Assembly: GCA_030167145.1 (NCBI GenBank)
Contig: CP126532.1
Span: 4,675,189 to 4,739,188, forward strand
Direction: 5' to 3'
Length of the DNA stretch: 64,000 nt
Origin: Ktedonobacterales bacterium
GTDB lineage: Bacteria > Chloroflexota > Ktedonobacteria > Ktedonobacterales > JADMIN01
How positions within the stretch are numbered: position 1 is the stretch's first letter; every line of letters begins with the position of its first letter. The notes beneath the pieces are model-generated. The model was not told the DNA's origin and did not search any database. It saw only the letters and a list, made by a program, of their open reading frames with translations. Positions 1 through 64,000 of this stretch are shown piece by piece. A program made the translations under genes and the position numbers.

Positions 1-1
1 G

Positions 2-2473
2 CTGGCGGGGTGGCTGGTGGGGTCGTTGCCGAATCCGGGGGTGGTCTATCTGCCGTTGATCGCGATGCTCTCGTACCACTGGGGCTGGCGGCTGGGTGTG
101 GCGGCGGCCATACTCCAGCTCGCATGCGTGTATGCGTTCTATCAAAACCATCCCTTCGCGCTGCGCGTGCCGAGTCAGCGCGATGTTGCACAGTTGGTGA
201 CCCTGGCTGCCGTCACCGCGTTTATTCTGATTCTGGTGCAGCTTGCGGCGTCGCGACGCAGCGCGGCGGAGCGCGAGGCAGGGCGTTTCGCCGCACTGAA
301 TTCGGTGGGGCAAGCGTTGACGAGCGAGCTGAATGAGGAACGCCTGCTACACGTCATCGCGCGGACTGCACGCGACCGTATCGGTGCGGATTTCGCCGCG
401 TTCACCCTGCGCCCAGTGGATGCGTTTGGGCATCCCATTGGCCCATCGGAAGGCAGCCGCTTTCATCTGGCGGCGGTGGTAGGGGTGACGCCGGAGCAAG
501 AGCAGTTGTTCCGGCGCATTCCGCTGGGTGGCGAGGGGCTGCTCGCTCCGATCTTCCGTTACGGCGTGCCAGTGCGTGTGCCGGACGCGCTGGCGATTCC
601 GCGAGCGCATGTGCATTCGGCAGGCGATGGCAACGCGGATCTGGCGGAGCCGGGCGAATCGGCGCGAGATCGGGCGCGGCGTGCGGCGCTTGCCTATGCG
701 CATGGCGAGGTAGATATAGATGACCTGCGGTCGGTGGGTCATCCACGTGGGCATCCGGTGATTCGCAGCTTCCTGGGCGCGCCGCTGCTGGATCGCTCTG
801 GGCAGGTGCGCGGAGGGCTGTTGCTGGGGCATTCCGCGCCGGATCGCTTCACGCGGGATGATGAGGCGCTGCTGTTGGGGCTGGCGGCGCAGGCGACGGT
901 GGCGCTGGAGAATGCGCGGCTGTTTCGTGCGGCGCAGGCGCAGGCGCGCGAGCTTGATACGATCTTCGAGAGCATCAGCGATGGCGTCGCGCTGGTCAAC
1001 GAGCACGGCCAGGTGGTGCGTGAGAATCGTGCGGCGCGGGAACTGCGCGACCAGATTGCGAAGTTGCCAGATGGCAATGAACTGCTGTATGCGCTGGTGC
1101 AACGTCCGGTCGCGGGGGCGCTGCGCGGCGATGAAGAGACCGCGACTACGGTGCGTGTGGAGGACGAGGTGGCACCCGACGAGGCGCGCGACTATCTGGT
1201 CAGCGCGTCGCAGGTGCGGTCTCTGGCTGAAGATGACGGACAGGGCGCGGGCGTAGTGCTGGTATGGCACGACGTGACGGAGACACGACGCCTGCTGGCC
1301 GAGCGCCAGGCACGAGCCGCCGCCGAAGGCCAGCGCGCGCTTTTGCAGATGGTGGTAGACGAATTGCCGAGCGGGGTCTATCTGGTGCGTGGCGCGGATG
1401 CACGGCTGGTGCTGGCGAACCGTGCGGCGAGGGATGTGTGGGGTGCGGAGTGGCTGGAGGGGATGCCAATGGCGACCTTCTTGGAAAGCAGCGGTACGAG
1501 CATTGTCGGCGCGGACGGGAGGTTGGTGCCTGTGGAGGAGTTGGCGACGCTGCGGGCGGTGCGAACTGGTACGCCGGTGCGACACCACCAGGAGATCATC
1601 CGTCATCCCGACGGCGCCGCGCTGCCGGTTCTGCTGAACGCGGTGGCGCTGCATAGCGCCGTCTTCGATCTGGCGTTGGGTACGGCGGAGGCGGGGGCTG
1701 AAAGCAAGGAGGGTGTGGCAAGCGCGCTGGTCGTGTTGCAGGACGTTTCGGCGCTGAAAGAGGCGGAGCGGCTGAAAGATGAGTTTATCGCGCTGGCGGC
1801 GCACGAACTGCGCAACCCGATGGCGGCGGTGAAGGGCTACGCGGATATGCTGGTGCGCCGCTCTGGTCGCGGGGATGGGGAGGCCGCACTGGCAGATTGG
1901 CAGATGGAGGCGCTGGAGACGATTGACGCGGCGACGTCCCGGCTGGTGGAACTCACCGATGATCTGCTCGATGTGACACGCTTGCAAGCGGGGCGACTGG
2001 AACTGCACCTGGAGACGCATGATCTCGTAGCGCTGGCCAGGCGCGTCGTGAAGCGGCTACGCGTGACTGCCGCGCGACACACGCTGATGGTGGAGACGGA
2101 CCGCGAGTACGTGCTTGCGGAGGTGGATGTGAAGCGGATGGAGCAGGTGTTGGGCAACCTCCTGAACAACGCGATCAAGTACAGTCCTGATGGTGGGCGT
2201 GTCGAGGTTACGATCTGCGCGGACGAGGGGCGTAAGCTCGCAGAGATTCGGGTGCGGGACGAAGGCATCGGCATTCCCGCCAGCCAGCAGGCGCGCATGT
2301 TCAGTCGCTTCGCCCGCGCGGAGAATGCCAGTGCGCTCGGTATCACGGGTTCGGGACTGGGCCTCTATCTCTGCCGCGAGTTGGTGGAGCGCCACAATGG
2401 CCGCATCTGGTTTGAGTCTACGGAGGGCAAGGGCACAACCTTCTTCGTGACGCTGCCACTGGCTGACGGCTAA
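2..2473 (+). CDS. Sensor histidine kinase (TM/DUF4118-like N-terminus, GAF, PAS, HisKA, HATPase_c); 5' end probably lies outside the window
   Basis: The reading frame is open back to nt 2. It has a GAF-like block (FLGAPLLDRSGQVRGGLLLGH), PAS-like blocks, an H-box (LAAHELRNPMAAVKGY) and ATPase N/G boxes (LLNNAIKYSP, DEGIGIP, GSGLGLYLC). Confidence 0.9.
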   Translation: MAGWLVGSLPNPGVVYLPLIAMLSYHWGWRLGVAAAILQLACVYAFYQNHPFALRVPSQRDVAQLVTLAAVTAFILILVQLAASRRSAAEREAGRFAALNSVGQALTSELNEERLLHVIARTARDRIGADFAAFTLRPVDAFGHPIGPSEGSRFHLAAVVGVTPEQEQLFRRIPLGGEGLLAPIFRYGVPVRVPDALAIPRAHVHSAGDGNADLAEPGESARDRARRAALAYAHGEVDIDDLRSVGHPRGHPVIRSFLGAPLLDRSGQVRGGLLLGHSAPDRFTRDDEALLLGLAAQATVALENARLFRAAQAQARELDTIFESISDGVALVNEHGQVVRENRAARELRDQIAKLPDGNELLYALVQRPVAGALRGDEETATTVRVEDEVAPDEARDYLVSASQVRSLAEDDGQGAGVVLVWHDVTETRRLLAERQARAAAEGQRALLQMVVDELPSGVYLVRGADARLVLANRAARDVWGAEWLEGMPMATFLESSGTSIVGADGRLVPVEELATLRAVRTGTPVRHHQEIIRHPDGAALPVLLNAVALHSAVFDLALGTAEAGAESKEGVASALVVLQDVSALKEAERLKDEFIALAAHELRNPMAAVKGYADMLVRRSGRGDGEAALADWQMEALETIDAATSRLVELTDDLLDVTRLQAGRLELHLETHDLVALARRVVKRLRVTAARHTLMVETDREYVLAEVDVKRMEQVLGNLLNNAIKYSPDGGRVEVTICADEGRKLAEIRVRDEGIGIPASQQARMFSRFARAENASALGITGSGLGLYLCRELVERHNGRIWFESTEGKGTTFFVTLPLADG

Positions 2474-4416
2474 ATCCAGCGCACGAACCACCCAAGAATA
2501 CGCGCATAGAGATCGCGGATGTGCTCGCGCTCGCGGAAACCATGGCGCTCACGCGGATAGACGGCTAGCTCCGTGGGAATAGCGCGCTCGCGCAACGCGC
2601 GGAAGAAAGCGTATGCCTGGTTCACTGGCACGCAGGGGTCGGCTTCGCCGTGAACGATGAGCGTTGGCGTGTTGACGCGGGCGACATACGTGATGGCGGA
2701 CTTCTCACGATAGGCTTGCGGGTTCTCGTTCGGGTCAGCGCCGATGATACGCATGTCCCAATCGGGGATGTTGGATTGCGCGTGGAAGCTGTGGTAGTCG
2801 CAGATGCCCGCGCCCATCACCGCCGCCTTGAAGCGTGTGGTATGGGTGACGGCCCAGGCGGTCATGAAGCCGCCGTAGCTCCAGCCGTAGATGCCAATGC
2901 GCTCGCCATCCACCAGCCCCTGCGCGACGAGGTGATCTACACCGGCTAGCACATCCTGATAGTCTTTGCCGCCCATGTCGCCGAGCACGGCATCCGCGAA
3001 GGCCACGCCGCGCCCCATGCTGCCGCGTGGATTGGCGCGCAGTACGGCGTAGCCAGCGGCGGCGAAGAGTTGCGTCAGCGTGTCCATCCACATGTCGCGG
3101 AAGGCCGAGGTGGGGCCACCGTGGACGTAGAGGATTAGCGGTGGCGGCGTCCCGCGCGTGGGCGTGAGCGGCGCGGTATAGAGCGCCTCGATCTGCCACC
3201 CGTCTGCGCCTGTATAGCTGATGCGCTGATTGGGCGCGATTTGGAGCGTCTCTTCGGCAATCCGGTTGAAGCGTGTGAGTTGCCGCCAGGTGATGTGCTC
3301 ATCTGCTCCCGCGCCCTCGCGCATACCCAGCCATACATCCCACGGACGGCCAGCCTCGGTGTGGACGGCCGCGAAACGGCGCCCATCGGGCGTGGCGGAG
3401 AGTTGGGGGCGGGCCTGGTCACCGATGATGAAGTCCGCGCTCAGTTGGCAGCGGCTGCCATCGTCGGCGTTGAGCGCGCCAATCGTATTGGTGAGGCCGT
3501 CCCAGGCGGAGAAGACCAGTCGCCCGTCTTCGAGCGCGTAGAGCCAGCTTGGGTTGCCCTGAATGCCAGGGGTGAGGTTGCGCGGGTTGCCGCCCTGCGC
3601 AGGTATGGCGAAGATGTCTCCGCCCACCAGGGGTCGGTCGCTCCACTCGCCAGAGACGTAATAGATCGTATGTCCATCACGCGACCAGGCGAGCGCCCCC
3701 GCCTGACGACTGAGTATGCTCACTTGCTGGATAGCCCCACCTGCCGCGGGGACAATGCCGATCTGTCCGCGATACCAGTCGGTCTCGCCGGGGCCAGTGG
3801 AATAGAAGACGGCGAACTGTGTCCCATCAGGCGACCAGGCGTAGCTCCAAATCGTCACATCCGCTGGCGTGACTGGCTCTGCCGTGTCATAGCCAGGGCG
3901 GGCAATCCAGAGGCGCTGGTGACGTAGCGGCTCGTCCACCATTGGCTCGGCTTTGACCTCGTCGCCGTCGAGCGAGAGAAAGGCGACGCGCGTGCCATCT
4001 GGCGACCACTCTGGGTCGGCTGCCCCATTGGGCATGCTACAGACGCGGTGGGCGTCGCCACCCCTGGCGGGCATCGTATAGAGTTGCGGCTTGTCGTTGT
4101 AGGGCGCCTTATCGCCCTCGTCGCGCTTGGAGACGAACAGCAGAGAGCGTCCGTCTGGCGACCAGCGCGGCTCGTAATCCCCATCGGAGCCGGTAGTCAG
4201 CGGGCGTGGCTCGCCGCCATGTTCGTTGGTGTCCACCAGCCAGATACGCCCGCGCTGCGTGGCGCGACCGGGTATCCATTCCATCAGCGTACATGCTACA
4301 CGTGCGCCATCGGGCGAGATACGCGGGTCTACCGGTGTGCGTAGGCTGAAGAGGGTATCGAGCGACACCGGGGTGCGCTGGGGAATCTCGCTGATGCCAG
4401 TTGGAGTGTCGCTCAT
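2470..4416 (-). CDS. S9 family serine peptidase (prolyl oligopeptidase/acylaminoacyl-peptidase type) with N-terminal beta-propeller
   Basis: Repeated WSPDG propeller motifs, then an alpha/beta-hydrolase domain with the GWSYGG nucleophile elbow, HGEADPCVP and a C-terminal RERHGF. Confidence 0.85.
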   Translation of the reverse strand: MSDTPTGISEIPQRTPVSLDTLFSLRTPVDPRISPDGARVACTLMEWIPGRATQRGRIWLVDTNEHGGEPRPLTTGSDGDYEPRWSPDGRSLLFVSKRDEGDKAPYNDKPQLYTMPARGGDAHRVCSMPNGAADPEWSPDGTRVAFLSLDGDEVKAEPMVDEPLRHQRLWIARPGYDTAEPVTPADVTIWSYAWSPDGTQFAVFYSTGPGETDWYRGQIGIVPAAGGAIQQVSILSRQAGALAWSRDGHTIYYVSGEWSDRPLVGGDIFAIPAQGGNPRNLTPGIQGNPSWLYALEDGRLVFSAWDGLTNTIGALNADDGSRCQLSADFIIGDQARPQLSATPDGRRFAAVHTEAGRPWDVWLGMREGAGADEHITWRQLTRFNRIAEETLQIAPNQRISYTGADGWQIEALYTAPLTPTRGTPPPLILYVHGGPTSAFRDMWMDTLTQLFAAAGYAVLRANPRGSMGRGVAFADAVLGDMGGKDYQDVLAGVDHLVAQGLVDGERIGIYGWSYGGFMTAWAVTHTTRFKAAVMGAGICDYHSFHAQSNIPDWDMRIIGADPNENPQAYREKSAITYVARVNTPTLIVHGEADPCVPVNQAYAFFRALRERAIPTELAVYPRERHGFREREHIRDLYARILGWFVRWI

Positions 4417-5252
4417 GTGTGCCTCGCTTTGTGCGATTCGTTAGCTGGGCGCAGGCGCTCGTAGGCGATCCGCAGCCCGTTCAGGAGGAGATTAGAGTCA
4501 ACGGTATCAATGCATGGAGTAACGCCCGCCATGACCTCAGCCAGTCCGCCATGCGCGATGACATGGGCGCGTTCGCCGCCAGGGATTTCGCGCCGTAGCC
4601 GCGTGACAAGTCCTTCGACGAGTCCAGCGTGCCCGTAGACGATGCCAGATTGCATACTATGGGCGGTGTTCGTGCCGAGCGCAGTCGGCGGTGGGGCAAG
4701 TTCGACTTGATAGAGCCGCGAAGCCGCGCGGGCGAGCGCTTCAGCGGAAATGCCCAGGCCAGGTGCGATGGCTCCGCCAAGGAAGTCGCCTTCGGGCGAG
4801 ACGCAGTCGAAGCTGGTGGCGGTGCCGAATTGGATCACGATGGCTGGCCCGCCATAGAACGTATGCGCGGCGAGGGTGCTGAGGATGCGATCCGCACCGG
4901 TCTCCCAGGGGTTATCCACGCGCAGGCGCACACCGAGATCCAGAGTGTGGGTGATGAGCAGCGGCTCGCGGCCCAGGTAGCGCAGGCCCATATCTTGAAA
5001 GACAGGGGTGAGCGGCGGCACCACGCTGGAGATGATGGATTCGCTGATGTCTTCGAGTGAAACGCCAGCGTGGCGGCAGAGTTCGGCGAGCAGCATGGCA
5101 TACTCATCGGCAGTCTTCTCGCGATTGGTGGCGATGCGCCAGCGAGCGCGCAACTCGCGGCTATCAAGTGGATAGAGGCCGAACTTGATGCCGGTGTTGC
5201 TGATGTCTACTGCCAGCAGTAGCCGCTCGCCGGTCTTGCCGATCTGTGGCAT
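4413..5252 (-). CDS. coaX: Type III pantothenate kinase
   Basis: LLAVDISNTGIKFGLY (DxxNT phosphate-1 motif), GADRI, QFGTATSFD and GGLAE motifs. I chose the internal ATG at 5252, which has a GGAG 8 nt upstream, rather than the longer ORF start at 5339. Confidence 0.85.
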   Translation of the reverse strand: MPQIGKTGERLLLAVDISNTGIKFGLYPLDSRELRARWRIATNREKTADEYAMLLAELCRHAGVSLEDISESIISSVVPPLTPVFQDMGLRYLGREPLLITHTLDLGVRLRVDNPWETGADRILSTLAAHTFYGGPAIVIQFGTATSFDCVSPEGDFLGGAIAPGLGISAEALARAASRLYQVELAPPPTALGTNTAHSMQSGIVYGHAGLVEGLVTRLRREIPGGERAHVIAHGGLAEVMAGVTPCIDTVDSNLLLNGLRIAYERLRPANESHKARHT

Positions 5253-5559
5253 TGAGGTGCTCCATCGGGGAGTAGATAGGAAATGGCGGAATGTTGCGAC
5301 ATCGCGCCTTCGGCTGAGAGTGTATGCCAGATTGTACACATGCCGGGCGCAGGCGGGTCAAGCGAGGGTTGGGAGACACGGGGAGGTCAGTCACGCGGGC
5401 TGTGCCAGGGAAGCAGAGCAAGGCGACGTGGCGGCACGAATGATGCGCTTGCTACGGATAGGGATGCGACTATGCTGGCGGGCATCCTATGGTGACATGC
5501 GGCGCATTCTATGCTGATACATATGGGCGTGGCATCCCGACGAGCGAGGGGGTAGCCCT

Positions 5560-7275
5560 ATGCATGATGACAAGTATTACGGACCTCCGTCGGGCGGTGG
5601 TGTCCAGGCGGAGACATCGCGGCCCGGCACGCTGACTGTGCCGAGTGTTGCGCCCACGCCTTCGCCACTTGAAGTCGTGCGCGAGCACGACCTGCGCCGT
5701 CGCAAACGCTTACTGCGGATTCTCGCCCTTGGCGTGATGATTCCGGTGATCTTGCTGATTCCCGCAGCGCTGATTCCGACACTGGATCGGGTGACACTGG
5801 TGGCGCTGATTATCGCGTTCGTGACGGCGCTCGCGGCGTATGGATTGAACGAATGGAATAAAGTGGACTGGGGCGGCTTCGCGCTGCTGGGCGGTATCTC
5901 GCTGGCTATTGCATGGGAGATCGTGGCGAAGGCGCAAGCGCAGCATGGTATTGATCTCGCGGATCTGCGATTGTTCGATCTCTTCGCGCTGCCAATTGCG
6001 CTCTCCGGTGTGGTGATTGGGCGGCGCGGTCCCGTCATCATCGGCGCCGCCACGATCACGTTTACCATCGTGGTATTGCTGATATTGCCGCACACGCGCA
6101 CATTGCAACTCTACTGGAATGGTCAGGATCTCGCCGCGTCGCTTGGTTCATCCTATGACGTGTTCGCGATTGCGGTGGTGATTCAAGGGCTGGTGGCGGT
6201 GGCATCGTGGCTGGGCGCTGATAGCGTGCGCCGGGCACAGCTCGACGCCTCACGCGCGGATGAACTGGTGGCGGCGAACGCGCAGATTCAGGCGCAGGCG
6301 CGGGCGAGCGAGGCGCAACGATATCGCCTGGAGCAGGGCATCGCGCATATCCAGCAGGTGCATGCGGCGGTGGCGCGCGGCCAGTGGGATACGCGGGCGC
6401 ATGTGAACGAGGGCGAACTGATTCCGGTGGCGATGAGCCTGAATCTGCTGCTGGACCGCCTCAGCCGGATGACCCGCGAGGCGGAACAACAGGGGCGTAT
6501 CGAGAGAGCCGCGCATGAACTGGCGATGGCGCTGCGGCGGCTGCGCGCGGGCGAGCCGTATACGCCGCCAAACTATACGGGGACAGCATTCGACGAGGTG
6601 CTGGTAGAGTTATCGCGCCTGCGCGACGCAGGGCCACCATCTAGTGCCGCCACACCATCACAACCGCCTCCGTCGTTCCCATCATATTCGTCGCACCCGT
6701 CTTCTCCGACGCCCGTTTTGCAGCCCTCTGGCTCCGCCGTGCCATCCTCCACACCACCATACGGCGCCGAACGATACGCATCATCCGCATGGGTGGGATT
6801 CAATGGTGGGCCTCCCACGGTTCCGCGCAACAGAGCGCGTAACGAAGCGCCGTTCCCGTTCGGCCCCACGCCACTGCAGCCGTCCGCACGGCCATCACAG
6901 GCCCCACCTGCGCCTTGGCCACCAGCCGTATGGCCGCCGCGTGGACAACCACCAGAGGCATGGCCACCACATGCGAATATGCCACAGCCTACAACGCAGC
7001 CGGCAGCTCAGCCTCAGCAGACTCAGCAGCCGTCATCCGAGCCGTGGCTCATTCAGCGGCAACCGGACGCTGGGCCACCGGAACACAAGTGGTGGGTGGA
7101 GGAGCAGCCAACGGAGGTCAGGCCTGTGTATCCAGGTGCGCCCGCGGGCGATAGCGAGCATGATCCGGAGTCCGATGCTAGCACGCTCTCCGAAGACTGG
7201 CCCGACCTACGCGCAACTGAAAAACCGAGCGCCGGGCCGGAGTCGCTGCCGCCGTGGCTGCGCGAGCAGCAATGA
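5560..7275 (+). CDS. Hypothetical multi-pass membrane protein with coiled-coil segment and long Pro/Gln-rich C-terminal tail
   Basis: GAGGGGG SD before the ATG. Several hydrophobic helices (residues about 60-230), a heptad-like charged region, then low-complexity PPxWPP/QPxxQ sequence. No family recognised. Confidence 0.6.
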   Translation: MHDDKYYGPPSGGGVQAETSRPGTLTVPSVAPTPSPLEVVREHDLRRRKRLLRILALGVMIPVILLIPAALIPTLDRVTLVALIIAFVTALAAYGLNEWNKVDWGGFALLGGISLAIAWEIVAKAQAQHGIDLADLRLFDLFALPIALSGVVIGRRGPVIIGAATITFTIVVLLILPHTRTLQLYWNGQDLAASLGSSYDVFAIAVVIQGLVAVASWLGADSVRRAQLDASRADELVAANAQIQAQARASEAQRYRLEQGIAHIQQVHAAVARGQWDTRAHVNEGELIPVAMSLNLLLDRLSRMTREAEQQGRIERAAHELAMALRRLRAGEPYTPPNYTGTAFDEVLVELSRLRDAGPPSSAATPSQPPPSFPSYSSHPSSPTPVLQPSGSAVPSSTPPYGAERYASSAWVGFNGGPPTVPRNRARNEAPFPFGPTPLQPSARPSQAPPAPWPPAVWPPRGQPPEAWPPHANMPQPTTQPAAQPQQTQQPSSEPWLIQRQPDAGPPEHKWWVEEQPTEVRPVYPGAPAGDSEHDPESDASTLSEDWPDLRATEKPSAGPESLPPWLREQQ

Positions 7276-7356
7276 TCTATGGCGTGGCGGAGGATGTTCT
7301 GAAGCGCCTGCGCATCTGCGCCAGGGCAAGGGCAAGGGCAATATGGCCGCGTGGTG

Positions 7357-7365
7357 TGTCATAAT
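7357..7365 (+). promoter_or_regulatory. Extended -10-like element TGTCATAAT upstream of the acyl-CoA dehydrogenase gene
   Basis: TGnCATAAT lies 57 nt upstream of the ATG at 7422. No good -35 was seen. Confidence 0.3.
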
Positions 7366-7421
7366 TTCGTGTGGGCAATACAACCCGCTACGATGAACGA
7401 TACGATGAGGAGGGAACAACG

Positions 7422-8573
7422 ATGTTCTTCCGGCTCAGCGATGAGCAGCGCGAGATACAGCACGCGGTACGTGACTTCGCGCAGCATGAGATTGCGCCGC
7501 ATGCGGAGCGATGGGACGAGGAGAGCTACTTTCCGCGTGAGCTTTTCCGCCCGCTGGCAGAGATGGGGCTGGCGGGGCTGCTGGTTTCTGAGGAGTTGGG
7601 TGGCACGGGCTTGTCCCGGCTGACCGGCGCGGTGATCTACGAGGAAATCGGCAAGGCTGACATGTCAACCGCCGTCTGGCTCTCGGTGCATAACATGGTC
7701 ACGGGGCTGATTGCGAAGTTCGGCGATGACGAGCAGCGGCAGCGCTGGACACCACGGATGGCGGGTGGCGAGATGCTGGGCGCGTTCGCGCTGAGCGAGG
7801 CGCACGCAGGCTCAGATGCGGCGAACCTGCGCGCCACGGCGACCCGCGACGGTGACAGCTATGTGCTGAACGGCACGAAGTTCTGGGTAACGAGTGCGGG
7901 AGTAGCCGATGTCTACGTCGCCTTCCTGCGGACCAGCGACGATGGCGCGCGCGGCACCACGGCGTTCATCATCGAGAAGGACACGCCCGGCTTCAGCATC
8001 GGCAAGCGCGAGCGCAAGATGGGACTGCATTCCAGTCCCACTGGCGAACTAATCTTCGAGCGATGCCGTGTGCCGCTGGCAAATCGCCTGGGCGCGGAGG
8101 GTGAGGGGTTAAAGATTGCGCTCTCGTCGCTGGATGGCGGGCGCATCAACATCGGCGCGATTGCCACCGGCGTAGCGCAGGCGGCGCTGGATGTCTCCAC
8201 GCGCTATGCCCAGGAGCGCACAGCCTTTGGCAGAGCCATCGGCGGCTTCGAGGGCATCCAGTTCATGCTCGCCGATATGGCGATGAAGGTCGAAGCGGGA
8301 CGGCTCCTGGTCTATCAGGCGGCGTTCAAGATGGATGAAGGCGACCCGGTGGGCCAGTACGCCGCGATGGCCAAGTGCTTCGCGACCGACTCGGCGATGG
8401 CGGTGACGACCGACGCGGTGCAGGTGTTGGGCGGCGCGGGCTACGTGCGCGACTGGCCGGTGGAGCGGTACATGCGCGACGTGAAGGTGGCGCAGATCTT
8501 CGAGGGCACGAGCCAGATTCAGCGGCTGGTGATTGCCCGCGCCCTGCTCGGCGACGCGGCAAAGGAGCGCTAA
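7422..8573 (+). CDS. Acyl-CoA dehydrogenase (short/medium-chain, butyryl-CoA dehydrogenase-like)
   Basis: Typical ACAD start MFFRLSDEQREIQ after GAGGAGG, GAFALSEAHAGSD, and a C-terminal FEGTSQIQRLVIAR. Length about 383 aa. Confidence 0.9.
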   Translation: MFFRLSDEQREIQHAVRDFAQHEIAPHAERWDEESYFPRELFRPLAEMGLAGLLVSEELGGTGLSRLTGAVIYEEIGKADMSTAVWLSVHNMVTGLIAKFGDDEQRQRWTPRMAGGEMLGAFALSEAHAGSDAANLRATATRDGDSYVLNGTKFWVTSAGVADVYVAFLRTSDDGARGTTAFIIEKDTPGFSIGKRERKMGLHSSPTGELIFERCRVPLANRLGAEGEGLKIALSSLDGGRINIGAIATGVAQAALDVSTRYAQERTAFGRAIGGFEGIQFMLADMAMKVEAGRLLVYQAAFKMDEGDPVGQYAAMAKCFATDSAMAVTTDAVQVLGGAGYVRDWPVERYMRDVKVAQIFEGTSQIQRLVIARALLGDAAKER

Positions 8574-8588
8574 ACGCCCCTCGCAGCC

Positions 8589-9908
8589 TCACAGCACCAT
8601 CGCTTCGTGCGCCGACGAACCGAAGTCGCGGTCTGGGGCGAACGCCGCCAGATCAATGCTATGCTGCTCGAATGGCGCGGGCAATTGCACACTCCCTTGG
8701 GTCACGTCGCCGGCGAGCAGCGCCTCCACCAGCAGCGCGGTAATCGGCGCATGCATCAGCCCGTGGCCCGAAAATCCCGCCGCATGCAGCAGATTGGCCT
8801 GATGGCTATCGAAGCCGATCAGCGGGTTCGCGTCGGGCGTCGCCCCATAGAAGCCGCTGGTCGTGGCCACGAGGCCACCCGCGTTGGCAAGCTGGGGCGC
8901 GAACGCCTCCACCTCGGCCAGCGTGGCGTAGCCGAAGTTCTCCAGCCCATTCTCGTGGTTGAACGGCGGATCAATGCGATCCTGATCGGCATCGGTAAAC
9001 TCCGGCTCTGGGGGTGTCTCATGTGCCCAGGCGAGCACCAGCAGCGGGCCATCGGGCCGCGAGAGTGCGCCGCGTCCCGCGCCTAGCCCGTAGATCGTCA
9101 TCGGTTGGCGCTCCCAGTCCTCCGCACTCATGATCGGGCGCTGAATCCGCAGGTGGTAGAGGTAGCGTTTGACCGGTGAAATGGCCAGCGGCAGCCCACC
9201 GAGATGCGCGCTCACACGCGGCGCCCAGGCGTTGGTCGCGTTGACGAACCAGTCCGCCACGATCTCGCCTTGTGTCGTTTCGATGCTGGTGATACGCCCT
9301 CCGCGTAGCCGCGCGCCCAGCATTTCGGTCTGTGTGAGCACCTCGACGCCCAGTTCGCGTGCGCGCCGCATCCCCTCGCCGTAGATGACATGCGGATACA
9401 GAAAGCCGTCGGTGGGGCAGAAGGTCGCGCCGATCAAGCGGGATGGCTCGATGTGCGGCCAGCGCCGCGTCACGTCGCCTGGCTCTAACACCTCCACGGG
9501 CAACCCGATGCGCCGCTGCGTCTCCGCGTAGCCCAGCGCGCGCTGCCACGCCTGCGCCGCCGAGGCGCGCAGCGCTGGCTTCCAGGCGGGCGCGGCCTGT
9601 GCGGGATCTTCGTAGAGGAAGAGGTAGCCGTTCTGCTGGATGACGGGCTGGCGCTGCTCGGCGGGGGTCTTTAAGATGTCATGGAAGCGCTCGTACCACC
9701 ATTCCGAGTACATCATGCCGGTGATCGTCTCTTCGACGCCGAACTGCGCGCGAATCCCCGCGTTCGACCGGCTGGACGAGCCGTTGCCCACCGCCGCCTT
9801 CTCGATCACTGACACTGTGAAGCCGCGCTCTGCCAGCCGCACCGCCACCAGCGCGCCCGTCGCGCCCCCGCCGATCACCACGACCCGTTCGCCCGTACTA
9901 GACGCCAT
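8589..9908 (-). CDS. FAD-dependent oxidoreductase (DAO family, sarcosine oxidase beta/glycine oxidase-like)
   Basis: N-terminal Rossmann motif VVVIGGGATGALVAVRLAERGFTVSVIEK. The length and C-terminal GFSGHGLMHAP are typical of the DAO family. Confidence 0.8.
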   Translation of the reverse strand: MASSTGERVVVIGGGATGALVAVRLAERGFTVSVIEKAAVGNGSSSRSNAGIRAQFGVEETITGMMYSEWWYERFHDILKTPAEQRQPVIQQNGYLFLYEDPAQAAPAWKPALRASAAQAWQRALGYAETQRRIGLPVEVLEPGDVTRRWPHIEPSRLIGATFCPTDGFLYPHVIYGEGMRRARELGVEVLTQTEMLGARLRGGRITSIETTQGEIVADWFVNATNAWAPRVSAHLGGLPLAISPVKRYLYHLRIQRPIMSAEDWERQPMTIYGLGAGRGALSRPDGPLLVLAWAHETPPEPEFTDADQDRIDPPFNHENGLENFGYATLAEVEAFAPQLANAGGLVATTSGFYGATPDANPLIGFDSHQANLLHAAGFSGHGLMHAPITALLVEALLAGDVTQGSVQLPAPFEQHSIDLAAFAPDRDFGSSAHEAMVL

Positions 9909-9990
9909 AGCATCTGCTCCCCCGCTGCGTATTCCGCGAAAAGTTGAGCCGATTGTGACATGCGCGCCATCCCGAAAGGAAAGGGGCTTC

Positions 9991-11154
9991 TCAGTTCACC
10001 GCCGTAGCCACTGCCACGGCTCCCTGACGGGCCTGCCCGGCCCGGAGAATGTTTCTGGCCGCGTTCTCGTCGCGGTCCAGCACCAGCCCACACTGCGGAC
10101 AGATATGCGTGCGGACCGACAGGCTCTTTTCGATCCGTTCCGGGCAGTGCGTACCATCGGCCAACACCCCACTACAGTTTTGGCTGGTGTAGGCGGGTTC
10201 TATCGCAATCACCTGTTTACCGGCGCATGCTGCCTTGTACTCAAGTGTGGTACGAAATTGTGCCCAGCCCGCATCACTGATGCTCTTGGCGAGGCGATGA
10301 TTCCGTACCAGATTGCGGACCCGCAACTCTTCGAGATAGATCACATCATACTGGCGCACCAGCGCCAGCGCCGTCTTGTGATGGAAATCGCGCCGCTGGC
10401 GCTGCACCTTCTGATGCTTGCGCGCCAGCAACTTCACCGCCTTCTTGCGACGGTGGCTACCCTTCTTGCGGCGGGAGACACGGCGTTGAGCTTTCTTGAG
10501 ATCGCGTTCGGCTTTGCGGTAGTGGCGAGGGTTTTCCACAAACACTCCGTCTGCCGTCATAAGGAAGACGTTCAGCCCCACATCAATGCCGGTTTCCTTG
10601 CCGGTGAATGGCAACGGCTGGACCGGTGCCTCGGCGCACGAGAAACAGGCATACCAACCACCCGCTTCTTTGGAAACTGTGACGGTCTTGGGCATGCCAT
10701 GAAGTGGACGATGTACCCGGATGGGAATGCGGCCGATCTTCGACAGGCTTAGTAGGCTGCCATCAAGCACCGCGCCGTTGCCATACTGCGGGTAGGTGAA
10801 GGAGTGGTAGCGATTCTCTCCCTGGAAGCGCGGATAGCCCGGTGTCTCGCCGTGCTGCACCCGCCGGAAGAAGGCGGCAAACGTTTTGTCCAGCCGACGT
10901 AGCGCATCCTGCAACACCTGCGCGTTGACCTCAGTGTAGTCGGGACAAGCGGTTTTTAGGTCCGGCAACTCCGTCGCCTGTTGGTAGTACGTGGCGCTCT
11001 TGCCTTGGCCACGCTGCCACCACGTCTTGCGTTGTTCTAAGGCGATGTTGTAGAGCGTGCGGCACCGCGATAGGACTGTCTCCAGCGCCTGTGCTTGTGC
11101 TGGTGTGGGCATCAGTTGGTACTTGAACGTCTTGCGCACGCTCGTCACGGTCAC
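9991..11154 (-). CDS. tnpB: TnpB (OrfB_IS605) RNA-guided endonuclease
   Basis: N-terminus KTFKYQLMPTPAQAQALE. RuvC-like acidic residues in TGIDVGLN, VIYLEEL and DRDENAARNI. A Cys-rich zinc-ribbon (CSG..HCP...CPQCG) is present. The GTG start overlaps the upstream stop (GTGA). Confidence 0.9.
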   Translation of the reverse strand: MTVTSVRKTFKYQLMPTPAQAQALETVLSRCRTLYNIALEQRKTWWQRGQGKSATYYQQATELPDLKTACPDYTEVNAQVLQDALRRLDKTFAAFFRRVQHGETPGYPRFQGENRYHSFTYPQYGNGAVLDGSLLSLSKIGRIPIRVHRPLHGMPKTVTVSKEAGGWYACFSCAEAPVQPLPFTGKETGIDVGLNVFLMTADGVFVENPRHYRKAERDLKKAQRRVSRRKKGSHRRKKAVKLLARKHQKVQRQRRDFHHKTALALVRQYDVIYLEELRVRNLVRNHRLAKSISDAGWAQFRTTLEYKAACAGKQVIAIEPAYTSQNCSGVLADGTHCPERIEKSLSVRTHICPQCGLVLDRDENAARNILRAGQARQGAVAVATAVN

Positions 11155-11333
11155 GGCTCTATCGCTCGCTTCTCTCCCGCCTGTTTTTGCTGGCGGGCAA
11201 TGTACTCACGGATGGCTCGAACCAATTCTCCGTTTAGCGAACGGTCATTCTCGCGGGCCAAGCGTTTCATCATGTTGGCAATATCAGCCGAAATGCGCAG
11301 GGTGATTTTGACGTCTTCATACTTCTTGTCCAT
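11151..11333 (-). CDS. Ribbon-helix-helix (Arc/CopG/MetJ-type) DNA-binding protein
   Basis: The 60-aa sequence has a beta-strand-like KITLRISADI followed by two helices (ANMMKRLARENDRSLNGELVRAIREYI). Its stop overlaps the tnpB start. Confidence 0.75.
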   Translation of the reverse strand: MDKKYEDVKITLRISADIANMMKRLARENDRSLNGELVRAIREYIARQQKQAGEKRAIEP

Positions 11334-11339
11334 GACGGT

Positions 11340-11368
11340 ATTCTACCATCAGTACAAGGTCATAACAA
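11340..11368 (-). promoter_or_regulatory. Sigma-70-type promoter (TTGTTA-17 nt-TAGAAT) placed 6 nt before the RHH ATG; implies a leaderless mRNA
   Basis: The minus strand reads cTTGTTAtgaccttgtactgatggTAGAATaccgtcATG. There is no SD between the -10 and the ATG. Confidence 0.45.
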
Positions 11369-11854
11369 GAAGTAGACTCTTCGTGGCCTGTACGGGCTAT
11401 CTGGCGTTCATCCTTTACCGAAAGGGAGGCGTTCTCAGCCGATTTCTTCGATAGCATCAGCGCGCTATGATGAAGTGGGCGCTGCTCGCGGCCATCAATG
11501 GCCGATGCACAGACGACCTGGGCCGTAAACGGCCTTCAAGCCACCAGCGTTTGTGCTCCGGCCCTTGAGAGCCGAGAACTCGCCCGTGCTCCGGCCTACA
11601 GCAACGGCCATAGACGTGACCGCCATTGCCGGTGGGCCGTCTAACAAACGACGTGTATTTCAGGTACGAGGATGTGCTGGCCTGGGTTGTGCTGAGCAAA
11701 GATGCTCGTGCGATTGTGAGGCTTTCGCGCCAGACGCGGCTGCCTTTTCATAAAAACCATCCATTTCATAGTACGTATCCGCTCGAAACTCCATCCCTGC
11801 CTCATGTGATAGACGAGACAGAGGAAGAAGGAGGCAGCGGAAGAGGGTAGTATT

Positions 11855-13645
11855 GTGGCAGACAGCGACGAGCAAGGAACCCCGCAGCTAGAACGCACCA
11901 CCGAACCGGCGAGCGCGCCACGCAAGAATGGCGCGACCCCGACACGCCGCACCGCGACGCGCGCCAGCACCGCGGCGAATGCTACCGGCGCTAAGCGCAG
12001 CGCCGCCAGCGCCGCCAGCGCCAGCCCGCCCAAAGCGCCCGCGAAAACCGCCGCCAAAACGTCCACTCGCGCGACACCGAAATCTGGCGCGTTGGATGCC
12101 GCACCCGATATGCAGACCAGTACAGCAGCGCCCCCTACGCCAGCCGCCGCACCGCGCCGCACACGCGCGACGACGACCCGCGCGACGACGACCCGCGCCA
12201 ACACGAGCGCCAGCGTTGCCGAGCTGTCGGTGAGCGATGACGTTTCGGCTGCCGTGGCGCCTGAGATGGGCATTGCGCGGGAAGCCGCCGCGACGCTTGC
12301 GCCACCGACCGCCAATATCGCGGAACTGCGCCGCCCGCGCTCGATGGGTGGCATCTCGCCGGAGAATACGGTCTTCGTCTCGCTCAGCTTCGAGGGGCCA
12401 GACATCTATTCCGCCGCTGGTGGCCTGGGCACGCGCGTCACCGAATTCACCGAATCGCTGGCTGGGCTGGGCTATGAGACGCACCTGATCTTCGTCGGCG
12501 ACCCCACCAAGCCCGCCGTCGAAACGGCGATCAACGGTAAGCTCTACCTCAAACGTTGGAGCCAGTGGATCAGCCAGTATTATCTCAACGGCGTCTACGA
12601 CGGCGAGGAGCAGAAGCTCTACGACTACAACGAATCCGTGCCCTATCACGTCTACGAGCAGATCGTCGCCCCCGCCGTGGCCCAGGGCAAGATGGTCGTC
12701 GTCATCGGCGAAGACTGGCAGACCGCCGAAACTATCTGCCGCCTCTCCGACTTGCTGCACTGGCACAGCCAGCGACACCGCTGCATCCTGATGTGGAACT
12801 GCAACAGCCTGATGTCGCTGCATCGCATCAACTGGGGTCGCCTCAATTTCTGCGCGTCCATCACCACCGTCAGCCGCTACATGAAGCAGCGCCTCTGGCA
12901 GTACAACGTCAATCCGCTGGTCATCCCCAACGGCATCCCCAGTCGCTATCTGGAACAGGTAGATTCGCAACAGATCGCCGAACTGCGCGCGATCATGCAG
13001 CACGGCGACCCCGACCGCCTCTTCCTGTTCAAGATTGGCCGCTTCGACCCCGACAAACGCTGGCTGATGGCGATTGAGGCGGCGGCGCGGCTGAAGTACA
13101 GCGGGCATCCCATCTCGATGGTGATTCGCGGCGGCATCGAGCCACACGGCGGCGAAGTGCTGAACCGCGCCCGCTACCTTGGCCTGAATGTCCGCGACAT
13201 TGAAGCGCGCCGCCCCTCGCTGGAAGAGTGCATGACGCTGATGCGCGAGGCGGGTGAGGCCGACATCTATAACCTGCGCTTCTTCGTTCCCGCTGAGTTT
13301 GTGCGCGCCTGCTATGCCGCCGCCGATGCGACGCTGGCCAATAGCGGCCACGAGCCGTTCGGCCTGGTGGGGCTAGAGGTGATGGCTGCCGGTGGCATCG
13401 CCTTCACCGGCTCTACTGGCGAGGATTACGCGGTGTCGTTTGAGAATGCTGTGGCGCTGGAGACGGATGACGCCGAGGAGATTGTCGGCTATCTGCTGCA
13501 CATGATGCGCCATCCCGAAGAGCGCGCGAAGATCACCAGCGCGGGCACGCGCACGGCGAGCGAGTTCACCTGGGAAGAAGTGATAGATAACCTGATTGGC
13601 AAGGTGGGCTATCTTGCCCGCAAGCAGAACATCGTTCTCGCGTAG
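11855..13645 (+). CDS. GT4-family glycosyltransferase (glycogen/sucrose-synthase-like) with about 180-aa Ala/Thr/Pro/Arg-rich N-terminal extension
   Basis: The catalytic part starts at VFVSLSFEGPDIYSAAGGLGTRV. The C-terminal half has the GT-B motif (EPFGLVGLEVMAAG). GTG start after GGAGG. Confidence 0.8.
   Translation: MADSDEQGTPQLERTTEPASAPRKNGATPTRRTATRASTAANATGAKRSAASAASASPPKAPAKTAAKTSTRATPKSGALDAAPDMQTSTAAPPTPAAAPRRTRATTTRATTTRANTSASVAELSVSDDVSAAVAPEMGIAREAAATLAPPTANIAELRRPRSMGGISPENTVFVSLSFEGPDIYSAAGGLGTRVTEFTESLAGLGYETHLIFVGDPTKPAVETAINGKLYLKRWSQWISQYYLNGVYDGEEQKLYDYNESVPYHVYEQIVAPAVAQGKMVVVIGEDWQTAETICRLSDLLHWHSQRHRCILMWNCNSLMSLHRINWGRLNFCASITTVSRYMKQRLWQYNVNPLVIPNGIPSRYLEQVDSQQIAELRAIMQHGDPDRLFLFKIGRFDPDKRWLMAIEAAARLKYSGHPISMVIRGGIEPHGGEVLNRARYLGLNVRDIEARRPSLEECMTLMREAGEADIYNLRFFVPAEFVRACYAAADATLANSGHEPFGLVGLEVMAAGGIAFTGSTGEDYAVSFENAVALETDDAEEIVGYLLHMMRHPEERAKITSAGTRTASEFTWEEVIDNLIGKVGYLARKQNIVLA
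12164..12199 (+). repeat. Perfect 15-nt tandem repeat (CGCGCGACGACGACC x2.4) inside the GT4 N-terminal extension
   Basis: It encodes TRATTTRATTTRA. It is an in-frame coding low-complexity repeat. Confidence 0.9.
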
Positions 13646-13661
13646 GAAACCTACCCCCAAC

Positions 13662-13702
13662 CCCCTCCCTGCGAGGGAAGGGGAGCGCAGAGGTGCTGCG
13701 CT
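13662..13702 (+). terminator. Two adjacent GC-rich stem-loops after the GT4 gene (possible terminator or processing site)
   Basis: CCCCTCCCT-GCG-AGGGAAGGGG, then AGCGCAG-AGGTG-CTGCGCT. No clear U-run follows. Confidence 0.35.
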
Positions 13703-13781
13703 TCGCTTGCCCTACGAACGCTGCTGGGCAGAGGGGTCGTTCATCGCTATCCGTTGCATGCTTCGCGGCAGGAACTTTCCC

Positions 13782-15173
13782 ATGGCTACCGAGGTTATCA
13801 TCTACACCGTCGTCCATCAGCCACGGCGCGTCAAGCTGCCAGCGCAGCCCATTCCCGAGGGCGCGGGCATCGAAGACATCGTGCGCTGCGCCTTCGACGA
13901 GCGCATGAATGAGCGCTACTTCCGCAAGGTCGCCAACACCTGTTACTACCCCGCGACGGAGAGCTTTCTGCGACTGGTGCGCGCGGGGATGAAGCTTTCT
14001 ATCGGCTTCTCGGTCTCGTTTCTGCGCCAGGCGGAGCAGTGGGATCCGGCGCTCCTGGCGCGGTTCCAGGAGTTGGTGGCCGAGCCGAATGTGGAGCTGG
14101 TGGGGGTCGAGCCGTACCACAGCTTCCTCTTCTTGCTGGATCTGCCCCACTTCATCGAGCGGATGCGCTGGATGGGTGAGGAGTTGTACCGTGTCTTCGG
14201 CAAGCGCCCGCGCATCACCGATACCACGGAGATGTGCATGTCGGCCTCGCTCTACGATGCCATTGAAGCGGCGGGCTTCGATGCGGGGCTGCTGGACGGC
14301 CGCCCGTGGGTGCTGGACTGGCGCGAGCCAACGCACCTGTATCATTACGGCGGCCCGACGCGGCTCTTCTGCCGCCACTATGACCTCAGCGACGACGTGG
14401 GGTATCGCTTCTCAAACCAGGGATGGTCGAACTGGCCGCTGACCGCTAGCCGCTATGCCGAGTGGCTGCGCGAAGCCTGGGGCGAGTTCGTTTTCATCGG
14501 CTGGGATTTCGAGACGTTCGGCGAGCACCATCGCCAGGATAGCGGCATCTTCGAATTTCTGGACCACCTGCCCGGTGAACTGTATCATCGTGGTGCGCGG
14601 TTTATGACGCCGAGCGAGGCGCTCGACGCCTTTGGCGACACGACGTATCATCTGCCGCTGCCGGTCTTCCCGACGACCTGGGCGGGCACGGGCAGTATGG
14701 ACTTCTTCCTGGGCAACGCGGCGCAGCAGGCGATCCTGCAATTGATGATCCATACCTATGGCGTCGCACGGCTGACGGAGCAGCCGGAACTGCTGGACCT
14801 GGCGTGCTGGCTGGCGCAGTCGGATAATCTGCACCTGATCCAGTGGTTTGGGCGCGCAGGCCCAGAGGCGGAGGTGTCGTCGTACTTCACGCCGCGCGAA
14901 TGGTGGGACATCGGCGGGAACAACATCATCGTGGAGCAGCAGCGCGTCTATACCAATGTGCTGCGCGCGATGGAGCCGCACCTGCCCGCTCGTGCTGGGA
15001 TGCGTGCTGGCATGCGCCCCGAAGCCGCGCCGCGCGCCAATGGACGTGACGGACGCAGACGCCGTGAGCAGCGCCTGGAGTCCCACGTGGAGTCCCACGC
15101 GGAGCCGCTCTACGTTGCCGCCCATCGCGAGTTGGCGCAGCGTGAGCCGCTGGGTATCGAGGCGCGCTACTGA
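13782..15173 (+). CDS. Glycoside hydrolase family 57 protein (alpha-amylase/branching-enzyme-like)
   Basis: The N-terminus MATEVIIYTVVHQPRR ... ERYFRKVANTCYYP ... GWDFETFGEHH is typical of GH57. I chose the ATG at 13782 rather than 13596, which would overlap the upstream gene and hairpins. Confidence 0.85.
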   Translation: MATEVIIYTVVHQPRRVKLPAQPIPEGAGIEDIVRCAFDERMNERYFRKVANTCYYPATESFLRLVRAGMKLSIGFSVSFLRQAEQWDPALLARFQELVAEPNVELVGVEPYHSFLFLLDLPHFIERMRWMGEELYRVFGKRPRITDTTEMCMSASLYDAIEAAGFDAGLLDGRPWVLDWREPTHLYHYGGPTRLFCRHYDLSDDVGYRFSNQGWSNWPLTASRYAEWLREAWGEFVFIGWDFETFGEHHRQDSGIFEFLDHLPGELYHRGARFMTPSEALDAFGDTTYHLPLPVFPTTWAGTGSMDFFLGNAAQQAILQLMIHTYGVARLTEQPELLDLACWLAQSDNLHLIQWFGRAGPEAEVSSYFTPREWWDIGGNNIIVEQQRVYTNVLRAMEPHLPARAGMRAGMRPEAAPRANGRDGRRRREQRLESHVESHAEPLYVAAHRELAQREPLGIEARY

Positions 15174-15214
15174 CTAGCAACGAAAAGCCACAATGGCCTG
15201 TCCCACTACCGTGT

Positions 15215-16081
15215 CTACCCGCGCAATATCGGGCGTGTGAGGCAGGTCGGGCCGCCCTCGGCCTTCAGCGAGATCTCATTGCCGCGATACGTCGCCACGC
15301 GGCAGCCCGCCGCTTCGAGCTGGCGCTGGGTAACGGGGTTGCCTTCTAGCATCACGCAGTCGCCAGGAGCCAGCGCCAGCACATTCGGCCCCATCGTCGC
15401 GAACTCCGCTTCAGGCGCCACGACAAAGCGGAAGCCGCGCCGCTCCAACTCTTGCCAGAAGGGCACTGCCAGCAGCGGCGGATAGACCACCGCCAGCCGC
15501 TCATCCACGATGCTGATCAGCGAGAGCAGGTGCAGGCAGGCTTCGGGTCCAGCGAAATACGGCAACTCAACCGGTATCACTGCCACACCCAGTGGTTCCA
15601 GCGCCGCGCGCAGTTGGCGCAGCCCCTCGGCGTTGGTGCGGAAGCCCTGCCCCACCGCCAGCGTGTCGTGATCTACCCACAGCAGATCGCCGCCCTCGGC
15701 TCGCGCCTCGCCCTCTAGCGTCGCCAGCACCGGCACGCCCAGCGCCGCGAAGCGCCGCGCCATCACCGCCTCTTCGCCGCGCCGTTGTGGCTTGCCCATT
15801 GCCAGCATGATCGCGCCCTCGTCTGTCACCAGCGCCGGATCGAAGGTGAAGATCGCATCCGCGCGCTCCGGCTGGGCTTCATCGAGATACTGCACCTCCG
15901 CGCCGCCCGCGCGCAGCAGCGCCACCAGGCCATCGTGCTCGCGCTGCGCCGCATCCAGATCGGGCCGCGCGGTATAGTGCCACGCCGCCGCATCCTCCAC
16001 CGCGAATGCCGCATCTGGCCGCCGCACCAACACCGACCGCAGCGGCGCGATCATACTCTGGCTTCCGTAGCTTCGCGTCAT
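15215..16081 (-). CDS. Amidinotransferase/dimethylarginine dimethylaminohydrolase (guanidino-group modifying enzyme superfamily)
   Basis: Length about 288 aa, LRSVLVRRP near the N-terminus, and a C-terminal catalytic-Cys context EGGPTCLTRPI. Confidence 0.75.
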   Translation of the reverse strand: MTRSYGSQSMIAPLRSVLVRRPDAAFAVEDAAAWHYTARPDLDAAQREHDGLVALLRAGGAEVQYLDEAQPERADAIFTFDPALVTDEGAIMLAMGKPQRRGEEAVMARRFAALGVPVLATLEGEARAEGGDLLWVDHDTLAVGQGFRTNAEGLRQLRAALEPLGVAVIPVELPYFAGPEACLHLLSLISIVDERLAVVYPPLLAVPFWQELERRGFRFVVAPEAEFATMGPNVLALAPGDCVMLEGNPVTQRQLEAAGCRVATYRGNEISLKAEGGPTCLTRPILRG

Positions 16082-16256
16082 GGTGGCCCTCCTGCTCTGC
16101 TAGCCCTTCCCGCGCAGATGTGCGGGGTGAGGTCTTCCGCGTTCCACGCCAGAGAGCGTATCATAGAACCAACGGGAAGCGTGGGATAGCCGAAGTGGCT
16201 GTGTGGCTTGTACCTGAGCATGTCCCCTGATACCATACGCTGAAACATGGCACTGC

Positions 16257-16280
16257 TTGCCATAATGTTTTGCCATAATG
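16257..16280 (+). promoter_or_regulatory. Duplicated extended -10-like element (TTGCCATAATG x2, 13-nt period)
   Basis: TGCCATAAT occurs at 16258-16266 and 16271-16279, 37-50 nt upstream of the ATG at 16316. Confidence 0.35.
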
Positions 16281-16315
16281 GTGCGGGTGTACGCGCTGGA
16301 ACAGGAAGTGGTCCG

Positions 16316-17107
16316 ATGGCGGACGAAGGTGGCGAGCGTAGCGAGCGAATAAGCGCGCCGATTCTCGAATTCGATGATACCCCACAAGCCGTCTTGGAGC
16401 CGAAGAAGCTCATCAAGCCACGCGATGTGCCAGAGCATGCCGTGGTGTGCTTCTTTCAGGAGGTGATTGCCCATCTCACCCAGGAGCACGGCGCGCATGT
16501 CATCAAGCATCTCCGCAGCGAGATCGGCGTCCATCCTGTGTATGAGATGGAACTGGACGGCAAACGGCTCGCGGTCTTCCATCCTGGCGTGGGCGCGCCG
16601 CTGGCGGCAGCGATGCTCGAAGAGGTGATCGCGCTCGGCTGCCGCACATTCATCGGCTGCGGCGGCGCGGGGGTGCTGGATAGCGAGATCGCCGTCGGCC
16701 ATGTGCTGGTGCCCGCGCGCGCCATTCGCGACGAAGGTACCTCGTACCACTATTTGCCACCAGGGCGCGAGGTCGCCGCCGACCCCGACGCCGTCTCGGC
16801 CATCGAAGCAGTGCTGAAGAGCCGCGACGTGGAATACTTCATCACCAAGACCTGGACCACCGACGCGATCTACCGCGAGACCCCTGGCAAGGTGCGCCGC
16901 CGCCGCGATGAAGGCTGCCTGGCGGTGGAGATGGAGGCCGCCGCGTTCTTCGCCGTCGCGCGGTTCCGTGGCGTGCGCTTTGCCCAACTGCTCTATGGCG
17001 GCGATGATGTGAGCGCCAGCGAATGGGACTCACGTGGTTGGAATGGGCATACTACCGCTCGCGAAAAGCTCTTCTGGCTGGCCGCCGAGGCCTGCCTCTC
17101 GTTATAG
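16316..17107 (+). CDS. Nucleoside phosphorylase family protein (PNP_UDP_1, uridine/purine nucleoside phosphorylase-like)
   Basis: GVGAPLAAAMLEE, GGAGVL and the diagnostic VEMEAAAFFAVA motif. The start at 16316 is preferred because the -10-like elements lie downstream of the alternative ATG at 16247. Confidence 0.8.
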   Translation: MADEGGERSERISAPILEFDDTPQAVLEPKKLIKPRDVPEHAVVCFFQEVIAHLTQEHGAHVIKHLRSEIGVHPVYEMELDGKRLAVFHPGVGAPLAAAMLEEVIALGCRTFIGCGGAGVLDSEIAVGHVLVPARAIRDEGTSYHYLPPGREVAADPDAVSAIEAVLKSRDVEYFITKTWTTDAIYRETPGKVRRRRDEGCLAVEMEAAAFFAVARFRGVRFAQLLYGGDDVSASEWDSRGWNGHTTAREKLFWLAAEACLSL

Positions 17108-17136
17108 AATGCCCGTAGAATAGACAGAAATCTCGC

Positions 17137-17166
17137 TGGACGGCTCTACCACGGCACACGTATAAT
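17137..17166 (+). promoter_or_regulatory. Candidate promoter TGGACG-18 nt-TATAAT
   Basis: A perfect TATAAT at 17161-17166 and a 4/6 -35 match. It lies 70 nt upstream of the small ORF at 17236. Confidence 0.3.
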
Positions 17167-17235
17167 GCCGCCATGGCAGCCCCCACGAGGCTGGTTCGTG
17201 GGATATGCCGCCACACAGTGAAATGGAGGCCCACT

Positions 17236-17307
17236 ATGGGTGATAAAAGCCCGAAGAACAAAGAAAAGCGGAAGCCCAAGAAAGCCGCACCGGCCAAGAA
17301 GCCGTAG
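17236..17307 (+). CDS. Candidate 23-aa lysine-rich peptide (MGDKSPKNKEKRKPKKAAPAKKP)
   Basis: GGAGG lies 8 nt upstream of the ATG. It is below the size cut-off of the ORF track. No homology was recognised. Confidence 0.35.
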   Translation: MGDKSPKNKEKRKPKKAAPAKKP

Positions 17308-17513
17308 GAGCGCCAGCCCTGCGTATTCTTGCACTGGTGAGAGGCCACATCACTGGACTTCACGGTTTCGGCGGCGTCCAGGCGCGTGGCGGCAACGTGT
17401 ACGTAGCCTATCGTACATTGGCCGCTGCAAAGGGGCGCCGCTCTCTGCGTGGTGGTCCGCGCTCTCCATGCGTTCATCGCGCGTCCGTACCCCGGCTGTA
17501 GTGAGGCTTAACT

Positions 17514-18293
17514 ATGCTCCTCCCGACATTCAACATCTTGCTCGTCGTCGAAACGTTTCTCGCCTTCGCCCTGGCCGTCTCGATCCACGAAGCCGCACAC
17601 GCGGGTATGGCGGCGCTGCTGGGCGACGCCGCGCCAGTTGGCGTGGGCAGGTTGAGCCTAGCTCCCCGGCGGCAAATGGCGGCAATTGGCACGATTGTTG
17701 GCATCGTCTTTAGTGTCAGCCTCATCCCCGGCGGGCTGGGCTGGGGCCGCCCAGTGGATGTAGACGCGCGCCGCCTGCGTGTTGGCCCAAACTTCGGCCT
17801 GATTCTCGTCGCGCTGACGGGACCACTTGCCAACCTGCTCATAGGCGTGCTTATCCTCTTCGGCCTCACCCTCATCCCTGGCTACACGACCCTGGACCCC
17901 GCGCTGATTCATTGCCAGGGCCAACCTGTGGGTCAGGCGCTTCAGACGTGCCTGAGCGTCCATAGTCAATCGGTTCCGTTGTTGCGCTTCAACCAACTCG
18001 CCTACACCTTCGCGGTGACAAACATCATCCTGGCGCTGATTAACATCATTCCGCTGCATCCGCTGGACGGCTATCGCATCGTCTTTGCGCTGCTGCCCGC
18101 GCCGCAGGCCATCAGCTTCCGTCGCCTCGAACCCTTCATGGAGCTTGGGTTGCTGGTGTTGTTCTTCGTCCTCCCCATTCTCTTCGGCTTCCTCCGCATC
18201 CCTTTCAACTTGGGCCAGAACTTCATCGGCTGGGCGCAGCAGATCGCGGCGAGCATCGCTCCCTCTATCGGCCAGTTCTATCTGCTGCTGTGA
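17514..18293 (+). CDS. Site-2 protease family (M50) membrane metalloprotease
   Basis: HEAAH zinc motif in the first TM helix and NIIPLHPLDGYRI (NxxPxxPLDG) in a later helix. Multi-pass membrane profile. Confidence 0.85.
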   Translation: MLLPTFNILLVVETFLAFALAVSIHEAAHAGMAALLGDAAPVGVGRLSLAPRRQMAAIGTIVGIVFSVSLIPGGLGWGRPVDVDARRLRVGPNFGLILVALTGPLANLLIGVLILFGLTLIPGYTTLDPALIHCQGQPVGQALQTCLSVHSQSVPLLRFNQLAYTFAVTNIILALINIIPLHPLDGYRIVFALLPAPQAISFRRLEPFMELGLLVLFFVLPILFGFLRIPFNLGQNFIGWAQQIAASIAPSIGQFYLLL

Positions 18294-18868
18294 CGGTCTG
18301 CCCCTCTATGTCCTCACCAATTTCTCCACTACCCAACACCCACATGCCAGCTAGGCTGGCCGCCGCGCGCTACCGCGTCTATCAGCTTTGGCGCTCACTC
18401 CTGCCGCGCCCGCTGACGAACGATGACCACGACATCCTCATTGCGACGCTTCCCCCCGCTGGGCGCGCGGTCTTCGCGAGCATGTCGCGCAACGATCAGC
18501 GCCATAGCCTCACGGTCTATCGCGCGCTGCGGGCGCGAGGCTGCGATGATGCTGACCTGCTGGCGGCGGCGCTGCTGCACGACAGTGGCAAGGGCGGGGG
18601 GCGTGTGCGCCTCTGGGTGCGTCCGCCGGTGGTGCTGCTGCGCGCCTTTGCCCCGCGTCTGCTGGACTGGCTGACGCGCCGGGCCGTCAATGGTACGTGT
18701 GTTCCCCGCTGGCGTCGCCCGTTCTACTACGCCTGGCATCACGCCGAGATAGGCGCGGATCTCGCCGCTGAAGCCGGCCTCTCTGAGCGCGCCGTGCTGC
18801 TAATCCGCACGCACCACCAACCGCACGGCCCCGCCGCCGAACTTCACGCCGTGGACGATGCGGTGTGA
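18290..18868 (+). CDS. HD-domain protein (metal-dependent phosphohydrolase)
   Basis: H...HD pattern (QRHSL..., ALLHDSGK) and HHAEIGADLA. The GTG start overlaps the M50 stop (GTGA). An alternative ATG is at 18308. Confidence 0.65.
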   Translation: MTVCPSMSSPISPLPNTHMPARLAAARYRVYQLWRSLLPRPLTNDDHDILIATLPPAGRAVFASMSRNDQRHSLTVYRALRARGCDDADLLAAALLHDSGKGGGRVRLWVRPPVVLLRAFAPRLLDWLTRRAVNGTCVPRWRRPFYYAWHHAEIGADLAAEAGLSERAVLLIRTHHQPHGPAAELHAVDDAV

Positions 18869-18992
18869 ATGTACCTGTGTAGCCTATCCGTCCCGTCACT
18901 TTACCAATTCGGACAGATGTTCGTAGAATGGCGTGATATGTGCGCGCGTGAGTGCGGTTCAGGCGGGTGATGAGGGTGACTCAGGAGGGCGT

Positions 18993-19955
18993 ATGGCGGC
19001 AAGCACCGACAGCGCAACACGCCACAACCTCACCAACGCCACCACCGAAGACCTGGCCGCCGATCTCACACCGTCCCCACCGCCATATACGGTTCACTTG
19101 CCCGGCTTCGACGGCCCAATGGATCTACTGCTGCACCTGATCGAGCGCAATCAACTCGAAATCACCGCCGTCTCACTCGTCGCCGTCACCGACCAGTTCG
19201 TGCAATACATTCGCCGCTGGGATGAACCGCCGATGCCGCGTCTGGCCGAGTTCATCGTCATGGCCGCGCGGCTGCTGCTGATCAAGTCGCGTAGTTTGCT
19301 GCCGCGCCAACGCAGCCAGGATGACGCTGACGCCGAAACCGATCCACTCGACGATGCCGAGCAACTGCGCCTGCATCTGCTCGAATACAAGATGGCGCGC
19401 GAGATTGCCCGTGCCCTGCGCGCCCGTGAGATCGCCGGGCTGCAATCCTTTGCGCGCCCCAGCCGCCTCGTAGATCCCGACGCTATCGTTGCCTGGGCGC
19501 CGCCGCAACTCGTTGGCCTGAATGTCCAGGCGCTTTCGCTGGTCTTCCGCCGCGTGCTCACCGAAAAGCGCCTCAGTGAGCCGGAGGAATTACCGCCGCC
19601 GCTAGTGACGGTGGCGCAGAAGATGACCGAAGTCGAGGCGATTCTGCGCGAGCAAGGCCGCGCCGCGCTGGAGGATGTGCTGCGCTCAGCCGATTCGCGT
19701 TTCGCCGTGGTCGTCACCTTTCTGGCCGTATTGGAGATGTGGCATCAGGCGCGGCTCAACGTCGTGCAGGAGACGCTCTTCGGGCCAATCGAAATCCTGC
19801 CTGGCCCGCGCTTCGGCGAGAAGACCATCACCTCATTCGAGGTGCCCCCACCCGAAGAGGTCACCCAACCAGAGCCAGAGCCAATCCGCACCACACCACG
19901 CGCCAGACGCAAACGCGCGAGAAGCGACAGCCCTACCCTCCCCGGCTTCGAATAG
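18993..19955 (+). CDS. scpA: Segregation and condensation protein A
   Basis: LPGFDGPMDLLLHLIERNQLEITAVSLVAVTDQFVQYI is the canonical ScpA N-terminus. The ATG follows AGGAGG. Confidence 0.9.
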   Translation: MAASTDSATRHNLTNATTEDLAADLTPSPPPYTVHLPGFDGPMDLLLHLIERNQLEITAVSLVAVTDQFVQYIRRWDEPPMPRLAEFIVMAARLLLIKSRSLLPRQRSQDDADAETDPLDDAEQLRLHLLEYKMAREIARALRAREIAGLQSFARPSRLVDPDAIVAWAPPQLVGLNVQALSLVFRRVLTEKRLSEPEELPPPLVTVAQKMTEVEAILREQGRAALEDVLRSADSRFAVVVTFLAVLEMWHQARLNVVQETLFGPIEILPGPRFGEKTITSFEVPPPEEVTQPEPEPIRTTPRARRKRARSDSPTLPGFE

Positions 19956-19976
19956 CGTCGGTGTTGGCGGTACGAT

Positions 19977-20390
19977 TCACACCTGGCGGGCGATGCGCGA
20001 GAGTGGATGGCCTTTGGCGCGCAGTTCCAGCCGGTTGAACCAGCCGAAGGCGCTCTGCGAAACCGTATAGCCCTGTTCCGCCAGGGCGCGCTCGATGTCG
20101 TCGAGGATGCGCTTGGCCGTAGCGGGTGTGGATAGCTCAACGAAGAGATGCGCGAATGAATGCAGCACCACCGTTCGCTCGCCCATTTGCCGCGCGACCT
20201 CCACAATCGCCGCCGCCGCCCGTTCCGCTACGGCTTTCGGCTCTGGTTCGTCAGCCTTCTCACACGCCGCGAAGACCACCAGCGCATCCTCCACCCGCAC
20301 CGGGCGCGGCTCCGCGTCGGCGACCTTCGAGCGCCCGCGCTCCGTCGGCTCCGCCACGAACCCATCCACGTGCCAGATCAGTAGGCGCAT
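19977..20390 (-). CDS. Free-standing homologue of the archaeal threonyl-tRNA synthetase editing domain (tRNA-Thr_ED, DTD-like fold)
   Basis: It aligns by eye over its whole length with the Pyrococcus ThrRS N-terminal editing domain as I recall it: MRLLIWHVDGF vs MRVLLIHSDY, SFAHL vs PFAHL, FGWFNRLELRAKGHPLSRIARQV vs [28 protein letters not shown] SD before the ATG at 20390. Confidence 0.75.
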   Translation of the reverse strand: MRLLIWHVDGFVAEPTERGRSKVADAEPRPVRVEDALVVFAACEKADEPEPKAVAERAAAAIVEVARQMGERTVVLHSFAHLFVELSTPATAKRILDDIERALAEQGYTVSQSAFGWFNRLELRAKGHPLSRIARQV

Positions 20391-20485
20391 CGTATGCTTC
20401 TCCTGGATTTCACGCAAAAGCGATAGTTCATTTCACCTTTATCGAGACTCGTCAAATCTCAGTGGCGCTTTCACTTGATACCATT

Positions 20486-20920
20486 TCAAGACATAGGTGG
20501 CGCAAAACGACTCTGGTGTAGTAACTCTAATCGTAATGCCATCCACTCCGTATCGTTGAATTCGAGGAACATTGCTGTCGTCCGTCCAATTGCTGTTAGT
20601 GGCTCGATGAATGCGCCATCTGGACCTCTCAGACGGAAGTGTTCGCCCCATTTGTCTACGCGGGGATTGAATAGGCGTGTGATGTTTCCGGTCTGTGGGT
20701 CAATTGATGTGAGATCGGAACCTTTCAGGCGATTGCAGCGGAAACAGGCATAGGCAAGATTCTCGCGTTCTGTCTTGCCTTGGTGCCGCTCGGCAATGAT
20801 ATGGTCAACCTCATGCGAGACAAGTGTCGCGTCATCAGGCATTCCACAATACTCGCAGCGATTCCCCGCACGCGCGATGACTTCGCGACGAAGCGCCACC
20901 GGTATGTGTGTCTCGCTCAT
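20486..20920 (-). CDS. HNH endonuclease
   Basis: CEYCG...SHEVDHIIAERHQGKTERENLAYACFRCNRLKG (Cys4 plus the H-N-H core). Visibly lower GC than the flanks. Confidence 0.85.
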   Translation of the reverse strand: MSETHIPVALRREVIARAGNRCEYCGMPDDATLVSHEVDHIIAERHQGKTERENLAYACFRCNRLKGSDLTSIDPQTGNITRLFNPRVDKWGEHFRLRGPDGAFIEPLTAIGRTTAMFLEFNDTEWMALRLELLHQSRFAPPMS

Positions 20921-21195
20921 GCTCCCGACACTGTAGATGATGCAGTGGGATACTCGTTCGAGACCTGCGCATGCGCTCTAATCAACGATATGACGTCGTT
21001 GAGCACCATGATTTTGTCAAGCTCACGAGCTTCCTCGCGCGTTAATGTACCCGCCCGATTCTTGTCAAGTAACTCGCGAATATGGTCCTGAGATGCTTCT
21101 GAGAGGCGGAACGCGGCGATTTCTTCGCGTGACGGCCCGCATGCGAAGAAAGCAACAACTTCCTCGACTGGATTCTTCAGTGATGAGCCATTCAT
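20917..21195 (-). CDS. Small helical protein coupled to the HNH endonuclease (possible antitoxin/immunity or specificity partner)
   Basis: 92 aa. GGAGGA SD before the ATG at 21195. The stop overlaps the HNH start (ATGA). It contains a charged helical segment, SQDHIRELLDKNRAGTLTREEARELDKIMVLNDVISLIRA. Confidence 0.6.
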   Translation of the reverse strand: MNGSSLKNPVEEVVAFFACGPSREEIAAFRLSEASQDHIRELLDKNRAGTLTREEARELDKIMVLNDVISLIRAHAQVSNEYPTASSTVSGA

Positions 21196-21488
21196 TAATG
21201 TCCTCCGTGATGAGGTTGCAATAGCATACGCCAACAAGATTGCGCGTATCATGTTTAAGTATAGCATGCGCTTCCCTCCTGCCTCTGGGCGTATGGCTGG
21301 TTCGGTTAAAGTCGTGACGGCGACAGGGAAATGATGACACCTATCCCCTGCTATGCAAACGTCGCTAAAGTGGTATGCGCCTGGATTGCGTTCCGCGCGC
21401 TCCGGCGTGTACACTTTGTGTAACGGTCGCGTCGCGAAACAATCTGGGAGCCTGGCGAGGGAAAGCCCTTCGAGGCGGGAGGCGGACC

Positions 21489-21953
21489 ATGGCGGCGCAG
21501 GTCATCTCCGCGCGGCATAGTATCATCCTGCCGTATCGGAAGGCCGATGCCCTGGCGGTGATTCAACGTATCGAGAGTGTCGAGAAGATCGAGGGTGCTG
21601 CTGTCCGGGTGACGGCGCACCATGAGAAGGCGCGCTACGGCACGCATGATGTGGGTGGGAGATTTGCGGGCATCCCCTGGCGCAGCCGCTACTGGCACGA
21701 GCGAGACGGCGACGGCTTTCGCGGCGAGCAGATGCATGCGCCGCCCCTCGGTAAGCGGATCTCTGGTGGATTCCAGGTCGAGGCTATCGGCAAGCACGCT
21801 TGCAAGGTGAGCTACTCCGAAGAATACCTGTTGCCGCGCTGGCTCGTGCCCTTCAGGCCCGCTATCGAAGGCTATCTGAATTGGAGCGTGATAAAGGAAC
21901 TGCGCGACCTGCGCGCACTGATCGCTGGACGCACAGCTCCCTCGCCACGCTAG
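21489..21953 (+). CDS. Hypothetical protein, possibly SRPBCC/START-like
   Basis: About 154 aa with a beta-rich pattern and a C-terminal helix. The assignment is a weak by-eye impression only. Confidence 0.4.
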   Translation: MAAQVISARHSIILPYRKADALAVIQRIESVEKIEGAAVRVTAHHEKARYGTHDVGGRFAGIPWRSRYWHERDGDGFRGEQMHAPPLGKRISGGFQVEAIGKHACKVSYSEEYLLPRWLVPFRPAIEGYLNWSVIKELRDLRALIAGRTAPSPR

Positions 21954-21954
21954 G

Positions 21955-24321
21955 CTACGCGCTCTGCTTCGGTGGCAGAGGACGTCCGGGCAGCCACCAG
22001 TTCCAGCGGCCCAGCAGCCGCATCGTCGCGGGCACCAGCAGTGTGCGGATGATCGTCGCATCTACCAGCACCGCTACGGTCATGCCCAGCCCCATCTCCT
22101 GCGTGATGACAATGCTGGTGAAGGTGAATGCGCCGGTCACAATGACGAAGAGCAGCGCCGCGTTGGTAATCACGCCGCCGGTCTTCTCCAATCCCCGCGC
22201 CACGGCATAGCGATTGTTGTGGGTGTTCAGCCATTCTTCGCGGATGCGGCTGAGCAGGAAGACTTCATAATCCATCGAGAGGCCGAACAGGATACAGAAT
22301 AGCAAGATCGGAATGGTGCTATCCAGGAAGCCATCGGACGTGAACCCCAGGATGTTGCTGAAGTGCCCCTCTTGGAAGATGAAGATCAGCGCGCCATACG
22401 CCGCCGTCACCGAGAGCACGTTCATCAACACCGCCTTGAGCGGCAGAATCACCGAGCGGAACATGATGAGCAGCAGGATGTACGTCGCCACAAGGATGAA
22501 CAGGATCGCCTTGGGGAAGTTGCCGTACAGATAGCGGTTGAAATCGAGGCTGGTGGCCTGGAAGCCACCGACCAGCACGGTCATCCCCGCAACCTGTGAC
22601 GGAGCGCCCGCGCGCAGGTCGTCAATCAGCGCTTTGCCTTCGGGGCTATCCATCTTGGTGTTCGTGCTTACGGAAATCAGCGTCGTATCGCCCGCGACGG
22701 TCGCCTTCACGAGTTGAGACAACGCCGGATTTTGTGTATAGGCGCCGCTGCTATAGAGGGCCACCAACTGCCCGTAGGTGGGCTGGGGTGTGCCTTGCCG
22801 CGTCTCTGGCAGGCGTGTTACGCTGGTTACGCTGGTGACGTGCTGTTGTGCGGCGACCCACTGCGTCAGGGCATCCACCTGCACCAGATTCGCTGGCGTC
22901 AATATCGCTGAGCCGTCGCGCGTCTGCACGGTCAGCAGTACGGGATTCTGGTTCGTTTCTGGGAACTGGGCGTTGAGGATGTCGAGTCCCTGGCGCGCTT
23001 CGGTTGTTTTGGGCAGCGACGAGGCGTTGGGTGTGCCAATGTTCAGCGAGAAGATGGGCCAGCCCAGCGCCGCCAGCACCACACAGACCAGCACCAGCAC
23101 CAGCACCGGCCGCCGCATGACGCCGAAGGCCCACTTCTGCCAGAAGCCGCCACGTGTCGTGCCCGTGTTTGCCGGTTTGGGCATGGTGAGGCGGCCCAGC
23201 ACGGGTAGTCGCAGCGTGTTTATGCGATGGCCGAGAATCGAGAGCAGGGCAGGCAGCAGGGTCAGCGCGGCGCTGACCGCGGCGACGACGACGATAGCGC
23301 CACCGATGCCGAACGAGGTCATGAACGGCAGACCGATGAGCAGCAGACCGCAGAAGCCAATCATTACTGTCATGCCGCTGAAGAGAATCGCTTCTCCGGC
23401 GGTGGCGACGGTCCAGCCGATGGCGTCGCGGACAGTGCGCCCGGCGGCCAGTTCATCGCGGAAGCGCCGGACCATGAAGAGGCTGTAATCTATTGAGATG
23501 CCCAGCCCGACAATGGTGGCGACATTCGAGACGAAGGTGCTCATCTCGGTGTGCAGCGCGATGGGATAGACCAGCGCCAGCGCCACCGGCACCGCCACAA
23601 GCGCCAGCAGCAGCGGCATCACAGCCGCGACCAGCGTGCCGAAAACGACCAGCAACACCAGCAGCGCAATCGGCATAGCAGTGATTTCGGCGCGTTTGGT
23701 ATCGCTTTCGGTGATCTTGTTGAAGGTCTCGTAGACGGCAGGGTTACCGGTAATATAGGCGCGCGCTGGCCCATCAGCCACACTGGCGTTGACCTGCGAG
23801 CGCAGATCATCGAGGTGATGTTCTACCCAATCAGAATTGGTATTGAAGTTCACGTTGACGTAGGTCGTGCGCCCATCCTGGCCTACGCCCGCTGGCTGTG
23901 CGCTGGTGACGTGTGGGAAGCTGGTGATACGGCCGACGAAGTTCTGGACTTCGGCCTGATAGGCGGGATCGGAGACGGGGGTAGCGGTAGATTGGAAGAC
24001 GACGAGCACCTGGCTTGGCGGCTGGTGAAACTTGTCCGAAAGGATGGTCGAGACGCGCGTCGCATCGCTGCCCTGAAAAGTGTAGCCACCGCCGGTGAGC
24101 AGTGACGGCACTTTCGCGGCGAAGGGCAGGCTCATGGCTACGCCTATCACCCACAGCGCCAGCACGATCCAGCGCGCCTTGTAAATGAAACGGCCATAGG
24201 CAAAGCCAATGCGATACAGGCCGCGCGGCTCGTGGCGCCCCTCGTTGGCAGCGGATTCAGCGCCCGGTGGCGAACTACTGCCGCTCGCTATTTCGTCGTC
24301 GGTGCGATCTCTCAATTGCAC
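21955..24321 (-). CDS. MMPL-family (RND superfamily) membrane transporter
   Basis: 788 aa with two repeats of TM bundle plus periplasmic domain. Typical MMPL sequences are present (GISIDYSLFMVRRFRDEL, GLSMDYEVFLLSRIREE). Confidence 0.9.
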   Translation of the reverse strand: MQLRDRTDDEIASGSSSPPGAESAANEGRHEPRGLYRIGFAYGRFIYKARWIVLALWVIGVAMSLPFAAKVPSLLTGGGYTFQGSDATRVSTILSDKFHQPPSQVLVVFQSTATPVSDPAYQAEVQNFVGRITSFPHVTSAQPAGVGQDGRTTYVNVNFNTNSDWVEHHLDDLRSQVNASVADGPARAYITGNPAVYETFNKITESDTKRAEITAMPIALLVLLVVFGTLVAAVMPLLLALVAVPVALALVYPIALHTEMSTFVSNVATIVGLGISIDYSLFMVRRFRDELAAGRTVRDAIGWTVATAGEAILFSGMTVMIGFCGLLLIGLPFMTSFGIGGAIVVVAAVSAALTLLPALLSILGHRINTLRLPVLGRLTMPKPANTGTTRGGFWQKWAFGVMRRPVLVLVLVCVVLAALGWPIFSLNIGTPNASSLPKTTEARQGLDILNAQFPETNQNPVLLTVQTRDGSAILTPANLVQVDALTQWVAAQQHVTSVTSVTRLPETRQGTPQPTYGQLVALYSSGAYTQNPALSQLVKATVAGDTTLISVSTNTKMDSPEGKALIDDLRAGAPSQVAGMTVLVGGFQATSLDFNRYLYGNFPKAILFILVATYILLLIMFRSVILPLKAVLMNVLSVTAAYGALIFIFQEGHFSNILGFTSDGFLDSTIPILLFCILFGLSMDYEVFLLSRIREEWLNTHNNRYAVARGLEKTGGVITNAALLFVIVTGAFTFTSIVITQEMGLGMTVAVLVDATIIRTLLVPATMRLLGRWNWWLPGRPLPPKQSA

Positions 24322-24599
24322 AGGGAAAGCTCCTCCCGAAAGCAGTCGGAAGCGTGAAGATATCTTCGGTGGATCGTTGGTCGTGGATACTTGCGGATGT
24401 GCGAGGATGCTCCTGAGGAAAATCCTTGCCCAGCGCGCTGCGACCGCAAGCCGCTAAGACGCGCCGGAAAGCCACGATGTGTCGCGGCAGATTCCATCTG
24501 GATGATTGTACATTCGGTCACGGGCTGTGAGCCAGCAACCGGACCAGATGGCAGCACTCTCCCTCTTTACAACAAGCCCGCGCTTTGTTTCGATTTACT

Positions 24600-24624
24600 A
24601 TATATCATATGGTATATGATATAT
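24600..24624. repeat. Perfect 11-bp AT-only inverted repeat (ATATATCATAT-GGT-ATATGATATAT)
   Basis: Read directly from the sequence. It lies in the divergent MMPL/prs intergenic region and is strikingly AT-rich for this genome. Confidence 0.9.
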
Positions 24625-24680
24625 CAAAATCATGTCGGCAAGTCAAGAGTGATCAAGCATTCAGAACCATCGAAGCGAAA

Positions 24681-24689
24681 TGCTATACT
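24681..24689 (+). promoter_or_regulatory. Extended -10-like element TGCTATACT upstream of prs
   Basis: It matches TGnTATAAT at 8/9 positions and lies about 100 nt upstream of the prs ATG. Confidence 0.35.
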
Positions 24690-24792
24690 GAGCAATGGAG
24701 TTCGCCAGATACGGCGCAACTTCTCCTGGCATCATCTATTCCTTTCGTGTTGTCCTTATCCGCACACGATGGCGTGCCCCATGGAGTCAACG

Positions 24793-25737
24793 ATGAGCAA
24801 TTTCGCGATCTTTACGGGTAATGCCCACCGGCAGCTTGCGCATGATATCTGTCGCCATCTGGGTGTGCCCCTTGGCGAAGCGCTGGTGACCTCATTTACC
24901 AATGAGAACATCTTCGTCAAAATTAACGAGAATGTGCGTGGCAAAGATGTGTATGTGGTACAGCCGTTCACTACGCCGGTTAGCACGTCTATTCTGGAAC
25001 TGCTGATTATGATTGATGCGCTTAAGCGGGCCTCGGCGCGGCGCATCACCGCCGTCATTCCTTTCTATGCCTATGGGCGCACCGATAAGAAGGATCAGCC
25101 GCGCGTGCCCATCACGGCGCGCCTGCTGGCGGACTGCATCAGCGCGGCAGGTGCGCATCGCGTGCTGACGATGGACCTGCATGCGGGCCAGATACAGGGT
25201 TTTTTCAACATTCCGGTGGATGAGTTGACCGCGCAGAACCTGCTCGCACGCCACGTGCTTTCCCACGGCATCGAGAATTTCACGGTAGTCGCCACGGATG
25301 CGGGCTTCGCTAAGAAGGCGCGGAACTTTGCCGAACGGCTGAATGTGCCGCTGGCGATTGTGGAGAAGCGCCGGCTGAGCAACGACGGCCAGATGGAGAG
25401 CCTGGGATTGATCGGCGAGATCGAAGGGCGCAACGCGCTGATCGTAGATGATGAGATTGACACGGCAGGCTCGTTGCTGCAAGCGGTGCGGTTGGTGAAA
25501 GAGCAGGGCGCGCTGGAGGTGTATGCGTGCGCGGTGCATGGTGTGCTCTCTGGCCCAGCCATCGAGCGTCTACGCGCCTCGGAACTGCGCGAGGTAATTC
25601 TGGCTGATACGGTGCCGTTGCCGGCGGAGAAACATTTGCCTATCTTTACCCAACTCTCTGTCGCGGAGTTGTTCGCGGGGGCGATCATTCGCATCCATGA
25701 GGATCGCTCAGTCTCAGAACTATTCCATTCGAGGTAG
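24793..25737 (+). CDS. prs: Ribose-phosphate pyrophosphokinase (PRPP synthetase)
   Basis: MSNFAIFTGNAHRQLA, VIPFYAYGRTDKKD, DLHAGQIQGFF and IVDDEIDTAGS. The alternative ATG at 24781 would add 4 aa. The long upstream ORF extension (from 24391) is not homologous. Confidence 0.95.
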   Translation: MSNFAIFTGNAHRQLAHDICRHLGVPLGEALVTSFTNENIFVKINENVRGKDVYVVQPFTTPVSTSILELLIMIDALKRASARRITAVIPFYAYGRTDKKDQPRVPITARLLADCISAAGAHRVLTMDLHAGQIQGFFNIPVDELTAQNLLARHVLSHGIENFTVVATDAGFAKKARNFAERLNVPLAIVEKRRLSNDGQMESLGLIGEIEGRNALIVDDEIDTAGSLLQAVRLVKEQGALEVYACAVHGVLSGPAIERLRASELREVILADTVPLPAEKHLPIFTQLSVAELFAGAIIRIHEDRSVSELFHSR

Positions 25738-25743
25738 CGCGCT

Positions 25744-26181
25744 ATGGCAGGTGGCGGGAGCGGGGATAGTTCCAGCTTCGATGCGGTGTTGCGGCATCTG
25801 CGCGGGTTGGCCGCGCCCTGTGAGCCGCCGGTAGGAGTTGGGTCGTTTCTACTGCTCTACGCCAGCGAGCGCGAGGTCGTCGTCTGGTATTGTCCGGTTC
25901 GTGAAGAGCATATCGAACGCGAAGTGGTGATTCCGTGCGCGCCGTTGCTGGCGGCGTGGGCAGCCCTCGAAACAGGTGAGCGGTTAGATGAGCCGACCCT
26001 TGTGGAAATCGGTGGAAGCCATGCTATGGGGCGCTGGCTGCTTGCGTTGCTGGCCCAGCTTCCAGGGGTTCACGTGCTCGAAGGCGAGGCAGTGACGCTG
26101 CTCCGCCAGCCAGGCATACCCGAAGCATCCGCACAAACCGCTACAGCGCCCAAGGCAGCGCGCCGCAAACCCGCGCACTGA
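25744..26181 (+). CDS. Hypothetical protein (145 aa), probably co-transcribed with prs
   Basis: GAGG lies before the ATG, 6 nt after the prs stop. The codon bias resembles the neighbours. No family recognised. Confidence 0.5.
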   Translation: MAGGGSGDSSSFDAVLRHLRGLAAPCEPPVGVGSFLLLYASEREVVVWYCPVREEHIEREVVIPCAPLLAAWAALETGERLDEPTLVEIGGSHAMGRWLLALLAQLPGVHVLEGEAVTLLRQPGIPEASAQTATAPKAARRKPAH

Positions 26182-26182
26182 C

Positions 26183-27406
26183 TCAGCTCACCCGTGTAGC
26201 AACCTGCGTGCCCGCTCGTCGCCCCAAGAGGATGCCCGGCAGCACCCCCAGCGCGCCCAAGCCTTCGATTGCCAGTCCCGGCGCGCGCTCGCCTAATACG
26301 CGCGTCTGGGGTACCATATCGGGGGCGACCGCGAGATCCACAGCCCAGGCGTGGGACGGCGCGACCTGCGCTAGTTCGGGCAGCCAGTGGCGCGTAGACT
26401 CGGTGAGGCGGCGGTGATAGTGCGCGTCTCGCGCAATCGCCCCCGCCCGCCCGTAGCGCCCGCCACTCACGCCCAGCCGCCCGTCACCAGGCCGATAGTC
26501 AGCGTAAGTGAATGGCGCTGAATCCCAGAACAGCGGAAAATCATCGGGCAGTTCAGCGGGAAAGGCAAGCGCGTAGATGCGCGCGTTCGGCTCGGCAGTG
26601 GGGCCAGTAGCCAGGATCAGCCCGCGCGCGGCGATGGTAGCGCCATCTTCGAGTTGGAGGTCCCAGCCGCTATGTTGAGCCGCGCCAGTGGTCTCGCTGA
26701 GTGCGCTCATACGCGCCCCACCCACAAGGCTGACGCCCGCAGCGCGTGCCTGCCGCGCGAGGTGCGCGAGCAGCGTCAACGGCTGAATGCGCCCCTCGTC
26801 GGGCATCCACAGCGCGGCCATCACGGTGCTGGTGTTGAGCCGCCCGCTGGTCTTCTCGGCCACTTGCGCTGGCGTCCAGAGTTCGGCGCGTATGCCCACC
26901 GCGACGCGTGCCTTCGCCTCGGCGGCGAGATGGCGGGCCGCGCCAGGCCGCTCTGCCAGGCTGAGCGAGCCGGTGAGCGAGGCGGCGACCAATGCGCCGG
27001 GCTGGCGCGATTCCTCCACCAGCGAGAGCAGCAATTGGTTGGTCGCGGGCCATATCGCGCGCAGATCTTCATTTTCAGCGGGCACGTCGGCTAGCGCCAT
27101 ATTCACGCCCGCGCTCAGAATGCCCGCGTTGCGTCCGGTCGCGCCCGCGCCAATCGTGGTCGCCGCCTCGAATACGGCCACTGTCGCGCCCGCCGCTCGC
27201 GCGCCCAGCGCCGCGCTCAGCCCCGCGACACCTGCGCCAATGACCGCGACATCCACCGTGTGTGCGGGATGTTCGGCGACGGTCGCAAGCTCAAGTTCGC
27301 GCTCTACCGCAGGCGATATGCCTGCGGCCCAGGGCGCATATGGCAGTGGCGGAGACGATGGCGATTCGGCTAGTAGGGCAGCGGTGTTGGTTGCCTGCGG
27401 GCGCAT
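26183..27406 (-). CDS. FAD-dependent oxidoreductase (DAO family)
   Basis: Rossmann motif VDVAVIGAGVAGLSAALGARAAGATVAVFE. About 407 aa. Confidence 0.8.
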   Translation of the reverse strand: MRPQATNTAALLAESPSSPPLPYAPWAAGISPAVERELELATVAEHPAHTVDVAVIGAGVAGLSAALGARAAGATVAVFEAATTIGAGATGRNAGILSAGVNMALADVPAENEDLRAIWPATNQLLLSLVEESRQPGALVAASLTGSLSLAERPGAARHLAAEAKARVAVGIRAELWTPAQVAEKTSGRLNTSTVMAALWMPDEGRIQPLTLLAHLARQARAAGVSLVGGARMSALSETTGAAQHSGWDLQLEDGATIAARGLILATGPTAEPNARIYALAFPAELPDDFPLFWDSAPFTYADYRPGDGRLGVSGGRYGRAGAIARDAHYHRRLTESTRHWLPELAQVAPSHAWAVDLAVAPDMVPQTRVLGERAPGLAIEGLGALGVLPGILLGRRAGTQVATRVS

Positions 27407-28286
27407 AAGAGTCCTGGTCTACTTGTGAGGACCGGCGATCCGCGCCGGTTGCCCGAAGTATACGCCGTGTCCCGCGCCAGCCAGACTGTCCAACATGTAT
27501 AAAGAGATTTGGCTGGCGCGGTAGGCGGTCTGCCTCTTGTCAGAATGCCAATCTTCGGGTACACTGCAATTAAGTCGTTCGCGATCACCCCAGGAGCAAG
27601 GTTATGAAGGCCTCGGACCCATCATTAAAAACGCGGTCGCATCCGAAGGGTTTCCTCCGTCGCTACATGCCCTATAAGGGCTTCCACCTCGCCACCTGCT
27701 ACCCCTGACCCCGCTCTGTATTGCGTGCGCTCGACGTTGCCAGCAGCGAAGATGCTCTGTTTTTGGTGTCTCATCCGCCTCTCGCGTTCGCGCCGCAGTT
27801 CACTCAACGCCGTTTCCTCGCGGCATGGTGCGGTTGTGGTGGGTAGGCATGCATCTACTAGATGCTCCTACTGATGTACACGATTCACCGGTGCATCTTC
27901 TGCGAAACGGCTCTTGAGATCACTCATGTAGTGCTCTTTGCTCCTCGTATCGCCACACTATACGCCGTCCGTTATGTCATCTTGTTATGGCGAGACAGCG
28001 TATCACGCCAGAACTCAATGGTGAGTTTTGGTTCTTGAAGCTTTGCTAGCCGCGCCGCATATGGTCCGAGTTCGCGGGACGGACCATTGGGAACGCTTGA
28101 CACGCGGGGGCCTTACGCATTTCCCCCCATGCGAACGTTGTGGATGTACCGCAGCACGTTCTCTTTAGCGGCATGATCTGTATTTTCCTTTTCAAGGGCT
28201 ATGCGGATCCGCGACTCCGTTGGGTAGCTGGAGTCGTGGCACACGCGCGCAGGCAGAGTCATCACCCCCGCTAGTACAGGATAGTT

Positions 28287-29777
28287 ATGAGTACCGACCA
28301 CCAACCGAACCTGCAGAACGCGCTCAGTACCGCCCAGAAGTATCTCGACATCATTCAGTCCAAGACATTGACACGCCAGCAAGCCGAAGAGCTGGTACGC
28401 CTTACGGTCTCGAACTTCGCAAACCACTACAATCCTGGCTTTTTGGAGTATCGTAAATCGGTGACGGAGGGCGGCGACTTTGCCGCAGTCGAATGGACAG
28501 GTCGCGGTGCGACCTTCACGGATACACTGGGCCGCAGCTATATTGACTGCCTCGGCGGTTATGGGCTGCTGAGTCTCGGTTGGGGACACCAGAAGGTGAT
28601 TGACGCGGTGAAGGCGCAGATGGATCGCGCGCCGATGCCGACACAAGAATTGCTCGATCCGCCACGGGGCATGCTCGCCAACCTGCTGGCGCAGATTACG
28701 CCAGGGGACATGCAGTACTCCTTCTTCGTATCCAGCGGCACTGAGGCGGTCGAAGGCGCGATGAAGTTCGCCAAAGCCGCGACCGGCAAATCTGGCTTCA
28801 TCGCTGCTGTGCGTGGCTTCCACGGCAAGACGGCGGGCAGCCTGAGCCTGATGGGCAAGGCGAAGTTCCGCAAGCCAGCGATGCCGCTGCTGCCAAACGT
28901 ATACCACGTGCCCTACGGCGACGCCGATGCCGTCGAGAAGCAGCTTGAGATCGCACAGGCCGTTGGCAATGACATCGCCGCGGTGGTGATGGAGCCAGTG
29001 CAGGGCGAGGCGGGCGCGATTGTGCCGCCGGATGACTTCTGGCCGCGCCTGCGCCAGATCTGCGACAAGTACGAGGTACTGCTGATCGCCGACGAGGTGC
29101 AGACGGGTTTGGGCCGCACGGGCGCGCTGTGGGGCGTGAACCACTGGAACGTCGCGCCCGACATCATCACCTCGGCGAAGGCGCTGGGCGGCGGTGTGAT
29201 GCCGATAGGCGCGTTCATGGCTGGCCCGCGCGTATGGGAGAAGTTCATTGAAGATCCCTTCTTCCATACCACGACCACCGGTGGGAATCCGCTTGCCTGC
29301 GCGGCGGCCATCGCCACCATCGGTGTCATCCTCGAAGAAGACCTGCCCCGGCAGGCCGCCGAGAAGGGCGACTACCTGATGGCGCGGCTCCAGCCAATCG
29401 CGCGCAGGTACGATTCGATCTATGAGAAGATCACTGGCAAGGGCTTGCTGATCGGCCAGCACTTCCATGATAGCGAAGTGGGCTATAAGGTCTCGTCGAG
29501 TCTCTTCCGCCGTGGCGTGTTGCTCTCGGGCACACTAACGAACGCGCAGACGATTCGCATCGAGCCACCGCTGGTGATCGAATATGATGAGATGGACGAG
29601 TTCCTCAACCGTCTCGAAGACACCTTGAAGGAAGTGAGTGGCGCGCCGGTCACCGGTGAGGTGCTGAACTTCCCGACGGAGAAGGTCGCGCAGCCGGTGG
29701 CCGTCTCCGCGAAGCCGCGCCGCAAGAAGGCGGCGGTGGCGCGCCCGGCGCAACCCAAGGCCGTGGCGATGGCGTAA
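28287..29777 (+). CDS. patA: Class-III PLP aminotransferase, putrescine aminotransferase (PatA/YgjG)-like, with Lys/Ala/Pro-rich C-terminal tail
   Basis: Near-colinear match by eye to E. coli YgjG, including its N-terminal extension: NPGFLEYRKSVT.GGD..AVEW, IDCLGG.G, SGTE.VE.A.K.AK, DEVQTG.GRTG, AKALGGGVMPIGA, HTTT.GGNPLACAA and TIRIEPPL. Confidence 0.85.
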   Translation: MSTDHQPNLQNALSTAQKYLDIIQSKTLTRQQAEELVRLTVSNFANHYNPGFLEYRKSVTEGGDFAAVEWTGRGATFTDTLGRSYIDCLGGYGLLSLGWGHQKVIDAVKAQMDRAPMPTQELLDPPRGMLANLLAQITPGDMQYSFFVSSGTEAVEGAMKFAKAATGKSGFIAAVRGFHGKTAGSLSLMGKAKFRKPAMPLLPNVYHVPYGDADAVEKQLEIAQAVGNDIAAVVMEPVQGEAGAIVPPDDFWPRLRQICDKYEVLLIADEVQTGLGRTGALWGVNHWNVAPDIITSAKALGGGVMPIGAFMAGPRVWEKFIEDPFFHTTTTGGNPLACAAAIATIGVILEEDLPRQAAEKGDYLMARLQPIARRYDSIYEKITGKGLLIGQHFHDSEVGYKVSSSLFRRGVLLSGTLTNAQTIRIEPPLVIEYDEMDEFLNRLEDTLKEVSGAPVTGEVLNFPTEKVAQPVAVSAKPRRKKAAVARPAQPKAVAMA

Positions 29778-29807
29778 GTCAGATTGCTAGGTAAGTACGT
29801 GAGATTT

Positions 29808-29848
29808 CCAGGGAGGTCGCGAGCCGCTGGCTCGTCTGGCCTCCCTGG
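29808..29848 (+). terminator. Strong stem-loop after patA (CCAGGGAGG...CCTCCCTGG with nested CGAGCC-GCT-GGCTCG)
   Basis: 9-bp outer and 6-bp inner perfect stems. A TTTT run follows 17 nt later (29865-29868), and a second 6-bp hairpin lies at 29871-29888. Confidence 0.5.
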
Positions 29849-29918
29849 CGTGTACACGTTGGGATTTTAAGGCCGCGAAGGTGCGGCCGGCGTGTCGAAT
29901 ATCAAGAGAGGTATCCTT

Positions 29919-31124
29919 GTGCGTTTCGTAGTGGTAGGCGGCGGTGGCGCGATGGGGCGCATTACCGTTCGCGCGCTGGCTGAAGATTCACGGGTTGAGG
30001 CAGTGGTCGTCGCCGACCGCGATCTGGCGGCTGCTGAGCGCACGCTCGCGTGGCTCAAGAAAGGGCGCAAGAAGGCGCGGGCGGTGGCCTGCGATGTGCG
30101 CGACGAAGCGGCGCTCGCTGGATTGCTCGCGGGCAGCGCTGCCGTGCTGAACGCGGCGGATTATCCCTTCAATTTGCATGTGATGCGCGCCGCGCTGGCC
30201 GCGAAGGTTTCGTATGCCGACCTTGGCGGCCTCTTTCACATGACAAAGCGGCAGTATGAGTTGGACGCGGAATACCGTGCGGCTGGGATCACAGCGGCGC
30301 TTGGTATCGGCAGCACACCTGGCATCACCAATCTGCTCGCACGCATCGCCGCCGACCAACTCGAAACCGTCGAGCGGCTGGATGTGCGTATCGGTTCAGG
30401 TGATTACCGACCCGCTGGCGCGCCCTTCGCGCCGCCCTATTCGATGCGCACGATTCTGGACGAATGTAGCCTGGAGCCGATGATCTATGCCGATGGCGAG
30501 TGGCGCGCGGTGAAACCGATGAGCGGCCAGGAAGGGATAGACTTCCCGGAACCCATCGGCCACGCCACCGCGATGTATACGCTGCATTCCGAGGTGGCGC
30601 TCTTCCCGGTCTCCTTCGGGCACAAGGGACTTAAGCATGCTTCATTCAAAATCGCCTTCCCGCAGACCTTCCTGGCGCAGATGGAACTGCTGGTCGAGAT
30701 TGGTATGGCCGGGTCGGAGCCGGTGGAGGCGCGCGGCTCGGAACCGGGGTCATGGGTGCGGGTCGCCCCGCGCGAAGCGCTAATCGCCGCGCTGGCTAGC
30801 CGGCAGCCCGCTAGCGATGCTGCGCCACCGGCGGAGCCGGACGACTGTGACGTATTGCGCGTCGTCGCCAGCGGCACACGCGATGGTCAGCCGGTGGAAC
30901 TCATCGAGCAGATGATCGTGCGCCCATACAAGCCGTGGAATGTCGGCGCGGGCGATCTGGATACCGGCGTGCCTCTTGCCATCGCTGGTATTCTGATGGC
31001 GCAAGGTGGATGCCCCACTGGCGCGCACGGCGCGGAACTGGTCTTCGACGCTCATGCGTTTCTGCGCGAGCTGGCGGCGTATGAGATGCGCGCAACGGAA
31101 ACGGTGACGCGCGCCATAGTATAG
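29919..31124 (+). CDS. Saccharopine dehydrogenase family NAD(P)-binding protein
   Basis: The N-terminal Rossmann motif (V)RFVVVGGGGAMGRITVRAL starts at a GTG preceded by AGAGAGG. LGIGSTPGITNLLA is typical of the Sacchrp_dh family. The track ORF starts 27 nt earlier (29892). Confidence 0.75.
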   Translation: MRFVVVGGGGAMGRITVRALAEDSRVEAVVVADRDLAAAERTLAWLKKGRKKARAVACDVRDEAALAGLLAGSAAVLNAADYPFNLHVMRAALAAKVSYADLGGLFHMTKRQYELDAEYRAAGITAALGIGSTPGITNLLARIAADQLETVERLDVRIGSGDYRPAGAPFAPPYSMRTILDECSLEPMIYADGEWRAVKPMSGQEGIDFPEPIGHATAMYTLHSEVALFPVSFGHKGLKHASFKIAFPQTFLAQMELLVEIGMAGSEPVEARGSEPGSWVRVAPREALIAALASRQPASDAAPPAEPDDCDVLRVVASGTRDGQPVELIEQMIVRPYKPWNVGAGDLDTGVPLAIAGILMAQGGCPTGAHGAELVFDAHAFLRELAAYEMRATETVTRAIV

Positions 31125-31178
31125 CGGTCATCGTTTGGCGCATATTTCAGGTATCTATTCTGAGAGGGCAGGCGACGC

Positions 31179-32648
31179 ATGCGCACACAGATGTGGATCA
31201 ACGGCGTATTTACCCCTGGCACATCGGGAAACAGCATAGATGTGCTGGACCCGGCGACGGAAGAACTGATCGAGCGCGTGCCCGCTGGCAACGCGGCGGA
31301 TGTGACGGCGGCGGTGGACGCGGCCAGCGCGGCGTTCGCCGCGTGGCGTCGCATGCCTGCGGGCGAACGCACCGATCTGCTGCACGAGGTGGCGCGCAAA
31401 CTCACCGAGAAGACGGAAGAACTGGCGGTGCTGCTGACCCGCGAGGGTGGCAAGCCGCTGGTCGAGAACCGCGACGAGATGAGCTGGTCGGCGGCGTGTT
31501 TCCGCTACTACGCCGAAATCAGCCGCAACATTCGCGGGCGCGTCATTCCCTCGGTGGAGTCGTCGCAACTCAATCTCGTCTTGAAAGAACCGTATGGCGT
31601 GGTTGGGACGATTGTGCCATGGAACTATCCCATCCTGCTGATGGCGTGGAAGGTTGCTCCGGCGCTGGCGGCAGGCAATACCGTGGTTATCAAGCCCTCC
31701 GAAATGACGCCGCTCTCCACACTGGCCTTCGCCGACATCTTCGATCACTTGCCACCCGGTGTCGTCAATATCGTGACGGGCTATGGGCGCGAGGCTGGTG
31801 AACCGCTGGTGCTGGATCCGCGTGTGCGTGTCATCGCATTCACTGGAAGCCTGGAGACCGGGCGGCATATCGCGCGGATCGCGGCGGACCAGATCAAGAA
31901 GCTGCATCTTGAGCTAGGCGGAAAAGATGCTTTCATCGTCGCCGAAGACGCCGATCTGGATGTCGCCGTGCCAGGAGTCGCCTGGGCCGCGCTGCTGAAC
32001 ACCGGCCAGGTCTGCACCTCGACGGAGCGCGTCTATGTGCAGGAATCCATCGCCCCGGCCTTCATCGAGCGCATCACGGACTATGCGCGTGGGCTGCGGC
32101 TGGGGCCAGGGCTGGATCCCGACACCGACGTAGGGCCAATGGTCGGAGCGACCTATCGGGCGAAGGTGGAATCACAGGTGGCTGAGGCGCTGGCGCAGGG
32201 CGCACGCGCGCTTACGGGCGGAAGGCGTCCGGCGTCGCGGCAGCGCGGGTATTTCTACGAGCCGACGGTGCTGGTGAATGTGGACCATTCAATGCGCATC
32301 ATGCGTGAAGAGACCTTTGGCCCAGCGATTCCGATCATGACCTATCGCACCTTCGATGAAGCAGTGCGGCTGGCCAATGACAGTCCCTTCGGCCTGGGCG
32401 CGAATCTCTACACCAATGACGCCCGCCGGGTCAAGCAATTCTATGAGGAGGTGCAGGCGGGAACACTCTGGGTCAACGATCCGCTCACCGATAACGACGC
32501 CGGACCCTTCGGCGGCATGAAGATGAGCGGCATGGGACGTGAGCTTGGCGAAGAAGGGCTTGACGAGTTCCGCGAGACGAAACATCTGCACTGGGATTTC
32601 GAAGGCGGCGTCAAACCCTGGTGGTATCCCTATACACGGCAGGGCTAA
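31179..32648 (+). CDS. NAD(P)-dependent aldehyde dehydrogenase (aminobutyraldehyde/betaine-aldehyde dehydrogenase-like)
   Basis: VPWNYP, FTGS.ETG, catalytic Glu LELGGKDAFIV, catalytic Cys GQVCTSTERVYV, and PFGGMKMSGMGRE. Confidence 0.9.
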   Translation: MRTQMWINGVFTPGTSGNSIDVLDPATEELIERVPAGNAADVTAAVDAASAAFAAWRRMPAGERTDLLHEVARKLTEKTEELAVLLTREGGKPLVENRDEMSWSAACFRYYAEISRNIRGRVIPSVESSQLNLVLKEPYGVVGTIVPWNYPILLMAWKVAPALAAGNTVVIKPSEMTPLSTLAFADIFDHLPPGVVNIVTGYGREAGEPLVLDPRVRVIAFTGSLETGRHIARIAADQIKKLHLELGGKDAFIVAEDADLDVAVPGVAWAALLNTGQVCTSTERVYVQESIAPAFIERITDYARGLRLGPGLDPDTDVGPMVGATYRAKVESQVAEALAQGARALTGGRRPASRQRGYFYEPTVLVNVDHSMRIMREETFGPAIPIMTYRTFDEAVRLANDSPFGLGANLYTNDARRVKQFYEEVQAGTLWVNDPLTDNDAGPFGGMKMSGMGRELGEEGLDEFRETKHLHWDFEGGVKPWWYPYTRQG

Positions 32649-32959
32649 CGAATTGTGTACACTATGGACATACGCCGCCCATTCACGGGCAGGGTGCCGC
32701 TGTGTATACTAATGCCACTATCGTGCTGAGAGACTTCGTTCTCTCGTGTCGTAGTATCTTGAGGAACAGGCTCGTAACGGGCTGGTGTTGGCCAAACATT
32801 ACAGATGGCCGATGCGCCTGGGCGCCAGGCCCGAACAGCTAAATACTTCCGATGTGATGCGCCTTCAACGAGGAGGGTTCTTTGGCCACCCCGGAACAGA
32901 GGGCTGCCCCCGCAGCCTCGCCTGGTGGGCTGCCGCCACCAGCTTCGAATGCCTCGCTG

Positions 32960-33697
32960 ATGATTGACGTTCGCCAGATGAACAAGTTTTTCGGCGAACG
33001 CCATGTCCTGACGGATGTTGATTTCCCTGTCAAGCGCGGCGAATGCGTCGCGGTCATCGGACCAAGCGGATCGGGCAAGAGTACGCTCATCCGCTGTATT
33101 AACTACCTTGAAACGCCAACCTCCGGCCAGGTCTTCATAGACGGCAAAGAGATCTCCAGCGCGCTCTCAGCCGGTGAACTCAGTCAGGTTCGCCGTGAGC
33201 TTGGTATGGTGTTCTACAACTTCAACCTCTTCCCCCATAAGAGTGTGCTTGAGAACATCACCCTCGCCCCGATACAGGTCCGCAAGACACCCAAAGCGCA
33301 GGCCGAAGAGACCGCGCATAAGCTGCTCGAAAAAGTGGGCTTGCGCGACAAGGCCGATTCGTATCCTAGCCAACTCTCCGGAGGCCAGAAGCAGCGCGTC
33401 GCTATCGCCCGCGCGCTGGCGATGAACCCCAAAGCCTTGCTCTTCGATGAGCCGACCTCCGCGCTCGACCCTGAACTGGTCGGTGAGGTGCTGCGCGTGA
33501 TGCGTGAGCTTGCCGAAGAGGGCCGCACGATGGTCGTCGTCACCCATGAGATGGGCTTTGCGCGTTCAGTAGCTGACCGAGTAGTCTTTATAGACCACGG
33601 CAAAATCGTCGAGCAAGGAGATCCAGAGGAGGTATTTGCCCATCCCCAGCACGAGCGCACCCGCACATTCCTGGACCGGGTTCTGCATACGGTGTGA
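32960..33697 (+). CDS. Polar amino-acid ABC transporter ATP-binding protein (GlnQ/HisP-like)
   Basis: Walker [10 protein letters not shown], signature [15 protein letters not shown], Walker [12 protein letters not shown], and H-loop VVVTHEM. Confidence 0.9.
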
Positions 33698-33901
33698 GGT
33701 CAATAGCACGCGCTCAGGTATATCTGCGCCGGGGTACTTGCCACCAAGCAGTTTTCATCGTATCGTGATGCGTATCCCAGCCGGTATGTATTCTTAGATG
33801 GTATCGAGAGCGCATCCGGCATCTCGAATAATCGCGAGGGCGACGCCCAGCAATGGCGTCTCGGTGTTCCTCGCCGGAGAGCAGAGAAAGGGTTCGTCTC
33901 C

Positions 33902-34912
33902 ATGTTTTCGCACTTCTTGCGCGGTTCTCGCGCACAAGTCTGGACGATTCGCGGCGCGCTCATGGCAGTCTTGAGCGTCTCGCTCGTCCTCAGCGCGTGC
34001 GGCGCTGGCAACACCAGCAGCACGAACACCAACACTGGGCCAACCAAGATCGGGAACGCTGGCACGCTGATTCCGGGCGTCTTCAAGTGGGGCGAAGACT
34101 CCACCGGCGGCATGCCCTACATCGCCCCGAAGGACGCCAATAACCCGAATGCCGACTACTACGGCTTCGAGGTAGACATCGCCAATGCGATGGCCAACCT
34201 GATGGGCATCCAGCAGCAGCCGACGCAGATCACCTGGTCTGACTGGCCCCAGGGCTTGCAGTCGCAGCAGTTCGACTTCTTCATGAACGGCCTGGAGATC
34301 ACCCAGGATAACCTGGCCTCCGCCCAGTTCAGCATCCCGTACTATGTCTATACGCAGTCCATCGTCGTCGCGGCGAACAACACGACGATCCATAGCTTCG
34401 ATGACCTTGCGGGCAAGACAGTTGAGACCGGCACCGGCTACAAAGCCCAGCAGATCCTTGAGGACTACAACGCCGATCCCAGCCATACGTCGAAGATCAA
34501 CATCGTCGCCACTGACAACCCCACGCCCTTCACCGACCTTTCTTCCGGCCGCGTGGACGCGATGTTCCTCGATACGCCTATCGCGCTTTGGTATGGCTCC
34601 GGTGATCCGAGCGGTAAGTACAAAGATGTTGCCGACGATCTCTTCCCTGGCTATTACGCCATCGGCTTCAGCCCGAGCAACAAGAACACGCCCGTGCTGA
34701 TGGGCGAGATCAATCAGGCTATCGAGGAACTGTTCCTCAACGGCACATTGCAGAAGATCTACCAGACCGGCGGCGCATATAACGTTAGCCCAAGTGGCCA
34801 GCCAGTCCTTGAGAAGTACAACATGTGGGGACCAGTGCAGAAGTGCATCTCGAACTTCTTCACCGACAGCCACAAGACGACGTACTCAGACTGCCCGAAC
34901 CCCTATGCTTGA
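33902..34912 (+). CDS. ABC transporter substrate-binding lipoprotein (family 3, polar amino acids)
   Basis: Lipobox LVLSAC-G after a signal peptide. SBP_bac_3-like core (FDFFMNGLEITQDN...FSIPYY...LAGKTVETGTGY). Confidence 0.8.
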   Translation: MFSHFLRGSRAQVWTIRGALMAVLSVSLVLSACGAGNTSSTNTNTGPTKIGNAGTLIPGVFKWGEDSTGGMPYIAPKDANNPNADYYGFEVDIANAMANLMGIQQQPTQITWSDWPQGLQSQQFDFFMNGLEITQDNLASAQFSIPYYVYTQSIVVAANNTTIHSFDDLAGKTVETGTGYKAQQILEDYNADPSHTSKINIVATDNPTPFTDLSSGRVDAMFLDTPIALWYGSGDPSGKYKDVADDLFPGYYAIGFSPSNKNTPVLMGEINQAIEELFLNGTLQKIYQTGGAYNVSPSGQPVLEKYNMWGPVQKCISNFFTDSHKTTYSDCPNPYA

Positions 34913-35077
34913 TCGCGCGTGACGCCCACTGGCGTCTCGTTTCCCAGTCTGCCGCGGATGTGAGATAGCGGACGCGGCATGGCTCACGCGACACCGTCGC
35001 TGGCAGAGCGCGCTCTCCACGGCGGTGTCGCGCGGTACGGTGGCGGAAATTCCACACCGCGATACTGTGCATGACAA

Positions 35078-36235
35078 GTGAGGCGACACGTGAGGCGCAT
35101 CCCCCCAAGTCTGCGTTTCTTGCTGATGATCGTGCCCGTGATTCTGGTCTTTGGCATCTGCGGGACACTCACCCTTGGTGCGCTCGACAAATCCCAGACG
35201 GTCATCACGAATCCCGCGACGGCTAACGAGCCATTGATTGGCAACGCCTTTGGCTTTGCGATTCATTTTTTGCAAGAGACTGTGCGGGTGCTGACTGTCG
35301 GTGTAGACAATCAGGGCACACCGTACCATAGTTTCCTGCTGTCTGGCCTGGGGCTGACCATCACCTTCTGCTTCCTCACTATGCCGCTGGCCCTGATATG
35401 TGGCCTCGTTCTGGCGCTGATGTCGCGTTCACCGCTACGTATTCTCCGTGTGCCGGCACGCGCATATGTGGAATTCTTCCGCAATACGCCGTTCCTTGTG
35501 CAGATGCTGGCGATCTATTATGGACTTGCTGTCCTCCCACATGATTTCGTAGATCCTTTCACTGTCGGTCTGGCAGCACTTGTGTTGAACTATGCCGCCT
35601 ACGAATGCGAGAACTTGCGTGCGGGCATCGCCGCGCTCGACAAAGGCCAGGGCGAAGCAGCGGCGACGCTAGGGCTGAGCGGTTGGCAGACGCTGCGGCT
35701 GATTATCATTCCACAGATGATTCCCGTCGTTCTCCCACCAGTTATCAACGACATGATCTATCTGTTCAAGGATTCTTCGATCTTAAGCCTGATCACTATT
35801 CAGGAATTGACCTTGCAGACGCAAAATCTGGCACGGCGCGTTCCCTCCAACTCCTGGCAATTCTATCTCATCGCCGCCGTCATCTACTTATTGCTCAGCT
35901 TGCCACTTGGTAAGCTCGCGCGCGTCGCCGAAACGCGTATCAAGTCGGCAGTCGCCGCTCCCAAGCGCGACCTGACCGTTGTTGCCCTTCAGATATTCGC
36001 CGCCATGATCTTTGTCGGCTGGGTCTGCGGCCTCCTCACGGCTCAAGACTTCCGGGGGAATGCCATCCGCGGGATCGGGCAGTTGTTCGCGGGTGTTGGA
36101 TTGTTGCTGACCATTGGGGTGGTCGTGATGGTCGTGTTGGGCGCGCTCGTCTATTTGCCATCTACCGCGTTCATACTATTGCGTGGCCGAGGCAAAACTG
36201 GCGACAGAAAATCGCTCGTCGCGATTTCGAAGTAA
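35078..36235 (+). CDS. Amino-acid ABC transporter permease (His/Glu/Gln/Arg/opine family) with extra C-terminal TM segment
   Basis: EAA-loop region AAYECENLRAGIAALDKGQGEAAATLGLSGWQTLRLIIIPQ. Confidence 0.85.
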   Translation: MRRHVRRIPPSLRFLLMIVPVILVFGICGTLTLGALDKSQTVITNPATANEPLIGNAFGFAIHFLQETVRVLTVGVDNQGTPYHSFLLSGLGLTITFCFLTMPLALICGLVLALMSRSPLRILRVPARAYVEFFRNTPFLVQMLAIYYGLAVLPHDFVDPFTVGLAALVLNYAAYECENLRAGIAALDKGQGEAAATLGLSGWQTLRLIIIPQMIPVVLPPVINDMIYLFKDSSILSLITIQELTLQTQNLARRVPSNSWQFYLIAAVIYLLLSLPLGKLARVAETRIKSAVAAPKRDLTVVALQIFAAMIFVGWVCGLLTAQDFRGNAIRGIGQLFAGVGLLLTIGVVVMVVLGALVYLPSTAFILLRGRGKTGDRKSLVAISK

Positions 36236-36252
36236 GTTGGAGGAACACCTAG

Positions 36253-37017
36253 ATGGACGTCATCTTCAACAATCTCTCGGGCGCCGCCCCGGCGTTGCTC
36301 GCTGGAACCATTACCACCATTGTCGCTGCGTTGCTTGCGGGCATTCTCGCTATGCTCTTCGGCATTCCCGCAGGCTTCGGACGTCTCTCGCGTGTGCCGC
36401 TGATCCGTAGTATCAGCACCTTCTATGTCGAAACCATCCGCGGCACACCGTTGCTGCTTCAGTTGTTCGTCTGGTTCTATGCTGTGAAGATCTTACTGCT
36501 GACGATCTTCAACCTGAACGTAGATACCTTCGCCTACAGCCTCCTCACCGATATCAACTCGAACAGTATTTTTCCACGCGATACCGGTATCAGCCCCTAT
36601 TTCTTCGCGATCTTCGGCCTGGGCTTCAACTATGGCGCCTATATTGCTGAAGTCATACGCGGTGGCATCGAGGCGGTAGAGCATGGACAGATCGAGGCGG
36701 CGCAGACGCTCGGCCTTGGCAGCTTCCAGATTGCCCGCCTGATCATCCTGCCGCAGGCGTTGCGCATCATGATTCCACCACTGACCAACAACTTCATCAC
36801 CCTGGTGCAGGATACTGCATTCCTCGAGGTGCTCGGCATCGCCGAACTTTCACTGGTGGCTTTGCAGAAGGCCCAAGCGGTGGGTTCCAATGTTACGCTC
36901 CGCTGGTCGTTCTACATCACTGATCTGCTGATCTACTTCGTGATTTGCTACAGCCTCGCGCTTATCTCACGGCATATGGAGCGGCGCGTCGCAGTTACGG
37001 TGAGCGGGGCGCACTAG
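36253..37017 (+). CDS. Amino-acid ABC transporter permease
   Basis: GAYIAEVIRGGIEAVEHGQIEAAQTLGLGSFQIARLIILPQALR (EAA motif). Five to six TM helices. Confidence 0.9.
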   Translation: MDVIFNNLSGAAPALLAGTITTIVAALLAGILAMLFGIPAGFGRLSRVPLIRSISTFYVETIRGTPLLLQLFVWFYAVKILLLTIFNLNVDTFAYSLLTDINSNSIFPRDTGISPYFFAIFGLGFNYGAYIAEVIRGGIEAVEHGQIEAAQTLGLGSFQIARLIILPQALRIMIPPLTNNFITLVQDTAFLEVLGIAELSLVALQKAQAVGSNVTLRWSFYITDLLIYFVICYSLALISRHMERRVAVTVSGAH

Positions 37018-37025
37018 CCGCACAC

Positions 37026-37075
37026 GGTGAAGCCGCGCCCGGCCGGCAGCATTGGCGGCGGGGCGCGGCTTCACC
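37026..37075. terminator. Bidirectional terminator-like hairpin: perfect 15-bp inverted repeat (GGTGAAGCCGCGCCC / GGGCGCGGCTTCACC), 20-nt loop
   Basis: Read directly from the sequence. It sits exactly between the convergent permease (stop 37017) and DoxX-like gene (stop 37087). Confidence 0.6.
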
Positions 37076-37086
37076 CGACACGAGGC

Positions 37087-37761
37087 TTACGAGGTGGCGG
37101 CGCCTTGCGGCATGCGCGGTGTCGTTTCGGCATCCGCGTGGGTAGTGGGTGGTGTCTGCGTCAGCGAGCCGGTCCACGGCGTGCCGAGCAGCGGCAGCAG
37201 GTAGCGGTCAACACCGTAGTACCCCGCGACGCGCCACGCCAGCACCAGGAACAGCGCCAGGATACCCAGGATGGGGTTTGTGCTGACGGCGCCCGCCAGC
37301 AGATAGTTGAAGTTCATGAACAGGCCAAAGAACGCTGCGACGCCAGTGAGCGCGCCGACCAGCAGGCCAACGCCAACCAGGATCTCACCAAACGTGACGG
37401 CATAGGCCCAGAAGCCCGCATTGGGGAGCACAAAAGTTTGCAGGAAATTCGCATACCAGCCCTGCACATTTGGGTGCTGGCCAGTGGTCTGTTTCAGCGC
37501 GCCACCCACGAAGCCTTTGATGGCCGCGCCGGAGTTGGCGGTGAAAACCCAGGCATTGCCGGTGCTCTCACCGAACGAGCCAATGGCGATGGAATGCCCA
37601 GTCAGCTTTTCCCAGCCTGCGGTCAACCATTCATAGCCGACATACAGGCGGACAATAAGCCAAAACCAGGCCATACGAGTGTCGGCAAATAAGAACCTTG
37701 CGATAGGCGGTTCGGGAATCTGCGTCGCGGCCTGTGGCCGGATCGTTGATGTGAAGCGCAT
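37087..37761 (-). CDS. DoxX-family membrane protein
   Basis: Four hydrophobic helices. The RLYVGYEWLTAGWEKL motif resembles the DoxX first helix. The C-terminal tail is polar. Confidence 0.6.
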   Translation of the reverse strand: MRFTSTIRPQAATQIPEPPIARFLFADTRMAWFWLIVRLYVGYEWLTAGWEKLTGHSIAIGSFGESTGNAWVFTANSGAAIKGFVGGALKQTTGQHPNVQGWYANFLQTFVLPNAGFWAYAVTFGEILVGVGLLVGALTGVAAFFGLFMNFNYLLAGAVSTNPILGILALFLVLAWRVAGYYGVDRYLLPLLGTPWTGSLTQTPPTTHADAETTPRMPQGAATS

Positions 37762-38138
37762 GGAAATGTCTCCTCGTGGACGGGAATGCTGGCACCCATG
37801 CCTGCTGGCGGTTGGCCACGTTGTGTGTCATGCTTCTCTCCGTCCGACACCCCTAGGATAGAGCCTCCTTCTCACATGCGTCTCGCGGTCGGGCACACTC
37901 ATCTCACAGACACATCACGAGGGCGCCACTCGATGCATGGACGTGGTATGGGACATGCGGCGATGCCTGGCGTATGTCTGATGTGCGCGCGCTGTGAGAT
38001 AAGGTTGGCGTGTTGTGACGTGTTCTTGATGCGGATTCGTGATGGTACGTAAGGAAGGCCGGAACATTCCGGCAAGTCGGGTAGTGTCCGGTATCGGGCT
38101 GGCAGTGGCCACCGGCACGAAAGAAAGGCAGGAACCGA

Positions 38139-39062
38139 ATGTTTACACGGATAGTGGTTCCGCTGGACGGAACGCGCTTTGCTGAGGCCGCTCTGGCTCC
38201 AGCACGGGAACTAGCCCGCGCGTTCGGCTCGCGAATTCTCGTGGTGCGCGCCGCGCCGCCAATTGCGCCAATTAGCAGCGATATCGAGCGTGACCTGGAG
38301 CAGGTGGATGCGGCAGATGCGTATCTGCATGACATCGTCAGCCATCTGCGGGCAGCAAACTACAATGCGGATATGGCGCTCTATCTTGCGGAGCCAGGGA
38401 TGAGCATCGCGGGCGCTGCCTTACTCGACAACGCGGATCTAATCGTCATGGCGGCCCACCTGCGCTGGAAGGACGGCGCAACCAGCCGTGCCAGCACCAC
38501 TGAGGACGTGCTGGCGCGTGCGTCTGTCCCCCTGCTGGTGTGGCGCGTTGGCGCTGCCCAGGAGAGTGAGGGTGGCCCGGATGTGGAGGAGCGCCCGCCA
38601 TATTTTTTGAACAGCGCCGAGCCGATTGTGGTTGCGCTGGATGGCACACCCTTTGCCGAGCAAGCGTTACCAATGGCTGAGACGCTCGCGCGCACGTTCG
38701 GCACCTACCTCTTGCTGGTGCGCGCGATGCGGCGGGGCGCGGAAGTGACCGAAGGTGAGGTACGGCAATATCTGTTGCGGATCAAGCAGCAACTTGCGGA
38801 GCGTGGCATCCAGGCGACGACACTGACGCGCCCCGGTGATCCGCTTGGCGTGCTCGAAGCGGCCTGGCGCGAGTATGACGGCAGCATGATCGTGATGACA
38901 ACCCACGGCTACGCTGACACGCGGCGACGTGCCTTCGGCAGCCTGGCCACGCGCATGGTGACGGAGATCGAAGCGCCAGTGCTGATCGTGCGCGCGAGCG
39001 GCGCTTCGGCGATGCCGACCGATCAGGCCAGCGCGTGGCCTGGTCCTGACATCCCCGTATAA
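38139..39062 (+). CDS. Universal stress protein, tandem UspA domains
   Basis: Two repeats, each starting (R/P)IVV(P/A)LDGT.FAE.AL and ending with (V/L)L(V/I)(W/V)R after VMAAH/MTTHGY segments. Confidence 0.85.
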   Translation: MFTRIVVPLDGTRFAEAALAPARELARAFGSRILVVRAAPPIAPISSDIERDLEQVDAADAYLHDIVSHLRAANYNADMALYLAEPGMSIAGAALLDNADLIVMAAHLRWKDGATSRASTTEDVLARASVPLLVWRVGAAQESEGGPDVEERPPYFLNSAEPIVVALDGTPFAEQALPMAETLARTFGTYLLLVRAMRRGAEVTEGEVRQYLLRIKQQLAERGIQATTLTRPGDPLGVLEAAWREYDGSMIVMTTHGYADTRRRAFGSLATRMVTEIEAPVLIVRASGASAMPTDQASAWPGPDIPV

Positions 39063-39078
39063 AGGAGAGCGGGGGCAT

Positions 39079-40053
39079 ATGAGCGAGATCCAGCGGCTGG
39101 CGGTGCTCACTAGCGGCGGGGACGCGCCGGGGATGAATGCGGCAATCCGCGCGGTGGTGCGTGCCGCAGCGGCGTGTCAGGTGGAGACGGTTGGTGTACG
39201 CGATGGCTTTGCCGGCCTGCTCGCTGGCCGCTTCCAGCCGCTGGATGATCGCTCGGTGGGGGGTATCTTGCATCGTGGCGGCACGATTCTGGGAAGTACA
39301 CGCTGCCCGGACTTCCATACATTCGAGGCGCGGGAGCGAGCGCTGATAGCCCTGGGCGAGCAAGATGTCGGCGGGTTGGTGGTAATCGGCGGCGATGGCT
39401 CGCAGCGGGGCGCACTGGCGCTGCATCAGATGGGGCTGCCAGTGGTGGGGATAGCCTCGACGATAGATAACGACCTGGCGGAGACTGAAGCGACGATTGG
39501 CTTCGATACGGCGCTCAACACCGCCATGAGCGCGATTGACCGACTCAAAGATACGGCCACCTCGCACCATCGTGCATTCCTGGTGGAGGTTATGGGCCGA
39601 AATTCGGGATATCTGGCGCTGCTGGCGGCGCTCGCGACCGGTGCGGAGTTTGCTGTCCTGCCAGAGCGAGAGATGCCGCTCGAAGCAGTAGCGGACGACA
39701 TTCAGGCGAGTTATGCTCGTGGCAAAGCGCACTATATCGCGGTAGTCGCCGAGGGCGCGAAGCCTTCGGCAAACACACTGGCAGCGTATCTGCGCCAGCA
39801 TCCCTGTGCCTTCGACATCCGGCTGACCGTGTTGGGGCATGTGCAGCGTGGCGGCTCGCCCTCAGCGAACGATCGTCTGCTGGCCAGCCGGTTGGGTGCG
39901 GCGGCGGTGAGCGCGTTGCTTGCGGAGCGGGAGGGGGTGGTAGTGGGCTGGCGTGCGGGAGCAGTGGTTGAGATCGGGATGGATGCGGCGGTAGCGCCGT
40001 GCAATAAGGTGACTCCAGAGTTGCTGGAGCTTGCGGACATGCTGGCACGCTAA
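39079..40053 (+). CDS. pfkA: ATP-dependent 6-phosphofructokinase
   Basis: LTSGGDAPGMNAAIRAVVR, IGGDGS, TIDNDL, MGRNSGYLAL and LGHVQRGG. Confidence 0.95.
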   Translation: MSEIQRLAVLTSGGDAPGMNAAIRAVVRAAAACQVETVGVRDGFAGLLAGRFQPLDDRSVGGILHRGGTILGSTRCPDFHTFEARERALIALGEQDVGGLVVIGGDGSQRGALALHQMGLPVVGIASTIDNDLAETEATIGFDTALNTAMSAIDRLKDTATSHHRAFLVEVMGRNSGYLALLAALATGAEFAVLPEREMPLEAVADDIQASYARGKAHYIAVVAEGAKPSANTLAAYLRQHPCAFDIRLTVLGHVQRGGSPSANDRLLASRLGAAAVSALLAEREGVVVGWRAGAVVEIGMDAAVAPCNKVTPELLELADMLAR

Positions 40054-40096
40054 GCAGTCGCGGGGAGGGGCAAGCCATGGCGCAGGTCATGGCGCA

Positions 40097-40126
40097 TTGC
40101 GAGGCAGCGTGGGGAATGCGTACAAT
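40097..40126 (+). promoter_or_regulatory. Candidate promoter TTGCGA-18 nt-TACAAT ending 6 nt before the holA ATG (leaderless-type arrangement)
   Basis: The sequence reads TTGCGAggcagcgtggggaatgcgTACAATgcaggcATG. There is no SD. Confidence 0.35.
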
Positions 40127-40132
40127 GCAGGC

Positions 40133-41209
40133 ATGTTTTTCCTGCTACATGGCCCCGATGAGTTTTCGGCGCGCGAAGAGCTGGCCCGGCTGCGCCAGAC
40201 AGAGGATTTCGGCTACAGCCAGGACACGTTCGCGGGCGCGGACGGCCAACTCGACTCCATTCTGGCGACCTGTGATACGCTGCCCTTTCTGAGCGAGCGG
40301 CGGCTGGTCGTGGTCGAAGGGCTGCCCAAGCGAAAACGAGCCAGCAAGGCGGGGGAAGGCGGTGAAGCCGCCGAGGTTGGCGACTCGCCCGCGCCACCGG
40401 AAGCAATTGCCCCCGCGAAGATTGGCGGCAAAGGGAAAAAGGCGAAGGCCGCATCTGGAGCTGATCCGCGCGCCTTCGCGCAAGGATTGGCGGCGCACGT
40501 CTCGAAACTTCCAGAGAGTACTGTCCTGGTCGTGCTGGTGGATGAACTGCTCGAAGCCACGAATCCACTGGTGCAGGCGGCGCAGAAAAATGGCACGGCG
40601 CGGGCTTTCACGCCGCCGAAGGGCGCGCAGCTTGAGGATTGGCTGGCGAAGCGCGCATCTGTGAGCGGCGCACGTCTGATGCCACACGCGGCACGGCTGC
40701 TGGCCAGCGAGGTGGGCGACAACTTACGGCTGCTGGCCAGCGAGATCGAGAAGCTCAGCACCTACGTCGGTCAGGGCGGCACGATTCGCGTGGACGAGGT
40801 GCGGCTGCTCAGCCCGTCGTCACGGCAGGCGCGGGTATTCGATCTGACCGACGCACTGGCGCGGCGCGACCATTCGCGGGCGCTGGCGCTGCTGCATGAG
40901 CTATTGGCGGCGGGAGAGTCGCCGCTGGGGATTGTTGCTATGACGGCCTATCAGACGCGGACGCTGATGCAGGTGAAATCGCTTGCCGAGCGCGGGCTGC
41001 GTCCGCCGCAGATCGCCCAGACTGCCGGTATGGCGCCATTCGTCGTGGATAAGACGTTGCCGCTGGCGCGACAATTCTCGTTTGCCCAGCTCGAAGCGGC
41101 ACACCGCACACTGCTGGATGTAGATCGCGCGCTCAAGAGCAGCCGTATGACCCCGGAGATGGCGCTGGACCTGCTGGTTGTAGAGTTTGGCAAAGCGGTA
41201 TCAGCCTGA
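40133..41209 (+). CDS. holA: DNA polymerase III delta subunit
   Basis: MFFLLHGPDEFSAREEL, LPFLSERRLVVVEGL, and VFDLTDALARRD...ALALLHELLAAGESPLGIVAMTAYQTR. The internal ATG at 40133 was chosen over the track start at 40031, which overlaps pfkA. Confidence 0.85.
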   Translation: MFFLLHGPDEFSAREELARLRQTEDFGYSQDTFAGADGQLDSILATCDTLPFLSERRLVVVEGLPKRKRASKAGEGGEAAEVGDSPAPPEAIAPAKIGGKGKKAKAASGADPRAFAQGLAAHVSKLPESTVLVVLVDELLEATNPLVQAAQKNGTARAFTPPKGAQLEDWLAKRASVSGARLMPHAARLLASEVGDNLRLLASEIEKLSTYVGQGGTIRVDEVRLLSPSSRQARVFDLTDALARRDHSRALALLHELLAAGESPLGIVAMTAYQTRTLMQVKSLAERGLRPPQIAQTAGMAPFVVDKTLPLARQFSFAQLEAAHRTLLDVDRALKSSRMTPEMALDLLVVEFGKAVSA

Positions 41210-41345
41210 CGCGCGGAGATAATACTGCTGATATTGCTAGTACCATCCGGCCAGGCTTGCGGCTGTAAGGAGGGTGCGCGATGACAGCGGCGCAGGCATC
41301 TGATATGCTCAGGAGGAGCGCGGCGCAAGCGGAAAGGGCGAACGA

Positions 41346-42965
41346 GTGGCGCAAACGGATGAGATAAGCAGGGGAATCACGAAGCAGAGAGCGGGCGTGC
41401 CGAATCCACTGCGCTGGCTGGCGAGCCTGCCGTGGGAGACGCGCGCGTTGTTGATTGTCTGTGGGCTTGGGTTGCTGTTGCGCCTGTGGCCCCTGGGCGG
41501 CGGTTCGCTTGACTATGATGAGGGCGTCTACTGGCAATCGCTGCGGGCGCTGTCTGCGGGACACCCACTCTTCACCGACATTTTCAGTTCGCAGCCGCCG
41601 GGGTTCCTGCTCTGCATCTATCCGTTCTATCTGCTCTTCGGCCAATCTCTGGTTGCCGCGCGACTTGCAATCATGCTCTATTCGCTGGCTGGGTTGGTCG
41701 CGATGTATCTGCTAGGACGGGCGATTGGTGGTCGCTGGACGGGCATCGTCGCTTGCGCGCTGCTCGCGGTTGACCCGCTTTACCTGATCGAGTCACGTAC
41801 ACTCCAGGCCGAGGCTCCGTCGGTGGCATTTCAACTCGCCTGCGTGGCGCTGGCGGCGCTGGCTATGCGCCGGACGGGACGTGCGCGACATCTGCTGGCG
41901 CTGGCGAGTGGGGTTGCGCTGGGCCTGGGCGTGATGGTGAAGCTCTTCGATGTCGTGGCGGCGGTCCCGGCGCTGATGTACCTGCTGCTGCCTGTTGGCC
42001 TGGTCTGCTTGGACGAGATGGGAAGATTGCGGCGACCAGCGCGACGGGACCTGGTGCATGGCGCGCGAGAGGCGTTGCCCGATGTGGCGCTGCTGGTGGT
42101 GGGGACAGTGGGGGCCATGCTGCTGGTGTTGTTGCCGTACCTGCCACACTGGGGAGCGGTCTACGATCAGGTTGTGGCGTTCCACCTTCGTGCGGGACAT
42201 GCGTTTAACTATGGATTGCTACACAACTTGCAGGAGATCGCGCGTGCGGGTGAGGAATATCCCGTCTTTATCGTGGCGGTGGTAGCGGTGGCGTTCGCAG
42301 TCTATCGGCGTGACTGGCGCATTCTGCCGCCTGCGCTGTGGCTCCTCGTGTCGTTTATATTTCTCGTGCAACAACAGCCACTTCTCGACCATCACCGTGT
42401 GCTGCTCTCCGCGCCACTGGCGCTCACGGCGGCGGTTGGGCTGGCAATTGCCGCGTCGGTCTGGCCGAACAGTGCGCCTGCTGGCAAGCGGCGGTCACTG
42501 CCGCCAGATCATCAGCGTCAGCGCCAAGGCGTGGCGATGTTGGCACTGACGGGGCTAACGCTCATCGCTGGGCTAGCATTTGGCTTGCATGACGCACGTA
42601 TCTCGGCGCAGCCTCCCACCGAAGCGCAGATGCAGATGGTGGTCGCGTTGGAGCGCCTGACCGTGCCGGGCGCGGTGGTGGTCTGCGACGACCAGTACAT
42701 CGCCGGGTTGGCGGATCGCAATGTGCCGCCAGAGTTGGTGGATACGTCGCTGGTGCGGATCAGGGCGGGGTATCTGACGGCGACGCAACTCGAAGCAGCC
42801 ATTACGCGCTCGAATGCGCGGGCGATTCTCTTCGCCAGCGGGCGCTTTGAGTTGATTCCTGGCTTCAAGGAGTGGGTACAGGCGAACTTTCCGCAGCAAG
42901 TGAACGCAGGTGACGGCCATATCCTCTATATGAAAGCGCCGACGCCAAGTAGTGCTCCGGTGTAG
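41346..42965 (+). CDS. GT39/GT83-like (ArnT/PMT_2) membrane glycosyltransferase
   Basis: A multi-pass N-terminal domain with an early loop LDYDEGVYW (the DE motif of the ArnT/PMT family), followed by a soluble C-terminal domain. Confidence 0.75.
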   Translation: MAQTDEISRGITKQRAGVPNPLRWLASLPWETRALLIVCGLGLLLRLWPLGGGSLDYDEGVYWQSLRALSAGHPLFTDIFSSQPPGFLLCIYPFYLLFGQSLVAARLAIMLYSLAGLVAMYLLGRAIGGRWTGIVACALLAVDPLYLIESRTLQAEAPSVAFQLACVALAALAMRRTGRARHLLALASGVALGLGVMVKLFDVVAAVPALMYLLLPVGLVCLDEMGRLRRPARRDLVHGAREALPDVALLVVGTVGAMLLVLLPYLPHWGAVYDQVVAFHLRAGHAFNYGLLHNLQEIARAGEEYPVFIVAVVAVAFAVYRRDWRILPPALWLLVSFIFLVQQQPLLDHHRVLLSAPLALTAAVGLAIAASVWPNSAPAGKRRSLPPDHQRQRQGVAMLALTGLTLIAGLAFGLHDARISAQPPTEAQMQMVVALERLTVPGAVVVCDDQYIAGLADRNVPPELVDTSLVRIRAGYLTATQLEAAITRSNARAILFASGRFELIPGFKEWVQANFPQQVNAGDGHILYMKAPTPSSAPV

Positions 42966-42969
42966 CCGC

Positions 42970-43815
42970 TCACAGCTTGACCAGGGCGAGCGTGGTAAGC
43001 AGCGGCACGAGCAGCAGCACAGACCAGTCCGCAAGACGCAAGCGGCCTTCGTGGAGCAGCGTGGCTTTGCCAGTGACGCCGTAGCCCCGTGCTTCCAGCG
43101 CCGAAGACAAACCTTCCGCGCGGCGCAACGCTCCCTGGACGAGCGGCACCAGCAGCGTACCCAAGCGTCGGGCGCGGTCAACGAGCGAACCGGTAGTGAA
43201 GTCCGCGCCGCGCGACATCTGTGCTTTGATGAGTTGCTCGGTTTCCTGCACCAGCACGGGGATGAAGCGCAGTGAGATCAGCGTCATCAACCCGAAGTCT
43301 TCGACCGGCAGCCGGAGCAGCTTCAGTGGGCGCAGCAGCAGCATGACGCCCTCAGCCAGCGCGACGGGAGTAGTGGTGAGTGTCAGGGTCATCGAGCCGA
43401 GGAATAGCAGCAGGAAGATCGCGGTAAACGAGATTACGAACCAGATGCCATCGTAGGTGACGACAATCGGGCCGAGTGGAAGCTGATTGCCGTCCACAGT
43501 CACGACCACCGGGCCGAAGGTATGCCAGGTGATGCCTGGTGTCCACATCAGCGAAAACGGAATACCGATCAGCAAGAGGATCACCAGAATACGCATGCGC
43601 CGCCAGATGTAGCCGAAGTCCACCCGCGCGATGAAGAGGCCGAGTAGCAGCAAGCCAAACATCATGGCATAAGCGCCGTAATGGAAGTAGCGGTGATTCG
43701 CCGCGAAGCATATGGCAGCCAGCCATGCCAGCACAAGCAGCTTGGTCCGTGCGCGCAACCGGTGCATGAAGGAGTGCCCCGGAACATAGACGCCAATAGG
43801 CAGATTATGAAGCAT
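42970..43815 (-). CDS. ecfT: ECF transporter transmembrane (T) component
   Basis: CbiQ/EcfT-like TM pattern with a C-terminal coupling-helix region (ARxLxxRG: ALEARGYG). It overlaps the ecfA2 end. Confidence 0.85.
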   Translation of the reverse strand: MLHNLPIGVYVPGHSFMHRLRARTKLLVLAWLAAICFAANHRYFHYGAYAMMFGLLLLGLFIARVDFGYIWRRMRILVILLLIGIPFSLMWTPGITWHTFGPVVVTVDGNQLPLGPIVVTYDGIWFVISFTAIFLLLFLGSMTLTLTTTPVALAEGVMLLLRPLKLLRLPVEDFGLMTLISLRFIPVLVQETEQLIKAQMSRGADFTTGSLVDRARRLGTLLVPLVQGALRRAEGLSSALEARGYGVTGKATLLHEGRLRLADWSVLLLVPLLTTLALVKL

Positions 43816-44725
43816 GGGGCGTCTCCTGCGCTGGAGGCGTCGCGGCGATAGCTTGGTCGTGATGTGTCTGCCGCGCTTGCACCAGCGCCTCAGCTACTCG
43901 CTCAGGCGTCAGCAAATCTGGGGAGACGGAATAGCCTCGCTCACGTGCCAGCGTGACGGCCTGGGCCAGCGGCGGCGGCAATAGCCCGCAGGAAAGGATG
44001 TCGTCTACCCGCTGAAAAACGTCTTCCGGTGGGCCAGAGAGCCGTAGCTCGCCGTTTGCCAGCACGAAGACGGTATCAGCCAGGTTGGCGACCTCGCCCA
44101 TGTCGTGTGAAACAAGCACGATGGTCAAGCCCTCACTGACGCGCAGGTTTAGCAGTTGGGCGTAGAGTTCGTCGCGGGCCTCAGCGTCCAGCCCGGCGCT
44201 CGGCTCGTCCAGCACTAGCACACGCGGGCGCATCGCCAGCACGCCAGCCAGGGCTACCCGCCGCCGCTGCCCGCCGCTGAGCGCGAACGGCGAGCGGTAG
44301 AGCAGTGTTGCATCATCACCCAGCGCGACGGCACGCATGGCGGTGTGTACGCGCTCGCGAATTTCACTATCCTTCAGCTTGAGTTGTCGAGGGCCGAACG
44401 CGACATCATCGTAGACGGTTGGAGCAAAGAGTTGCGCTTCGGGGAACTGGAAGAGCAGGCCAACACGTCGTCGAAGCTCGATCATGTGTGCCTTGCGTGT
44501 GCCTTGGCTAGTGAGCGCAATCTCATCCACGTGTACGCTGCCGGTGGTGGGATGCAACAGGCCGTTGAAATGCTGCACCAGTGTGGATTTGCCGGAACCT
44601 GTGATGCCGACGATGCCGACGCACTCACCATCGGCGATCCGCAGGCTGATATTGCGCAGGGCAACTTGCTCGTGCGGGGTGCCGGAATTGTAGACATGGG
44701 TCAAATTATCAACGATGATGCTCAT
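43805..44725 (-). CDS. ecfA2: ECF transporter ATPase component A2
   Basis: Walker A GITGSGKST, LSGGQRRRVALAGVLA and LVLDEPSAGLD. Position in the ecfA1-ecfA2-ecfT order. Confidence 0.9.
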   Translation of the reverse strand: MSIIVDNLTHVYNSGTPHEQVALRNISLRIADGECVGIVGITGSGKSTLVQHFNGLLHPTTGSVHVDEIALTSQGTRKAHMIELRRRVGLLFQFPEAQLFAPTVYDDVAFGPRQLKLKDSEIRERVHTAMRAVALGDDATLLYRSPFALSGGQRRRVALAGVLAMRPRVLVLDEPSAGLDAEARDELYAQLLNLRVSEGLTIVLVSHDMGEVANLADTVFVLANGELRLSGPPEDVFQRVDDILSCGLLPPPLAQAVTLARERGYSVSPDLLTPERVAEALVQARQTHHDQAIAATPPAQETPHAS

Positions 44726-45564
44726 CTGGTGGCCTCCAGCGCGCGAACCAATGCCTGCGGCGAAAGGGCGTCCGCCGGAATGTATATTCCGTGTTCGCGC
44801 AGGCGCTGCCCTAGCTCTGCCAACTCCGGAATTACAAGGCGAAGTGCGCGCAGACGGTCAAGGTCGGCGAGTACTGCGGCTGGTGGCCCTTCGAGGATGA
44901 CTCGTCCTGCTTGAAGCACGATGATGCGGTCGGCGAGCGCAGCTTCTTCCAGCAGGTGGGTGACGTGAACGACGGTCAGGCCATGGGTGCGATGCAGATC
45001 ATGCAATAGCGCCACCATTTCGCCACGCGCGCGTGGATCGAGAAGCGCGGTCGGCTCATCGGCGACAATACAGGCAGGCTGCAGCGCCAGCACACCGGCG
45101 ATAGCCAGGCGCTGCCGCTGCCCACCAGATAGCTGGTGCGGCGGGCGCCCGCGCATCTCGGCTAGGCCTACCGCATCGAGCGCAGCGCCCACTCGCTCCA
45201 CAATTCTCGGCTTGGGCCAGCCACGCGCCGCCAGCCCCCACGCTACATCATCCTCGACCAGCGTCGCCACGATCTGGTTGTCGGGATCAGAGAAGATCAT
45301 ACCGACCAACTCGCGGATGCGCTGCCGGGCGTCCGCGTCGCGCGTATCCATGCCATCCACCAATACCTGCCCGCTTGTGGGTAGCAGCAAGCCATTGAGC
45401 AGCCGGGCGAGTGTGGACTTGCCGCTGCCATTGTGGCCCAGCAGCGCCACATAGTCGCCACGCTTCACTTCAAGTGAGACACGGTTGAGCGCGAGCGGCT
45501 GGCCCGTGCCAGCGTTTTCATAGCCGTAGGAGACATGCTCAATGGCGAAGAGGGTGTCGTTCAT
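44722..45564 (-). CDS. ecfA1: ECF transporter ATPase component A1
   Basis: Walker A GHNGSGKST, LSGGQRQRLAIAGVLA and IVADEPTALLD. 4-nt overlaps with both neighbours. Confidence 0.9.
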   Translation of the reverse strand: MNDTLFAIEHVSYGYENAGTGQPLALNRVSLEVKRGDYVALLGHNGSGKSTLARLLNGLLLPTSGQVLVDGMDTRDADARQRIRELVGMIFSDPDNQIVATLVEDDVAWGLAARGWPKPRIVERVGAALDAVGLAEMRGRPPHQLSGGQRQRLAIAGVLALQPACIVADEPTALLDPRARGEMVALLHDLHRTHGLTVVHVTHLLEEAALADRIIVLQAGRVILEGPPAAVLADLDRLRALRLVIPELAELGQRLREHGIYIPADALSPQALVRALEATR

Positions 45565-46517
45565 GGGCGCGCCGCCTTTGCCACTGCGCTCCGCTTGCGA
45601 CCGCCGAAGAGCCAGCGCAACGCGCGGCGCGGATAGATGATGGGCGCGAACACCACGAGGAGCAGCAGACGCAGCATGCTCATGAACCAGCGCGGCGGGA
45701 ATGGACGCACGTCATAGCCCAGCACCCGCGCCACGCCGTTTGCCACGGCAAAATAGAGCGTGACAATGGGCGCTGCCAGTGCGGCGAGATAGAGGAACAG
45801 CAGCAGCGGCCAGAACCGAAGCGCGAAAAGACCTGCGCCCACGAGGATCGGGCGTACGGTCAGCCAGTCGCCTTCCCAGCCGAGCAGGCTGGCGCCGGTC
45901 GCCAGCACCCATGCCCCGGAGTTGAGTCCGTTGCGTAGTTCATCCACAATATCGTGCGCGGGAAGGCCGGCAAACAGGATGACAGCAAATGTGGCGGCAA
46001 ACGCGGCGAGTGTAACCAGCAAGGTGCCTGCGGCCAACACAAGTGGCGCGCGCATACGTCGCTTCATCATCACGCCAATGAGCAGGCCGACGAGGGCACG
46101 CAATCCCATACGCCAGCCGAAATGCGGTCCGGCGATCACCGTAACGAGAAACATCGCGACAGCGCCCGCCAGCAAGGTCGCGCGGGGGCCACGGCGCAGC
46201 GTGAGGATGACAAATGGGGTGGGAATGGCGGGTTCGAGTACGGTGCCGACGATCGGGAGGTAGATGGAGGCAAGGTCGAGTACTACACCGACATCGGCAA
46301 GCAATCCGCCCTCCGCCAGCCCCACCGCGTCTAGCCAGCCGCTGCCAGGTCGGACGGCGCTCTGCACGCGCTCCTGTTTGACCGCTGACGTTGTGGAGAC
46401 GAGTGGGCGTGTGACTGGTGCGGCAAAGTGATGTGCGCTCGGCGCTTGGGACGCTGCACGGGGTGTCGCCTCACCCGACTGGAGCGATTCCTGCACGTTC
46501 AGAGTGCGCCTCCTCAT
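45561..46517 (-). CDS. Hypothetical multi-pass membrane protein, first gene of the ecfA1A2T operon (possible substrate-capture component)
   Basis: About 75-aa polar N-terminus, then 6-7 hydrophobic helices. Its stop overlaps the ecfA1 start by 4 nt. No family recognised. Confidence 0.5.
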   Translation of the reverse strand: MRRRTLNVQESLQSGEATPRAASQAPSAHHFAAPVTRPLVSTTSAVKQERVQSAVRPGSGWLDAVGLAEGGLLADVGVVLDLASIYLPIVGTVLEPAIPTPFVILTLRRGPRATLLAGAVAMFLVTVIAGPHFGWRMGLRALVGLLIGVMMKRRMRAPLVLAAGTLLVTLAAFAATFAVILFAGLPAHDIVDELRNGLNSGAWVLATGASLLGWEGDWLTVRPILVGAGLFALRFWPLLLFLYLAALAAPIVTLYFAVANGVARVLGYDVRPFPPRWFMSMLRLLLLVVFAPIIYPRRALRWLFGGRKRSAVAKAARP

Positions 46518-46652
46518 CTCTCTTGCGTCGCTGTTCTTCGTGCTATTCTACAGCGTGTGGGAGCGCTGGGCCTATGAACTATGTCATATGTCTGGCAGAT
46601 GTGCGAGATGAGCGCTCCGTCGAAGAGTCACGTATAGGCGAGAGCAGGTAGT

Positions 46653-47309
46653 ATGTCGGAAACCAAGGCGCAAGAGACGGACGATCAGCGACCGTCGCAG
46701 GCATATGCTGAGCCAGGAGTGGACCCTGGCGAAAGCCCGTGGCGCACGGTGGCGGGGCGCGAAGTATATCGCAACCCCTGGTTGGCAGTGACAGAATACA
46801 GCGTGATACGGCCAGATGGCCTGCCAGGCATCTATGGTGTCACGGATCCAGGGGCAAACGCCACGATTGTTGCGCTGGATGAGCGGCAGAACGTGTGCCT
46901 CGTGGGGCAGTTCGTCTACCCGGTGCGGCGCTATCTGTGGTCGCTGCCGAGCGGGCGGGTGGATGATGGCGAAGATCCACTGCTGGCGGCGCGGCGTGAA
47001 CTGGCGGAGGAAGCTGGCCTGACTGCCAGGGTGTGGACGCTGCTCGGCATGTACTATTTGAGTCCGGGCATTTCAACGCAGGCGACATTCATCTATCTTG
47101 CCCGTGACATGACGGCGGGTACGCCGCAGCCAGAGGGCACGGAACGCATCTCGCTCAAGCACATGCCCCTATCCGCAGCGGTGGAATCCTGCTTGCGAGG
47201 CGAGATTTGCGATGCGGTCAGTGTGCTGGGTCTGTGGCGCGCACAGGCGCTGCTGCGTGCGGAGGATGATGGGGGACGATCCACGCGCTCAGTCGTCGGC
47301 GACCCGTAG
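46653..47309 (+). CDS. NUDIX hydrolase (ADP-ribose pyrophosphatase-like)
   Basis: Nudix box GRVDDGEDPLLAARRELAEEAGL. Confidence 0.85.
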   Translation: MSETKAQETDDQRPSQAYAEPGVDPGESPWRTVAGREVYRNPWLAVTEYSVIRPDGLPGIYGVTDPGANATIVALDERQNVCLVGQFVYPVRRYLWSLPSGRVDDGEDPLLAARRELAEEAGLTARVWTLLGMYYLSPGISTQATFIYLARDMTAGTPQPEGTERISLKHMPLSAAVESCLRGEICDAVSVLGLWRAQALLRAEDDGGRSTRSVVGDP

Positions 47310-50300
47310 CGCCTGTCCGCCTAATCGCGTTGTGCGGGCGCGGATGAGTGTTAGCCCAGCTATGAACGCGACTACCAGCGCGACGTACAGAATCGCCAGG
47401 GTAAGCGGGTTGAACACTAACATGTATGGTGGCATCATCGGCCCAGACGAGCCAGCCGCCGCGCCCGCGAACTGGAGAAATGGCAGAGTGACGGTGGTGA
47501 GCAGATAACCGAGCGCTGTGCCTGCTAGCAGGCTGAAAGCGTAGACCGCCCACTGTTGCCAGAGGACGATGCCTGTGAGCTGGCGATCACTGCCGCCGAG
47601 CGCGTGCAGGACGGCGAACTGCGCGTAGCGTCGGCGCGCGGAGACACCGCTTTGCGCAATGCTGGCGAAGATGCCTAGAAAAGCGGCCATGGCGACACCA
47701 ATGAGCAGAAGTTTGCCCAGGCCAGCAGTTATGGGATCGTTGCTACTGGTCTGGGCCAGAGTGCTGCGGTCCACGACGGAACCCAGTAGCAGACTCGGAT
47801 CGGAGAGCGCGCGGCTGCGCGCCGCGCTGGTATCTGGTGAGCCATCTGTATGAAGCCAGTATTCCGTTGGGCCAGTGATGCCGAGATTGCCGATTTGGGG
47901 ATTATTGTACGCTGCAAACAAGTCTTGTTCATCCAGAATCACGTAGCCGCCCTCTGGTGTGTCATACATCGTGGGAAAGGCGGTGACCACTGCGCCGACG
48001 ACACAAGAGACCAGATATACCCCACCTTCCTGTGGGTTGATGGCGAAGCGATCACCAGCCTTGAGGTGCAGATCTTGAGCGAAGGTGGTGTTCACGATGG
48101 CCCATATCGGCGCAGATGTCTCGCCCGCTGCCGAACTACCCATATGTGCGCGCATTGTCGTCATCAAGTTGGGTAGTGGATCCGCCGCGAAATCCGCACG
48201 CCAGTAGGCCACCTGTGCGAAGGTTGCCGGGTCAATTCCTAGCAGGTTTACGAGGCTATTGCCAGTATCGGGCGACGTGTGGGCCTGCGTCCGGTAGATG
48301 GGCGTCTCGGCGCGCACGCCGGGCAACTTGCGGAGTGTCGCACCTAGGTTGCTGGCATAGGTGGTTTTCTGCGCCACGTCTTTCAGGGCCACTTGTGTAT
48401 CGCCGCCGACGGTGTAGGCAACACGGTCCTGGGCATTGCGCGCCAGAGACCCAGCAAAGCCAAGCGAGAAGAGACCCATACCCACACAGACAGTGAGCAG
48501 CAAGGCCAGCCGGGTGTATTGCGCTGTGGCGCGCGCCATCTGTGCGAAGGCCAGCACACCTACCGCGCCACGCCCGCGTTTAGCCATCTGCGCGCCCACC
48601 GCCGCGCCAACAGGGAACATACGCAACAATAGCAATCCCCCGGCAAAGAGCGATAGCACCGGCACAAGCGCGAAGATCGGATCCGCCGTTCCCGCGGGGT
48701 TTTGCTGGCCGAGGATGCTGCGCGCCTGGAATGTGCCCAACTGTGTCAGGTCTACGTAGCCAGCGATGCAGAGCACGGCGAGAATGACATCGAGATACAG
48801 CCGCTGCCAGAGCGGACGGCGAGTCGCGCGGGCCTGTTCACGCCTGAATGCGCCAACATCGAGCCGGGCCGCGCGGAAGGCGCCGATGACCACAGCGCCG
48901 ATTCCGCAGAGCGCGGCGATGATGGCTGCTTGTGTGGCGCTGCCGGGGGAGGCGACCAGGGAGATGTAGGAGCTATCTACGGGCGCGCCAATCCACCGTG
49001 CAAGCAGCAGCATGAGGCCAGCCGCGATAGTGGGGCCGATAATCGCAGCCAGCACGGCGAATAGGCTGCCCTGCAATGTATATGCGCTCACTACCTGAAT
49101 ACCGCTGGCGCCACGACTCGTCAGCGTGGCGATTTCGCCTTCGGAGTCGTCAATCAGCAGGCTGGCCATCGTGATCGAGAAGAGCAAAGCGACGCCAGCT
49201 AGCTCTGCTACGACCATCGTGAGAGGCAGCGCCAGCAGTGCCATCTCGCTCAGCAGCGAGGTGATGAGTTTGTCGAGATTGGTGCTGACGACGATACTCC
49301 GCAGATTGGCGGCTCCTGTTTGGGCGTCGAGCCTGGTACGCAGTTGTCCAATGTGATTGGCCACGCCATGGATATTCTGAACGGTGAGCGCGTGTGCGTT
49401 GGTAGTGTAGAGATAGTCAAGCCGCATGCCTGTAGTTGCGGCGAAGCCTGCCGATGGCGTTGCTACGCCAAGCTGGGTGAGCGCCGAGAAAAAGCCGTCA
49501 CTGGTGAAGAGCAGCGGGAAGAGTGGCGGCGGTGGTGGTGGGGAATCGAGAAGGCCCTGGTCGTGCGTATCAAAGGACTGGCCGCCCCAGAAGGCTTCGT
49601 TGGGATTCTTGGGAAACCAGACGCCGACGATGCGAACGGTGACGAACTGGCCAGTGGCGCTGAGCGGAGACAGGGTGATTGTGTCGCCGGTTTTCACACC
49701 GAGTTTTGGAGTAGCGAGCGCCTCCAAGGGCTGCCCGGCGGGCACGTCTTGCGGCAGCCTGCCCGAAAAGAAATGCATATGTGGTGCGCTGGCGGTGTAG
49801 TCCAGCACATAGGGAAGAGCGGCTGAGGTGTCCAGTCCAACCTGGTGAATCGCCTTCTGGCTGCCGTTGAGGCTCTGGAAGCGAAAATTGGCGAGCGAGG
49901 CCCAGCGCCATGTGCTGGCCGTCACGTAGCCGCCCAGCGTTGTCGTTACCTCATCGTCAACCAGACCACTTACGTTGCTCGCTTCCATTGGATAGACAAA
50001 GTTTGAGACAGCGCCTATGTCCATATTGACCTGGGTAGCGGGCGCCTGCGCCAGTGTGGCTTGAAGCTCAATGTTGGACATAAGGCTGGTGTAGAGCGGC
50101 AGCCCGCAGATTAGTATGCTTGCCAGCAGACTGCCCACGTTCACAGCGAAAAGTGAGCGCAGATTGGTGCGCGCACGCAGACCCGCCAGCCGGGCACCAG
50201 CCAGCGGCCCCACCCAGCGCATTCGCCACATGCGACGATCACGCTGTTCCTGACGTACTGTTACGCCGTCAGGTGTGGTAGGTGGTGGCTCCACTTGTGG

Positions 50301-50312
50301 AATACCGGTCAT
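47289..50312 (-). CDS. FtsX/MacB-type ABC transporter permease, duplicated (two FtsX domains), 1007 aa
   Basis: Two blocks of four TM helices preceded by large extracytoplasmic domains. FtsX-like segments (ATLTSRGASGIQV; VLHALGGSDRQL). GAGGAG SD. Confidence 0.8.
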   Translation of the reverse strand: MTGIPQVEPPPTTPDGVTVRQEQRDRRMWRMRWVGPLAGARLAGLRARTNLRSLFAVNVGSLLASILICGLPLYTSLMSNIELQATLAQAPATQVNMDIGAVSNFVYPMEASNVSGLVDDEVTTTLGGYVTASTWRWASLANFRFQSLNGSQKAIHQVGLDTSAALPYVLDYTASAPHMHFFSGRLPQDVPAGQPLEALATPKLGVKTGDTITLSPLSATGQFVTVRIVGVWFPKNPNEAFWGGQSFDTHDQGLLDSPPPPPPLFPLLFTSDGFFSALTQLGVATPSAGFAATTGMRLDYLYTTNAHALTVQNIHGVANHIGQLRTRLDAQTGAANLRSIVVSTNLDKLITSLLSEMALLALPLTMVVAELAGVALLFSITMASLLIDDSEGEIATLTSRGASGIQVVSAYTLQGSLFAVLAAIIGPTIAAGLMLLLARWIGAPVDSSYISLVASPGSATQAAIIAALCGIGAVVIGAFRAARLDVGAFRREQARATRRPLWQRLYLDVILAVLCIAGYVDLTQLGTFQARSILGQQNPAGTADPIFALVPVLSLFAGGLLLLRMFPVGAAVGAQMAKRGRGAVGVLAFAQMARATAQYTRLALLLTVCVGMGLFSLGFAGSLARNAQDRVAYTVGGDTQVALKDVAQKTTYASNLGATLRKLPGVRAETPIYRTQAHTSPDTGNSLVNLLGIDPATFAQVAYWRADFAADPLPNLMTTMRAHMGSSAAGETSAPIWAIVNTTFAQDLHLKAGDRFAINPQEGGVYLVSCVVGAVVTAFPTMYDTPEGGYVILDEQDLFAAYNNPQIGNLGITGPTEYWLHTDGSPDTSAARSRALSDPSLLLGSVVDRSTLAQTSSNDPITAGLGKLLLIGVAMAAFLGIFASIAQSGVSARRRYAQFAVLHALGGSDRQLTGIVLWQQWAVYAFSLLAGTALGYLLTTVTLPFLQFAGAAAGSSGPMMPPYMLVFNPLTLAILYVALVVAFIAGLTLIRARTTRLGGQALRVADD

Positions 50313-50370
50313 GTGTGGGTCTCCTCATGGCCTTGCGTATACGGGTATAACGTGGGAGACCAGTAAGTTA

Positions 50371-53300
50371 TTACACATGCGCGCGTACATAATCCGCTAC
50401 AACAGGAACGGGGTGAGCGGGCACTGCTGATGCCTCGTTGGGTGCTTCATCGGGGTCAGCAGGGCAAACATCGCGAAAGGCGCAGGCGGCGCAGTGGCCG
50501 CCAACCTTCGGTGCGAAGCGTTTTTGTTCGATGCCGAGCGCCGCCGCATCGAGTTTCTGCAGCCGTGACGTCCCTTTGCCTTGGACCGCTTTGAGGTATC
50601 TTTCCGCGTCTTTCTGCGCTTTCTCGGTCACATCGAGTAATCCGCCAGGTGAGCCATCTGGCGTTTCATCAGCCAGCGCATTGCCCACGTAGGCCAGTGC
50701 GATCTTGATGGGTGCCTGGGGGTGGAACTGGTGATAGGCCAGATAGTAAAGGGCAGGATCCATGTCCTTCTCATAATGATCGGGCGATGGACGGCCCGTA
50801 TGTAGCTGTACCAACAGCACCTCGGCATCGGCTGGGCGAGTTGGATCCGTGTGTACAAGCCGGTCGGCGGTGAGCTTTACCCGACACGCGGTGAGATTCG
50901 CATAGAGATCATGCGCCAGCGTCACTCGCTCACGCGTATCGGCCTCGCGCTCAGCGGTCAGCCGCTGCCACTCTTCGCGTAGGATGGCTTCCGCGTGCCG
51001 CCAATAATAGGCATCATAGGCGTGGCCAGCCGGACCATCGGTTTGCCAGCTCGCGCGCAGGTGTACCTCGGCGTCTTGCCACGTCGCCTGCGGCGCGGCT
51101 TCGCATAGAGCACGCAGATCGCGTATGCCGTGGCGGACGTAACGGTGGAAGCGGTACACGGCATTCTCAGTGGGATCAAGAAGTCCATAATCATGGGCAT
51201 ACTTGTACTGGCGCGGACAGCCAATGTATTGTTCCAGCGCGTGAAGCGAATGCGTAGGCTTGACGTCGCGCTGCGTGTTCATTTCTGGCGGTAGGGTCCC
51301 GCCGTATTCGTCGTTTGACTCGTCCTCTTCGCTATCCTCCTCATCTGATTCGTTGTCGGGCGCGGCGAGGAGGGCCATCGCATCGTCTGAGTGTGGTGAA
51401 GGCGCGTTCTGGTATGCTGGCGCTTCGTCGAGCAGGCTGAGCAGTCGTGACGGAGCGGCGGCGCTTTTGCCGTAGTGTAGCGCTCGCGTCAGTACGACCG
51501 TGTCGCGTGCGCGCGTAACGCCGACATAGAAGAGGCAGCGATCATCATCTCCGTCGGCATCCGCAGTGTCATCTACATGGAATCCCGGTGGCGCGGGATC
51601 CGGGCGGCGGTTGTTCCTCGTTGGAAACTGGCCTTGCGCAAGCCGGGGCAGATAGACCACAGGAAATTCGAGTCCTTTGCTGGCGTGGATAGTGAGAACC
51701 GCCACAGCATTTGGATCGCTCGCGGGCACGCTGATCTCTGCCTCTGCCAGCCGCAACGCGCCGAGGTAATGCAAGAAGCACGAGGCGGCGGACGCGCTCT
51801 CCGTATCCGCCGCTATGGCTGGTGTGCCAGCAGTGGTGGGCGCAACATCGGCATCGGGTGGAAGCTCCAGCGCATCGGCGGCGGGAAACGCTGAGGAAGG
51901 TACAGCCGCAGATATAGATGCCTGTGGAGCGGGAGCGCTGTGCCGAACGGCGCGAATGAGACGTGCGCGGAAATCCTCTTCGCGTGCCCATCGGGAATCA
52001 AAGCGCGCTGCCAGCCGCACCAGCTCGCCAAGCGCCGCCAGCGCGGCGCGCGCCTGGCCCGCATGCGCCAGGGCAGGACTCGGTATAAACATGCTGCTCA
52101 TATTGGTAGGCAGCGGAAGGCCATCCGCGACGCAGGCCAGCGCCCATGCGTAACCTCTGGGGCGCAGCAGGAAGCTCGCTAACTGGTCGCTCACGCGCGG
52201 CCCATAGCGCAGCTTTGTTACTACGTTGGCGAGTGTACCCAGGCCCAATCGAGTCTCGTCCCGTATTTGCGCAATGCCCGCTAGACGTGCGGGCAGCGTC
52301 GCCAGCCCTCTGGGCATGGCCTCGTGCATGGCCACAGCTTCACGAATCAGCAGCGCATGCTCGCGTGGCCCTGGCGGCACATGACCCAGGTCTGCCAGTA
52401 GTGCGTCAACCCGTAGCAAGCCACGGCAATCGGGACCAGTGGCAAGGGCCAGCAGTGCCAGTATGTCCTTCACTTCGGGTCGTGCGAAGAAGTTGCCCTG
52501 CTGGCTCACGGGTATCTCGTTCTCTGCGAGCGCCGTCGCGAGCGCCGCTACCTGCTTATTGGAACGGCAGAGCACAGCCTGGTCACGGTATGATGTGCCT
52601 GCCGCATGCCGCTGGGCAATCGTCGCGGCGAGGCCCACGCCCTCGGCTGCGGCAGTGGGATACGCTTCGCAGCGCAGAACTGCTGGGTCTGCGATTGCGC
52701 TCCGTACAGGGACGAGTGCCACCGGTTGGGCCAGCGCGCTTGGGTCGGGTGCTAGTTCGGCCATGCGCGCGGCCATGGTGGATCCCATGGCGACAATGCC
52801 GGGCACCGAGCGATAGCAATAGCGCAATGTGTGGACGTGCAACGCGGGATAGTGCTGGCGCAAGAGGCTCAGATTCGCTGGTGACGCACCCCGCCAGCGA
52901 TAGATGGACTGGTTACGGTCGCCGACAACCCATAGCCCTGCGCCGGTGTCGCCTGCGAGCAGCAGCAAAAGCTCACCGGCCGCGCGATTAGTATCCTGGA
53001 ACTCATCCACGAGAATGTTGCGGTAGCGCTGGCGCACTTCGGCCAGTACGGCAGGGCGAGCATGCAACATCTCGACCGCGCGCTGAATCAAGCCACCGAA
53101 ATCCACCAGTCCGCGACGATGCAAAGCGCGATCCCAGACGCCATAGGCTAGCGCACGTTCGTGTGCTTTGTCGATCTGGTCTTTAGAGTAGGTTCCCTCT
53201 GGAATCTCTTGCTTCGGCTTGTTCTTGCGCTTCGTTCCGGCGTTCGCGTCATGGAGTGGTTCTGGTGCGGACTGCATCGTCGCAACCAGCGCCAGGTAGC

Positions 53301-54444
53301 CATCGGGGGTGTGCAGTTCGTCACGTGCCCGTGAGAAGTCGTCCAGTAAGGTCGTGAGATGACGGGTGGGATTGCCGAGCGAGCGATAGAAGCGTAGCGG
53401 CAACTCAGCCAGCAAGTCTTCCATCAGCAGCAGCGCATCGGCCCTATCGAGGATGCGGAAGTCTGGGGTAAGCGGTGGCTCATCTGGGGCGTGGGGCGCC
53501 TGAGTCGCGAACTCGCGCAGGAGCGTTGCGGCGAGAGCGTGGATGGTCATGACAGGCATGCGTTCGCCGTGAAGGTCATGCAGCGAGAGCCGTTCGCGCA
53601 TCTCACCCGCTGCGCGATTCGAGAAGGTGAGCGCCAGGATAGATTCAGGACGCTCACCGCATTCGAGCAGCAGATATGCCGCGCGACCCACGAGCGTTTT
53701 TGTCTTACCGGTGCCCGGCCCGGCCACAATCAGCGCAGGGCCAGATGTGCGCGCGGCGGCGCGTTGCGAGTCATCCAGCGCGGAGAGCAGCTCTGACGGT
53801 TCCCCTGGCATTGGCGCGCTGGTCTCGGCTGCGGGTGGGACGGTATCGGGTTTGAGTGCGGAGAGCACCGCATCCACCAGGCGCTGGCGCATGAGCGGCG
53901 TAGAAATGCCGAAGCGCCTGGCAAGCGTCACGGCATCGGACAGTGCGGATGCGGTGAAGCAGCGCCGCACCTCAGCGCAAGGGGCGAGCAATTCCGCGGC
54001 GAATGCGTTGGCCTCTAATTCACGACGAGCGCGCGGTGTGTATTCTTCGACGCGATGGGGTTCAATCCTTAGTCCGCTGGTATCGGGCGTCTCATTCACT
54101 TCGTCTTCTTCGCAGGCTTCCTCGCGCGCCGCCAGTTCCCCGCGATGCAATACGTAGTGCCCTAACTCGTGCGCAATGGCGAAAAGTTCTTGTTCTTGTG
54201 AAAGTCCCGCGCGCAGATGTATGACACCTTCTTGGGGGGTATCCCAGTCGAAGAGCTGAAGTCGCGCATATGCGCCGCCAAGGACACCATTAGTGGTGGC
54301 CTGCGGCGAAATCTCGATGCAACGCATCTCGCAGAGCAAGCGCAACACCACGCGGGCGTGGGGCACGTCATCCCAAGTACGCATCGCCAGTGCGTGCGAC
54401 CGCAACGCGCGCGCGGCTTGCGCGATGACTTCCATACGCTCCAT
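50371..54444 (-). CDS. Fusion protein: ImmA/IrrE-type (M78) metallopeptidase + UvrD/Rep SF1 helicase + Cas4/AddB-like Fe-S (PD-(D/E)XK-derived) domain
   Basis: HELGH (54157-54171) plus E..AN.FA.ELL.P. Helicase motifs AGPGTGKT, LTFSNRAAGEM, VDEFQDTN, VVGDRNQSIYRWRGA and YVGVTRARD. The C-terminal domain has CPRQYKY ... ADRLV ... LLVQLHTGR ... ALYYLAY ... CAACAFRDVC. Confidence 0.85.
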   Translation of the reverse strand: MERMEVIAQAARALRSHALAMRTWDDVPHARVVLRLLCEMRCIEISPQATTNGVLGGAYARLQLFDWDTPQEGVIHLRAGLSQEQELFAIAHELGHYVLHRGELAAREEACEEDEVNETPDTSGLRIEPHRVEEYTPRARRELEANAFAAELLAPCAEVRRCFTASALSDAVTLARRFGISTPLMRQRLVDAVLSALKPDTVPPAAETSAPMPGEPSELLSALDDSQRAAARTSGPALIVAGPGTGKTKTLVGRAAYLLLECGERPESILALTFSNRAAGEMRERLSLHDLHGERMPVMTIHALAATLLREFATQAPHAPDEPPLTPDFRILDRADALLLMEDLLAELPLRFYRSLGNPTRHLTTLLDDFSRARDELHTPDGYLALVATMQSAPEPLHDANAGTKRKNKPKQEIPEGTYSKDQIDKAHERALAYGVWDRALHRRGLVDFGGLIQRAVEMLHARPAVLAEVRQRYRNILVDEFQDTNRAAGELLLLLAGDTGAGLWVVGDRNQSIYRWRGASPANLSLLRQHYPALHVHTLRYCYRSVPGIVAMGSTMAARMAELAPDPSALAQPVALVPVRSAIADPAVLRCEAYPTAAAEGVGLAATIAQRHAAGTSYRDQAVLCRSNKQVAALATALAENEIPVSQQGNFFARPEVKDILALLALATGPDCRGLLRVDALLADLGHVPPGPREHALLIREAVAMHEAMPRGLATLPARLAGIAQIRDETRLGLGTLANVVTKLRYGPRVSDQLASFLLRPRGYAWALACVADGLPLPTNMSSMFIPSPALAHAGQARAALAALGELVRLAARFDSRWAREEDFRARLIRAVRHSAPAPQASISAAVPSSAFPAADALELPPDADVAPTTAGTPAIAADTESASAASCFLHYLGALRLAEAEISVPASDPNAVAVLTIHASKGLEFPVVYLPRLAQGQFPTRNNRRPDPAPPGFHVDDTADADGDDDRCLFYVGVTRARDTVVLTRALHYGKSAAAPSRLLSLLDEAPAYQNAPSPHSDDAMALLAAPDNESDEEDSEEDESNDEYGGTLPPEMNTQRDVKPTHSLHALEQYIGCPRQYKYAHDYGLLDPTENAVYRFHRYVRHGIRDLRALCEAAPQATWQDAEVHLRASWQTDGPAGHAYDAYYWRHAEAILREEWQRLTAEREADTRERVTLAHDLYANLTACRVKLTADRLVHTDPTRPADAEVLLVQLHTGRPSPDHYEKDMDPALYYLAYHQFHPQAPIKIALAYVGNALADETPDGSPGGLLDVTEKAQKDAERYLKAVQGKGTSRLQKLDAAALGIEQKRFAPKVGGHCAACAFRDVCPADPDEAPNEASAVPAHPVPVVADYVRAHV

Positions 54445-55103
54445 TAGCTCGCTGCCTCGCGAGCGATGATCTCAGCCCACTCGCGTTTCTGGTCGGGCGC
54501 GAGCATGCTGCTCTGGATAGCGCTGGCGAACGACTCCTGGCCGGGTTGCGGAGGTGAGTCGGCGTAGAAGAAGGCGTTCGCCTGAACGGGCTTGCCCAGA
54601 TAGGCGCTGACGGCGTCTTCTGGCGCGTGCAGCGTCTCAGCCAGCCGTTTGACAAGTTCGCGGGGGATATCGCCAGGGGTGATCGCGCGTAAGTCGAGCT
54701 TGCCCACAATCGCCATGTTCAGGCCCACTGCCGCGCCGAGTTTCGACATAGTGAGTCCAACCGCTCTCGCGCTCCGGGCCAGACTGAGGATGCGTGTTTC
54801 CGCTGCTGGCGCAGATGCACTCTGGCGTGCGTTTGCCAGCACGCGCTGGGCAGCGGGCGAAAGTGCGGATGCGCGAGTCTCCTCAACAGGCGGGAGGTGG
54901 GCCGTCACCGCATGGAAGAACAGCGCGAACTCTATCAATTCGGCTGCATAGTCGGGATAGCGCCGTACATAGTCCTCGACATTGGGAGACTTGCCAGCAT
55001 GGTATTCGTTTGTATATTGGGCGGTGATGCTATCCAATGTGTCTTCGCGTAGCGCCTGCTCACGTTGCTGATTCGCATTCAGGTTTCGATTTCGCTTAGC
55101 CAT
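54444..55103 (-). CDS. XRE-like helix-turn-helix protein (219 aa), candidate substrate/partner of the fused ImmA protease
   Basis: HTH-like segment ARAVGLTMSKLGAAVGLNMAIVGKLD. The ATG at 55103 is preceded by GAGGAGG and overlaps the upstream stop. Its own stop overlaps the downstream ATG (TAATG). Confidence 0.6.
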   Translation of the reverse strand: MAKRNRNLNANQQREQALREDTLDSITAQYTNEYHAGKSPNVEDYVRRYPDYAAELIEFALFFHAVTAHLPPVEETRASALSPAAQRVLANARQSASAPAAETRILSLARSARAVGLTMSKLGAAVGLNMAIVGKLDLRAITPGDIPRELVKRLAETLHAPEDAVSAYLGKPVQANAFFYADSPPQPGQESFASAIQSSMLAPDQKREWAEIIAREAAS

Positions 55104-55890
55104 TGTTGCCCTCCTCGTCGCGGTAGCGCGCACGTAGGAATGCCATGATTCGTTTCAGACGATTGCGTACTGTTCTGCTATCCACTCCCAACAGCCGCGC
55201 GGCGTCATCTTGCGTCAAGTCGTCCCAGAACAGGAGTGCCAGAAGTTTTTGCTGCTCGGACGTCAATTCGGCAAGCAGCGCATCGAGATCTGCCGCTATC
55301 TCCACATTGGTATACGCATCGTCTGTGCTTGTGTCTGCTGGATCAGTGCCGGGCATATCATCATCGCCAGATTTCCGAGGACTAGAAAGACTCTGTGTCA
55401 TGTCCTTGGGGATGCGTTCAGGCATATCTACCCCTGGCCGAACCCACTGCCCTTGTTTCTGCATGTAATCCCATGCCACATGTTGCTCTAGGCGTCGCAG
55501 GCTAGTGTGGAAGTGTACCTCGAAGAACTGGCGCAGAGGATTGCGCAGCGTCTCGAGCAGAGCAGTGTAGCCTTCTTGCTCCAGTTCTTCCGCCAACTCA
55601 GGAATCTGTCCGCTTCGAGAGCGATGGGCAATGTCACGCGACCACCTTGACATCTCTGTGGTCAAGGCTGAGAAGATGACCGTCACAATGCGGTTGGCTT
55701 CGGCCTCGGCCTGCGCCGCCAGCCGCTCGCGGAAGCATCTGACCAGTATCTCCACTGGCAGGAGGTCGCCTTCCTTACGCTCGATGGCGAGCCAGTAGTC
55801 CGCGCTGCCAGGGGGAGGCAACTGCTGGAAGAGAGCGTCCAGTTGAACTCGCCTGGCTGCGTGGGCATCTTCGTGGTGATCATCTCCCAT
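55096..55890 (-). CDS. Sigma-70 family protein (clear region 4; atypical, long N-terminal part)
   Basis: C-terminal LTSEQQKLLALLFWDDLTQDDAARLLGVDSRTVRNRLKRIMAFLR is a canonical sigma region-4 HTH. The ATG at 55890 is preceded by AAGGAG. The track ORF extension to 56025 is not supported. Confidence 0.65.
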   Translation of the reverse strand: MGDDHHEDAHAARRVQLDALFQQLPPPGSADYWLAIERKEGDLLPVEILVRCFRERLAAQAEAEANRIVTVIFSALTTEMSRWSRDIAHRSRSGQIPELAEELEQEGYTALLETLRNPLRQFFEVHFHTSLRRLEQHVAWDYMQKQGQWVRPGVDMPERIPKDMTQSLSSPRKSGDDDMPGTDPADTSTDDAYTNVEIAADLDALLAELTSEQQKLLALLFWDDLTQDDAARLLGVDSRTVRNRLKRIMAFLRARYRDEEGNNG

Positions 55891-56227
55891 GCCGAACTCC
55901 TTCTTGCCAGTGGTGATAGGTCTGGCGACACGCGGAGTTCCCGCGACCACGCGCGGAAAGCGGCATGCCGTCGTCACCAGTATAGGAGTCGGATAGGGAA
56001 CGGTCAACACTAGCTCTTGAAACATCGCAAACCTCTCAATTGAGGATATCAGGGACAGCAGCGGTGCGCTGCGCTCATCACTGCCTTCGAAATACGGCGG
56101 CGCGGGTCAAAGTCGGAAAGGGCCGCCCGGCATTCTTACCGTTGACACTGCCGGTACCATAGCTGAGCCAGAGGTGTCGGCCCTGAATTCATGCATGTTA
56201 AGCGCATTGGAGTAGGAGTGATTACGC

Positions 56228-57094
56228 ATGCTTCGCATCTCACGACATCTGTTGTTTCTCGCCATCTTTACCACGAGCATGCTGTTAATGGCATGCGGCA
56301 GCGCAACGGGCAGAGCATCCAGTACCCCGACATCAGCGGCGACGGCGACGGCGACGGCCACGACGCCCAGCGGCTGCGCTGCCGCTTCTGGTTTCGCTTC
56401 CGCAGGCGTGCCCAACCTGGGCGCACACTTCGGCGATGTGAGTTTTCCTTCGGGGGCGATCAGCTATAATACGACGACGCCAGAAACCAATGGCTTCCAA
56501 TTCCGGCTGGTCCACACTTGTGTCGTGGGGTTGACGCCTGCCGCACTACGGAATTTTTACAACACGCACAGCACTAGCCAGGGGTGGAGTTTGACCGACA
56601 CTGTGCCAGTGAATGGCGACCTCAGCACGGCCTGCCCCACTCCTGCCTATTGTTGGATAAAGAATGATGGGGTGATCCGGTTCCTGAATCTTGAGGATGT
56701 CGCATCGGCTGGTAGCGTGACCACATACACCCTACGGCTGATTATCGAGCCGCTAGCCAGCGGTGGTGCCCTGCTCAATCCCGGTGATACCTACGACTTC
56801 GATCCAACTGGCCCAGGCAGCGGCGCCAACGATCTGACCTGGACAGGCAGCCAGTTGACACTTGCCAGCGGCGTGACCTATCACGCGGTGGGTAGTGGCG
56901 CGTTCAATACGGTGGGTTATGCAGATGTCGCGGGTTACACCTACGGCGTGGGGCCAGTGCCAGGGAGCGCGCTGGCAGTGGGGGCGATCTTTGCGGTGCA
57001 GACCGGAGATCATCACTTTGTGAAGGTGCGAGTGGTGAATCATGCAGGCTCGCAACTGAACGTCGAAGCAGTGACCTATCCCTATACCTTTTAG
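56228..57094 (+). CDS. Secreted lipoprotein, function unknown
   Basis: Signal peptide with lipobox LLMAC-G, a Thr/Ala-rich linker, then a beta-rich domain. GGAGTAGGAG SD. Confidence 0.6.
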   Translation: MLRISRHLLFLAIFTTSMLLMACGSATGRASSTPTSAATATATATTPSGCAAASGFASAGVPNLGAHFGDVSFPSGAISYNTTTPETNGFQFRLVHTCVVGLTPAALRNFYNTHSTSQGWSLTDTVPVNGDLSTACPTPAYCWIKNDGVIRFLNLEDVASAGSVTTYTLRLIIEPLASGGALLNPGDTYDFDPTGPGSGANDLTWTGSQLTLASGVTYHAVGSGAFNTVGYADVAGYTYGVGPVPGSALAVGAIFAVQTGDHHFVKVRVVNHAGSQLNVEAVTYPYTF

Positions 57095-57262
57095 CCGCGT
57101 CAGGTGGCCGTGCTTGCCGCCCACTTGGGGCACGCATTGACGTTCCTTGAACGCCCCTCGTACCATGTGACAGAGTACACGCATCGCCAGATCTAGGGGG
57201 ATCTGGTGGCAGGTACTCTGGACCCGCGCAACAGCCGCGTGGAGCGGAGCGATGGAGGCGGC

Positions 57263-58123
57263 ATGAGCGATAGCGATAGTGTACGCCCGGCCATACACAC
57301 CGTCGGCATTATCTATCGTGAGCGATCAGCGGAGGCGAGTGCGCTGGCCCACACGCTGGCGGCGCGGATGTCTGCGGGTGGGCGGCGTGCGTGGCTCGCC
57401 GAACGCGAGGATGAAGCGGAGATCGTGGACCAGTTGGTGGGTACAGAGTTGGCGCTCGTACTTGGCGGCGATGGCACGATTTTGTCCGTTGCCCGGCTCT
57501 GCGCGCCGCTCCAGATTCCTATCCTGGGTGTCAACTTTGGGCGCGTCGGCTTCCTGACGGAACTGGAACCGTTGGAGGTCGAGGAAAAGCTGCCGCTCTA
57601 TCTCAACGGCGATTACTGGGTGGACGAGCGCACGATGCTTCAGGCGGAGGTTGGGCACGATGGCGCGACAGAACACCTGATTGCGCTCAACGATGTGGTG
57701 CTGGCGCGTGGCGCTGAGCCACGAGTCATTCGCGTGAAGGTCTGGATTGACGGACATCTCTACAACACCACCGTCGCCGATGGCGTGATTGTCTCCACCG
57801 CGACCGGCTCCACAGCCTACAATCTGGCGGCAGGCGGCCCGATTCTCCATCCGCAGGTGCGCAGCAGCGTCCTCACACCACTCGCGCCGCATTTGGCCGC
57901 TGATCGCTCGCTGATTCTGGAGCCAAGCGCCGTTATCACGCTCGAAGTGGAGGAGCGCTCCGGAGCGGCGGTGCTCTCCGCCGATGGACAGATCAACCGC
58001 GACTTGGCGGTGGGCAGCCGTGTGGTTATTCGCGGCAACGCGCACATGACGCGCTTTTTGCGCCGCCGCCCGCCGACCTACTTCTATAGGATTCTGACGG
58101 CGAAACTGCGAGATAATCTCTAG
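57263..58123 (+). CDS. nadK: NAD kinase
   Basis: GGDGTILSVARL, NFGRVGFLTE, NDVV and STATGSTAYNLAAGGPIL. The ATG follows GGAGG. Confidence 0.9.
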   Translation: MSDSDSVRPAIHTVGIIYRERSAEASALAHTLAARMSAGGRRAWLAEREDEAEIVDQLVGTELALVLGGDGTILSVARLCAPLQIPILGVNFGRVGFLTELEPLEVEEKLPLYLNGDYWVDERTMLQAEVGHDGATEHLIALNDVVLARGAEPRVIRVKVWIDGHLYNTTVADGVIVSTATGSTAYNLAAGGPILHPQVRSSVLTPLAPHLAADRSLILEPSAVITLEVEERSGAAVLSADGQINRDLAVGSRVVIRGNAHMTRFLRRRPPTYFYRILTAKLRDNL

Positions 58124-58171
58124 TGGTCACTCTGGTTGTAGCGATGAGCGCTCAATGGGATATGGACAGCG

Positions 58172-60025
58172 ATGTTGCTCGAACTCACCATCAATAATTT
58201 CGCCATCATTGATAGCCTGCGTCTCACCTTCGATCCGCATTTCAATGTCTTCACTGGCGAGACGGGCGCTGGCAAATCAATACTCATAGATGCTATCTCG
58301 GCGTTGGTGGGCGAGCGCACTGGCAGCGACGTGGTGCGGGCGGGCAGTGACCGTGCGCTGATCGAAGGTGTCTTCGATCTCGCTATGTTGGCGTCGGCTG
58401 GCAACGGCGCATCCGACCGTACCCAGAAGCGGCAGGCGCGAGATGAGGAGGAACGGGAAGAGACGGAGACACTTGCCGATGTGCTTGCAGACCTTGGTAT
58501 CGCGCCAGAAGAGGATGGCGTGTTGATTCTCTCGCGCGAAATTCTGGCGAGCGGACGCGGCATTGCGCGGGTGAATCGGCGCGCTGTGCCAGTGTCGAGC
58601 TTGCAGCGCGTGGGACGCTTCCTGGTGGATATGCATGGCCAGAGCGCGCATCTGGAACTGCTACGGCCTGAGCAGCACGTCCACTATCTGGACCGCTATG
58701 CCGGAACAGTGGAGCTTCAGCGCCAGGTAGCCGAGCAGGTACTCCAGTTGCGGGCGACGCGCCGTGAGCTAGAACGTCTGCGTCAGGACGAACGCGAAAT
58801 CGAGCGACAAATCGAGTTGCTGCGCTACCAGGTAGACGAGATTGAGGCGGCGCGGTTGCGTCCTGGTGAACTGGAAGACCTGGAGACCGAACGCAGGCGA
58901 TTAGCCAACGCCGAACGTCTGGGAGAACTTTCCGCGCTAGCGCATGCCGCGCTTGCCGGCGATGGCGAGAGCGATACGCCGGGCGCGGTGGATCTGCTGG
59001 CGGGTGCGGCGCGCACATTGGGCGACCTGCTACGGCTAGATGATTCGCTGCACGAACACATGGAACCTTTAGAGCAGGCGTTGTATTTGGCGCAGGAAGT
59101 GGGCACGGCGCTGCGCGGTTATCAGGACGAACTGGCGGCGGACCCGGCGCGACAGGCAGAGGTGGAGGAGCGGCTCGACCTGCTGGCGAAGCTCCGTCGC
59201 AAGTATGGCGCAACGATTGAGGCGATGCTGGACTATGCGACACGCGCCGCGACTGAGCTGGATGAATTGACCCACCGTGAGGAGCGCGCGGAGGCGCTGG
59301 CGGAGGTGGAGCATGATCTGAAGGTACAGATCGGCGCACTGGCAGGGCGACTCTCGCGGCGGCGGAGCGAGGCGGCGGGGCAGTTAGCGGCAGCGATGGA
59401 GCGCGAGCTAGACGATCTGAATATGCGCCGGGCACGGGTGCTGGTACGAATTACGCAAGCGCCTGACCCGGAGGGTGTGCCCGCCGAGCTAGAGGGCGCG
59501 AGCGCGCCAGTGTTCTATTCGTTCACGGTAACGGGCATTGACCGCGTGGAGTTTCTCTTTGCACCGAACCCTGGTGAGCCACCAAAGCCACTGGCGCGCA
59601 TCGCCTCTGGCGGCGAGACATCACGCCTGATGCTGGCGCTGAAAACGATTCTGGCGGCTGCCGATATTGTACCAGTGCTGATCTTCGATGAGATTGATAG
59701 CGGCATAAGCGGACGCAGCGGCCAGGTAGTAGCCGAGAAGCTGTGGCAACTTGGCCGTACACATCAAGTGCTCTGCGTAACCCATCTGGCGCAGATCGCG
59801 GCGCTGGGCGACCGCCACTATCGCGTAGCCAAAGCGAGCGATGACAATCGCACTTCAACGCGCGTGTCAACGCTGGCGGATGGCGAGCGAGTGGCCGAGG
59901 TGAGCCAGATGCTCGGCGGGGCGAACACGGCGGCGGCGCGCGCTAACGCGACGGAACTGCTTGCACGCGGCGCAGCGTGGAAGGCGGCCAGCGCGAGCAA
60001 CGCGGCGCCCGCGCAGACTGCCTGA
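58172..60025 (+). CDS. recN: DNA repair protein RecN
   Basis: MLLELTINNFAIIDSLRLTFDPHFNVFTGETGAGKSILIDAI, a long coiled coil, a C-terminal SGGETSRLMLALK signature, and LIFDEIDSGISG. Confidence 0.95.
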   Translation: MLLELTINNFAIIDSLRLTFDPHFNVFTGETGAGKSILIDAISALVGERTGSDVVRAGSDRALIEGVFDLAMLASAGNGASDRTQKRQARDEEEREETETLADVLADLGIAPEEDGVLILSREILASGRGIARVNRRAVPVSSLQRVGRFLVDMHGQSAHLELLRPEQHVHYLDRYAGTVELQRQVAEQVLQLRATRRELERLRQDEREIERQIELLRYQVDEIEAARLRPGELEDLETERRRLANAERLGELSALAHAALAGDGESDTPGAVDLLAGAARTLGDLLRLDDSLHEHMEPLEQALYLAQEVGTALRGYQDELAADPARQAEVEERLDLLAKLRRKYGATIEAMLDYATRAATELDELTHREERAEALAEVEHDLKVQIGALAGRLSRRRSEAAGQLAAAMERELDDLNMRRARVLVRITQAPDPEGVPAELEGASAPVFYSFTVTGIDRVEFLFAPNPGEPPKPLARIASGGETSRLMLALKTILAAADIVPVLIFDEIDSGISGRSGQVVAEKLWQLGRTHQVLCVTHLAQIAALGDRHYRVAKASDDNRTSTRVSTLADGERVAEVSQMLGGANTAAARANATELLARGAAWKAASASNAAPAQTA

Positions 60026-60053
60026 GCGCGTAGCACGGCATGCCAGTTGTGTG

Positions 60054-60077
60054 CTGCCAGCGAACGGCAGGACTTTT
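60054..60077 (+). terminator. Weak intrinsic-terminator candidate after recN (CTGCC-AGCGAAC-GGCAG then GACTTTT)
   Basis: The stem is only 5 bp and the T-run is short. Confidence 0.3.
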
Positions 60078-60202
60078 GCCCTGGCCCGCTCTGGTACGAT
60101 TTGCCTGTCGCCAGTTGTGACGTATGCGACCGCTGAGCCGCTTGGAAAGTAGAGGGCGCACGCGTTCGCCTGCGCTGCACATCGCCTGGCTCTTTCGGCG
60201 CA

Positions 60203-60220
60203 TGCTATACTATGCTATGT
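60203..60220 (+). promoter_or_regulatory. Tandem extended -10-like elements TGCTATACT / TGCTATGT upstream of rsfS
   Basis: This is the same TGCTATACT nonamer seen upstream of prs. It lies 65 nt before the ATG at 60276. Confidence 0.35.
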
Positions 60221-60275
60221 GCGGATGTGCTCAGCGTCGCGAGGCGAACAACGCGCCAGAGTCAACGAGAGTCAC

Positions 60276-60641
60276 ATGTGCGAAAGGAGCGCGTTTCTGG
60301 AGCCTACCGAGCTAGCGAAAACGCTCGTTGATGTCGCGGCGGATAAGAAGGCGATTGATATCGCGCTGCTGGATATTCGCGGGATTTCCGTGCTGGCGGA
60401 TTACTTTGTGATCTGTACAGGCGCGAATTCACGGCAGATCAACGCCATTCTTTCGGCGATTGACGACAAGCTGGATGAATTGGACCTGCCCAGGCATAAG
60501 CGCGAGGGCGACCCTGAAAGTGGCTGGGTGCTGATTGACGCCGGGGACGTGATTGTCCACGTATTTGGTCCGATGGAGCGCGAGTTTTACCGGCTCGAAC
60601 GGCTCTGGAGCGATGCTCCGACGGTGATGTACCTGCAATAA
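60276..60641 (+). CDS. rsfS: Ribosomal silencing factor RsfS (iojap family)
   Basis: DKKAIDIALLDIRGISVLADYFVICTGANSRQINAI ... WVLIDAGDVIVHVFGPMEREFYRLERLW. The start is uncertain (ATG at 60276, or a downstream non-ATG after AAGGAG). Confidence 0.85.
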   Translation: MCERSAFLEPTELAKTLVDVAADKKAIDIALLDIRGISVLADYFVICTGANSRQINAILSAIDDKLDELDLPRHKREGDPESGWVLIDAGDVIVHVFGPMEREFYRLERLWSDAPTVMYLQ

Positions 60642-60656
60642 ACGCAGCGAAGGGGT

Positions 60657-60848
60657 GTGACGGCAATGGCGACGTTACGGAATCGGTTCTTCGTCGAGGG
60701 GATTTTGCTGGGCGGGCTATGTGGCGTGGCGCTAGGCACCATTCTTGCCTTCCAGGTCAATAATGAACGTGTTGGCGCTGCGCGGCGCCTGTTGCAGCGC
60801 GCTGTGCGCCGCGAGCAGACAGTGCCTTTTGAGCTTATTCGTCAATAG
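60657..60848 (+). CDS. Small single-pass membrane protein (YtxH-like impression)
   Basis: 63 aa with one hydrophobic helix (FFVEGILLGGLCGVALGTILAF) and a basic tail. It starts 16 nt after rsfS. Confidence 0.4.
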   Translation: MTAMATLRNRFFVEGILLGGLCGVALGTILAFQVNNERVGAARRLLQRAVRREQTVPFELIRQ

Positions 60849-61008
60849 GCAGTATCCGCGCTGTGACGCTGTTCTGGTGGCTGGCGTGGCGCGTGACCAT
60901 ACGCTTTTCCATACATTCTCGCACTCATCCCATCACCCGTGACACATGGTTCTTGCGTGTCACGGGTTACTTCATTTTGTGGCGGTACGCGCGAAGGAAG
61001 GTGGGTGT

Positions 61009-62020
61009 ATGAGAGAATTTAGTGCGATTGCGCGCGACCCTGGCGCGTTTCAGCAACCCCTCACGCTCGACCAGATACGCGCCGTGTGTCTCCGTGCTTT
61101 CGATAGCGATGCGTTGCTCTCCGTCCGTGAACTCGGTGGCGGCAGTTTCAACACGGTGTACCTTGTGCGCGTGGCTGAGCGAGAGCCGGTAATTCTGCGG
61201 ATTGCGCCACCGCCAGAGTGCGCGGTTCCCTGGCACGAGCACGCTTTGATGCGCCGAGAGCACAGCATTCAGCCATATCTTGCGCCCATCGCGCCATTGC
61301 TTCCTCAGACTCTTTTGGCCGACTTTACACATCAGGTGCTGCCGCGCGATTATCTCTTCCAGACGTTTCGCGCTGGTGAGCGTTGGGACCAGATTGCCGC
61401 CACTCTCACGGATGCGGAAGAAATGCGCGTGGCGGCAATTGGCGCACATTGCGAAGTCTATCCATCAGGTTGAAGGACCAGCCTTTGGGTATCCCTATCC
61501 CGGTCAGCAATTCCCTACGTGGAGCGCCACGGTACTTGCCTGGCTCGCATGGTGTGGCGACGATGTAGATGCCACCGGAGCCGATGCGACCGAGATCCGT
61601 GCCTTTGGCGCGCTCGCAGGTGAGCATGCGAACGTACTTGATGAGATTCGTGTTCCGCGCCTGCTGCATGGCGATCTGTGGCCTTTCAACGTGCTGATCC
61701 AGCGCGACGCGGATGGGCCGAACATCGTGGCGGTGCTGGATAACGACCGCCTCTCGTGGGGCGATCCGCTCGCTGACTGGACATTTCACCTGCTGCCGCG
61801 CAAGGCGTCCGCAACGGCTCGCGCTGCATTCTGGGACGCCTACGGCCATCCTTCACAGACCGCGAGCGCGCGATTCCGCGACCTGGTCTACGAAGGGTTG
61901 CACGCGGGAAATGTGCTTGCCGACGTGAAACGCAGGCGGCGAGATGATCTCGTGCCCGCGGTTCAGGAGAGCTTGCACACGGTGGCAGTGTCGCTCATGT
62001 CGCATGTCTCCACTCTCTGA
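61009..62020 (+). pseudogene. Aminoglycoside/choline-kinase-type phosphotransferase (APH family) interrupted by a frameshift near 61415-61432
   Basis: The N-terminal lobe (ELGGGSFNTVYLV...VILRIAPP) is in frame 1 and stops at 61473. The continuation (WRQLAHIAKSIHQVEG ... LLHGDLWPFNVLI ... VLDNDRLSWGDPLADW, i.e. the HxDxxxxN and DxD kinase motifs) is in frame 2 up to 62020. Confidence 0.7.
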
Positions 62021-62452
62021 AAGGTCGTTGTCAGAACGCCAAGGATTGGCTTCTGGCCGGAGAGCAACACTGATGTGAAGGAATATTGTCCGGCATAAGA
62101 CATGCCAACTACAGCCATACGTCCCCTTGGTGATGAATTTCTTCGCGGGCGAGTGCTATGCTGTGGTCTATGTGTGCAACGCAGATGTTCCCGCTGTACG
62201 TAGATGTACGTAGTGTGTGCTATGCTGACACGCGCCGTGAGAATTCATAGTCGTGGCTTGCGAGAATGCGCGCCATGTGCATCAATGGCACACATTGCGG
62301 CATATGCACTACGTAGAAGAAGTGGGATCGCGGTGAAAGCGTCCCAATAGTTGAATGACAAACGATGGCTGGCGCACGTTCTTCGCGAGCAGAGAAGGCT
62401 TTTGGCTCGCTGGAGCCGGTAGCGCTATTGCGCAATGAAAGTGGACCGCAGG

Positions 62453-64000
62453 ATGGCGAAAAATCTGGTGATTGTCGAATCGCCTGCTAAGGCGAAGACG
62501 ATAGAGAAGTTTCTCGGCAGCGATTTCGAGGTGCGTGCCTCGATGGGCCATATTCTGGACCTGCCCAAAAAGGGCATTGGTGTGGATACCCGCAAAGATT
62601 TCGCGCCGAAGTATGTGGTGATCGAAAAGAAAGATCACTTGATTCAAGATTTGAAGACCGCGAGCAAAAAAGCTGATGTCGTCTACCTCGCGCCCGACCC
62701 AGACCGCGAGGGCGAATTCATCGCGTGGTCGCTCAAGAAGTTGCTGGGGCTGCGCCAGCCGCGCCGTGCGGTCTTCAACGAAATTACGAAGAAGGCGGTG
62801 CAGGACGCCATCGCTCACCCGCGCAGCATTGATGAGGATCTCTTCAATGCACAGCAGGCCCGCCGCGTGCTCGACCGGCTTGTCGGCTACAAGATCAGCC
62901 CTTTGCTCTGGCGGCGGGTGCAGTCTGGCACCAGCGCTGGGCGCGTGCAGTCCGTCGCGTTGCGGCTGATCTGCGAGCGTGAGGCAGAGATTCGCGCGTT
63001 CGTGCCTGAAGAATACTGGACGATTATCGCGACACTGAGCCAGTCCGGGCAGAGGGCCACGTTTGAAGCGCAGCTTGTTGGGCAGCGCGATGGCGTCAGC
63101 GCGGACGATGTGGAGACGGAAGAGGACGCACAGAGCGACAGCGTCGAGGGGCGCGGAGCGCCCGCGCGTGGCAAGTTCCGTGTCACGTCGGGAGAGCAGG
63201 CGCAGGCAATTCTGCGCGCGCTGGATGGTGCGACCTATCGTGTGTTGCGGGTTGCGCGCAAAGATGTGCGGCGGCAACCATTCTTGCCGTACAACACCAG
63301 TTCGATGCAGCAAGACGCATCGGTGCGGCTGCGCTTCAAGCCAAAGAAGACGATGAGCCTGGCGCAGGGCTTGTACGAGGGTATCGAGCTTGGCGCGGCT
63401 GGGCATCAGGGTCTGATCACCTACATGCGTACCGACTCCACCCGCGTCTCCACCGAGGCGCAGTCGGCGGTCAAGCACTATATCGAACAGAGTTTTGGCA
63501 AGGAGTACGTTGGCGCGGGGCGAACGGCGAAGGCCAAGGCCAACGTGCAGGACGCCCATGAGGCGGTGCGCCCGACCGATGTCAATCTGACGCCAGACCA
63601 AGTCAAGCCGTATCTCAGCGCCGACCAATTCAAACTCTATCAGTTGATTTGGCGGCGGTTCGTCGCGGCGTTCATGGCGCCGGCAGTCTTTGATACCGTG
63701 CGTGTGGATATTGGCGCGGGCGAGTATCTCTTCCGGGCGAATGGCTCAGTGGTCAAGTTTATGGGGTTCTACGCGGTCTGGCCGCGTGAAGACGATGGCA
63801 CAACACTGCCATCACTCAGCGATGGCGAGCCGCTGGATCTGCACAAACTCACTCCTGGGCAGCACTTCACACAGCCTCCCGCGCGCTACAACGAGGCGAG
63901 TCTGATCAAGGAGCTGGAAGAGCGTGGCATCGGGCGGCCAAGCACCTACGTGAGCATCGTCAGCACGGTGCAGGATCGTGGCTATGTGGAGCAGCAGGAG
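62453..64000 (+). CDS. topA: DNA topoisomerase I (3' end outside the window)
   Basis: MAKNLVIVESPAKAKTIEKFLGSDFEVRASMGHILDLP (Toprim domain) and later YEGIEL...GLITYMRTDS. The frame is open from 62453 to the window edge, so it is absent from the supplied ORF track. Confidence 0.95.
   Translation, partial: MAKNLVIVESPAKAKTIEKFLGSDFEVRASMGHILDLPKKGIGVDTRKDFAPKYVVIEKKDHLIQDLKTASKKADVVYLAPDPDREGEFIAWSLKKLLGLRQPRRAVFNEITKKAVQDAIAHPRSIDEDLFNAQQARRVLDRLVGYKISPLLWRRVQSGTSAGRVQSVALRLICEREAEIRAFVPEEYWTIIATLSQSGQRATFEAQLVGQRDGVSADDVETEEDAQSDSVEGRGAPARGKFRVTSGEQAQAILRALDGATYRVLRVARKDVRRQPFLPYNTSSMQQDASVRLRFKPKKTMSLAQGLYEGIELGAAGHQGLITYMRTDSTRVSTEAQSAVKHYIEQSFGKEYVGAGRTAKAKANVQDAHEAVRPTDVNLTPDQVKPYLSADQFKLYQLIWRRFVAAFMAPAVFDTVRVDIGAGEYLFRANGSVVKFMGFYAVWPREDDGTTLPSLSDGEPLDLHKLTPGQHFTQPPARYNEASLIKELEERGIGRPSTYVSIVSTVQDRGYVEQQE

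Follow-up and report, generated by a model that had tools for sequence, protein, structure and literature searches.

An Arc-type ribbon-helix-helix gene paired with tnpB in a probable IS200/IS605-family element of a Ktedonobacterales bacterium

A 64-kb stretch of the genome of a Ktedonobacterales bacterium (Chloroflexota), referred to here as the window, contains a transposon remnant that carries a gene for an Arc/Mnt-type ribbon-helix-helix (RHH) protein and, directly downstream, the gene for the RNA-guided nuclease TnpB. The locus is best explained as a non-autonomous, IS1341-like element of the IS200/IS605 family of ~1.5 kb (roughly 11463-9955). We consider it probable, taking the reading as a whole, that such an element produces a leaderless, coupled arc-tnpB-omega-RNA transcript, that Arc represses its own synthesis through a palindrome over the promoter, and that TnpA acts on the element in trans. 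Since Cas12 descends from TnpB, itself a compact nuclease for genome editing, the natural control of its expression is of both practical and evolutionary interest. The original prediction made from this DNA regarded an RHH-TnpB pairing as undescribed, which was wrong: associations of RHH genes with tnpB appear in Altae-Tran et al. (PNAS 2023) and in Zedaveinyte et al. (Science 2024), and repression was shown by Moon et al. (2026). With the pairing (2023-2024) and self-repression (2026) already known, the present locus is a Chloroflexota representative of such pairings with a co-directional, coupled, leaderless-type layout. Through it, a family from Chloroflexota with at least 510 protein clusters joins the Arc-IS605 systems, which were described only recently.

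Layout of the element and its gene products

All features of the element are on the minus strand, the palindrome being given without strand.

11464-11467, minus strand: putative TAM, 5'-TAGC, directly 5' of the left end, from alignment and a syntenic empty site
11369-11463, minus strand: non-coding left end (LE), a conserved upstream block whose 5' limit is approximate and which contains a weak subterminal hairpin (CCTTT cggt AAAGG, 11425-11412)
11320-11374, no strand: promoter-spanning palindrome, predicted Arc operator, from an inverted-repeat search, DNA folding and comparison with arc loci
11340-11368, minus strand: promoter with -35 TTGTTA (11368-11363), a 17-nt spacer and a TG-extended -10 TAGAAT (11345-11340), from a scan and a spacing kept in 16/16 loci
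11151-11333, minus strand: arc, Arc/Mnt-type RHH protein of 60 aa, ATG start, from the ORF, profiles, predicted fold and relatives
9991-11154, minus strand: tnpB, RNA-guided nuclease of 387 aa, GTG start, from the ORF, profiles and structure-based alignment
9955-10100, minus strand: omega-RNA scaffold and right end (RE), overlapping the 3' end of tnpB, from an alignment fold and the boundary, with an approximate 5' limit
9935-9954, minus strand: flank serving as putative omega-RNA guide, aatcggctcaacttttcgcg, which follows the RE boundary and is unique in the window

The nuclease looks catalytically intact, as had been suggested before alignment. TnpB scores 319 bits against NCBIfam guided_TnpB and matches the Pfam families OrfB_IS605, Cas12f1-like_TNB and HTH_OrfB_IS605. 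Its RuvC residues D191, E275 and D362 align to the catalytic D191, E278 and D361 of ISDra2 TnpB (8h1j/8exa, E=5e-64), so that the triad, whose loss on proper alignment would have counted against the original prediction, is kept. A zinc ribbon is formed by C327, C337, C352 and C355, with a first pair spaced C-x9-C instead of CxxC.

Profile and model comparisons place the product of arc in the Arc/MetJ RHH superfamily, with a predicted beta-alpha-alpha fold and an N-terminal DNA-reading strand. Its score against Pfam Arc (PF03869) is marginal (20.0 bits, gathering cut-off 20.4), relatives score 22.6 (L011), 25.8 (L020) and 40.1 bits (L051), and most related clusters carry a precomputed PF03869 match. 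The family profile finds Mnt (E=9e-4) and P22 Arc (E=3e-3) in the PDB. In the AF2 model (pLDDT 74) helices span residues 16-28 and 33-56, and the best-ranked Foldseek matches of this model are RHH proteins, with CopA_SO in first place (TMt 0.91) and P22 Arc among them; most of the top 24 matches have a probability of 0.97-1.00, yet none has E <= 0.001. The beta-strand residues K9, T11 and R13 align to Q9, N11 and R13 of P22 Arc, and the helix-B N-cap motif RS(L/V/M)N(G/S)E(L/I) is conserved. A profile search identified at least 510 related clusters, and the best 120 of 510 matches are soil-metagenome or Ktedonobacterales proteins. Family members are mostly 52-55 aa long, the seven extra C-terminal residues of the window protein not being conserved. 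The arc ORF is under purifying selection, with pN of 0.09-0.15 and pS of 0.62-0.79 against relatives of at least 63% protein identity.

The slot ahead of tnpB, which holds arc in the window element, holds a Y1 tnpA in sister elements (Y1_Tnp directly upstream of tnpB in L014, L022, L029 and L038), and the TnpB of L014 is 75% identical to that of the window. As originally claimed, neither a Y1 nor a serine transposase is present inside the element; Y1 TnpA was likewise not found anywhere in the 64-kb window. Because its sisters carry a Y1 TnpA and the window copy has none, we regard the copy as non-autonomous, like IS1341-type members. A count of copies, also proposed with the original prediction, located the exact Arc protein at one place in the 5.07-Mb genome (exact-protein look-up) and no second copy of the element in the window; with the exact Arc protein single in the genome, the window copy may no longer be mobile.

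The RE of the window copy terminates in ...GCGCATGTCAC at 9955. This boundary is sharp: in 36 loci, the flanks are unrelated straight after TGTCA(C/A/G). The alignment fold of the omega-RNA contains compensatory changes in 12 of 19 predicted pairs, and its stems recur in the fold of the window RNA; an Rfam scan of 9000-12500 at E<=1 returned neither an omega-RNA nor another family. By analogy with IS200/IS605 biology, the flank at 9935-9954 would act as the guide. At the other end, a related arc-tnpB element found at three independent insertion sites has TGAC in front of its LE each time, with shared identity starting there, and relatives of the subgroup carry TAGC, GGAC or CGGC at the corresponding point, consistent with TAGC as the putative TAM of the window element. 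The window flanks when joined (TAGC followed by AATCGGCTC) are similar to ctATAATgCGGCTC, the site at the syntenic place in L066 that has no interruption and where the intergenic region measures 311 bp rather than the 1946 bp of the window, a comparison made at 73% identity in which the closest flank-gene homologues are just 73-76% identical and the correspondence is one of synteny and a short similar motif only. The element lies 46 nt upstream of an FAD-oxidoreductase gene in the same orientation, and the ancestral -10 region of that gene sits at the insertion point.

Relatives have clear hairpins at both ends, for example CCCCTGCC-loop-GGCAtGGGG. The RE single-stranded DNA hairpin of the window copy has -2.4 kcal/mol against -5.6 to -9.8 kcal/mol in 10 of 11 relatives, its LE centroid has -2.9 kcal/mol, and neither end folds better than shuffled sequence.

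Promoter, coupling and candidate operator

Scanning the region for promoters returned two promoter-like sites where 0.8 are expected, and every part of the promoter proposed originally (TTGTTA-17-TAGAAT, 6 nt before the ATG, without a Shine-Dalgarno sequence) is present. The distance from the end of the -10 box to the arc start codon is exactly 6 nt in 16/16 arc loci, that of the window among them, and none of these spacers shows anything resembling a Shine-Dalgarno sequence. Since this spacing is strictly kept without a ribosome-binding sequence, the comparison supports the leaderless bicistronic mRNA foreseen in the original prediction, with a transcription start presumed from the geometry.

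The arc stop codon overlaps the tnpB GTG at 11154 (GTGA), so the overlap first described is there. In homologous elements, however, tnpB starts 1-2 nt past the arc stop, and the equivalent start in the window is the second in-frame GTG at 11148 (TGAccGTG). The start homologous to that of the relatives is thus probably GTG 11148, and the GTGA start at 11154 is possible but not certain. In every locus examined the arc stop and the tnpB start overlap or are 1-2 nt apart, and the tight translational coupling that this arrangement suggests would hold whichever start is used.

The promoter is spanned by a palindrome with perfect outer arms of 10 bp (11374-11365 and 11329-11320) and inner arms ATGAC (11363-11359) and GTCAT (11336-11332), of which the right one covers the arc ATG. 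Fifteen base pairs are formed in the window copy; the DNA fold has z=-3.4, and 1 of 200 shuffles was equally good. Across arc loci the inverted repeat begins immediately behind the -35 and extends over the -10 to +4. Homologous repeats with arms of 7-14 bp occur in 9 of the 16 arc loci, the right arm always ending at +1 to +5, and the palindrome is short or missing in L045, L050 and L011. In nine solo-tnpB relatives, the arms reach only 3-5 bp and none lies over the start codon. As arc elements have this repeat and their solo-tnpB relatives do not, it is likely to be the operator of Arc. Its arms vary under identical K-T-R contact residues (ATGAC in the window group, ATGCCCCTA in L053), so recognition cannot be read from those residues alone, and the arm centres are ~27 bp apart, wider than in classic Arc or CopG operators.

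An alternative reading of the repeat, which we regard as unlikely, is that it forms an RNA or single-stranded DNA hairpin by which the arc start codon is masked in transcripts that read into the element from its surroundings, and that Arc has its target elsewhere, for example at the element ends, where it would modulate access of TnpA. IS elements such as IS10, IS50 and IS200 are well known to be protected against transcription from outside, and a shield of this kind would be in keeping with that familiar feature. It would also agree with arms that stay complementary as their sequence shifts between subfamilies, with a right arm that always holds the start codon, and with the differing arms of elements that have equal beta-strand contact residues. 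Nevertheless, the repeat is confined to loci with arc and is missing from solo-tnpB relatives whose promoter is laid out alike; an internal AUG lacking a Shine-Dalgarno sequence would be poorly translated in any case; and a leaderless transcript would hold only the right arm. Moreover, Moon et al. placed inverted Arc motifs on promoter elements (bioRxiv 10.64898/2026.09.24.754181).

The autoregulation raised as an idea in the original prediction fits both the arc-specific inverted repeat, from which it is predicted here, and published data for other IS605 Arcs. In ChIP-seq, IS605 Arc homologues, including those of elements with only arc and tnpB, bind their own promoter, and one IS605 Arc represses a reporter driven by a tnpB promoter, where inverted motifs cover the -35 and -10 (Moon et al., bioRxiv 10.64898/2026.09.24.754181). 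Under Arc self-repression in the window element, the TG-extended -10 promoter would fire at or beside the A of the arc ATG to yield a leaderless arc-tnpB-omega-RNA transcript, and ribosomes terminating at the arc stop would reinitiate on tnpB. Dimers of Arc would bind the inverted repeat across the -10 and the start codon and turn the promoter off, by which Arc would repress itself and keep TnpB and omega-RNA low and buffered. Movement would rely on TnpA supplied in trans by sister elements, and TnpB with its omega-RNA would cut the vacated TAM and target site, leading to restoration of the element. A layout this compact (leaderless promoter, candidate operator including the start codon, stop/start coupling) would tie the output of Arc to that of TnpB.

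Association of arc with tnpB

A survey for a conserved upstream RHH ORF, as the original prediction had proposed, was run among Arc relatives. The 17 distinct loci that encode a relative of the window Arc occupy differing genomic contexts; tnpB lies directly downstream in all 17, and tnpA accompanies arc in none. From the side of the nuclease the association is looser, since many close TnpB relatives, and most of those in the sample, are without an RHH gene, and a tblastn search with seven RHH variants detected no remains of a decayed RHH gene in front of tnpB in the solo-tnpB relatives. The original prediction had named absence of the RHH gene from homologous elements as a sign of chance juxtaposition; such absence is indeed common among TnpB relatives, but the constant presence of tnpB downstream of the sampled Arc relatives means that the pairing is not due to chance. 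Within the element, arc is flanked by the LE block and tnpB, and a related arc-tnpB element has three 5' flanks that are unrelated to one another and start at one common base, indicating that the arc-tnpB unit moves as a whole. Comparison of the loci thus supports counting the RHH gene as part of the element, in the slot that tnpA fills in its sisters, in agreement with the original description of an RHH gene in place of TnpA. The arc, tnpA and solo versions of this one TnpB lineage provide natural controls for studying repression by Arc.

A small RHH gene upstream of and coupled to a nuclease gene also recalls type II toxin-antitoxin operons, and the top Foldseek match of Arc is the DNA-binding domain of an RHH antitoxin. 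The pair could on these grounds be a toxin-antitoxin-like module in which the RHH protein binds TnpB and blocks the nuclease, the pair stabilising itself in the genome; Altae-Tran et al. (2023, PMC10691335) proposed such a role for archaeal RHH-TnpB from co-folding models. We think this very unlikely for the window element because Arc amounts to a bare RHH domain: most family members, at 52-55 aa, have no C-terminal toxin-binding tail, and the seven additional residues of the window protein are unconserved. Furthermore, the window TnpB has the canonical RuvC-III Asp and not the archaeal D->H rearrangement, the relatives are mobile IS elements, and the many close TnpB relatives without an RHH gene would be unexpected for a toxin that needs neutralising.

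There is also a slim chance that the unit has become immobilised and, gated by Arc, is being exapted; it might then drive the host gene downstream, gate it, or work as an addiction-type or RNA-guided regulatory pair. This reading draws on the replacement of tnpA by arc (tnpA in 0/17 loci), the coupling of arc to tnpB, the apparent decay of the hairpins for TnpA recognition with arc, tnpB and omega-RNA intact, and the FAD-oxidoreductase gene 46 nt downstream. Finally, the notion that the RHH gene is a chance neighbour or a spurious small ORF and no functional part of the element, which could appeal to the Pfam score just below the cut-off and to the lack of RHH genes in most close TnpB relatives, is refuted by the 17/17 association with tnpB in different genomic contexts, by pN far below pS, at least 510 related clusters and the RHH fold, and by the position of the ORF within the boundaries of the transposed unit.

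Comparison with known systems

The locus opens no new question, the mechanism of self-repression having already been demonstrated for related elements. The element resembles ISDra2, of the IS605 type, in the full-length alignment of TnpB (E=5e-64), the 3' omega-RNA, and the sharp RE boundary followed by the putative guide. It is like IS1341-/IS605-type elements in that its relatives have LE and RE hairpins of similar sequence, and unlike them in having a regulator gene in the tnpA slot and weak end hairpins in the window copy.

The Arc protein shares with P22 Arc and Mnt (PF03869) its size (53 aa in most relatives), the beta-alpha-alpha fold, the helix-B N-cap motif and positions 9, 11 and 13. 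The P22 proteins, however, are encoded in a phage immunity region and have other contact residues, whereas the window Arc is encoded in a transposon; the P22 Arc operator is 21 bp long with half-sites spaced by 11 bp, compared with predicted arms ~27 bp apart, centre to centre, in the window.

A small RHH (or AbrB/MazE) gene directly upstream of tnpB and a guide-capable 3' region are also found in the archaeal RHH/MazE-TnpB clade (Altae-Tran et al., PNAS 2023, PMC10691335). That clade (RIIIr-4) is non-mobile, has a RuvC-III D->H change and was read as toxin-antitoxin, whereas the window element is bacterial and has the canonical D362, and a unit related to it is demonstrably mobile. Membership of the archaeal clade was rejected because of the canonical D362. 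The CvkR (MerR-type) and Arc-like regulators of type V-K CAST, as these are cited in Moon et al., similarly are small transposon-borne repressors of a gene of the Cas12k/TnpB lineage, although CvkR has another fold and CAST belong to the Tn7-like transposon family.

The nearest parallels are the Arc-like ORFs adjoining tnpB (Zedaveinyte et al., Science 2024; bioRxiv 10.1101/2023.11.20.567912) and the Arc-IS605 elements of Moon et al. The examples of Moon et al. are Clostridial, some of them IStrons, in contrast to a Ktedonobacterales host, and often contain tnpA, with arc divergent from tnpB around a bidirectional promoter; in the window, arc is co-directional with and coupled to tnpB behind a leaderless-type promoter, and tnpA is never beside arc (0/17). 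The contact residues also differ, being N5, N7 and T9 in their Arcs and K9, T11 and R13 in the window Arc. In layout, sequence kinship to the tested Arcs aside, the two agree in an Arc-type RHH gene of ~50-60 aa inside the element beside tnpB, and they further share inverted motifs over the element's own promoter, here computed only, with a proposed repression of both tnpB and arc.

Anatomy and conservation of the arc-tnpB element

The pairing of a small ribbon-helix-helix (RHH) gene, arc, with tnpB was confirmed in the window, which derives from a Ktedonobacterales MAG (locus tag OJF49_004507), and the anatomy of this element is conserved among related loci.

Features of the element and its surroundings (window positions)
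11151-11333, minus strand: arc, 60 aa, ATG start, Arc/Mnt-type RHH (open reading frame, profiles, model)
9991-11154, minus strand: tnpB, 387 aa, GTG start (open reading frame)
Ending 6 nt before the arc ATG, minus strand: promoter, TTGTTA, 17 nt, TG-extended TAGAAT
11374-11365 and 11329-11320: perfect outer 10-bp pair of an inverted repeat with a 5-bp core, ATGAC/GTCAT
9955, minus strand: right element end (RE), conserved boundary in 36 loci
9954-9935, minus strand: putative guide-supplying flank, 20 nt, adjoining RE
8589-9908, minus strand: FAD-dependent oxidoreductase gene, 46 nt downstream of the element, co-oriented

The tnpB product scored 319 bits against NCBIfam guided_TnpB, matched Pfam OrfB_IS605, Cas12f1-like_TNB and HTH_OrfB_IS605, and aligned over its full length with ISDra2 TnpB (8h1j/8exa; E about 5e-64). 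The RuvC D/E/D residues and zinc ribbon of the original prediction were recovered, with D191/E275/D362 opposite the catalytic D191/E278/D361 of ISDra2 TnpB and four cysteines (C327, C337, C352 and C355) in the zinc-ribbon region. Also as predicted, no Y1 or serine transposase was found within the element, nor any Y1 TnpA in the 64-kb window. Window Arc scored 20.0 bits against Pfam Arc (cut-off 20.4; relatives reach 40 bits), and the Arc family profile matched the solved structures of Mnt (E=9e-4) and P22 Arc (3e-3). Its K9/T11/R13 align with the DNA-reading Q9/N11/R13 of P22 Arc, and its AlphaFold2 model (pLDDT 74), with helices at 16-28 and 33-56, resembles RHH proteins, best CopA_SO (TMt 0.91) and P22 Arc. 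Comparison of window arc with relatives of at least 63% protein identity gave pN of 0.09-0.15 against pS of 0.62-0.79, indicating that the reading frame is under purifying selection. A profile search returned 510 clusters of 52-60-aa Arc relatives; among the best 120, all named clusters were Ktedonobacterales.

The predicted GTGA junction is present, the arc stop overlapping the GTG at 11154 on the minus strand, but homology favors the GTG at 11148 (TGAccGTG), which is probably the true tnpB start. Tight coupling of arc and tnpB would hold with either start; in every locus examined the arc stop and tnpB start either overlap or are separated by 1-2 nt.

Sampling of arc loci by exact-protein look-ups, a metagenome scan and genome loci found with TnpB yielded 17 distinct loci in differing genomic contexts, all 17 with tnpB directly downstream of arc and none with a Y1 tnpA within the flanks. 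The pairing thus held from the arc side, but most TnpB relatives lack arc: among 39 genome loci (40-75% identity), this Arc was present in four, a Y1 tnpA or tnpA fragment took the place of arc immediately ahead of tnpB in five, one element (L008/L009) had a different RHH-like ORF, and the remainder were tnpB-only. In a neighbor-joining TnpB tree these arc, tnpA and tnpB-only forms are interleaved, the window grouping with L014 (tnpA) and L002 (arc), and similarities are discordant, Arc of locus L001 being 81% identical to that of the window and TnpB just 55%. This indicates that the module ahead of tnpB was repeatedly exchanged or lost within one IS lineage. The RHH-like ORF (MKKRTTIWLDDTD...; L008:314-478, L009:2835-2999), which precedes a tnpB 66% identical, has weak ParD/VapB Pfam matches and no Arc match, suggesting a second, independent RHH recruitment to this slot.

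Promoter layout and the inverted repeat

The predicted promoter ahead of the RHH gene was found, with no Shine-Dalgarno between the -10 and the arc ATG. A TAnnnT box, mostly after TGg, ends exactly 6 nt ahead of the arc start in 16 of 16 arc loci; a TTG-type -35 stands 17 nt before the box, and the 6-nt spacer showed nothing resembling a Shine-Dalgarno. Since this fixed geometry places the expected transcription start on the A of the arc ATG, the predicted leaderless arc-tnpB mRNA gains comparative support, short of proof. Sister elements in which tnpA or tnpB comes first have a -10-like box 6-8 nt ahead of the first start codon, so the design is a trait of the IS family rather than of arc, and near-leaderless expression seems to characterize the entire lineage. 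Loci with this box include L014:2587-2979, L038:2572-2964 and L029:2603-2989, and tnpB-only (solo) relatives such as L016, L033 and L034.

An inverted repeat flanks the -10; the left arm starts directly past the -35, and the right arm extends through the 6-nt spacer and start codon. In 9 of 16 arc loci (shuffle p <= 0.02) the arms measure 7-14 bp, with the right arm ending at +1 to +5 in each case; arm sequence varies by subfamily (CCATGACC..., CACGCCACC, CATGCTAC, CATGCCCCTA); the window repeat has 15 paired bp altogether (DNA fold z=-3.4). In nine control solo relatives with the same promoter layout, the best arms were 3-5 bp and none lay over the start codon, indicating that the repeat travels with arc, as an operator would; we predict that it is the Arc binding site. 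With one arm covering the start codon, the repeat might instead form an RNA hairpin masking that codon in read-through transcripts, a weaker alternative to an Arc operator. The outer arm at 11320-11329 falls within arc codons 2-5 (DKKY), where window Arc leaves the family consensus (DKQQ); the palindrome may have shaped these codons, or the match may be fortuitous.

If the repeat is an operator, we infer that Arc dimers on both arms would block RNA polymerase at the sole promoter of a leaderless arc-tnpB-omega-RNA transcript. Because tnpB translation would be coupled to arc, such negative autoregulation would keep the amounts of TnpB and guide RNA low and buffered. The RHH autoregulation originally suggested is well supported by comparison and matches published Arc work.

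Element ends and mobility

The 36 related loci share a module 3' of tnpB (...GAACCGAGAAG, a hairpin and GGGGAG(CA)TGTCA(C/A/G)), immediately past which their sequences are unrelated. An alignment fold downstream of tnpB has compensatory changes at 12 of 19 pairs, and the window RNA folds into the same stems; this conserved structure fits an omega-RNA, the TnpB guide RNA, and Rfam holds no family matching the region. Directly past the RE of one solo relative (L007:4174-4215) are four tandem TGTCAG(TG), an echo of the RE-terminal TGTCA.

Copies (98-100% identical) of a related element encoding Arc P0114 occur in three unrelated 5' flanks and all start at the same TGACAGG, indicating that arc-tnpB transposes as a unit; TGAC is the likely TAM, the motif 5' of the left end (LE), in this subgroup. 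Aligning the window copy with subgroup relatives suggests a left boundary of TAGC (11467-11464) followed by LE, less certain than the P0114 end. In a syntenic locus of a relative (FAD-oxidoreductase 73% identical), glycosyltransferase and oxidoreductase genes diverge as in the window, but across a spacer of 311 bp rather than 1946 bp; within this locus, ctATAATgCGGCTC is similar to the window flanks when joined (TAGC followed by AATCGGCTC). The window element would thus span approximately 11463-9955, about 1.5 kb. A TATAAT box lies at the insertion-homologous point of this element-free locus (L066:3690-4000; window 9909-9954 and 11464-11854), so the promoter of the oxidoreductase gene may have been split, and its expression may now rely on transcripts reading through from the promoter under Arc control.

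Transposition would rely on the TnpA of a sister element, with TnpB and omega-RNA cutting the vacated TAM and target site. A single site in the 5.07-Mb genome encodes the exact window Arc, and no second element copy was found in the window. In 10 of 11 relatives the RE single-stranded DNA hairpin has -5.6 to -9.8 kcal/mol, versus -2.4 in the window copy (9955-9995), whose LE hairpin (11412-11425) is no better than shuffles, so this copy may be a poor TnpA substrate and may be immobilized; arc, tnpB and the omega-RNA stems look intact despite these weak hairpins. An independent assembly of the locus (L069; Logan SRR22113990) breaks inside tnpB at locus position 4106, where the assembler could have been confused by tnpB copies of similar sequence at other sites of the genome.

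Comparison with known systems

The claim that an RHH-TnpB pairing was undescribed did not survive, as such pairings are reported in three studies. Zedaveinyte et al. (Science 2024; 10.1101/2023.11.20.567912) described an Arc-like RHH ORF in IStrons and hundreds of homologues with TnpB, Cas12k, homing endonucleases and TA systems. A rearranged RuvC-III marks the archaeal RHH/MazE-TnpB clade of Altae-Tran et al. (PNAS 2023, PMC10691335), for which they proposed a toxin-antitoxin reading; for arc-tnpB that reading is unlikely, Arc being a bare RHH domain. Membership of the archaeal clade is ruled out by the canonical D362, the bacterial host and the mobile relatives. Finally, using ChIP-seq, Moon et al. 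(bioRxiv, 28 Sept 2026, 10.64898/2026.09.24.754181) found IS605 Arc proteins, including those of elements with arc and tnpB only, on their own element promoters, at motifs in opposite orientation over the -35 and -10; Arc repressed a tnpB-promoter reporter, and mutations of beta-strand residues or motifs relieved repression.

Compared by description with the known Arc-IS605 systems, whose characterized examples are Clostridial, the window host belongs to the Chloroflexota. Its arc and tnpB point the same way and are coupled, where the known examples often have the two genes diverging from a bidirectional promoter; its promoter is of leaderless type, and in its family, unlike in the known systems, no sampled locus combines arc with tnpA. 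Systems of this kind were known before, and the window locus is a new member, in a new phylum and with a tidy variant layout.

Follow-up and report, generated by a model that had tools for sequence, protein, structure and literature searches.

The window analysed here is a stretch of 64,000 nucleotides of contig CP126532.1 from a Ktedonobacterales bacterium, and the gene of interest in it encodes a small protein with a DTD-like fold (Table 1). An alternative TTG start at 20417 would give a product of 146 aa, the 9 extra residues of which are absent from every homologue. The shorter start was favoured because of the Shine-Dalgarno-like AGGAG upstream of the ATG and the agreement with the N-termini of the homologues. 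As the preliminary description of this DNA had stated, the gene is convergent to scpA and lies beside an islet of lower GC that carries an HNH gene; the GC content of the islet is 0.50-0.55, whereas that of the gene is 0.64-0.68, like its flanks. Further ORFs in the low-GC stretch, at 20917-21414 (minus strand), 21375-21953 (plus strand) and 21351-22061 (minus strand), had no Pfam match at E <= 1. A promoter and terminator scan of 19700-21600 returned one promoter-like and one terminator-like site, which is within the shuffle expectation, and neither site is placed for the 137-aa gene.

Table 1 Genes, motifs and signals at the locus (positions in the window; residue numbers of the 137-aa protein)
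Feature	Position	Strand	Evidence or remark
scpA (PF02616)	18933-19955	+	Convergent with the 137-aa gene; 21 bp between stop codons
Gene of stand-alone tRNA-Thr_ED protein (DTD-like fold)	19977..20390	-	ORF from 20390 to 19977 (stop codon included), ATG start, product 137 aa; PF08915, model, Foldseek
KGHPLSR, residues 126-132	19995..20015	-	Alignments
FGWFNRL, residues 115-121 (= Pab FGYYKAF, Mj FGWYKAF)	20028..20048	-	phmmer alignments
HSFAHLF, residues 77-83 (= Pab Tyr79-Pro80-Phe81-Ala82-His83-Leu84-Ser85)	20142..20162	-	Alignments
AGGAG, Shine-Dalgarno-like	20400..20404	-	9 nt upstream of the ATG at 20390; read off the sequence
HNH gene	20486-20920	-	In the low-GC stretch

The product was found to consist of one PF08915 (tRNA-Thr_ED) domain, with no anticodon-binding domain. 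The Pfam match (E 2.5e-36, 125.2 bits against a cut-off of 30.2) places residues 1-136 on positions 1-136 of the 137 in the profile, which bears out the end-to-end match to the archaeal threonyl-tRNA synthetase (ThrRS) editing domain that had been claimed at the outset. Searches of the PDB sequences with phmmer aligned the protein over its full length with the ThrRS editing domain of M. jannaschii (4rrf, E 5e-24), with P. abyssi 1y2q (E 3e-20) and with A. pernix ThrRS-2 (4rr6, E 2.5e-13). Its structure model (pLDDT 96.7) was superposed by Foldseek on the archaeal N-terminal domains (NTDs) 1y2q, 4rrf and 3pd4 with TM 0.94-0.96 and rmsd 1.0-1.2 A. The gene is not fused to ThrRS domains, its neighbours are unrelated, and the sole thrS lies about 4.2 Mb away (C1:519640-521358). 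It is confirmed that the gene encodes a true bacterial homologue of the archaeal ThrRS editing domain, one that stands alone and has changes in its pocket residues.

The protein was compared with other carriers of the fold. With the archaeal ThrRS NTD it has in common the Pfam family, the fold (TM about 0.95), the FG motif, the acidic positions Glu44/Asp47 and the equivalents of His83 and His130, although it is unfused to a synthetase. The crenarchaeal ThrRS-ed/ThrRS-2 (A. pernix 4rr6; NF011500) has the same editing fold and acts in trans, as the 137-aa protein would also do; however, ThrRS-ed carries an anticodon-binding domain and the Tyr-Lys-Glu residues, whereas the present protein is a bare domain and scores 66.2 bits with NF011500 (Ser-tRNA(Thr) hydrolase), below the cut-off of 362. 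DTD1 (PF02580) and its animal paralogue ATD likewise belong to the same superfold, are free-standing and act in trans, but the similarity to DTD structures is distant and structural only (TM 0.62-0.71, 12-17% identity), and neither PF02580 (DTD1) nor PF04414 (DTD2) matched the protein in Pfam at E <= 1.

The pocket was compared residue by residue with that of P. abyssi (Pab). The family core conserved in the protein comprises His7, Glu44, Asp47, His81, Leu82, Phe115, Gly116, Gly127, His128, Pro129 and Leu130. In the HSFAHLF motif His81 (Pab His83) is kept, whereas Tyr79, Pro80 and Ser85 are replaced by His, Ser and Phe. In FGWFNRL, Tyr120 has become Phe118, Lys121 has become Asn119 and Phe123 has become Leu. 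KGHPLSR keeps His128 (Pab His130) and has Arg132 in place of Pab Glu134 (GHPLSR vs GHPLSE); this Arg is aligned to the Glu of GHPLSELSR in 4rrf, the equivalent of Mj Glu135. The conservation of the FAHL histidine and the GHPL motif, and the change from FGYYKAF to FGWFNRL with Lys replaced by Asn, had been pointed out before and hold in the alignments to Mj and Pab; the Arg for Glu134, the Phe for Ser85 and the His for Tyr79 had been missed.

The roles of several of these residues in the archaeal enzymes are described by Ahmad et al. (2015, PMC4491819). According to that account, Lys121 positions the catalytic water and is not itself a catalytic group, and the Lys-to-Met mutants of three archaeal NTDs (K121M, K116M and K122M) are severely compromised. 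Glu134 is a cross-subunit pocket residue, and Tyr120Ala/Glu134Ala double mutants retain both activity and Ser/Thr discrimination; changes at these two positions, both altered in the 137-aa protein, therefore need not shift specificity. Catalysis in the DTD-like fold is credited to the 2'-OH of the tRNA and not to a protein side chain, and in DTD the place of Lys121 is likewise taken by another residue, Met (Ahmad et al. 2015, PMC4491819). The Tyr-Lys pair had been held to be implicated in editing; by the same source this is right for Lys121, which is crucial, and not for Tyr120, which is dispensable. To speak of altered catalytic residues was also too strong, because a direct catalytic role of His83 and Lys121 is ruled out there.

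To see how the altered residues are distributed among homologues, the aligned rows were split by the identity at Lys121 into 149 non-Lys rows and 81 Lys-type rows. Among the former, position 83 (Pab numbering) is His in all 149, the equivalent of His130 is kept in 143, position 85 is Phe in 126, position 79 is His in 93%, and positions 120, 121 and 134 are Phe in 144 (97%), Asn in 127 (85%) and Arg in 142 (95%), whereas the Lys-type rows have Tyr (81/81), Lys (81/81) and Glu (80/81) at the last three positions; the homologues had been collected with clade members as queries, and the sample behind these frequencies is therefore biased. The three positions are coupled: 235 unique sequences comprise 124 with Phe-Asn-Arg (F-N-R), 80 with Tyr-Lys-Glu (Y-K-E) and 31 mixed ones. 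In phylogenies built together with archaeal ThrRS editing domains, the stand-alone proteins came out as separate (SH-aLRT 98-99). In a tree of 119 rows, 32 non-Lys rows, all stand-alone, were separated from the 87 of Lys type (SH-aLRT 99), and a tree of 174 rows recovered a clade of 147 (SH-aLRT 98), in which the stand-alone copies from archaea are nested among those from bacteria. The Ktedonobacterales copies, including the 137-aa gene, form a clade of 34 rows in the larger tree (SH-aLRT 96), and the closest relatives of the protein are from this order, with 64-81% identity. Judged by these alignments, the altered residues are a conserved alternative signature of a widespread clade and not private decay.

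The stand-alone branch is spread over many bacterial phyla and some archaea; Desulfocucumis palustris NAW-5 and Desulfothermus okinawensis JCM 13304 are cultured carriers. The description of the domain as archaea-specific reflects only the naming of the Pfam family PF08915, and the branch had already been noticed in Text S1 of Mukai et al. (2017). All 27 Ktedonobacterales coding sequences examined are intact and have 137 codons each. Of their 351 pairs 13 were saturated; the other 338 have a median dN/dS of 0.17, and by this codon-based measure the gene is shown to be under purifying selection.

The editing systems that accompany the gene were then considered. In the ThrRS of the host, tRNA_SAD, class II core and anticodon domains were identified and the HxxxH and CxxxH motifs are visible, and by these features it is an enzyme that retains the bacterial N2 editing domain, which is unrelated to the archaeal editing domain. 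In 5/5 other carriers thrS matches the model from position 1. The idea that the 137-aa protein compensates for an editing-less ThrRS was therefore rejected. The host also has a canonical DTD1 (168 bits) encoded by a separate gene, while DTD2 was not found in the host genome (completeness 91.9%). The archaeal genomes inspected have, in 5/5 cases, two PF08915 genes, one of ThrRS size and the other stand-alone.

Because ThrRS N2 and DTD1 are present in the host and the stand-alone form coexists with the ThrRS editing domain in archaea, the main substrate is probably neither Ser-tRNA(Thr) nor a D-aminoacyl-tRNA. It had been suggested earlier that the protein might be a trans-editing or deacylase factor acting on a different substrate, and this is the best fit to the retained host ThrRS N2 and DTD1, the conserved signature and the archaeal coexistence. 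We consider it about an even call that the 137-aa protein deacylates acyl-tRNA in trans, with something other than Ser-tRNA(Thr) as its main substrate. Such a free-standing PF08915 member would hydrolyse, in trans, the ester linkage in a mischarged tRNA. As in the archaeal enzymes studied by Ahmad et al. (2015), it would bind the 3'-terminal aminoacyl-adenosine and work as a homodimer in which Arg132 reaches into the pocket of the partner, and hydrolysis would proceed via the 2'-OH of tRNA A76 and a positioned water. The water, positioned by Lys121 in those enzymes, may here be positioned by Asn119 and/or Arg132. With Arg in place of the pocket Glu and the Tyr hydroxyl lost, the pocket suggests an acyl group that has no free cationic alpha-amine or is negatively charged; hydroxyacyl- or N-modified aminoacyl-tRNA could be examples. 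Should the U73 preference reported for the fold apply here too, the target tRNA would come from the U73 set of the host, which consists of those for Thr (3/3), Gly (3) and Cys (1).

Some observations speak against this deacylase reading. No conserved gene neighbour hints at a substrate, the U73 of the host tRNA-Thr leaves Ser-tRNA(Thr) as a possible one, and the Tyr120Ala/Glu134Ala archaeal mutants keep their activity and Ser/Thr discrimination (Ahmad et al. 2015, PMC4491819).

A different account, which we regard as rather unlikely, takes the protein to edit Ser-tRNA(Thr) in trans, redundantly or as a back-up, and thus to have the same task as ThrRS N2, for example under conditions that disable N2. 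The bacterial N2 site has a cysteine that is oxidation-sensitive in E. coli, which counts for this account, as do the fold and the conserved core common to Ser-tRNA(Thr) editing domains. The discriminator base fits as well, since the archaeal domain relies on U73 (PMC8762117), and so do the archaeal double mutants that stay active and specific (PMC4491819). However, the Lys whose change to Met severely compromises three archaeal NTDs (PMC4491819) is replaced clade-wide, and the alternative residues are conserved at 83-97%, which would be unexpected were the side chains irrelevant. The presence of the stand-alone form besides the cis-acting ThrRS domain in 5/5 archaeal genomes also argues for a non-redundant role.

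The loss of Lys121 can also be read as a loss of activity, given that its mutation compromises the archaeal NTDs (PMC4491819), and no operon context links the gene to translation; the protein would then be a catalytically dead tRNA- or nucleotide-binding protein (pseudo-deacylase) retained for another role. This is improbable in our view, because the pocket is fixed on new residues and not relaxed (Phe 97%, Asn 85%, Arg 95%), the equivalents of His81 and His128 are kept in 149/149 and 143/149 rows, and dN/dS is 0.17. Moreover, as catalysis is credited to the tRNA 2'-OH (Ahmad et al. 2015, PMC4491819), loss of the Lys alone does not imply lost chemistry. Very unlikely is a role as a substitute D-aminoacyl-tRNA deacylase in chiral proofreading, like DTD2 in archaea. 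The DTD-like fold (TM 0.62-0.71 to DTD structures in Foldseek) and the report that the NTD binds D-amino acids (PMC10954443) are in its favour, but the protein lacks a PF02580/PF04414 match, the host has its canonical DTD1 of 168 bits, and DTD1 is present in 25/25 ED-positive Chloroflexota genomes (375/401 in the whole sample); the substitute role was rejected on this last ground.

In Text S1 of Mukai et al. (2017, mBio), stand-alone tRNA-Thr-ED homologues are described as widespread in prokaryotes and changed at the equivalent of Mj Glu135, and hydrolysis of aminoacyl- or hydroxyacyl-tRNA is proposed for them. The 137-aa protein, a bare domain with Arg132 for Glu, fits this description. The subgroup detailed there, in contrast, is SepCysS-linked and most similar to the ThrRS domain. 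In the host genome the best matches to SepRS (TIGR00470) and SepCysS (TIGR02539) were 25 bits (cut-off 381) and 41 bits (cut-off 365), and the SepRS/SepCysS link, a lead from Mukai et al. (2017), was rejected for this host because neither gene was above the cut-off. As the stand-alone branch had been noticed in that text and the locus is without a contextual clue, the value of the 64-kb window is modest. It had also been asked whether homologues are common and already characterised in bacteria: they are common, and no characterised bacterial member and no biochemistry of any stand-alone member was found in the literature searched, which leaves out most subscription journals. It is possible, though doubtful, that the F-N-R clade as a whole is an unrecognised and widespread trans-editing factor, which would add a functional branch to the DTD-like fold next to those of DTD1, the archaeal ThrRS NTD and ATD. 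Such a factor would remove aberrant acyl-tRNAs that are out of reach of the known editors, such as hydroxyacyl- or alpha-amine-modified aminoacyl-tRNAs, and the Glu-to-Arg and Lys-to-Asn changes would be its specificity switch.

The surroundings of the gene vary. With blastp at E <= 1e-8, none of its 7 neighbours in the window, the HNH gene included (0/55), was recovered in 55 related loci, 19 of which extend only about 1.5 kb per side. Further homologue loci were collected by two single-protein scans, and all-against-all ORF clustering, of the 55 related loci and of 96 further ones, gave no general gene partner. The largest real neighbour family occurs in 7/96 loci, and two large ORF clusters (38 and 36 of the 96 loci) are other-frame ORFs that overlap the gene itself. 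In the Chloroflexota sample the gene is patchy (25/401 genomes); it is present in 8/10 genomes of the host's own family and in 0/29 of one family of the same order, and its position differs even in a genome of the same genus. This patchiness, the changed position and the adjoining low-GC HNH gene would suit a recent archaeal module transferred together with the HNH islet, as the earlier idea of a laterally acquired archaeal module might imply, but this disfavoured reading is hardly credible: the GC content is host-like and the gene lies outside the islet, the HNH gene does not accompany its relatives, most genomes of the family are carriers, the archaeal copies lie among bacterial ones in the tree, and the grouping with Ktedonobacterales and the purifying selection leave a recent acquisition unsupported.

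Free-standing tRNA proofreading factors such as DTD, AlaX, ProX/YbaK and CtdA have each exposed a specific threat to translation fidelity, and the DTD-like fold is the proofreading fold with the best-understood chemistry. The F-N-R protein is compact and strongly conserved, occurs in many bacterial and archaeal lineages and has a rebuilt amino-acid pocket. Since the host already has other means for the two most obvious tasks, Ser-tRNA(Thr) editing and D-aminoacyl-tRNA clearance, the substrate of this protein could reveal a type of tRNA mis-acylation or damage that has so far been overlooked. The protein is directly testable, being 137 aa long, with cultured carriers and established assays.

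The gene under study encodes a stand-alone editing-domain protein (ED) of 137 aa. Its ATG is preceded by an AGGAG box 9 nt upstream, and the homologues in the alignment begin at identical MR(L/F)L residues, which establishes the 137-aa start and rules out the alternative 146-aa TTG start. The Pfam family PF08915, titled 'Archaea-specific editing domain of threonyl-tRNA synthetase', spans the protein end to end (E 2.5e-36; 125 bits, cut-off 30), and full-length sequence alignments were obtained to ThrRS editing domains with solved structures from M. jannaschii, P. abyssi and A. pernix (E 5e-24 to 2.5e-13). An AlphaFold2 model built from a 67-sequence alignment (pLDDT 96.7, pTM 0.91) superposed on these archaeal structures with TM 0.94-0.96 and rmsd 1.0-1.2 Å, the next best being DTD structures (TM 0.62-0.71). 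The homology to the archaeal ThrRS editing domain claimed in the preliminary description was thus borne out in both sequence and predicted structure. At NCBI, proteins of this kind already bear the name 'threonyl-tRNA synthetase editing domain-containing protein'.

Coordinates of the ED gene and of other features mentioned in the text (window positions unless a locus or genome handle is given)
Feature	Location	Strand	Remarks
ED ORF	ATG at 20390 to stop ending at 19977	-	137 aa; translation of window
HNH endonuclease gene	20486-20920	-	PF01844, E 1.5e-13
165-aa ORF upstream of HNH gene	20917-21414	-	no Pfam match; overlaps HNH start by 4 nt
Low-GC stretch	20400-21420		GC 0.50-0.55, about 0.63 around; holds HNH gene and 165-aa ORF
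Region of long ORFs overlapping ED	19745-20521	both	other frames and plus strand
Overlapping ORF, example	20095-20478
Overlapping ORF, example	20126-20521
Host thrS	L001:1435-3276; G000:C1:519640-521358		appears to begin at N2 editing domain
nrdR, example	L018:1024-1488		ATP-cone and Zn_ribbon_NrdR
Tandem second ED copy	L013:960-1484		Ktedonobacterales
Tandem second ED copy	L041:5460-5984		Ktedonobacterales
Tandem second ED copy	L051:5553-5984		Ktedonobacterales
ORF ending in ED residues	L041:10777-11334		terminates in final 24 residues of an ED

The residues singled out earlier were also read correctly: ED retains the FAHL histidine and GHPL, and it has FGWFNRL where the archaeal domains have FG(W/Y)YKAF. 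In P. abyssi numbering (query numbering plus 2 beyond residue 22, by pairwise alignment), Ahmad et al. (2015; PMC4491819) place seven side chains of the archaeal domain within 6 Å of the scissile bond. Three of them persist in ED (Phe81, Ala82 and His83); at the other four it has Ser for Pro80, Phe for Tyr120, Asn for Lys121 and Arg for Glu134. Archaeal Glu134 enters the pocket from the other subunit and builds with Tyr120 a network round the serine moiety. The alignment revealed three additional changes, ED having Phe for Ser85, His for Tyr79 and Leu for Phe123.

These pocket changes mark a family and are not the decay of a single copy. Among 1.84 billion representative proteins searched, 623 relatives were found at E <= 1e-3. 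In a 119-row domain tree, 32 rows split from 87 rows carrying Lys at position 121 (SH-aLRT 99); all 32 lack this Lys, are 131-179 aa long and include every Chloroflexota locus, and the tree drew this split without reference to residue 121. A 174-row tree gave a clade of 147 rows (SH-aLRT 98), only two of the 149 non-Lys rows (P0209 and P0232) grouping on the Lys-type side. These trees place ED in a stand-alone clade separate from the Lys-type domains. Among 235 unique sequences, residues 120/121/134 were Phe-Asn-Arg in 124, Tyr-Lys-Glu in 80 and mixed in 31. With groups divided by the residue at 121, the new residues were conserved in the 149 non-Lys rows (His79 93%, Phe85 85%, Phe120 97%, Asn121 85%, Leu123 83%, Arg134 95%), as were the family histidines His83 (149/149) and His130 (143/149); these sequences were gathered with queries from their own clade, so the frequencies are not unbiased.

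The nearest relatives (32 loci, 64-81% identity) belong nearly all to Ktedonobacterales or Chloroflexota MAGs, one being labelled Proteobacteria. PF08915 was found in 25 of 401 sampled Chloroflexota genomes: 8/10 in the host's family, and 3/5 and 0/29 in two other families of the order. Scans with two other clade members as queries widened the distribution to Anaerolineae, Binatia, Desulfobacterota and other 'delta' lineages, Bacillota, Actinomycetota, Acidobacteriota, Armatimonadota, Nitrospinota, Nitrospirota, Tectomicrobia and Acetothermia, including the isolates Desulfocucumis palustris NAW-5 (Bacillota) and Desulfothermus okinawensis JCM 13304; candidate division KSB1 supplied one cluster member. 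Archaeal MAGs of Bathyarchaeia, Freyarchaeota, Heimdallarchaeota, Jordarchaeia, Aenigmatarchaeota and Thermoproteota also carry ED. MAG labels are fallible, yet this breadth rests on no single label. In the 174-row tree the archaeal stand-alone copies grouped together with weak support (SH-aLRT 81), surrounded by bacterial groups. All five archaeal genomes tested that have the stand-alone form contained a second PF08915 match, in a 623-651-aa frame in four and a 222-aa frame in the fifth; the stand-alone and ordinary archaeal domains are therefore coexisting paralogues.

The host has a single thrS, whose product carries tRNA_SAD, class II core and anticodon-binding domains. Its translation contains RHSAAHVMAEAV and LCRGPHV, which we take to be the bacterial N2 editing-site motifs HxxxH and CxxxH, and in all five other carriers tested the thrS model matched from position 1. 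Upstream of the apparent start of host thrS the open frame continues for 109 codons without a family match, and no TGS (N1) domain was detected by Pfam. Host DTD1 scored 168 bits, and DTD1 was present in 375 of 401 Chloroflexota genomes, a tally that includes five genomes flagged unpublished, none of them a carrier, and in 25/25 PF08915 carriers. Aragorn called U73 in all three host tRNA-Thr genes, three tRNA-Gly and tRNA-Cys. It also called a tRNA-SeC (tca, 97 nt), as well as several odd genes of 78-89 nt (Arg cct and Gly ccc at the same place); these odd calls may be false or unusual tRNAs.

In the archaeal domain, Ahmad et al. (2015; PMC4491819) attribute catalysis to the A76 2'-OH activating a water that Lys121 positions; K121M, K116M and K122M were severely compromised, and Tyr120 and Glu134 could both be removed with less than two-fold rate loss and Ser/Thr discrimination intact. 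Judging from the retained fold and shared core, ED would still bind the acyl-adenosine end and may support RNA-assisted hydrolysis of the archaeal type, in which Asn119 and/or Arg132 of the partner subunit (query numbering) might organise the water. The coupled exchange of Lys/Glu for Asn/Arg, the lost Tyr hydroxyl and the bulkier Phe85 indicate an amino-acid pocket altered in charge and shape. Because ThrRS editing and DTD1 are present as well and the two archaeal forms coexist, a main substrate other than Ser-tRNA(Thr) is the likeliest reading, held with about even confidence. An acyl group without a free cationic amine, or a negatively charged one, would be a chemically reasonable guess, in agreement with the 'aminoacyl-tRNAs or hydroxyacyl-tRNAs' suggested by Mukai et al. 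(2017, Text S1).

The main rival, that ED is a back-up Ser-tRNA(Thr) editor, is distinctly less probable, but it draws on the dispensability of pocket side chains in the archaeal enzyme, as reported in PMC4491819, and on U73 of the host tRNA-Thr. According to the review PMC8762117, citing Novoa et al. (2015), the archaeal domain alone selects tRNAs via U73; with U73 on all host tRNA-Thr, this tRNA could thus be the carrier. Roles in filling in for an editing-deficient ThrRS or in substituting for DTD were rejected on the ThrRS and DTD1 results, and the SepRS/SepCysS pathway, to which some archaeal stand-alone domains have been linked (Mukai et al. 2017), was ruled out in the host, where neither gene scored above cut-off.

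As known forms of the fold, reviews from the laboratory working on it list DTD1, the archaeal ThrRS domain and ATD (PMC4491819; PMC10954443). Stand-alone 'tRNA-Thr-ED' homologues differing at Glu135 (M. jannaschii numbering) were described as widespread among prokaryotes by Mukai et al. (2017, supplementary text), and the literature searched yielded no experiments on any bacterial member. ED thus joins a family that had been noticed and named, though not characterised. What is added here to the text alone of Mukai et al. (2017) is the complete coupled signature with its Lys-to-Asn change, the structure of the clade, the finding that ED coexists with all obvious editors, and evidence of selection.

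That evidence came from 27 Ktedonobacterales coding sequences, all intact at 137 codons, with a median dN/dS of 0.17 and a maximum of 0.37 (338 of 351 pairs usable). The suggestion of a laterally acquired archaeal module was not supported as a recent import: the GC of the gene (0.64-0.68) is like that of its flanks, the protein falls within the Ktedonobacterales clade, and the gene is common in the host's family. For the same reasons, and given the lower GC of the adjoining HNH stretch, arrival with the HNH islet was not supported either. The patchy occurrence, both between phyla and inside them, does indicate that the gene was transferred and lost over a longer time scale, and the chromosomal position of the gene is not conserved even within the genus.

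The neighbourhood was as first described, with scpA convergent to ED, followed by the low-GC HNH gene. Gene context gives no clue to the role of ED: none of its seven neighbours in the window recurs in 55 related loci, and ORF clustering in 96 further loci found no partner in more than seven. The HNH gene and the 165-aa ORF look like a small inserted two-gene cassette, which occurs in none of the related ED loci. In seven remoter Chloroflexota loci (L010, L015, L018, L019, L022, L023 and L025; families f25, f39 and f76) nrdR directly adjoins ED, and in six of them a gene for an Rce1-like CAAX protease follows; the synteny is lineage-specific, and no functional tie is obvious. A DinB_2/mycothiol-S-transferase-like gene (PF12867) lies within a few kb of ED in nine Ktedonobacterales loci (L016, L032, L034, L036, L044, L046, L059, L061 and L063), in variable orientation and distance. 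Long ORFs overlapping ED, which relatives also show (in clusters of 38 and 36 loci), were rejected as shadow ORFs of a GC-rich gene. The tandem second copies, just upstream of the regular ED, are similar through FGWFN and then diverge, lacking the GHPLSR strand and carrying the motif SFSHMF; one genome (G257) has two such pairs, and these copies may be truncated paralogues or rearrangement remnants.

Follow-up and report, generated by a model that had tools for sequence, protein, structure and literature searches.

Two families of regulators offer the closest precedents for the locus described here. In the DdrO/IrrE (PprI) pair of Deinococcus and the ImmR/ImmA pair of ICEBs1, DNA damage prompts an M78 protease to cut an XRE-type regulator, and a regulon is thereby induced; neither pair includes a helicase fusion or a sigma factor, and IrrE has a GAF-like domain. 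In the CapH/CapP pair, ssDNA activates the protease CapP, whose substrate is the HTH repressor CapH, a cysteine-switch loop is present in a subset of CapP proteins, and 24 CBASS loci with capH and capP adjoin a sigma factor (Lau et al., 2022, 10.1101/2022.04.27.489752).

The locus lies in a 64,000-nt stretch from a Ktedonobacterales bacterium (GCA_030167145.1, CP126532.1:4675189-4739188), hereafter the window, and encodes a divergent ECF-type sigma factor, a small protein (B) and a large fusion protein (C). This trio is most likely a variant of a CapH/CapP-type regulator. As in CapH/CapP, an M78 HExxH peptidase with an aligned cysteine-switch Cys adjoins a small protein with a predicted CapH-like XRE fold, in most homologous loci a defence-type operon, Bub operons among them, follows immediately, and a DNA-derived signal would be expected. 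Where CapP has its HTH-linker and GAF sensor, C has about 1,150 aa made up of a UvrD helicase and an apparently dead Fe-S nuclease fold; a third gene, for the sigma factor, is obligate, B gains an N-terminal module and differs at its C-terminus, and no defence operon follows the trio in the window. The M78 peptidase next to an XRE-like protein is shared with DdrO/IrrE and ImmR/ImmA as well, and the Ktedonobacterales module is chromosomal and stands alone, as IrrE/DdrO does; no RDRM-type operator was identified for the trio. The initial annotation had regarded the three-gene architecture as undescribed, and indeed no description of the trio was found in the literature searched, while its theme has a close precedent in CapH/CapP. 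In our preferred reading, to which we assign a probability of roughly 0.55, the trio is a transcription-control module in which C senses abnormal DNA, cleaves B and frees the sigma factor. The contact between B and the sigma factor, the cleavage of B, the nature of the DNA signal and the set of genes controlled in this genome are our inferences.

All three genes, in the order sigma, B and C, are coupled minus-strand ORFs, and the claim of translational coupling held at each junction (Table 1). The sigma stop codon (TAA, 55098-55096) overlaps the start codon of B (ATG, 55103-55101; ATGGCTAA), which is preceded at a distance of 6 nt by the Shine-Dalgarno sequence GAGGAGG (55116-55110), and the stop codon of B (TAA, 54446-54444) overlaps the start codon of C (ATG, 54444-54442; TAATG). 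Such overlaps or abutments recur in eight homologous loci (8-nt, 4-nt and 1-nt overlaps). The sigma start was placed at the ATG at 55890, with the Shine-Dalgarno sequence AAGGAG, in agreement with the end coordinate given at first reading; a longer ORF, which reaches 56025, includes the sigma70-like promoter.

Table 1. Features of the trio locus and its surroundings, in coordinates of the window.
Feature	Coordinates	Strand	Description
Divergent ECF-type sigma factor, 264 aa	55096..55890	-	sigma2-like and sigma4 regions, conserved N-terminal extension
Protein B, 219 aa	54444..55103	-	acidic N-terminal helical module (YVRRYPDYAAEL), linker, predicted XRE/Cro-like HTH, conserved tail
Protein C, 1357 aa	50371..54444	-	M78 peptidase, SF1A UvrD-type helicase and Fe-S nuclease-fold domain
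CapP/IrrE-like M78 Zn-peptidase domain of C, aa 64-189	53878..54255	-	PF06114, E 6e-15
UvrD/PcrA/Rep-type helicase core of C, aa 225-986	51487..53772	-	long insertion between motifs IV and V
AdnA/AddB/Cas4-like PD-(D/E)XK fold of C	50461..51249	-	four conserved Cys: C1076, C1318, C1321, C1327
ECF-type promoter-like motif TTTCCG-N17-CGTAT	56092..56119	-	upstream of sigma gene; proposed autoregulatory
Sigma70-like housekeeping promoter TTGACC-N17-TATACT	55979..56007	-	10/12 matches; basal operon expression proposed
Weak candidate promoter TTACTG-N17-CGTATA	50338..50366	-	right after C stop, 26 nt ahead of next gene
FtsX-like permease gene, 1007 aa	47289..50312	-	Pfam FtsX, E 3e-8; downstream of C

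The first gene had been read as encoding a sigma-70 region-4 protein, which is corroborated by matches with Pfam Sigma70_r4_2 (E 6e-12) and TIGR02937 (49.8 bits against a cut-off of 42.9, covering aa 129-299 of the long ORF). An orthologue in another locus matched Sigma70_r2 at 26.9 bits (cut-off 24), and the profile tests detected the sigma2 and sigma4 regions only, as is characteristic of ECF (group 4) factors. The divergence of the family leaves many members undetected by Pfam, and almost every trio locus has a homologue ahead of B; a single-sequence AF2 model of the protein was too poor for use (pLDDT 49.7). A two-domain, group-4-like sigma factor, a co-translated partner, a putatively autoregulated promoter whose -10 element is CG-rich and, by inference, proteolytic release all recall ECF sigma/anti-sigma pairs such as RpoE-RseA. 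Unlike RseA, B is cytoplasmic and bears a predicted HTH, with no recognisable anti-sigma domain (ASD/ZAS) and no Cys or His zinc motif in Pfam, in NCBIfam or by sequence, and an M78 peptidase joined to a helicase takes the place of the site-1/site-2 or Clp proteases. The main text of the ECF classification (PMC7826278) mentions neither a helicase nor an M78 context.

A cognate, often autoregulatory -35/-10 promoter, as expected for an ECF factor, is indicated by comparative motif evidence. The architecture [CT]TTCCG-N17-NGTAT, found upstream of the sigma gene in the window, occurs at the same place in seven other loci or locus pairs and does not occur in some 1.1 Mb of unrelated loci; strict TTTCCG-N17-CGTAT-type matches in the window number 2 against 0.3 expected. 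Conserved motifs precede the sigma gene in Ktedonobacterales loci and in the locus L006, and the one in the window is related to TT(A/T)CCGG-N16/17-CGATT, which precedes the cargo in other phyla. A search of 2.56 Mb with TT[AC]CCG-N16/17-[CG]GATT returned 28 matches, 23 of which lie at two fixed places, namely ahead of the cargo, after the fusion gene, and 215 nt before the B start, inside the sigma gene. The intra-sigma site co-varies with the -35 element of the cargo (TTACCGG, TTACCGA or TTTCCGG) in two events only, which are phylogenetically linked, and it retains CGATT even where the encoded residue differs. These conserved, co-varying motifs at fixed positions support a promoter-specific role for the sigma-like protein. 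Besides, a housekeeping-type TTGACG-N17-TATACT is conserved in six homologous loci.

The XRE-like HTH that had been assigned to protein B gained no support at the profile level: no Pfam, NCBIfam or PADLOC profile matched the protein, and the assignment comes from the predicted structure and its Foldseek matches. The AF2 model (pLDDT 85.9) has an XRE/CapH-like fold, with the HTH at about aa 105-170 and a tail that carries the motif FFYAD..PP...SF. Foldseek returned the 434/P22 repressors, C.AhdI, SinR, the N-terminal domain of CapH (7t5u) and DdrO, all weak by E value (above 0.02), with probabilities of 0.97-1.0 for the best HTH-domain matches and of 0.35-0.54 for DdrO. The B family is large, with 1,872 cluster representatives at E<=1e-3 and 1,222 at <=1e-10 (about 1,200 clusters at 50% identity). 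We propose that B is the protease substrate and an anti-sigma factor or co-repressor.

The fold of its central domain, together with the mildly basic charge of the HTH domain (+1 to +6), would also suit a DNA-binding repressor of the CapH/DdrO kind, which would occupy operators close to the sigma-dependent promoters until cleaved, with the sigma factor acting as a dedicated activator that is not sequestered. CapH, DdrO and ImmR all act in this way (10.1101/2022.04.27.489752), and inverted repeats follow the promoters in the cargo and sigma leaders. We consider such a role possible, if somewhat doubtful. The leader repeats vary between loci yet stay complementary, a pattern closer to that of an RNA hairpin than to that of a conserved operator; B is acidic overall, strongly so in its N-terminal module; its translation is tightly coupled to that of the sigma factor; and its N-terminal motif also occurs in Ser/Thr kinases, one of which is encoded right after another ECF sigma factor.

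Pfam profile matches bear out the assignment of M78, UvrD and Cas4/AddB-like parts to protein C, and the concern that this fusion might be an assembly artefact can be set aside, since more than 100 database proteins have the same full architecture. The peptidase domain passed the PF06114 cut-off of 22 bits and matched PADLOC capP (E 2e-15). Its landmarks include HELGH (54157-54171), Cys111 (54112-54114) and Glu142; the residues H92, E93, H96, C111 and E142 are invariant among 13 homologues, with the third zinc ligand Glu kept. Its best solved relative is CapP (7t5t), in which the cysteine-switch residue Cys113 aligns with Cys111. Pfam detected no GAF match in C, where the M78 domain is followed by UvrD and PDDEXK_1. 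The helicase core was matched by UvrD-helicase (aa 225-533, 1e-57) and UvrD_C (up to aa 986, 3e-29), its PDB relatives are UvrD, PcrA, Rep and AdnB, and HELGH, the Walker A motif GTGKT, DEFQD, QSIY, YRS, SKGLEF and TRAR as well as the four Cys are invariant in the 13 homologues.

For the Cas4/AddB-like domain, the fold and the four Cys were recovered. PDDEXK_1 matched aa 1066-1328 (5e-11), and the profile aligned to the AdnA nuclease domain (E 6e-8). The motif II Asp is kept (D1194), and motif III, (D/E)xK, is replaced by LLVQLHTGRP, where VVDLKTGK of AdnA aligns with the family consensus llvrlrtGrp and all family members have Q/R...H/R/L. The four Cys that frame the fold in an Fe-S pattern are invariant while motif III is lost family-wide. 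The domain is predicted from these residues to be catalytically inactive; without the catalytic Asp and Lys, it probably serves in sensing or has a structural role.

This loss also bears on whether C might chiefly be a helicase for DNA repair or end processing, akin to AdnAB/AddAB, with a different peptidase substrate, whose expression alone is regulated by the sigma factor and B within a housekeeping DNA-damage regulon of Ktedonobacterales. C resembles AdnAB/AddAB in the order of its parts, a UvrD-like motor and then a RecB-family nuclease fold that carries a four-Cys Fe-S cluster and aligns to AdnA, and UvrD, PcrA and AdnAB are its closest solved relatives. The chromosomal setting with recN 2 kb away and no defence island, the apparently vertical conservation of the trio at about 50% identity across Ktedonobacterales MAGs, and a paralogous fusion clade (L008) lacking both the sigma factor and B, which indicates that the fusion can work in another context, are in line with such a role. 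However, C is a single polypeptide with an added N-terminal peptidase and no partner subunit, and the Asp and Lys of motif III, present in AddAB, AdnAB and RecB helicase-nucleases, are absent throughout the family. C scores far under the equivalog cut-offs of AddA and RecB, and likewise under those of NCBIfam PcrA (236 vs 911), UvrD (217 vs 1144) and Rep (228 vs 951), although its SF1A motifs are complete. A role in core repair is also hard to reconcile with a trio that is a mobile cassette on plasmids ahead of Bub operons, and we regard it as unlikely.

The expectation that the trio would be conserved in other genomes was confirmed by its tight co-conservation across seven named phyla (Chloroflexota, Acidobacteriota, Verrucomicrobiota, Cyanobacteriota, Alpha-, Beta- and Gammaproteobacteria). 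A scan of genome contigs with generic UvrD motifs gave 80 loci, mostly ordinary PcrA/UvrD, which were left out, and a locus search with a narrow Ktedonobacterales B alignment gave 24 contigs, mostly short metagenomic ones. The trio was found on at least 72 plasmids, including those of clinical Acinetobacter and Klebsiella. In most lineages, that is, outside Ktedonobacterales and Chloroflexia, it lies directly upstream of Bub/E1 ubiquitin-like conjugation operons, the cargo right after it being multiubiquitin/ThiF/DUF6527 or another E1 operon. Bub genes (Ubl, E1 ThiF, E2, DUF6527) directly follow the trio in ten loci; in one of these, an IS element is inserted after C and the motif stays with the cargo. 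At least one locus that had been listed without a regulator, in Leptolyngbya boryana, has the trio directly upstream. The position immediately ahead of Bub operons, and induction thought to follow DNA damage, are shared with CapK + CapS and CapW/BrxR (PMC13373217), which unlike the trio are repressor-based kinase/STAS and WYL proteins, unrelated to it and with neither a sigma factor nor a helicase.

The proximity to mobile Ubl operons fits an immunity-linked signalling role. Of the suggestion of a signalling or immunity module, it is the former part that remains: the trio appears as a regulator of other genes, mostly beside Ubl operons, and not itself as an immunity effector, since a conserved sigma promoter precedes a separate cargo. 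In Ktedonobacterales loci, the window included, no such cargo follows the trio; in the window, no defence cargo, prophage or island context was seen near it and tblastn detected no Bub genes within the 64 kb. That the trio itself acts against phages in the manner of Gabija or abortive infection, its helicase and nuclease being directed at foreign DNA, is very improbable: PADLOC matches C to GajB and DRT helicases and some homologues are plasmid-borne and IS-flanked, yet these matches reflect generic UvrD similarity, no OLD-family ATPase/TOPRIM GajA partner was found among the neighbours in the window, the nuclease is predicted to be dead, the full-length fusion is absent from 50,697 phage records, and the promoter ahead of the cargo points to regulation.

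For the preferred reading, a trio that controls transcription, we envisage the following course. The dedicated sigma factor would recognise its own promoter class, TT[T/A]CCG(G), 16-17 nt, CGATT or CGTAT. B, held in a fixed ratio to it by translational coupling, would keep the system off, most likely by binding the sigma factor through the acidic N-terminal module and possibly also DNA through the XRE-like domain. The UvrD-type motor and dead Fe-S nuclease fold of C would act on abnormal DNA, for example double-strand ends, ssDNA from damage or incoming DNA, and this would open the CapP-like cysteine-switch peptidase at the N-terminus of C for cleavage of B. The freed sigma factor would then transcribe its targets, which in most lineages may be the downstream Bub/E1 operon together with B and C via the intra-sigma promoter. 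In Ktedonobacterales, including the window, the clear target would be the operon of the trio itself, with other targets perhaps unlinked.

A more far-reaching version, which we put somewhat short of even odds, sees a widespread and so far overlooked three-component signalling device. An SF1 helicase with a pseudo-nuclease Fe-S domain would use ATP to sense DNA ends or ssDNA and license an in-cis cysteine-switch protease to destroy an HTH-type anti-sigma factor, releasing a private, highly divergent ECF-like sigma factor. The device might then be a major controller of Bub/E1 operons on Acinetobacter, Klebsiella and rhizobial plasmids, and probably on Salmonella chromosomes, and in Ktedonobacteria and Chloroflexia it would have come to control its own regulon from the chromosome, independently of LexA, when DNA is damaged or foreign. 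How bacterial immune operons are regulated is an active question, to which the trio would add a positive control logic based on a sigma factor, and a motor-protein sensor could tell DNA ends or unwinding substrates from bulk ssDNA. The predicted promoters are ready-made reporters; with their sequence defined, the activating signal of the Bub systems, whose biological role is still unsettled, becomes directly testable. The trio is also a candidate regulator of the response to DNA damage or foreign DNA in Chloroflexota, a phylum where such control is poorly known, and C is predicted to be a clean example of a nuclease fold kept as a non-catalytic Fe-S sensor domain.

Within the window, no site was statistically supported as a further target when PWM scores were compared with shuffled controls. 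The proteobacterial cargo-promoter PWM reached at best 14.7 (mean shuffle maximum 15.2), and the Ktedonobacterales PWM gave the sites 16134 (11.5) and 50366 (7.2), weak leads under the shuffled mean maximum of 14.4. The latter, seen by eye in the sequence, ranks 43 of 128,000, which is not significant window-wide, and takes the position held by the cargo promoter in other taxa. The FtsX-like permease gene that follows is a possible target of the sigma factor; it is not conserved beside the trio, and other Ktedonobacterales loci have unrelated neighbours. Neither a compositional anomaly around the trio nor any Rfam family within 50000-56500 was detected. Besides the FtsX-like protein, the neighbours scanned with Pfam include a 288-aa protein without assignment, and farther ORFs were read from their translations as NUDIX-, NAD-kinase- and RecN-like; a Pfam match for NAD kinase was also obtained in one of the homologous loci.

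The three minus-strand genes, from a Ktedonobacterales MAG (locus tags OJF49_), are arranged as the initial annotation had described: the end of the sigma gene (TAA, 55098-55096) overlaps the start of the gene for the 219-aa protein B (ATG, 55103-55101), with a GAGGAGG Shine-Dalgarno sequence inside the sigma gene at 55116-55110, and the stop of B (54446-54444) overlaps the start of the 1357-aa fusion protein C (ATG, 54444-54442). The sigma gene product matches Pfam Sigma70_r4_2 (E 6e-12) and scores above the cut-off of NCBIfam TIGR02937 (ECF-type sigma-70). Its gene most likely starts at the ATG at 55890, preceded by the Shine-Dalgarno sequence AAGGAG, and a longer ORF (to 56025) holds a sigma70-like promoter (see the table). 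The best-supported reading of this trio is a switch composed of a sensor-protease, a partner protein and a sigma factor.

The M78-UvrD-PDDEXK architecture of C is common to more than 100 database proteins. Conservation of the trio across genomes, a check proposed in the initial annotation, was found in several phyla, with sigma, B and fusion genes adjacent and co-oriented. Among the homologous loci fetched for comparison (L numbers), the trio occurs in other Ktedonobacterales (L001, L002, L089, L087/L088, L091-L102), Chloroflexia (L004), Roseiflexus (L011), another Chloroflexi MAG (L006), Acidobacteriota (L005) and Verrucomicrobiota (L017), as well as in Alpha-, Beta- and Gammaproteobacteria (Lichenicoccus, Sphingomonas, Collimonas, Methylococcaceae, Pseudomonas, Aeromonas, Kluyvera, E. 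coli CP61_Sichuan) and on a cyanobacterial plasmid (Leptolyngbya). Plasmid records carry B in 72 cases and the full-length fusion in 87; phage records contained no full-length fusion.

Outside Ktedonobacterales and Chloroflexia, a ubiquitin-like conjugation operon begins immediately after the fusion gene. This cargo is of Bub type II (multiubiquitin/ThiF E1/DUF6527) in L085, L086 and L114-L117 and, as judged by gene sizes, in L012, L013 and L029, of type I in L010 (Multi_ubiq+Prok-E2_E, JAB+ThiF, DUF6527), and consists of other JAB/ThiF or DUF7665/ThiF sets in L009, L014, L015 and L018. Bub operons are known to follow CapW, CapH+CapP or CapK+CapS (10.1101/2024.11.21.623953; PMC13373217), and that of Leptolyngbya boryana is listed without a regulator (supplementary table, 10.1101/2024.11.21.623953); despite this listing, L115 shows the trio immediately before it. 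The neighbours of the trio in Ktedonobacterales and Chloroflexia are ordinary and vary from locus to locus, and there are no Bub genes in the window.

A promoter motif, TT(A/T)CCG(G/A)-N16/17-(C/G)GATT(A/G), lies between fusion stop and cargo in eleven loci from four phyla; the putative cargo promoter of Acinetobacter johnsonii pXBB1-9, for example, reads TTACCGG-N17-CGATTA. In Acinetobacter johnsonii pXBB1-8 (L117), where an ISAba31 transposase gene (12021-12767) is inserted between the fusion and the Bub cargo, the motif (12821) is still attached to the cargo. The same motif is embedded in the sigma gene, about 215 nt (212-218 nt) before the B start, and 23 of its 28 matches in 2.56 Mb of fetched DNA fall at these two places. 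Codon choice at the internal site (TAC/TTC CGG/CGA ... xCG ATT) is fixed in AT-rich as well as GC-rich hosts, which implies a putative sigma-dependent internal promoter for B and C that would give negative feedback. Moreover, the internal -35 tracks the cargo -35, being TTACCGG in one locus set, TTACCGA in a second, and TTTCCGG in L010 and L017, in which the encoded Tyr becomes Phe, and the internal CGATT is retained even where the encoded Ala changes to Thr or Ser. This co-variation and retention indicate that the DNA itself is under selection, beyond any constraint from the protein. In L014 and L015, whose sigma factors form a divergent subgroup, the motif differs accordingly. Taken from sequence comparison, these patterns are evidence for the sigma-like protein being a working, promoter-specific factor.

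Protein B has no match in Pfam, NCBIfam or PADLOC. Its AlphaFold2 model, built from a 42-sequence alignment (mean pLDDT 85.9), starts with a long helical module (aa 3-67), from which a disordered linker leads to a domain of five helices (about aa 105-170); after a less confident segment with a conserved F/Y-x-A-D...P motif, two helices form the C-terminus. Foldseek searches against the PDB returned XRE/Cro-type domains only (434 and P22 repressors, C.AhdI, SinR, HigA, the CapH N-terminal domain and DdrO), with probabilities of 0.97-1.0 for the best HTH-domain matches and 0.35-0.54 for DdrO, and with E-values that exceed 0.02 owing to the shortness of the matched domain. The XRE-like HTH previously assigned to B is thus backed by predicted structure, but not by a profile match. 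B is acidic overall; the net charge is -2 to -9 for the N-terminal module and +1 to +6 for the HTH domain in most members. The main rival explanation takes B, with such a domain, for a DNA-binding repressor like CapH. As for B as the sigma partner of the proposed switch, its N-terminal motif YL..YP.YA.EL (..YL.RYP.YA.EL..) also heads Ser/Thr kinases (L110 6895-8142; L108 3833-5062), and since the kinase-like gene in L110 directly follows a planctomycete-type ECF sigma gene, the motif may mark a general module partnering ECF sigma factors. In a profile search across 1.84 billion cluster representatives, the B family numbered 1,872 members at E<=1e-3 and 1,222 at E<=1e-10; those with names are all annotated as hypothetical. 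In public records of four loci (L114 7210-8004, L115 7201-7980, L117 7207-7983, L085 7663-8439), the sigma-like gene is inconsistently labelled 'DNA-binding response regulator', 'transcriptional regulator', 'sigma-70 family RNA polymerase sigma factor' or 'hypothetical protein', while B is always 'hypothetical' and the fusion always 'UvrD-helicase domain-containing protein'.

On C, Pfam places Peptidase_M78 (aa 64-189, E 6e-15), UvrD-helicase (aa 225-533, E 1e-57), UvrD_C (to aa 986) and PDDEXK_1 (aa 1066-1328, E 5e-11), in agreement with the proposed fusion of an M78 peptidase, a UvrD helicase and a Cas4/AddB-like domain. Across 13 aligned full-length homologues, there is no variation in the peptidase ligands H92, E93, H96 and E142, in the cysteines C1076, C1318, C1321 and C1327, or in any SF1A helicase motif (GTGKT, DEFQD, QSIY, YRS, SKGLEF, TRAR). 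Among solved structures, CapP (7t5t) is the best relative of the N-terminal domain, and Cys111 aligns onto the CapP cysteine equivalent to Cys113; the cysteine-switch residue of CapP caps the catalytic zinc until ssDNA activates the enzyme (Lau et al., 10.1101/2022.04.27.489752). A profile of the C-terminal domain matches mycobacterial AdnA over its nuclease domain (E 6e-8). At motif III, AdnA VVDLKTGK stands against a family consensus llvrlrtGrp and LLVQLHTGRP in the window protein, so that the Asp and Lys are gone family-wide; the Fe-S cysteines and the motif II Asp are retained. We read this domain as probably non-catalytic, with a DNA-binding or structural role. Among helicases of solved structure, UvrD, PcrA, Rep and AdnB come closest, and C is not an orthologue of UvrD, PcrA, Rep, AddA or RecB, since it scores far below their curated cut-offs. 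That the fusion is primarily a repair enzyme is less likely than the switch, being weakened by the apparently dead nuclease and the cargo-promoter evidence; the same two points weaken the less likely idea that the fusion is itself an effector.

The switch takes its domain content, linkage and promoters from observation, and its B-sigma contact, cleavage and signal from analogy to CapH/CapP, DdrO/IrrE and ECF/anti-sigma systems. A basal sigma-A-type promoter would produce all three proteins, with B holding sigma inactive. The helicase and Fe-S domain would then engage abnormal DNA and relieve the cysteine switch, upon which the peptidase would cut B and sigma would drive its promoters, namely those of the cargo and of B/C in most lineages and that of its own operon in Ktedonobacterales. 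The trio would work much as CapH/CapP does, but it is missing the GAF sensor domain, a defining feature of CapH/CapP, and has two components of its own, a private sigma factor and a sensor made of helicase and pseudo-nuclease. It likewise resembles ECF/anti-sigma systems, albeit with a different protease and no recognisable anti-sigma domain. Lau et al. (10.1101/2022.04.27.489752) mention only the presence of a gene for a sigma-70-family protein at 24 capH/capP loci. No description of the trio was found in the literature searched; the initial annotation had likewise named no known characterised system with this three-gene architecture.

In Ktedonobacterales, all loci that extend far enough carry the motif [CT]TTCCG-N17-NGTAT at 90-250 nt before the sigma gene, always distal to a housekeeping-type promoter, TTGACG-N17-TATACT, and the NGTAT form does not occur in about 1.1 Mb of unrelated loci. 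The second strict copy in the window lies between divergent genes, 85-155 nt ahead of a gene of the PNP_UDP_1 nucleoside phosphorylase family (16247-17107), and is a candidate regulon site, as a lead only. The one-mismatch copy, 26 nt before a gene for a 1007-aa FtsX-like permease (47289-50312), occupies the cargo-promoter position of other phyla and is likewise only a lead, to a candidate promoter. Neither of these two copies beats shuffled controls when scored with position-weight matrices. There is no compositional anomaly in the window, and to judge from its sequence, the copy there is a cargo-less, chromosomal version of the module with predicted autoregulation.

Promoter-type sites in the compared loci and in the window
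Feature	Locus	Position	Strand	Remark
Internal sigma-gene site	L012; L013; L016; L029; L085	5213; 5099; 5103; 5040; 8223		
Internal sigma-gene site	L086; L114; L115; L116; L117	7986; 7788; 7764; 7791; 7767		
Internal sigma-gene site, TTTCCGG variant	L010; L017; L112			
Sigma motif upstream of sigma gene, TTTCCG-N17-CGTAT	window	56119-56092	-	one of only two strict window matches vs 0.3 expected
Strict sigma motif copy, CTTCCG-N17-CGTAT	window	16134-16161	+	second of the two strict matches
One-mismatch copy, TTACTG-N17-CGTATA	window	50366-50338	-	directly after fusion stop codon
Sigma70-like promoter, TTGACC-N17-TATACT	window	56007-55979	-	conserved in relatives

From the sigma70-like promoter to the sigma start codon, the 5' leader (55891-55978, minus strand) is strongly conserved among Ktedonobacterales (L089, L091, L097, L001) and ends in a hairpin adjoining or overlapping the Shine-Dalgarno sequence, GCCAG-N11-CTGGC right before AAGGAG in the window and GACTGAC...GGAGTCAGGC in other leaders. 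This hairpin, for which a search of Rfam found no family, may serve translational control. Cargo leaders also carry a hairpin, 20-50 nt after the cargo promoter (L029, L012, L013, L085, L086, L114, L116, L018); its arms vary but stay complementary (GCCAGAC-ACC-GTCTGGC vs GCCGGAC-ACC-GTCCGGC), a conserved TAGAG precedes it, and it resembles an RNA stem-loop conserved in the 5' UTR of Bub operons.

Besides, a paralogous Ktedonobacterales clade has a 1206-aa M78-UvrD-nuclease-fold fusion of about 33% identity (L008 4942-8562, like the related proteins P0107 and P0120), with no sigma or B gene upstream and with CoaX-like and membrane proteins as neighbours on the other strand. UvrD proteins with the Fe-S nuclease fold and without M78, in which the HMM match begins at about position 200, occur in Chloroflexota, Limnocylindria and Acidobacteriota (L019, L020, L039, L047, L058, L060, L069), and in these seven loci no neighbouring B or sigma homologue was detected. 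In the window, divergent NAD kinase and RecN genes (57206-60025, named from their translations) lie 1.3-2.3 kb upstream of the trio, separated from it by a gene for an uncharacterised secreted protein of 288 aa (56228-57094); a sigma motif was not found before these genes. The close relative L087 (520-1374) keeps the arrangement of 288-aa and NAD kinase genes, and the 288-aa gene is also kept in L088.
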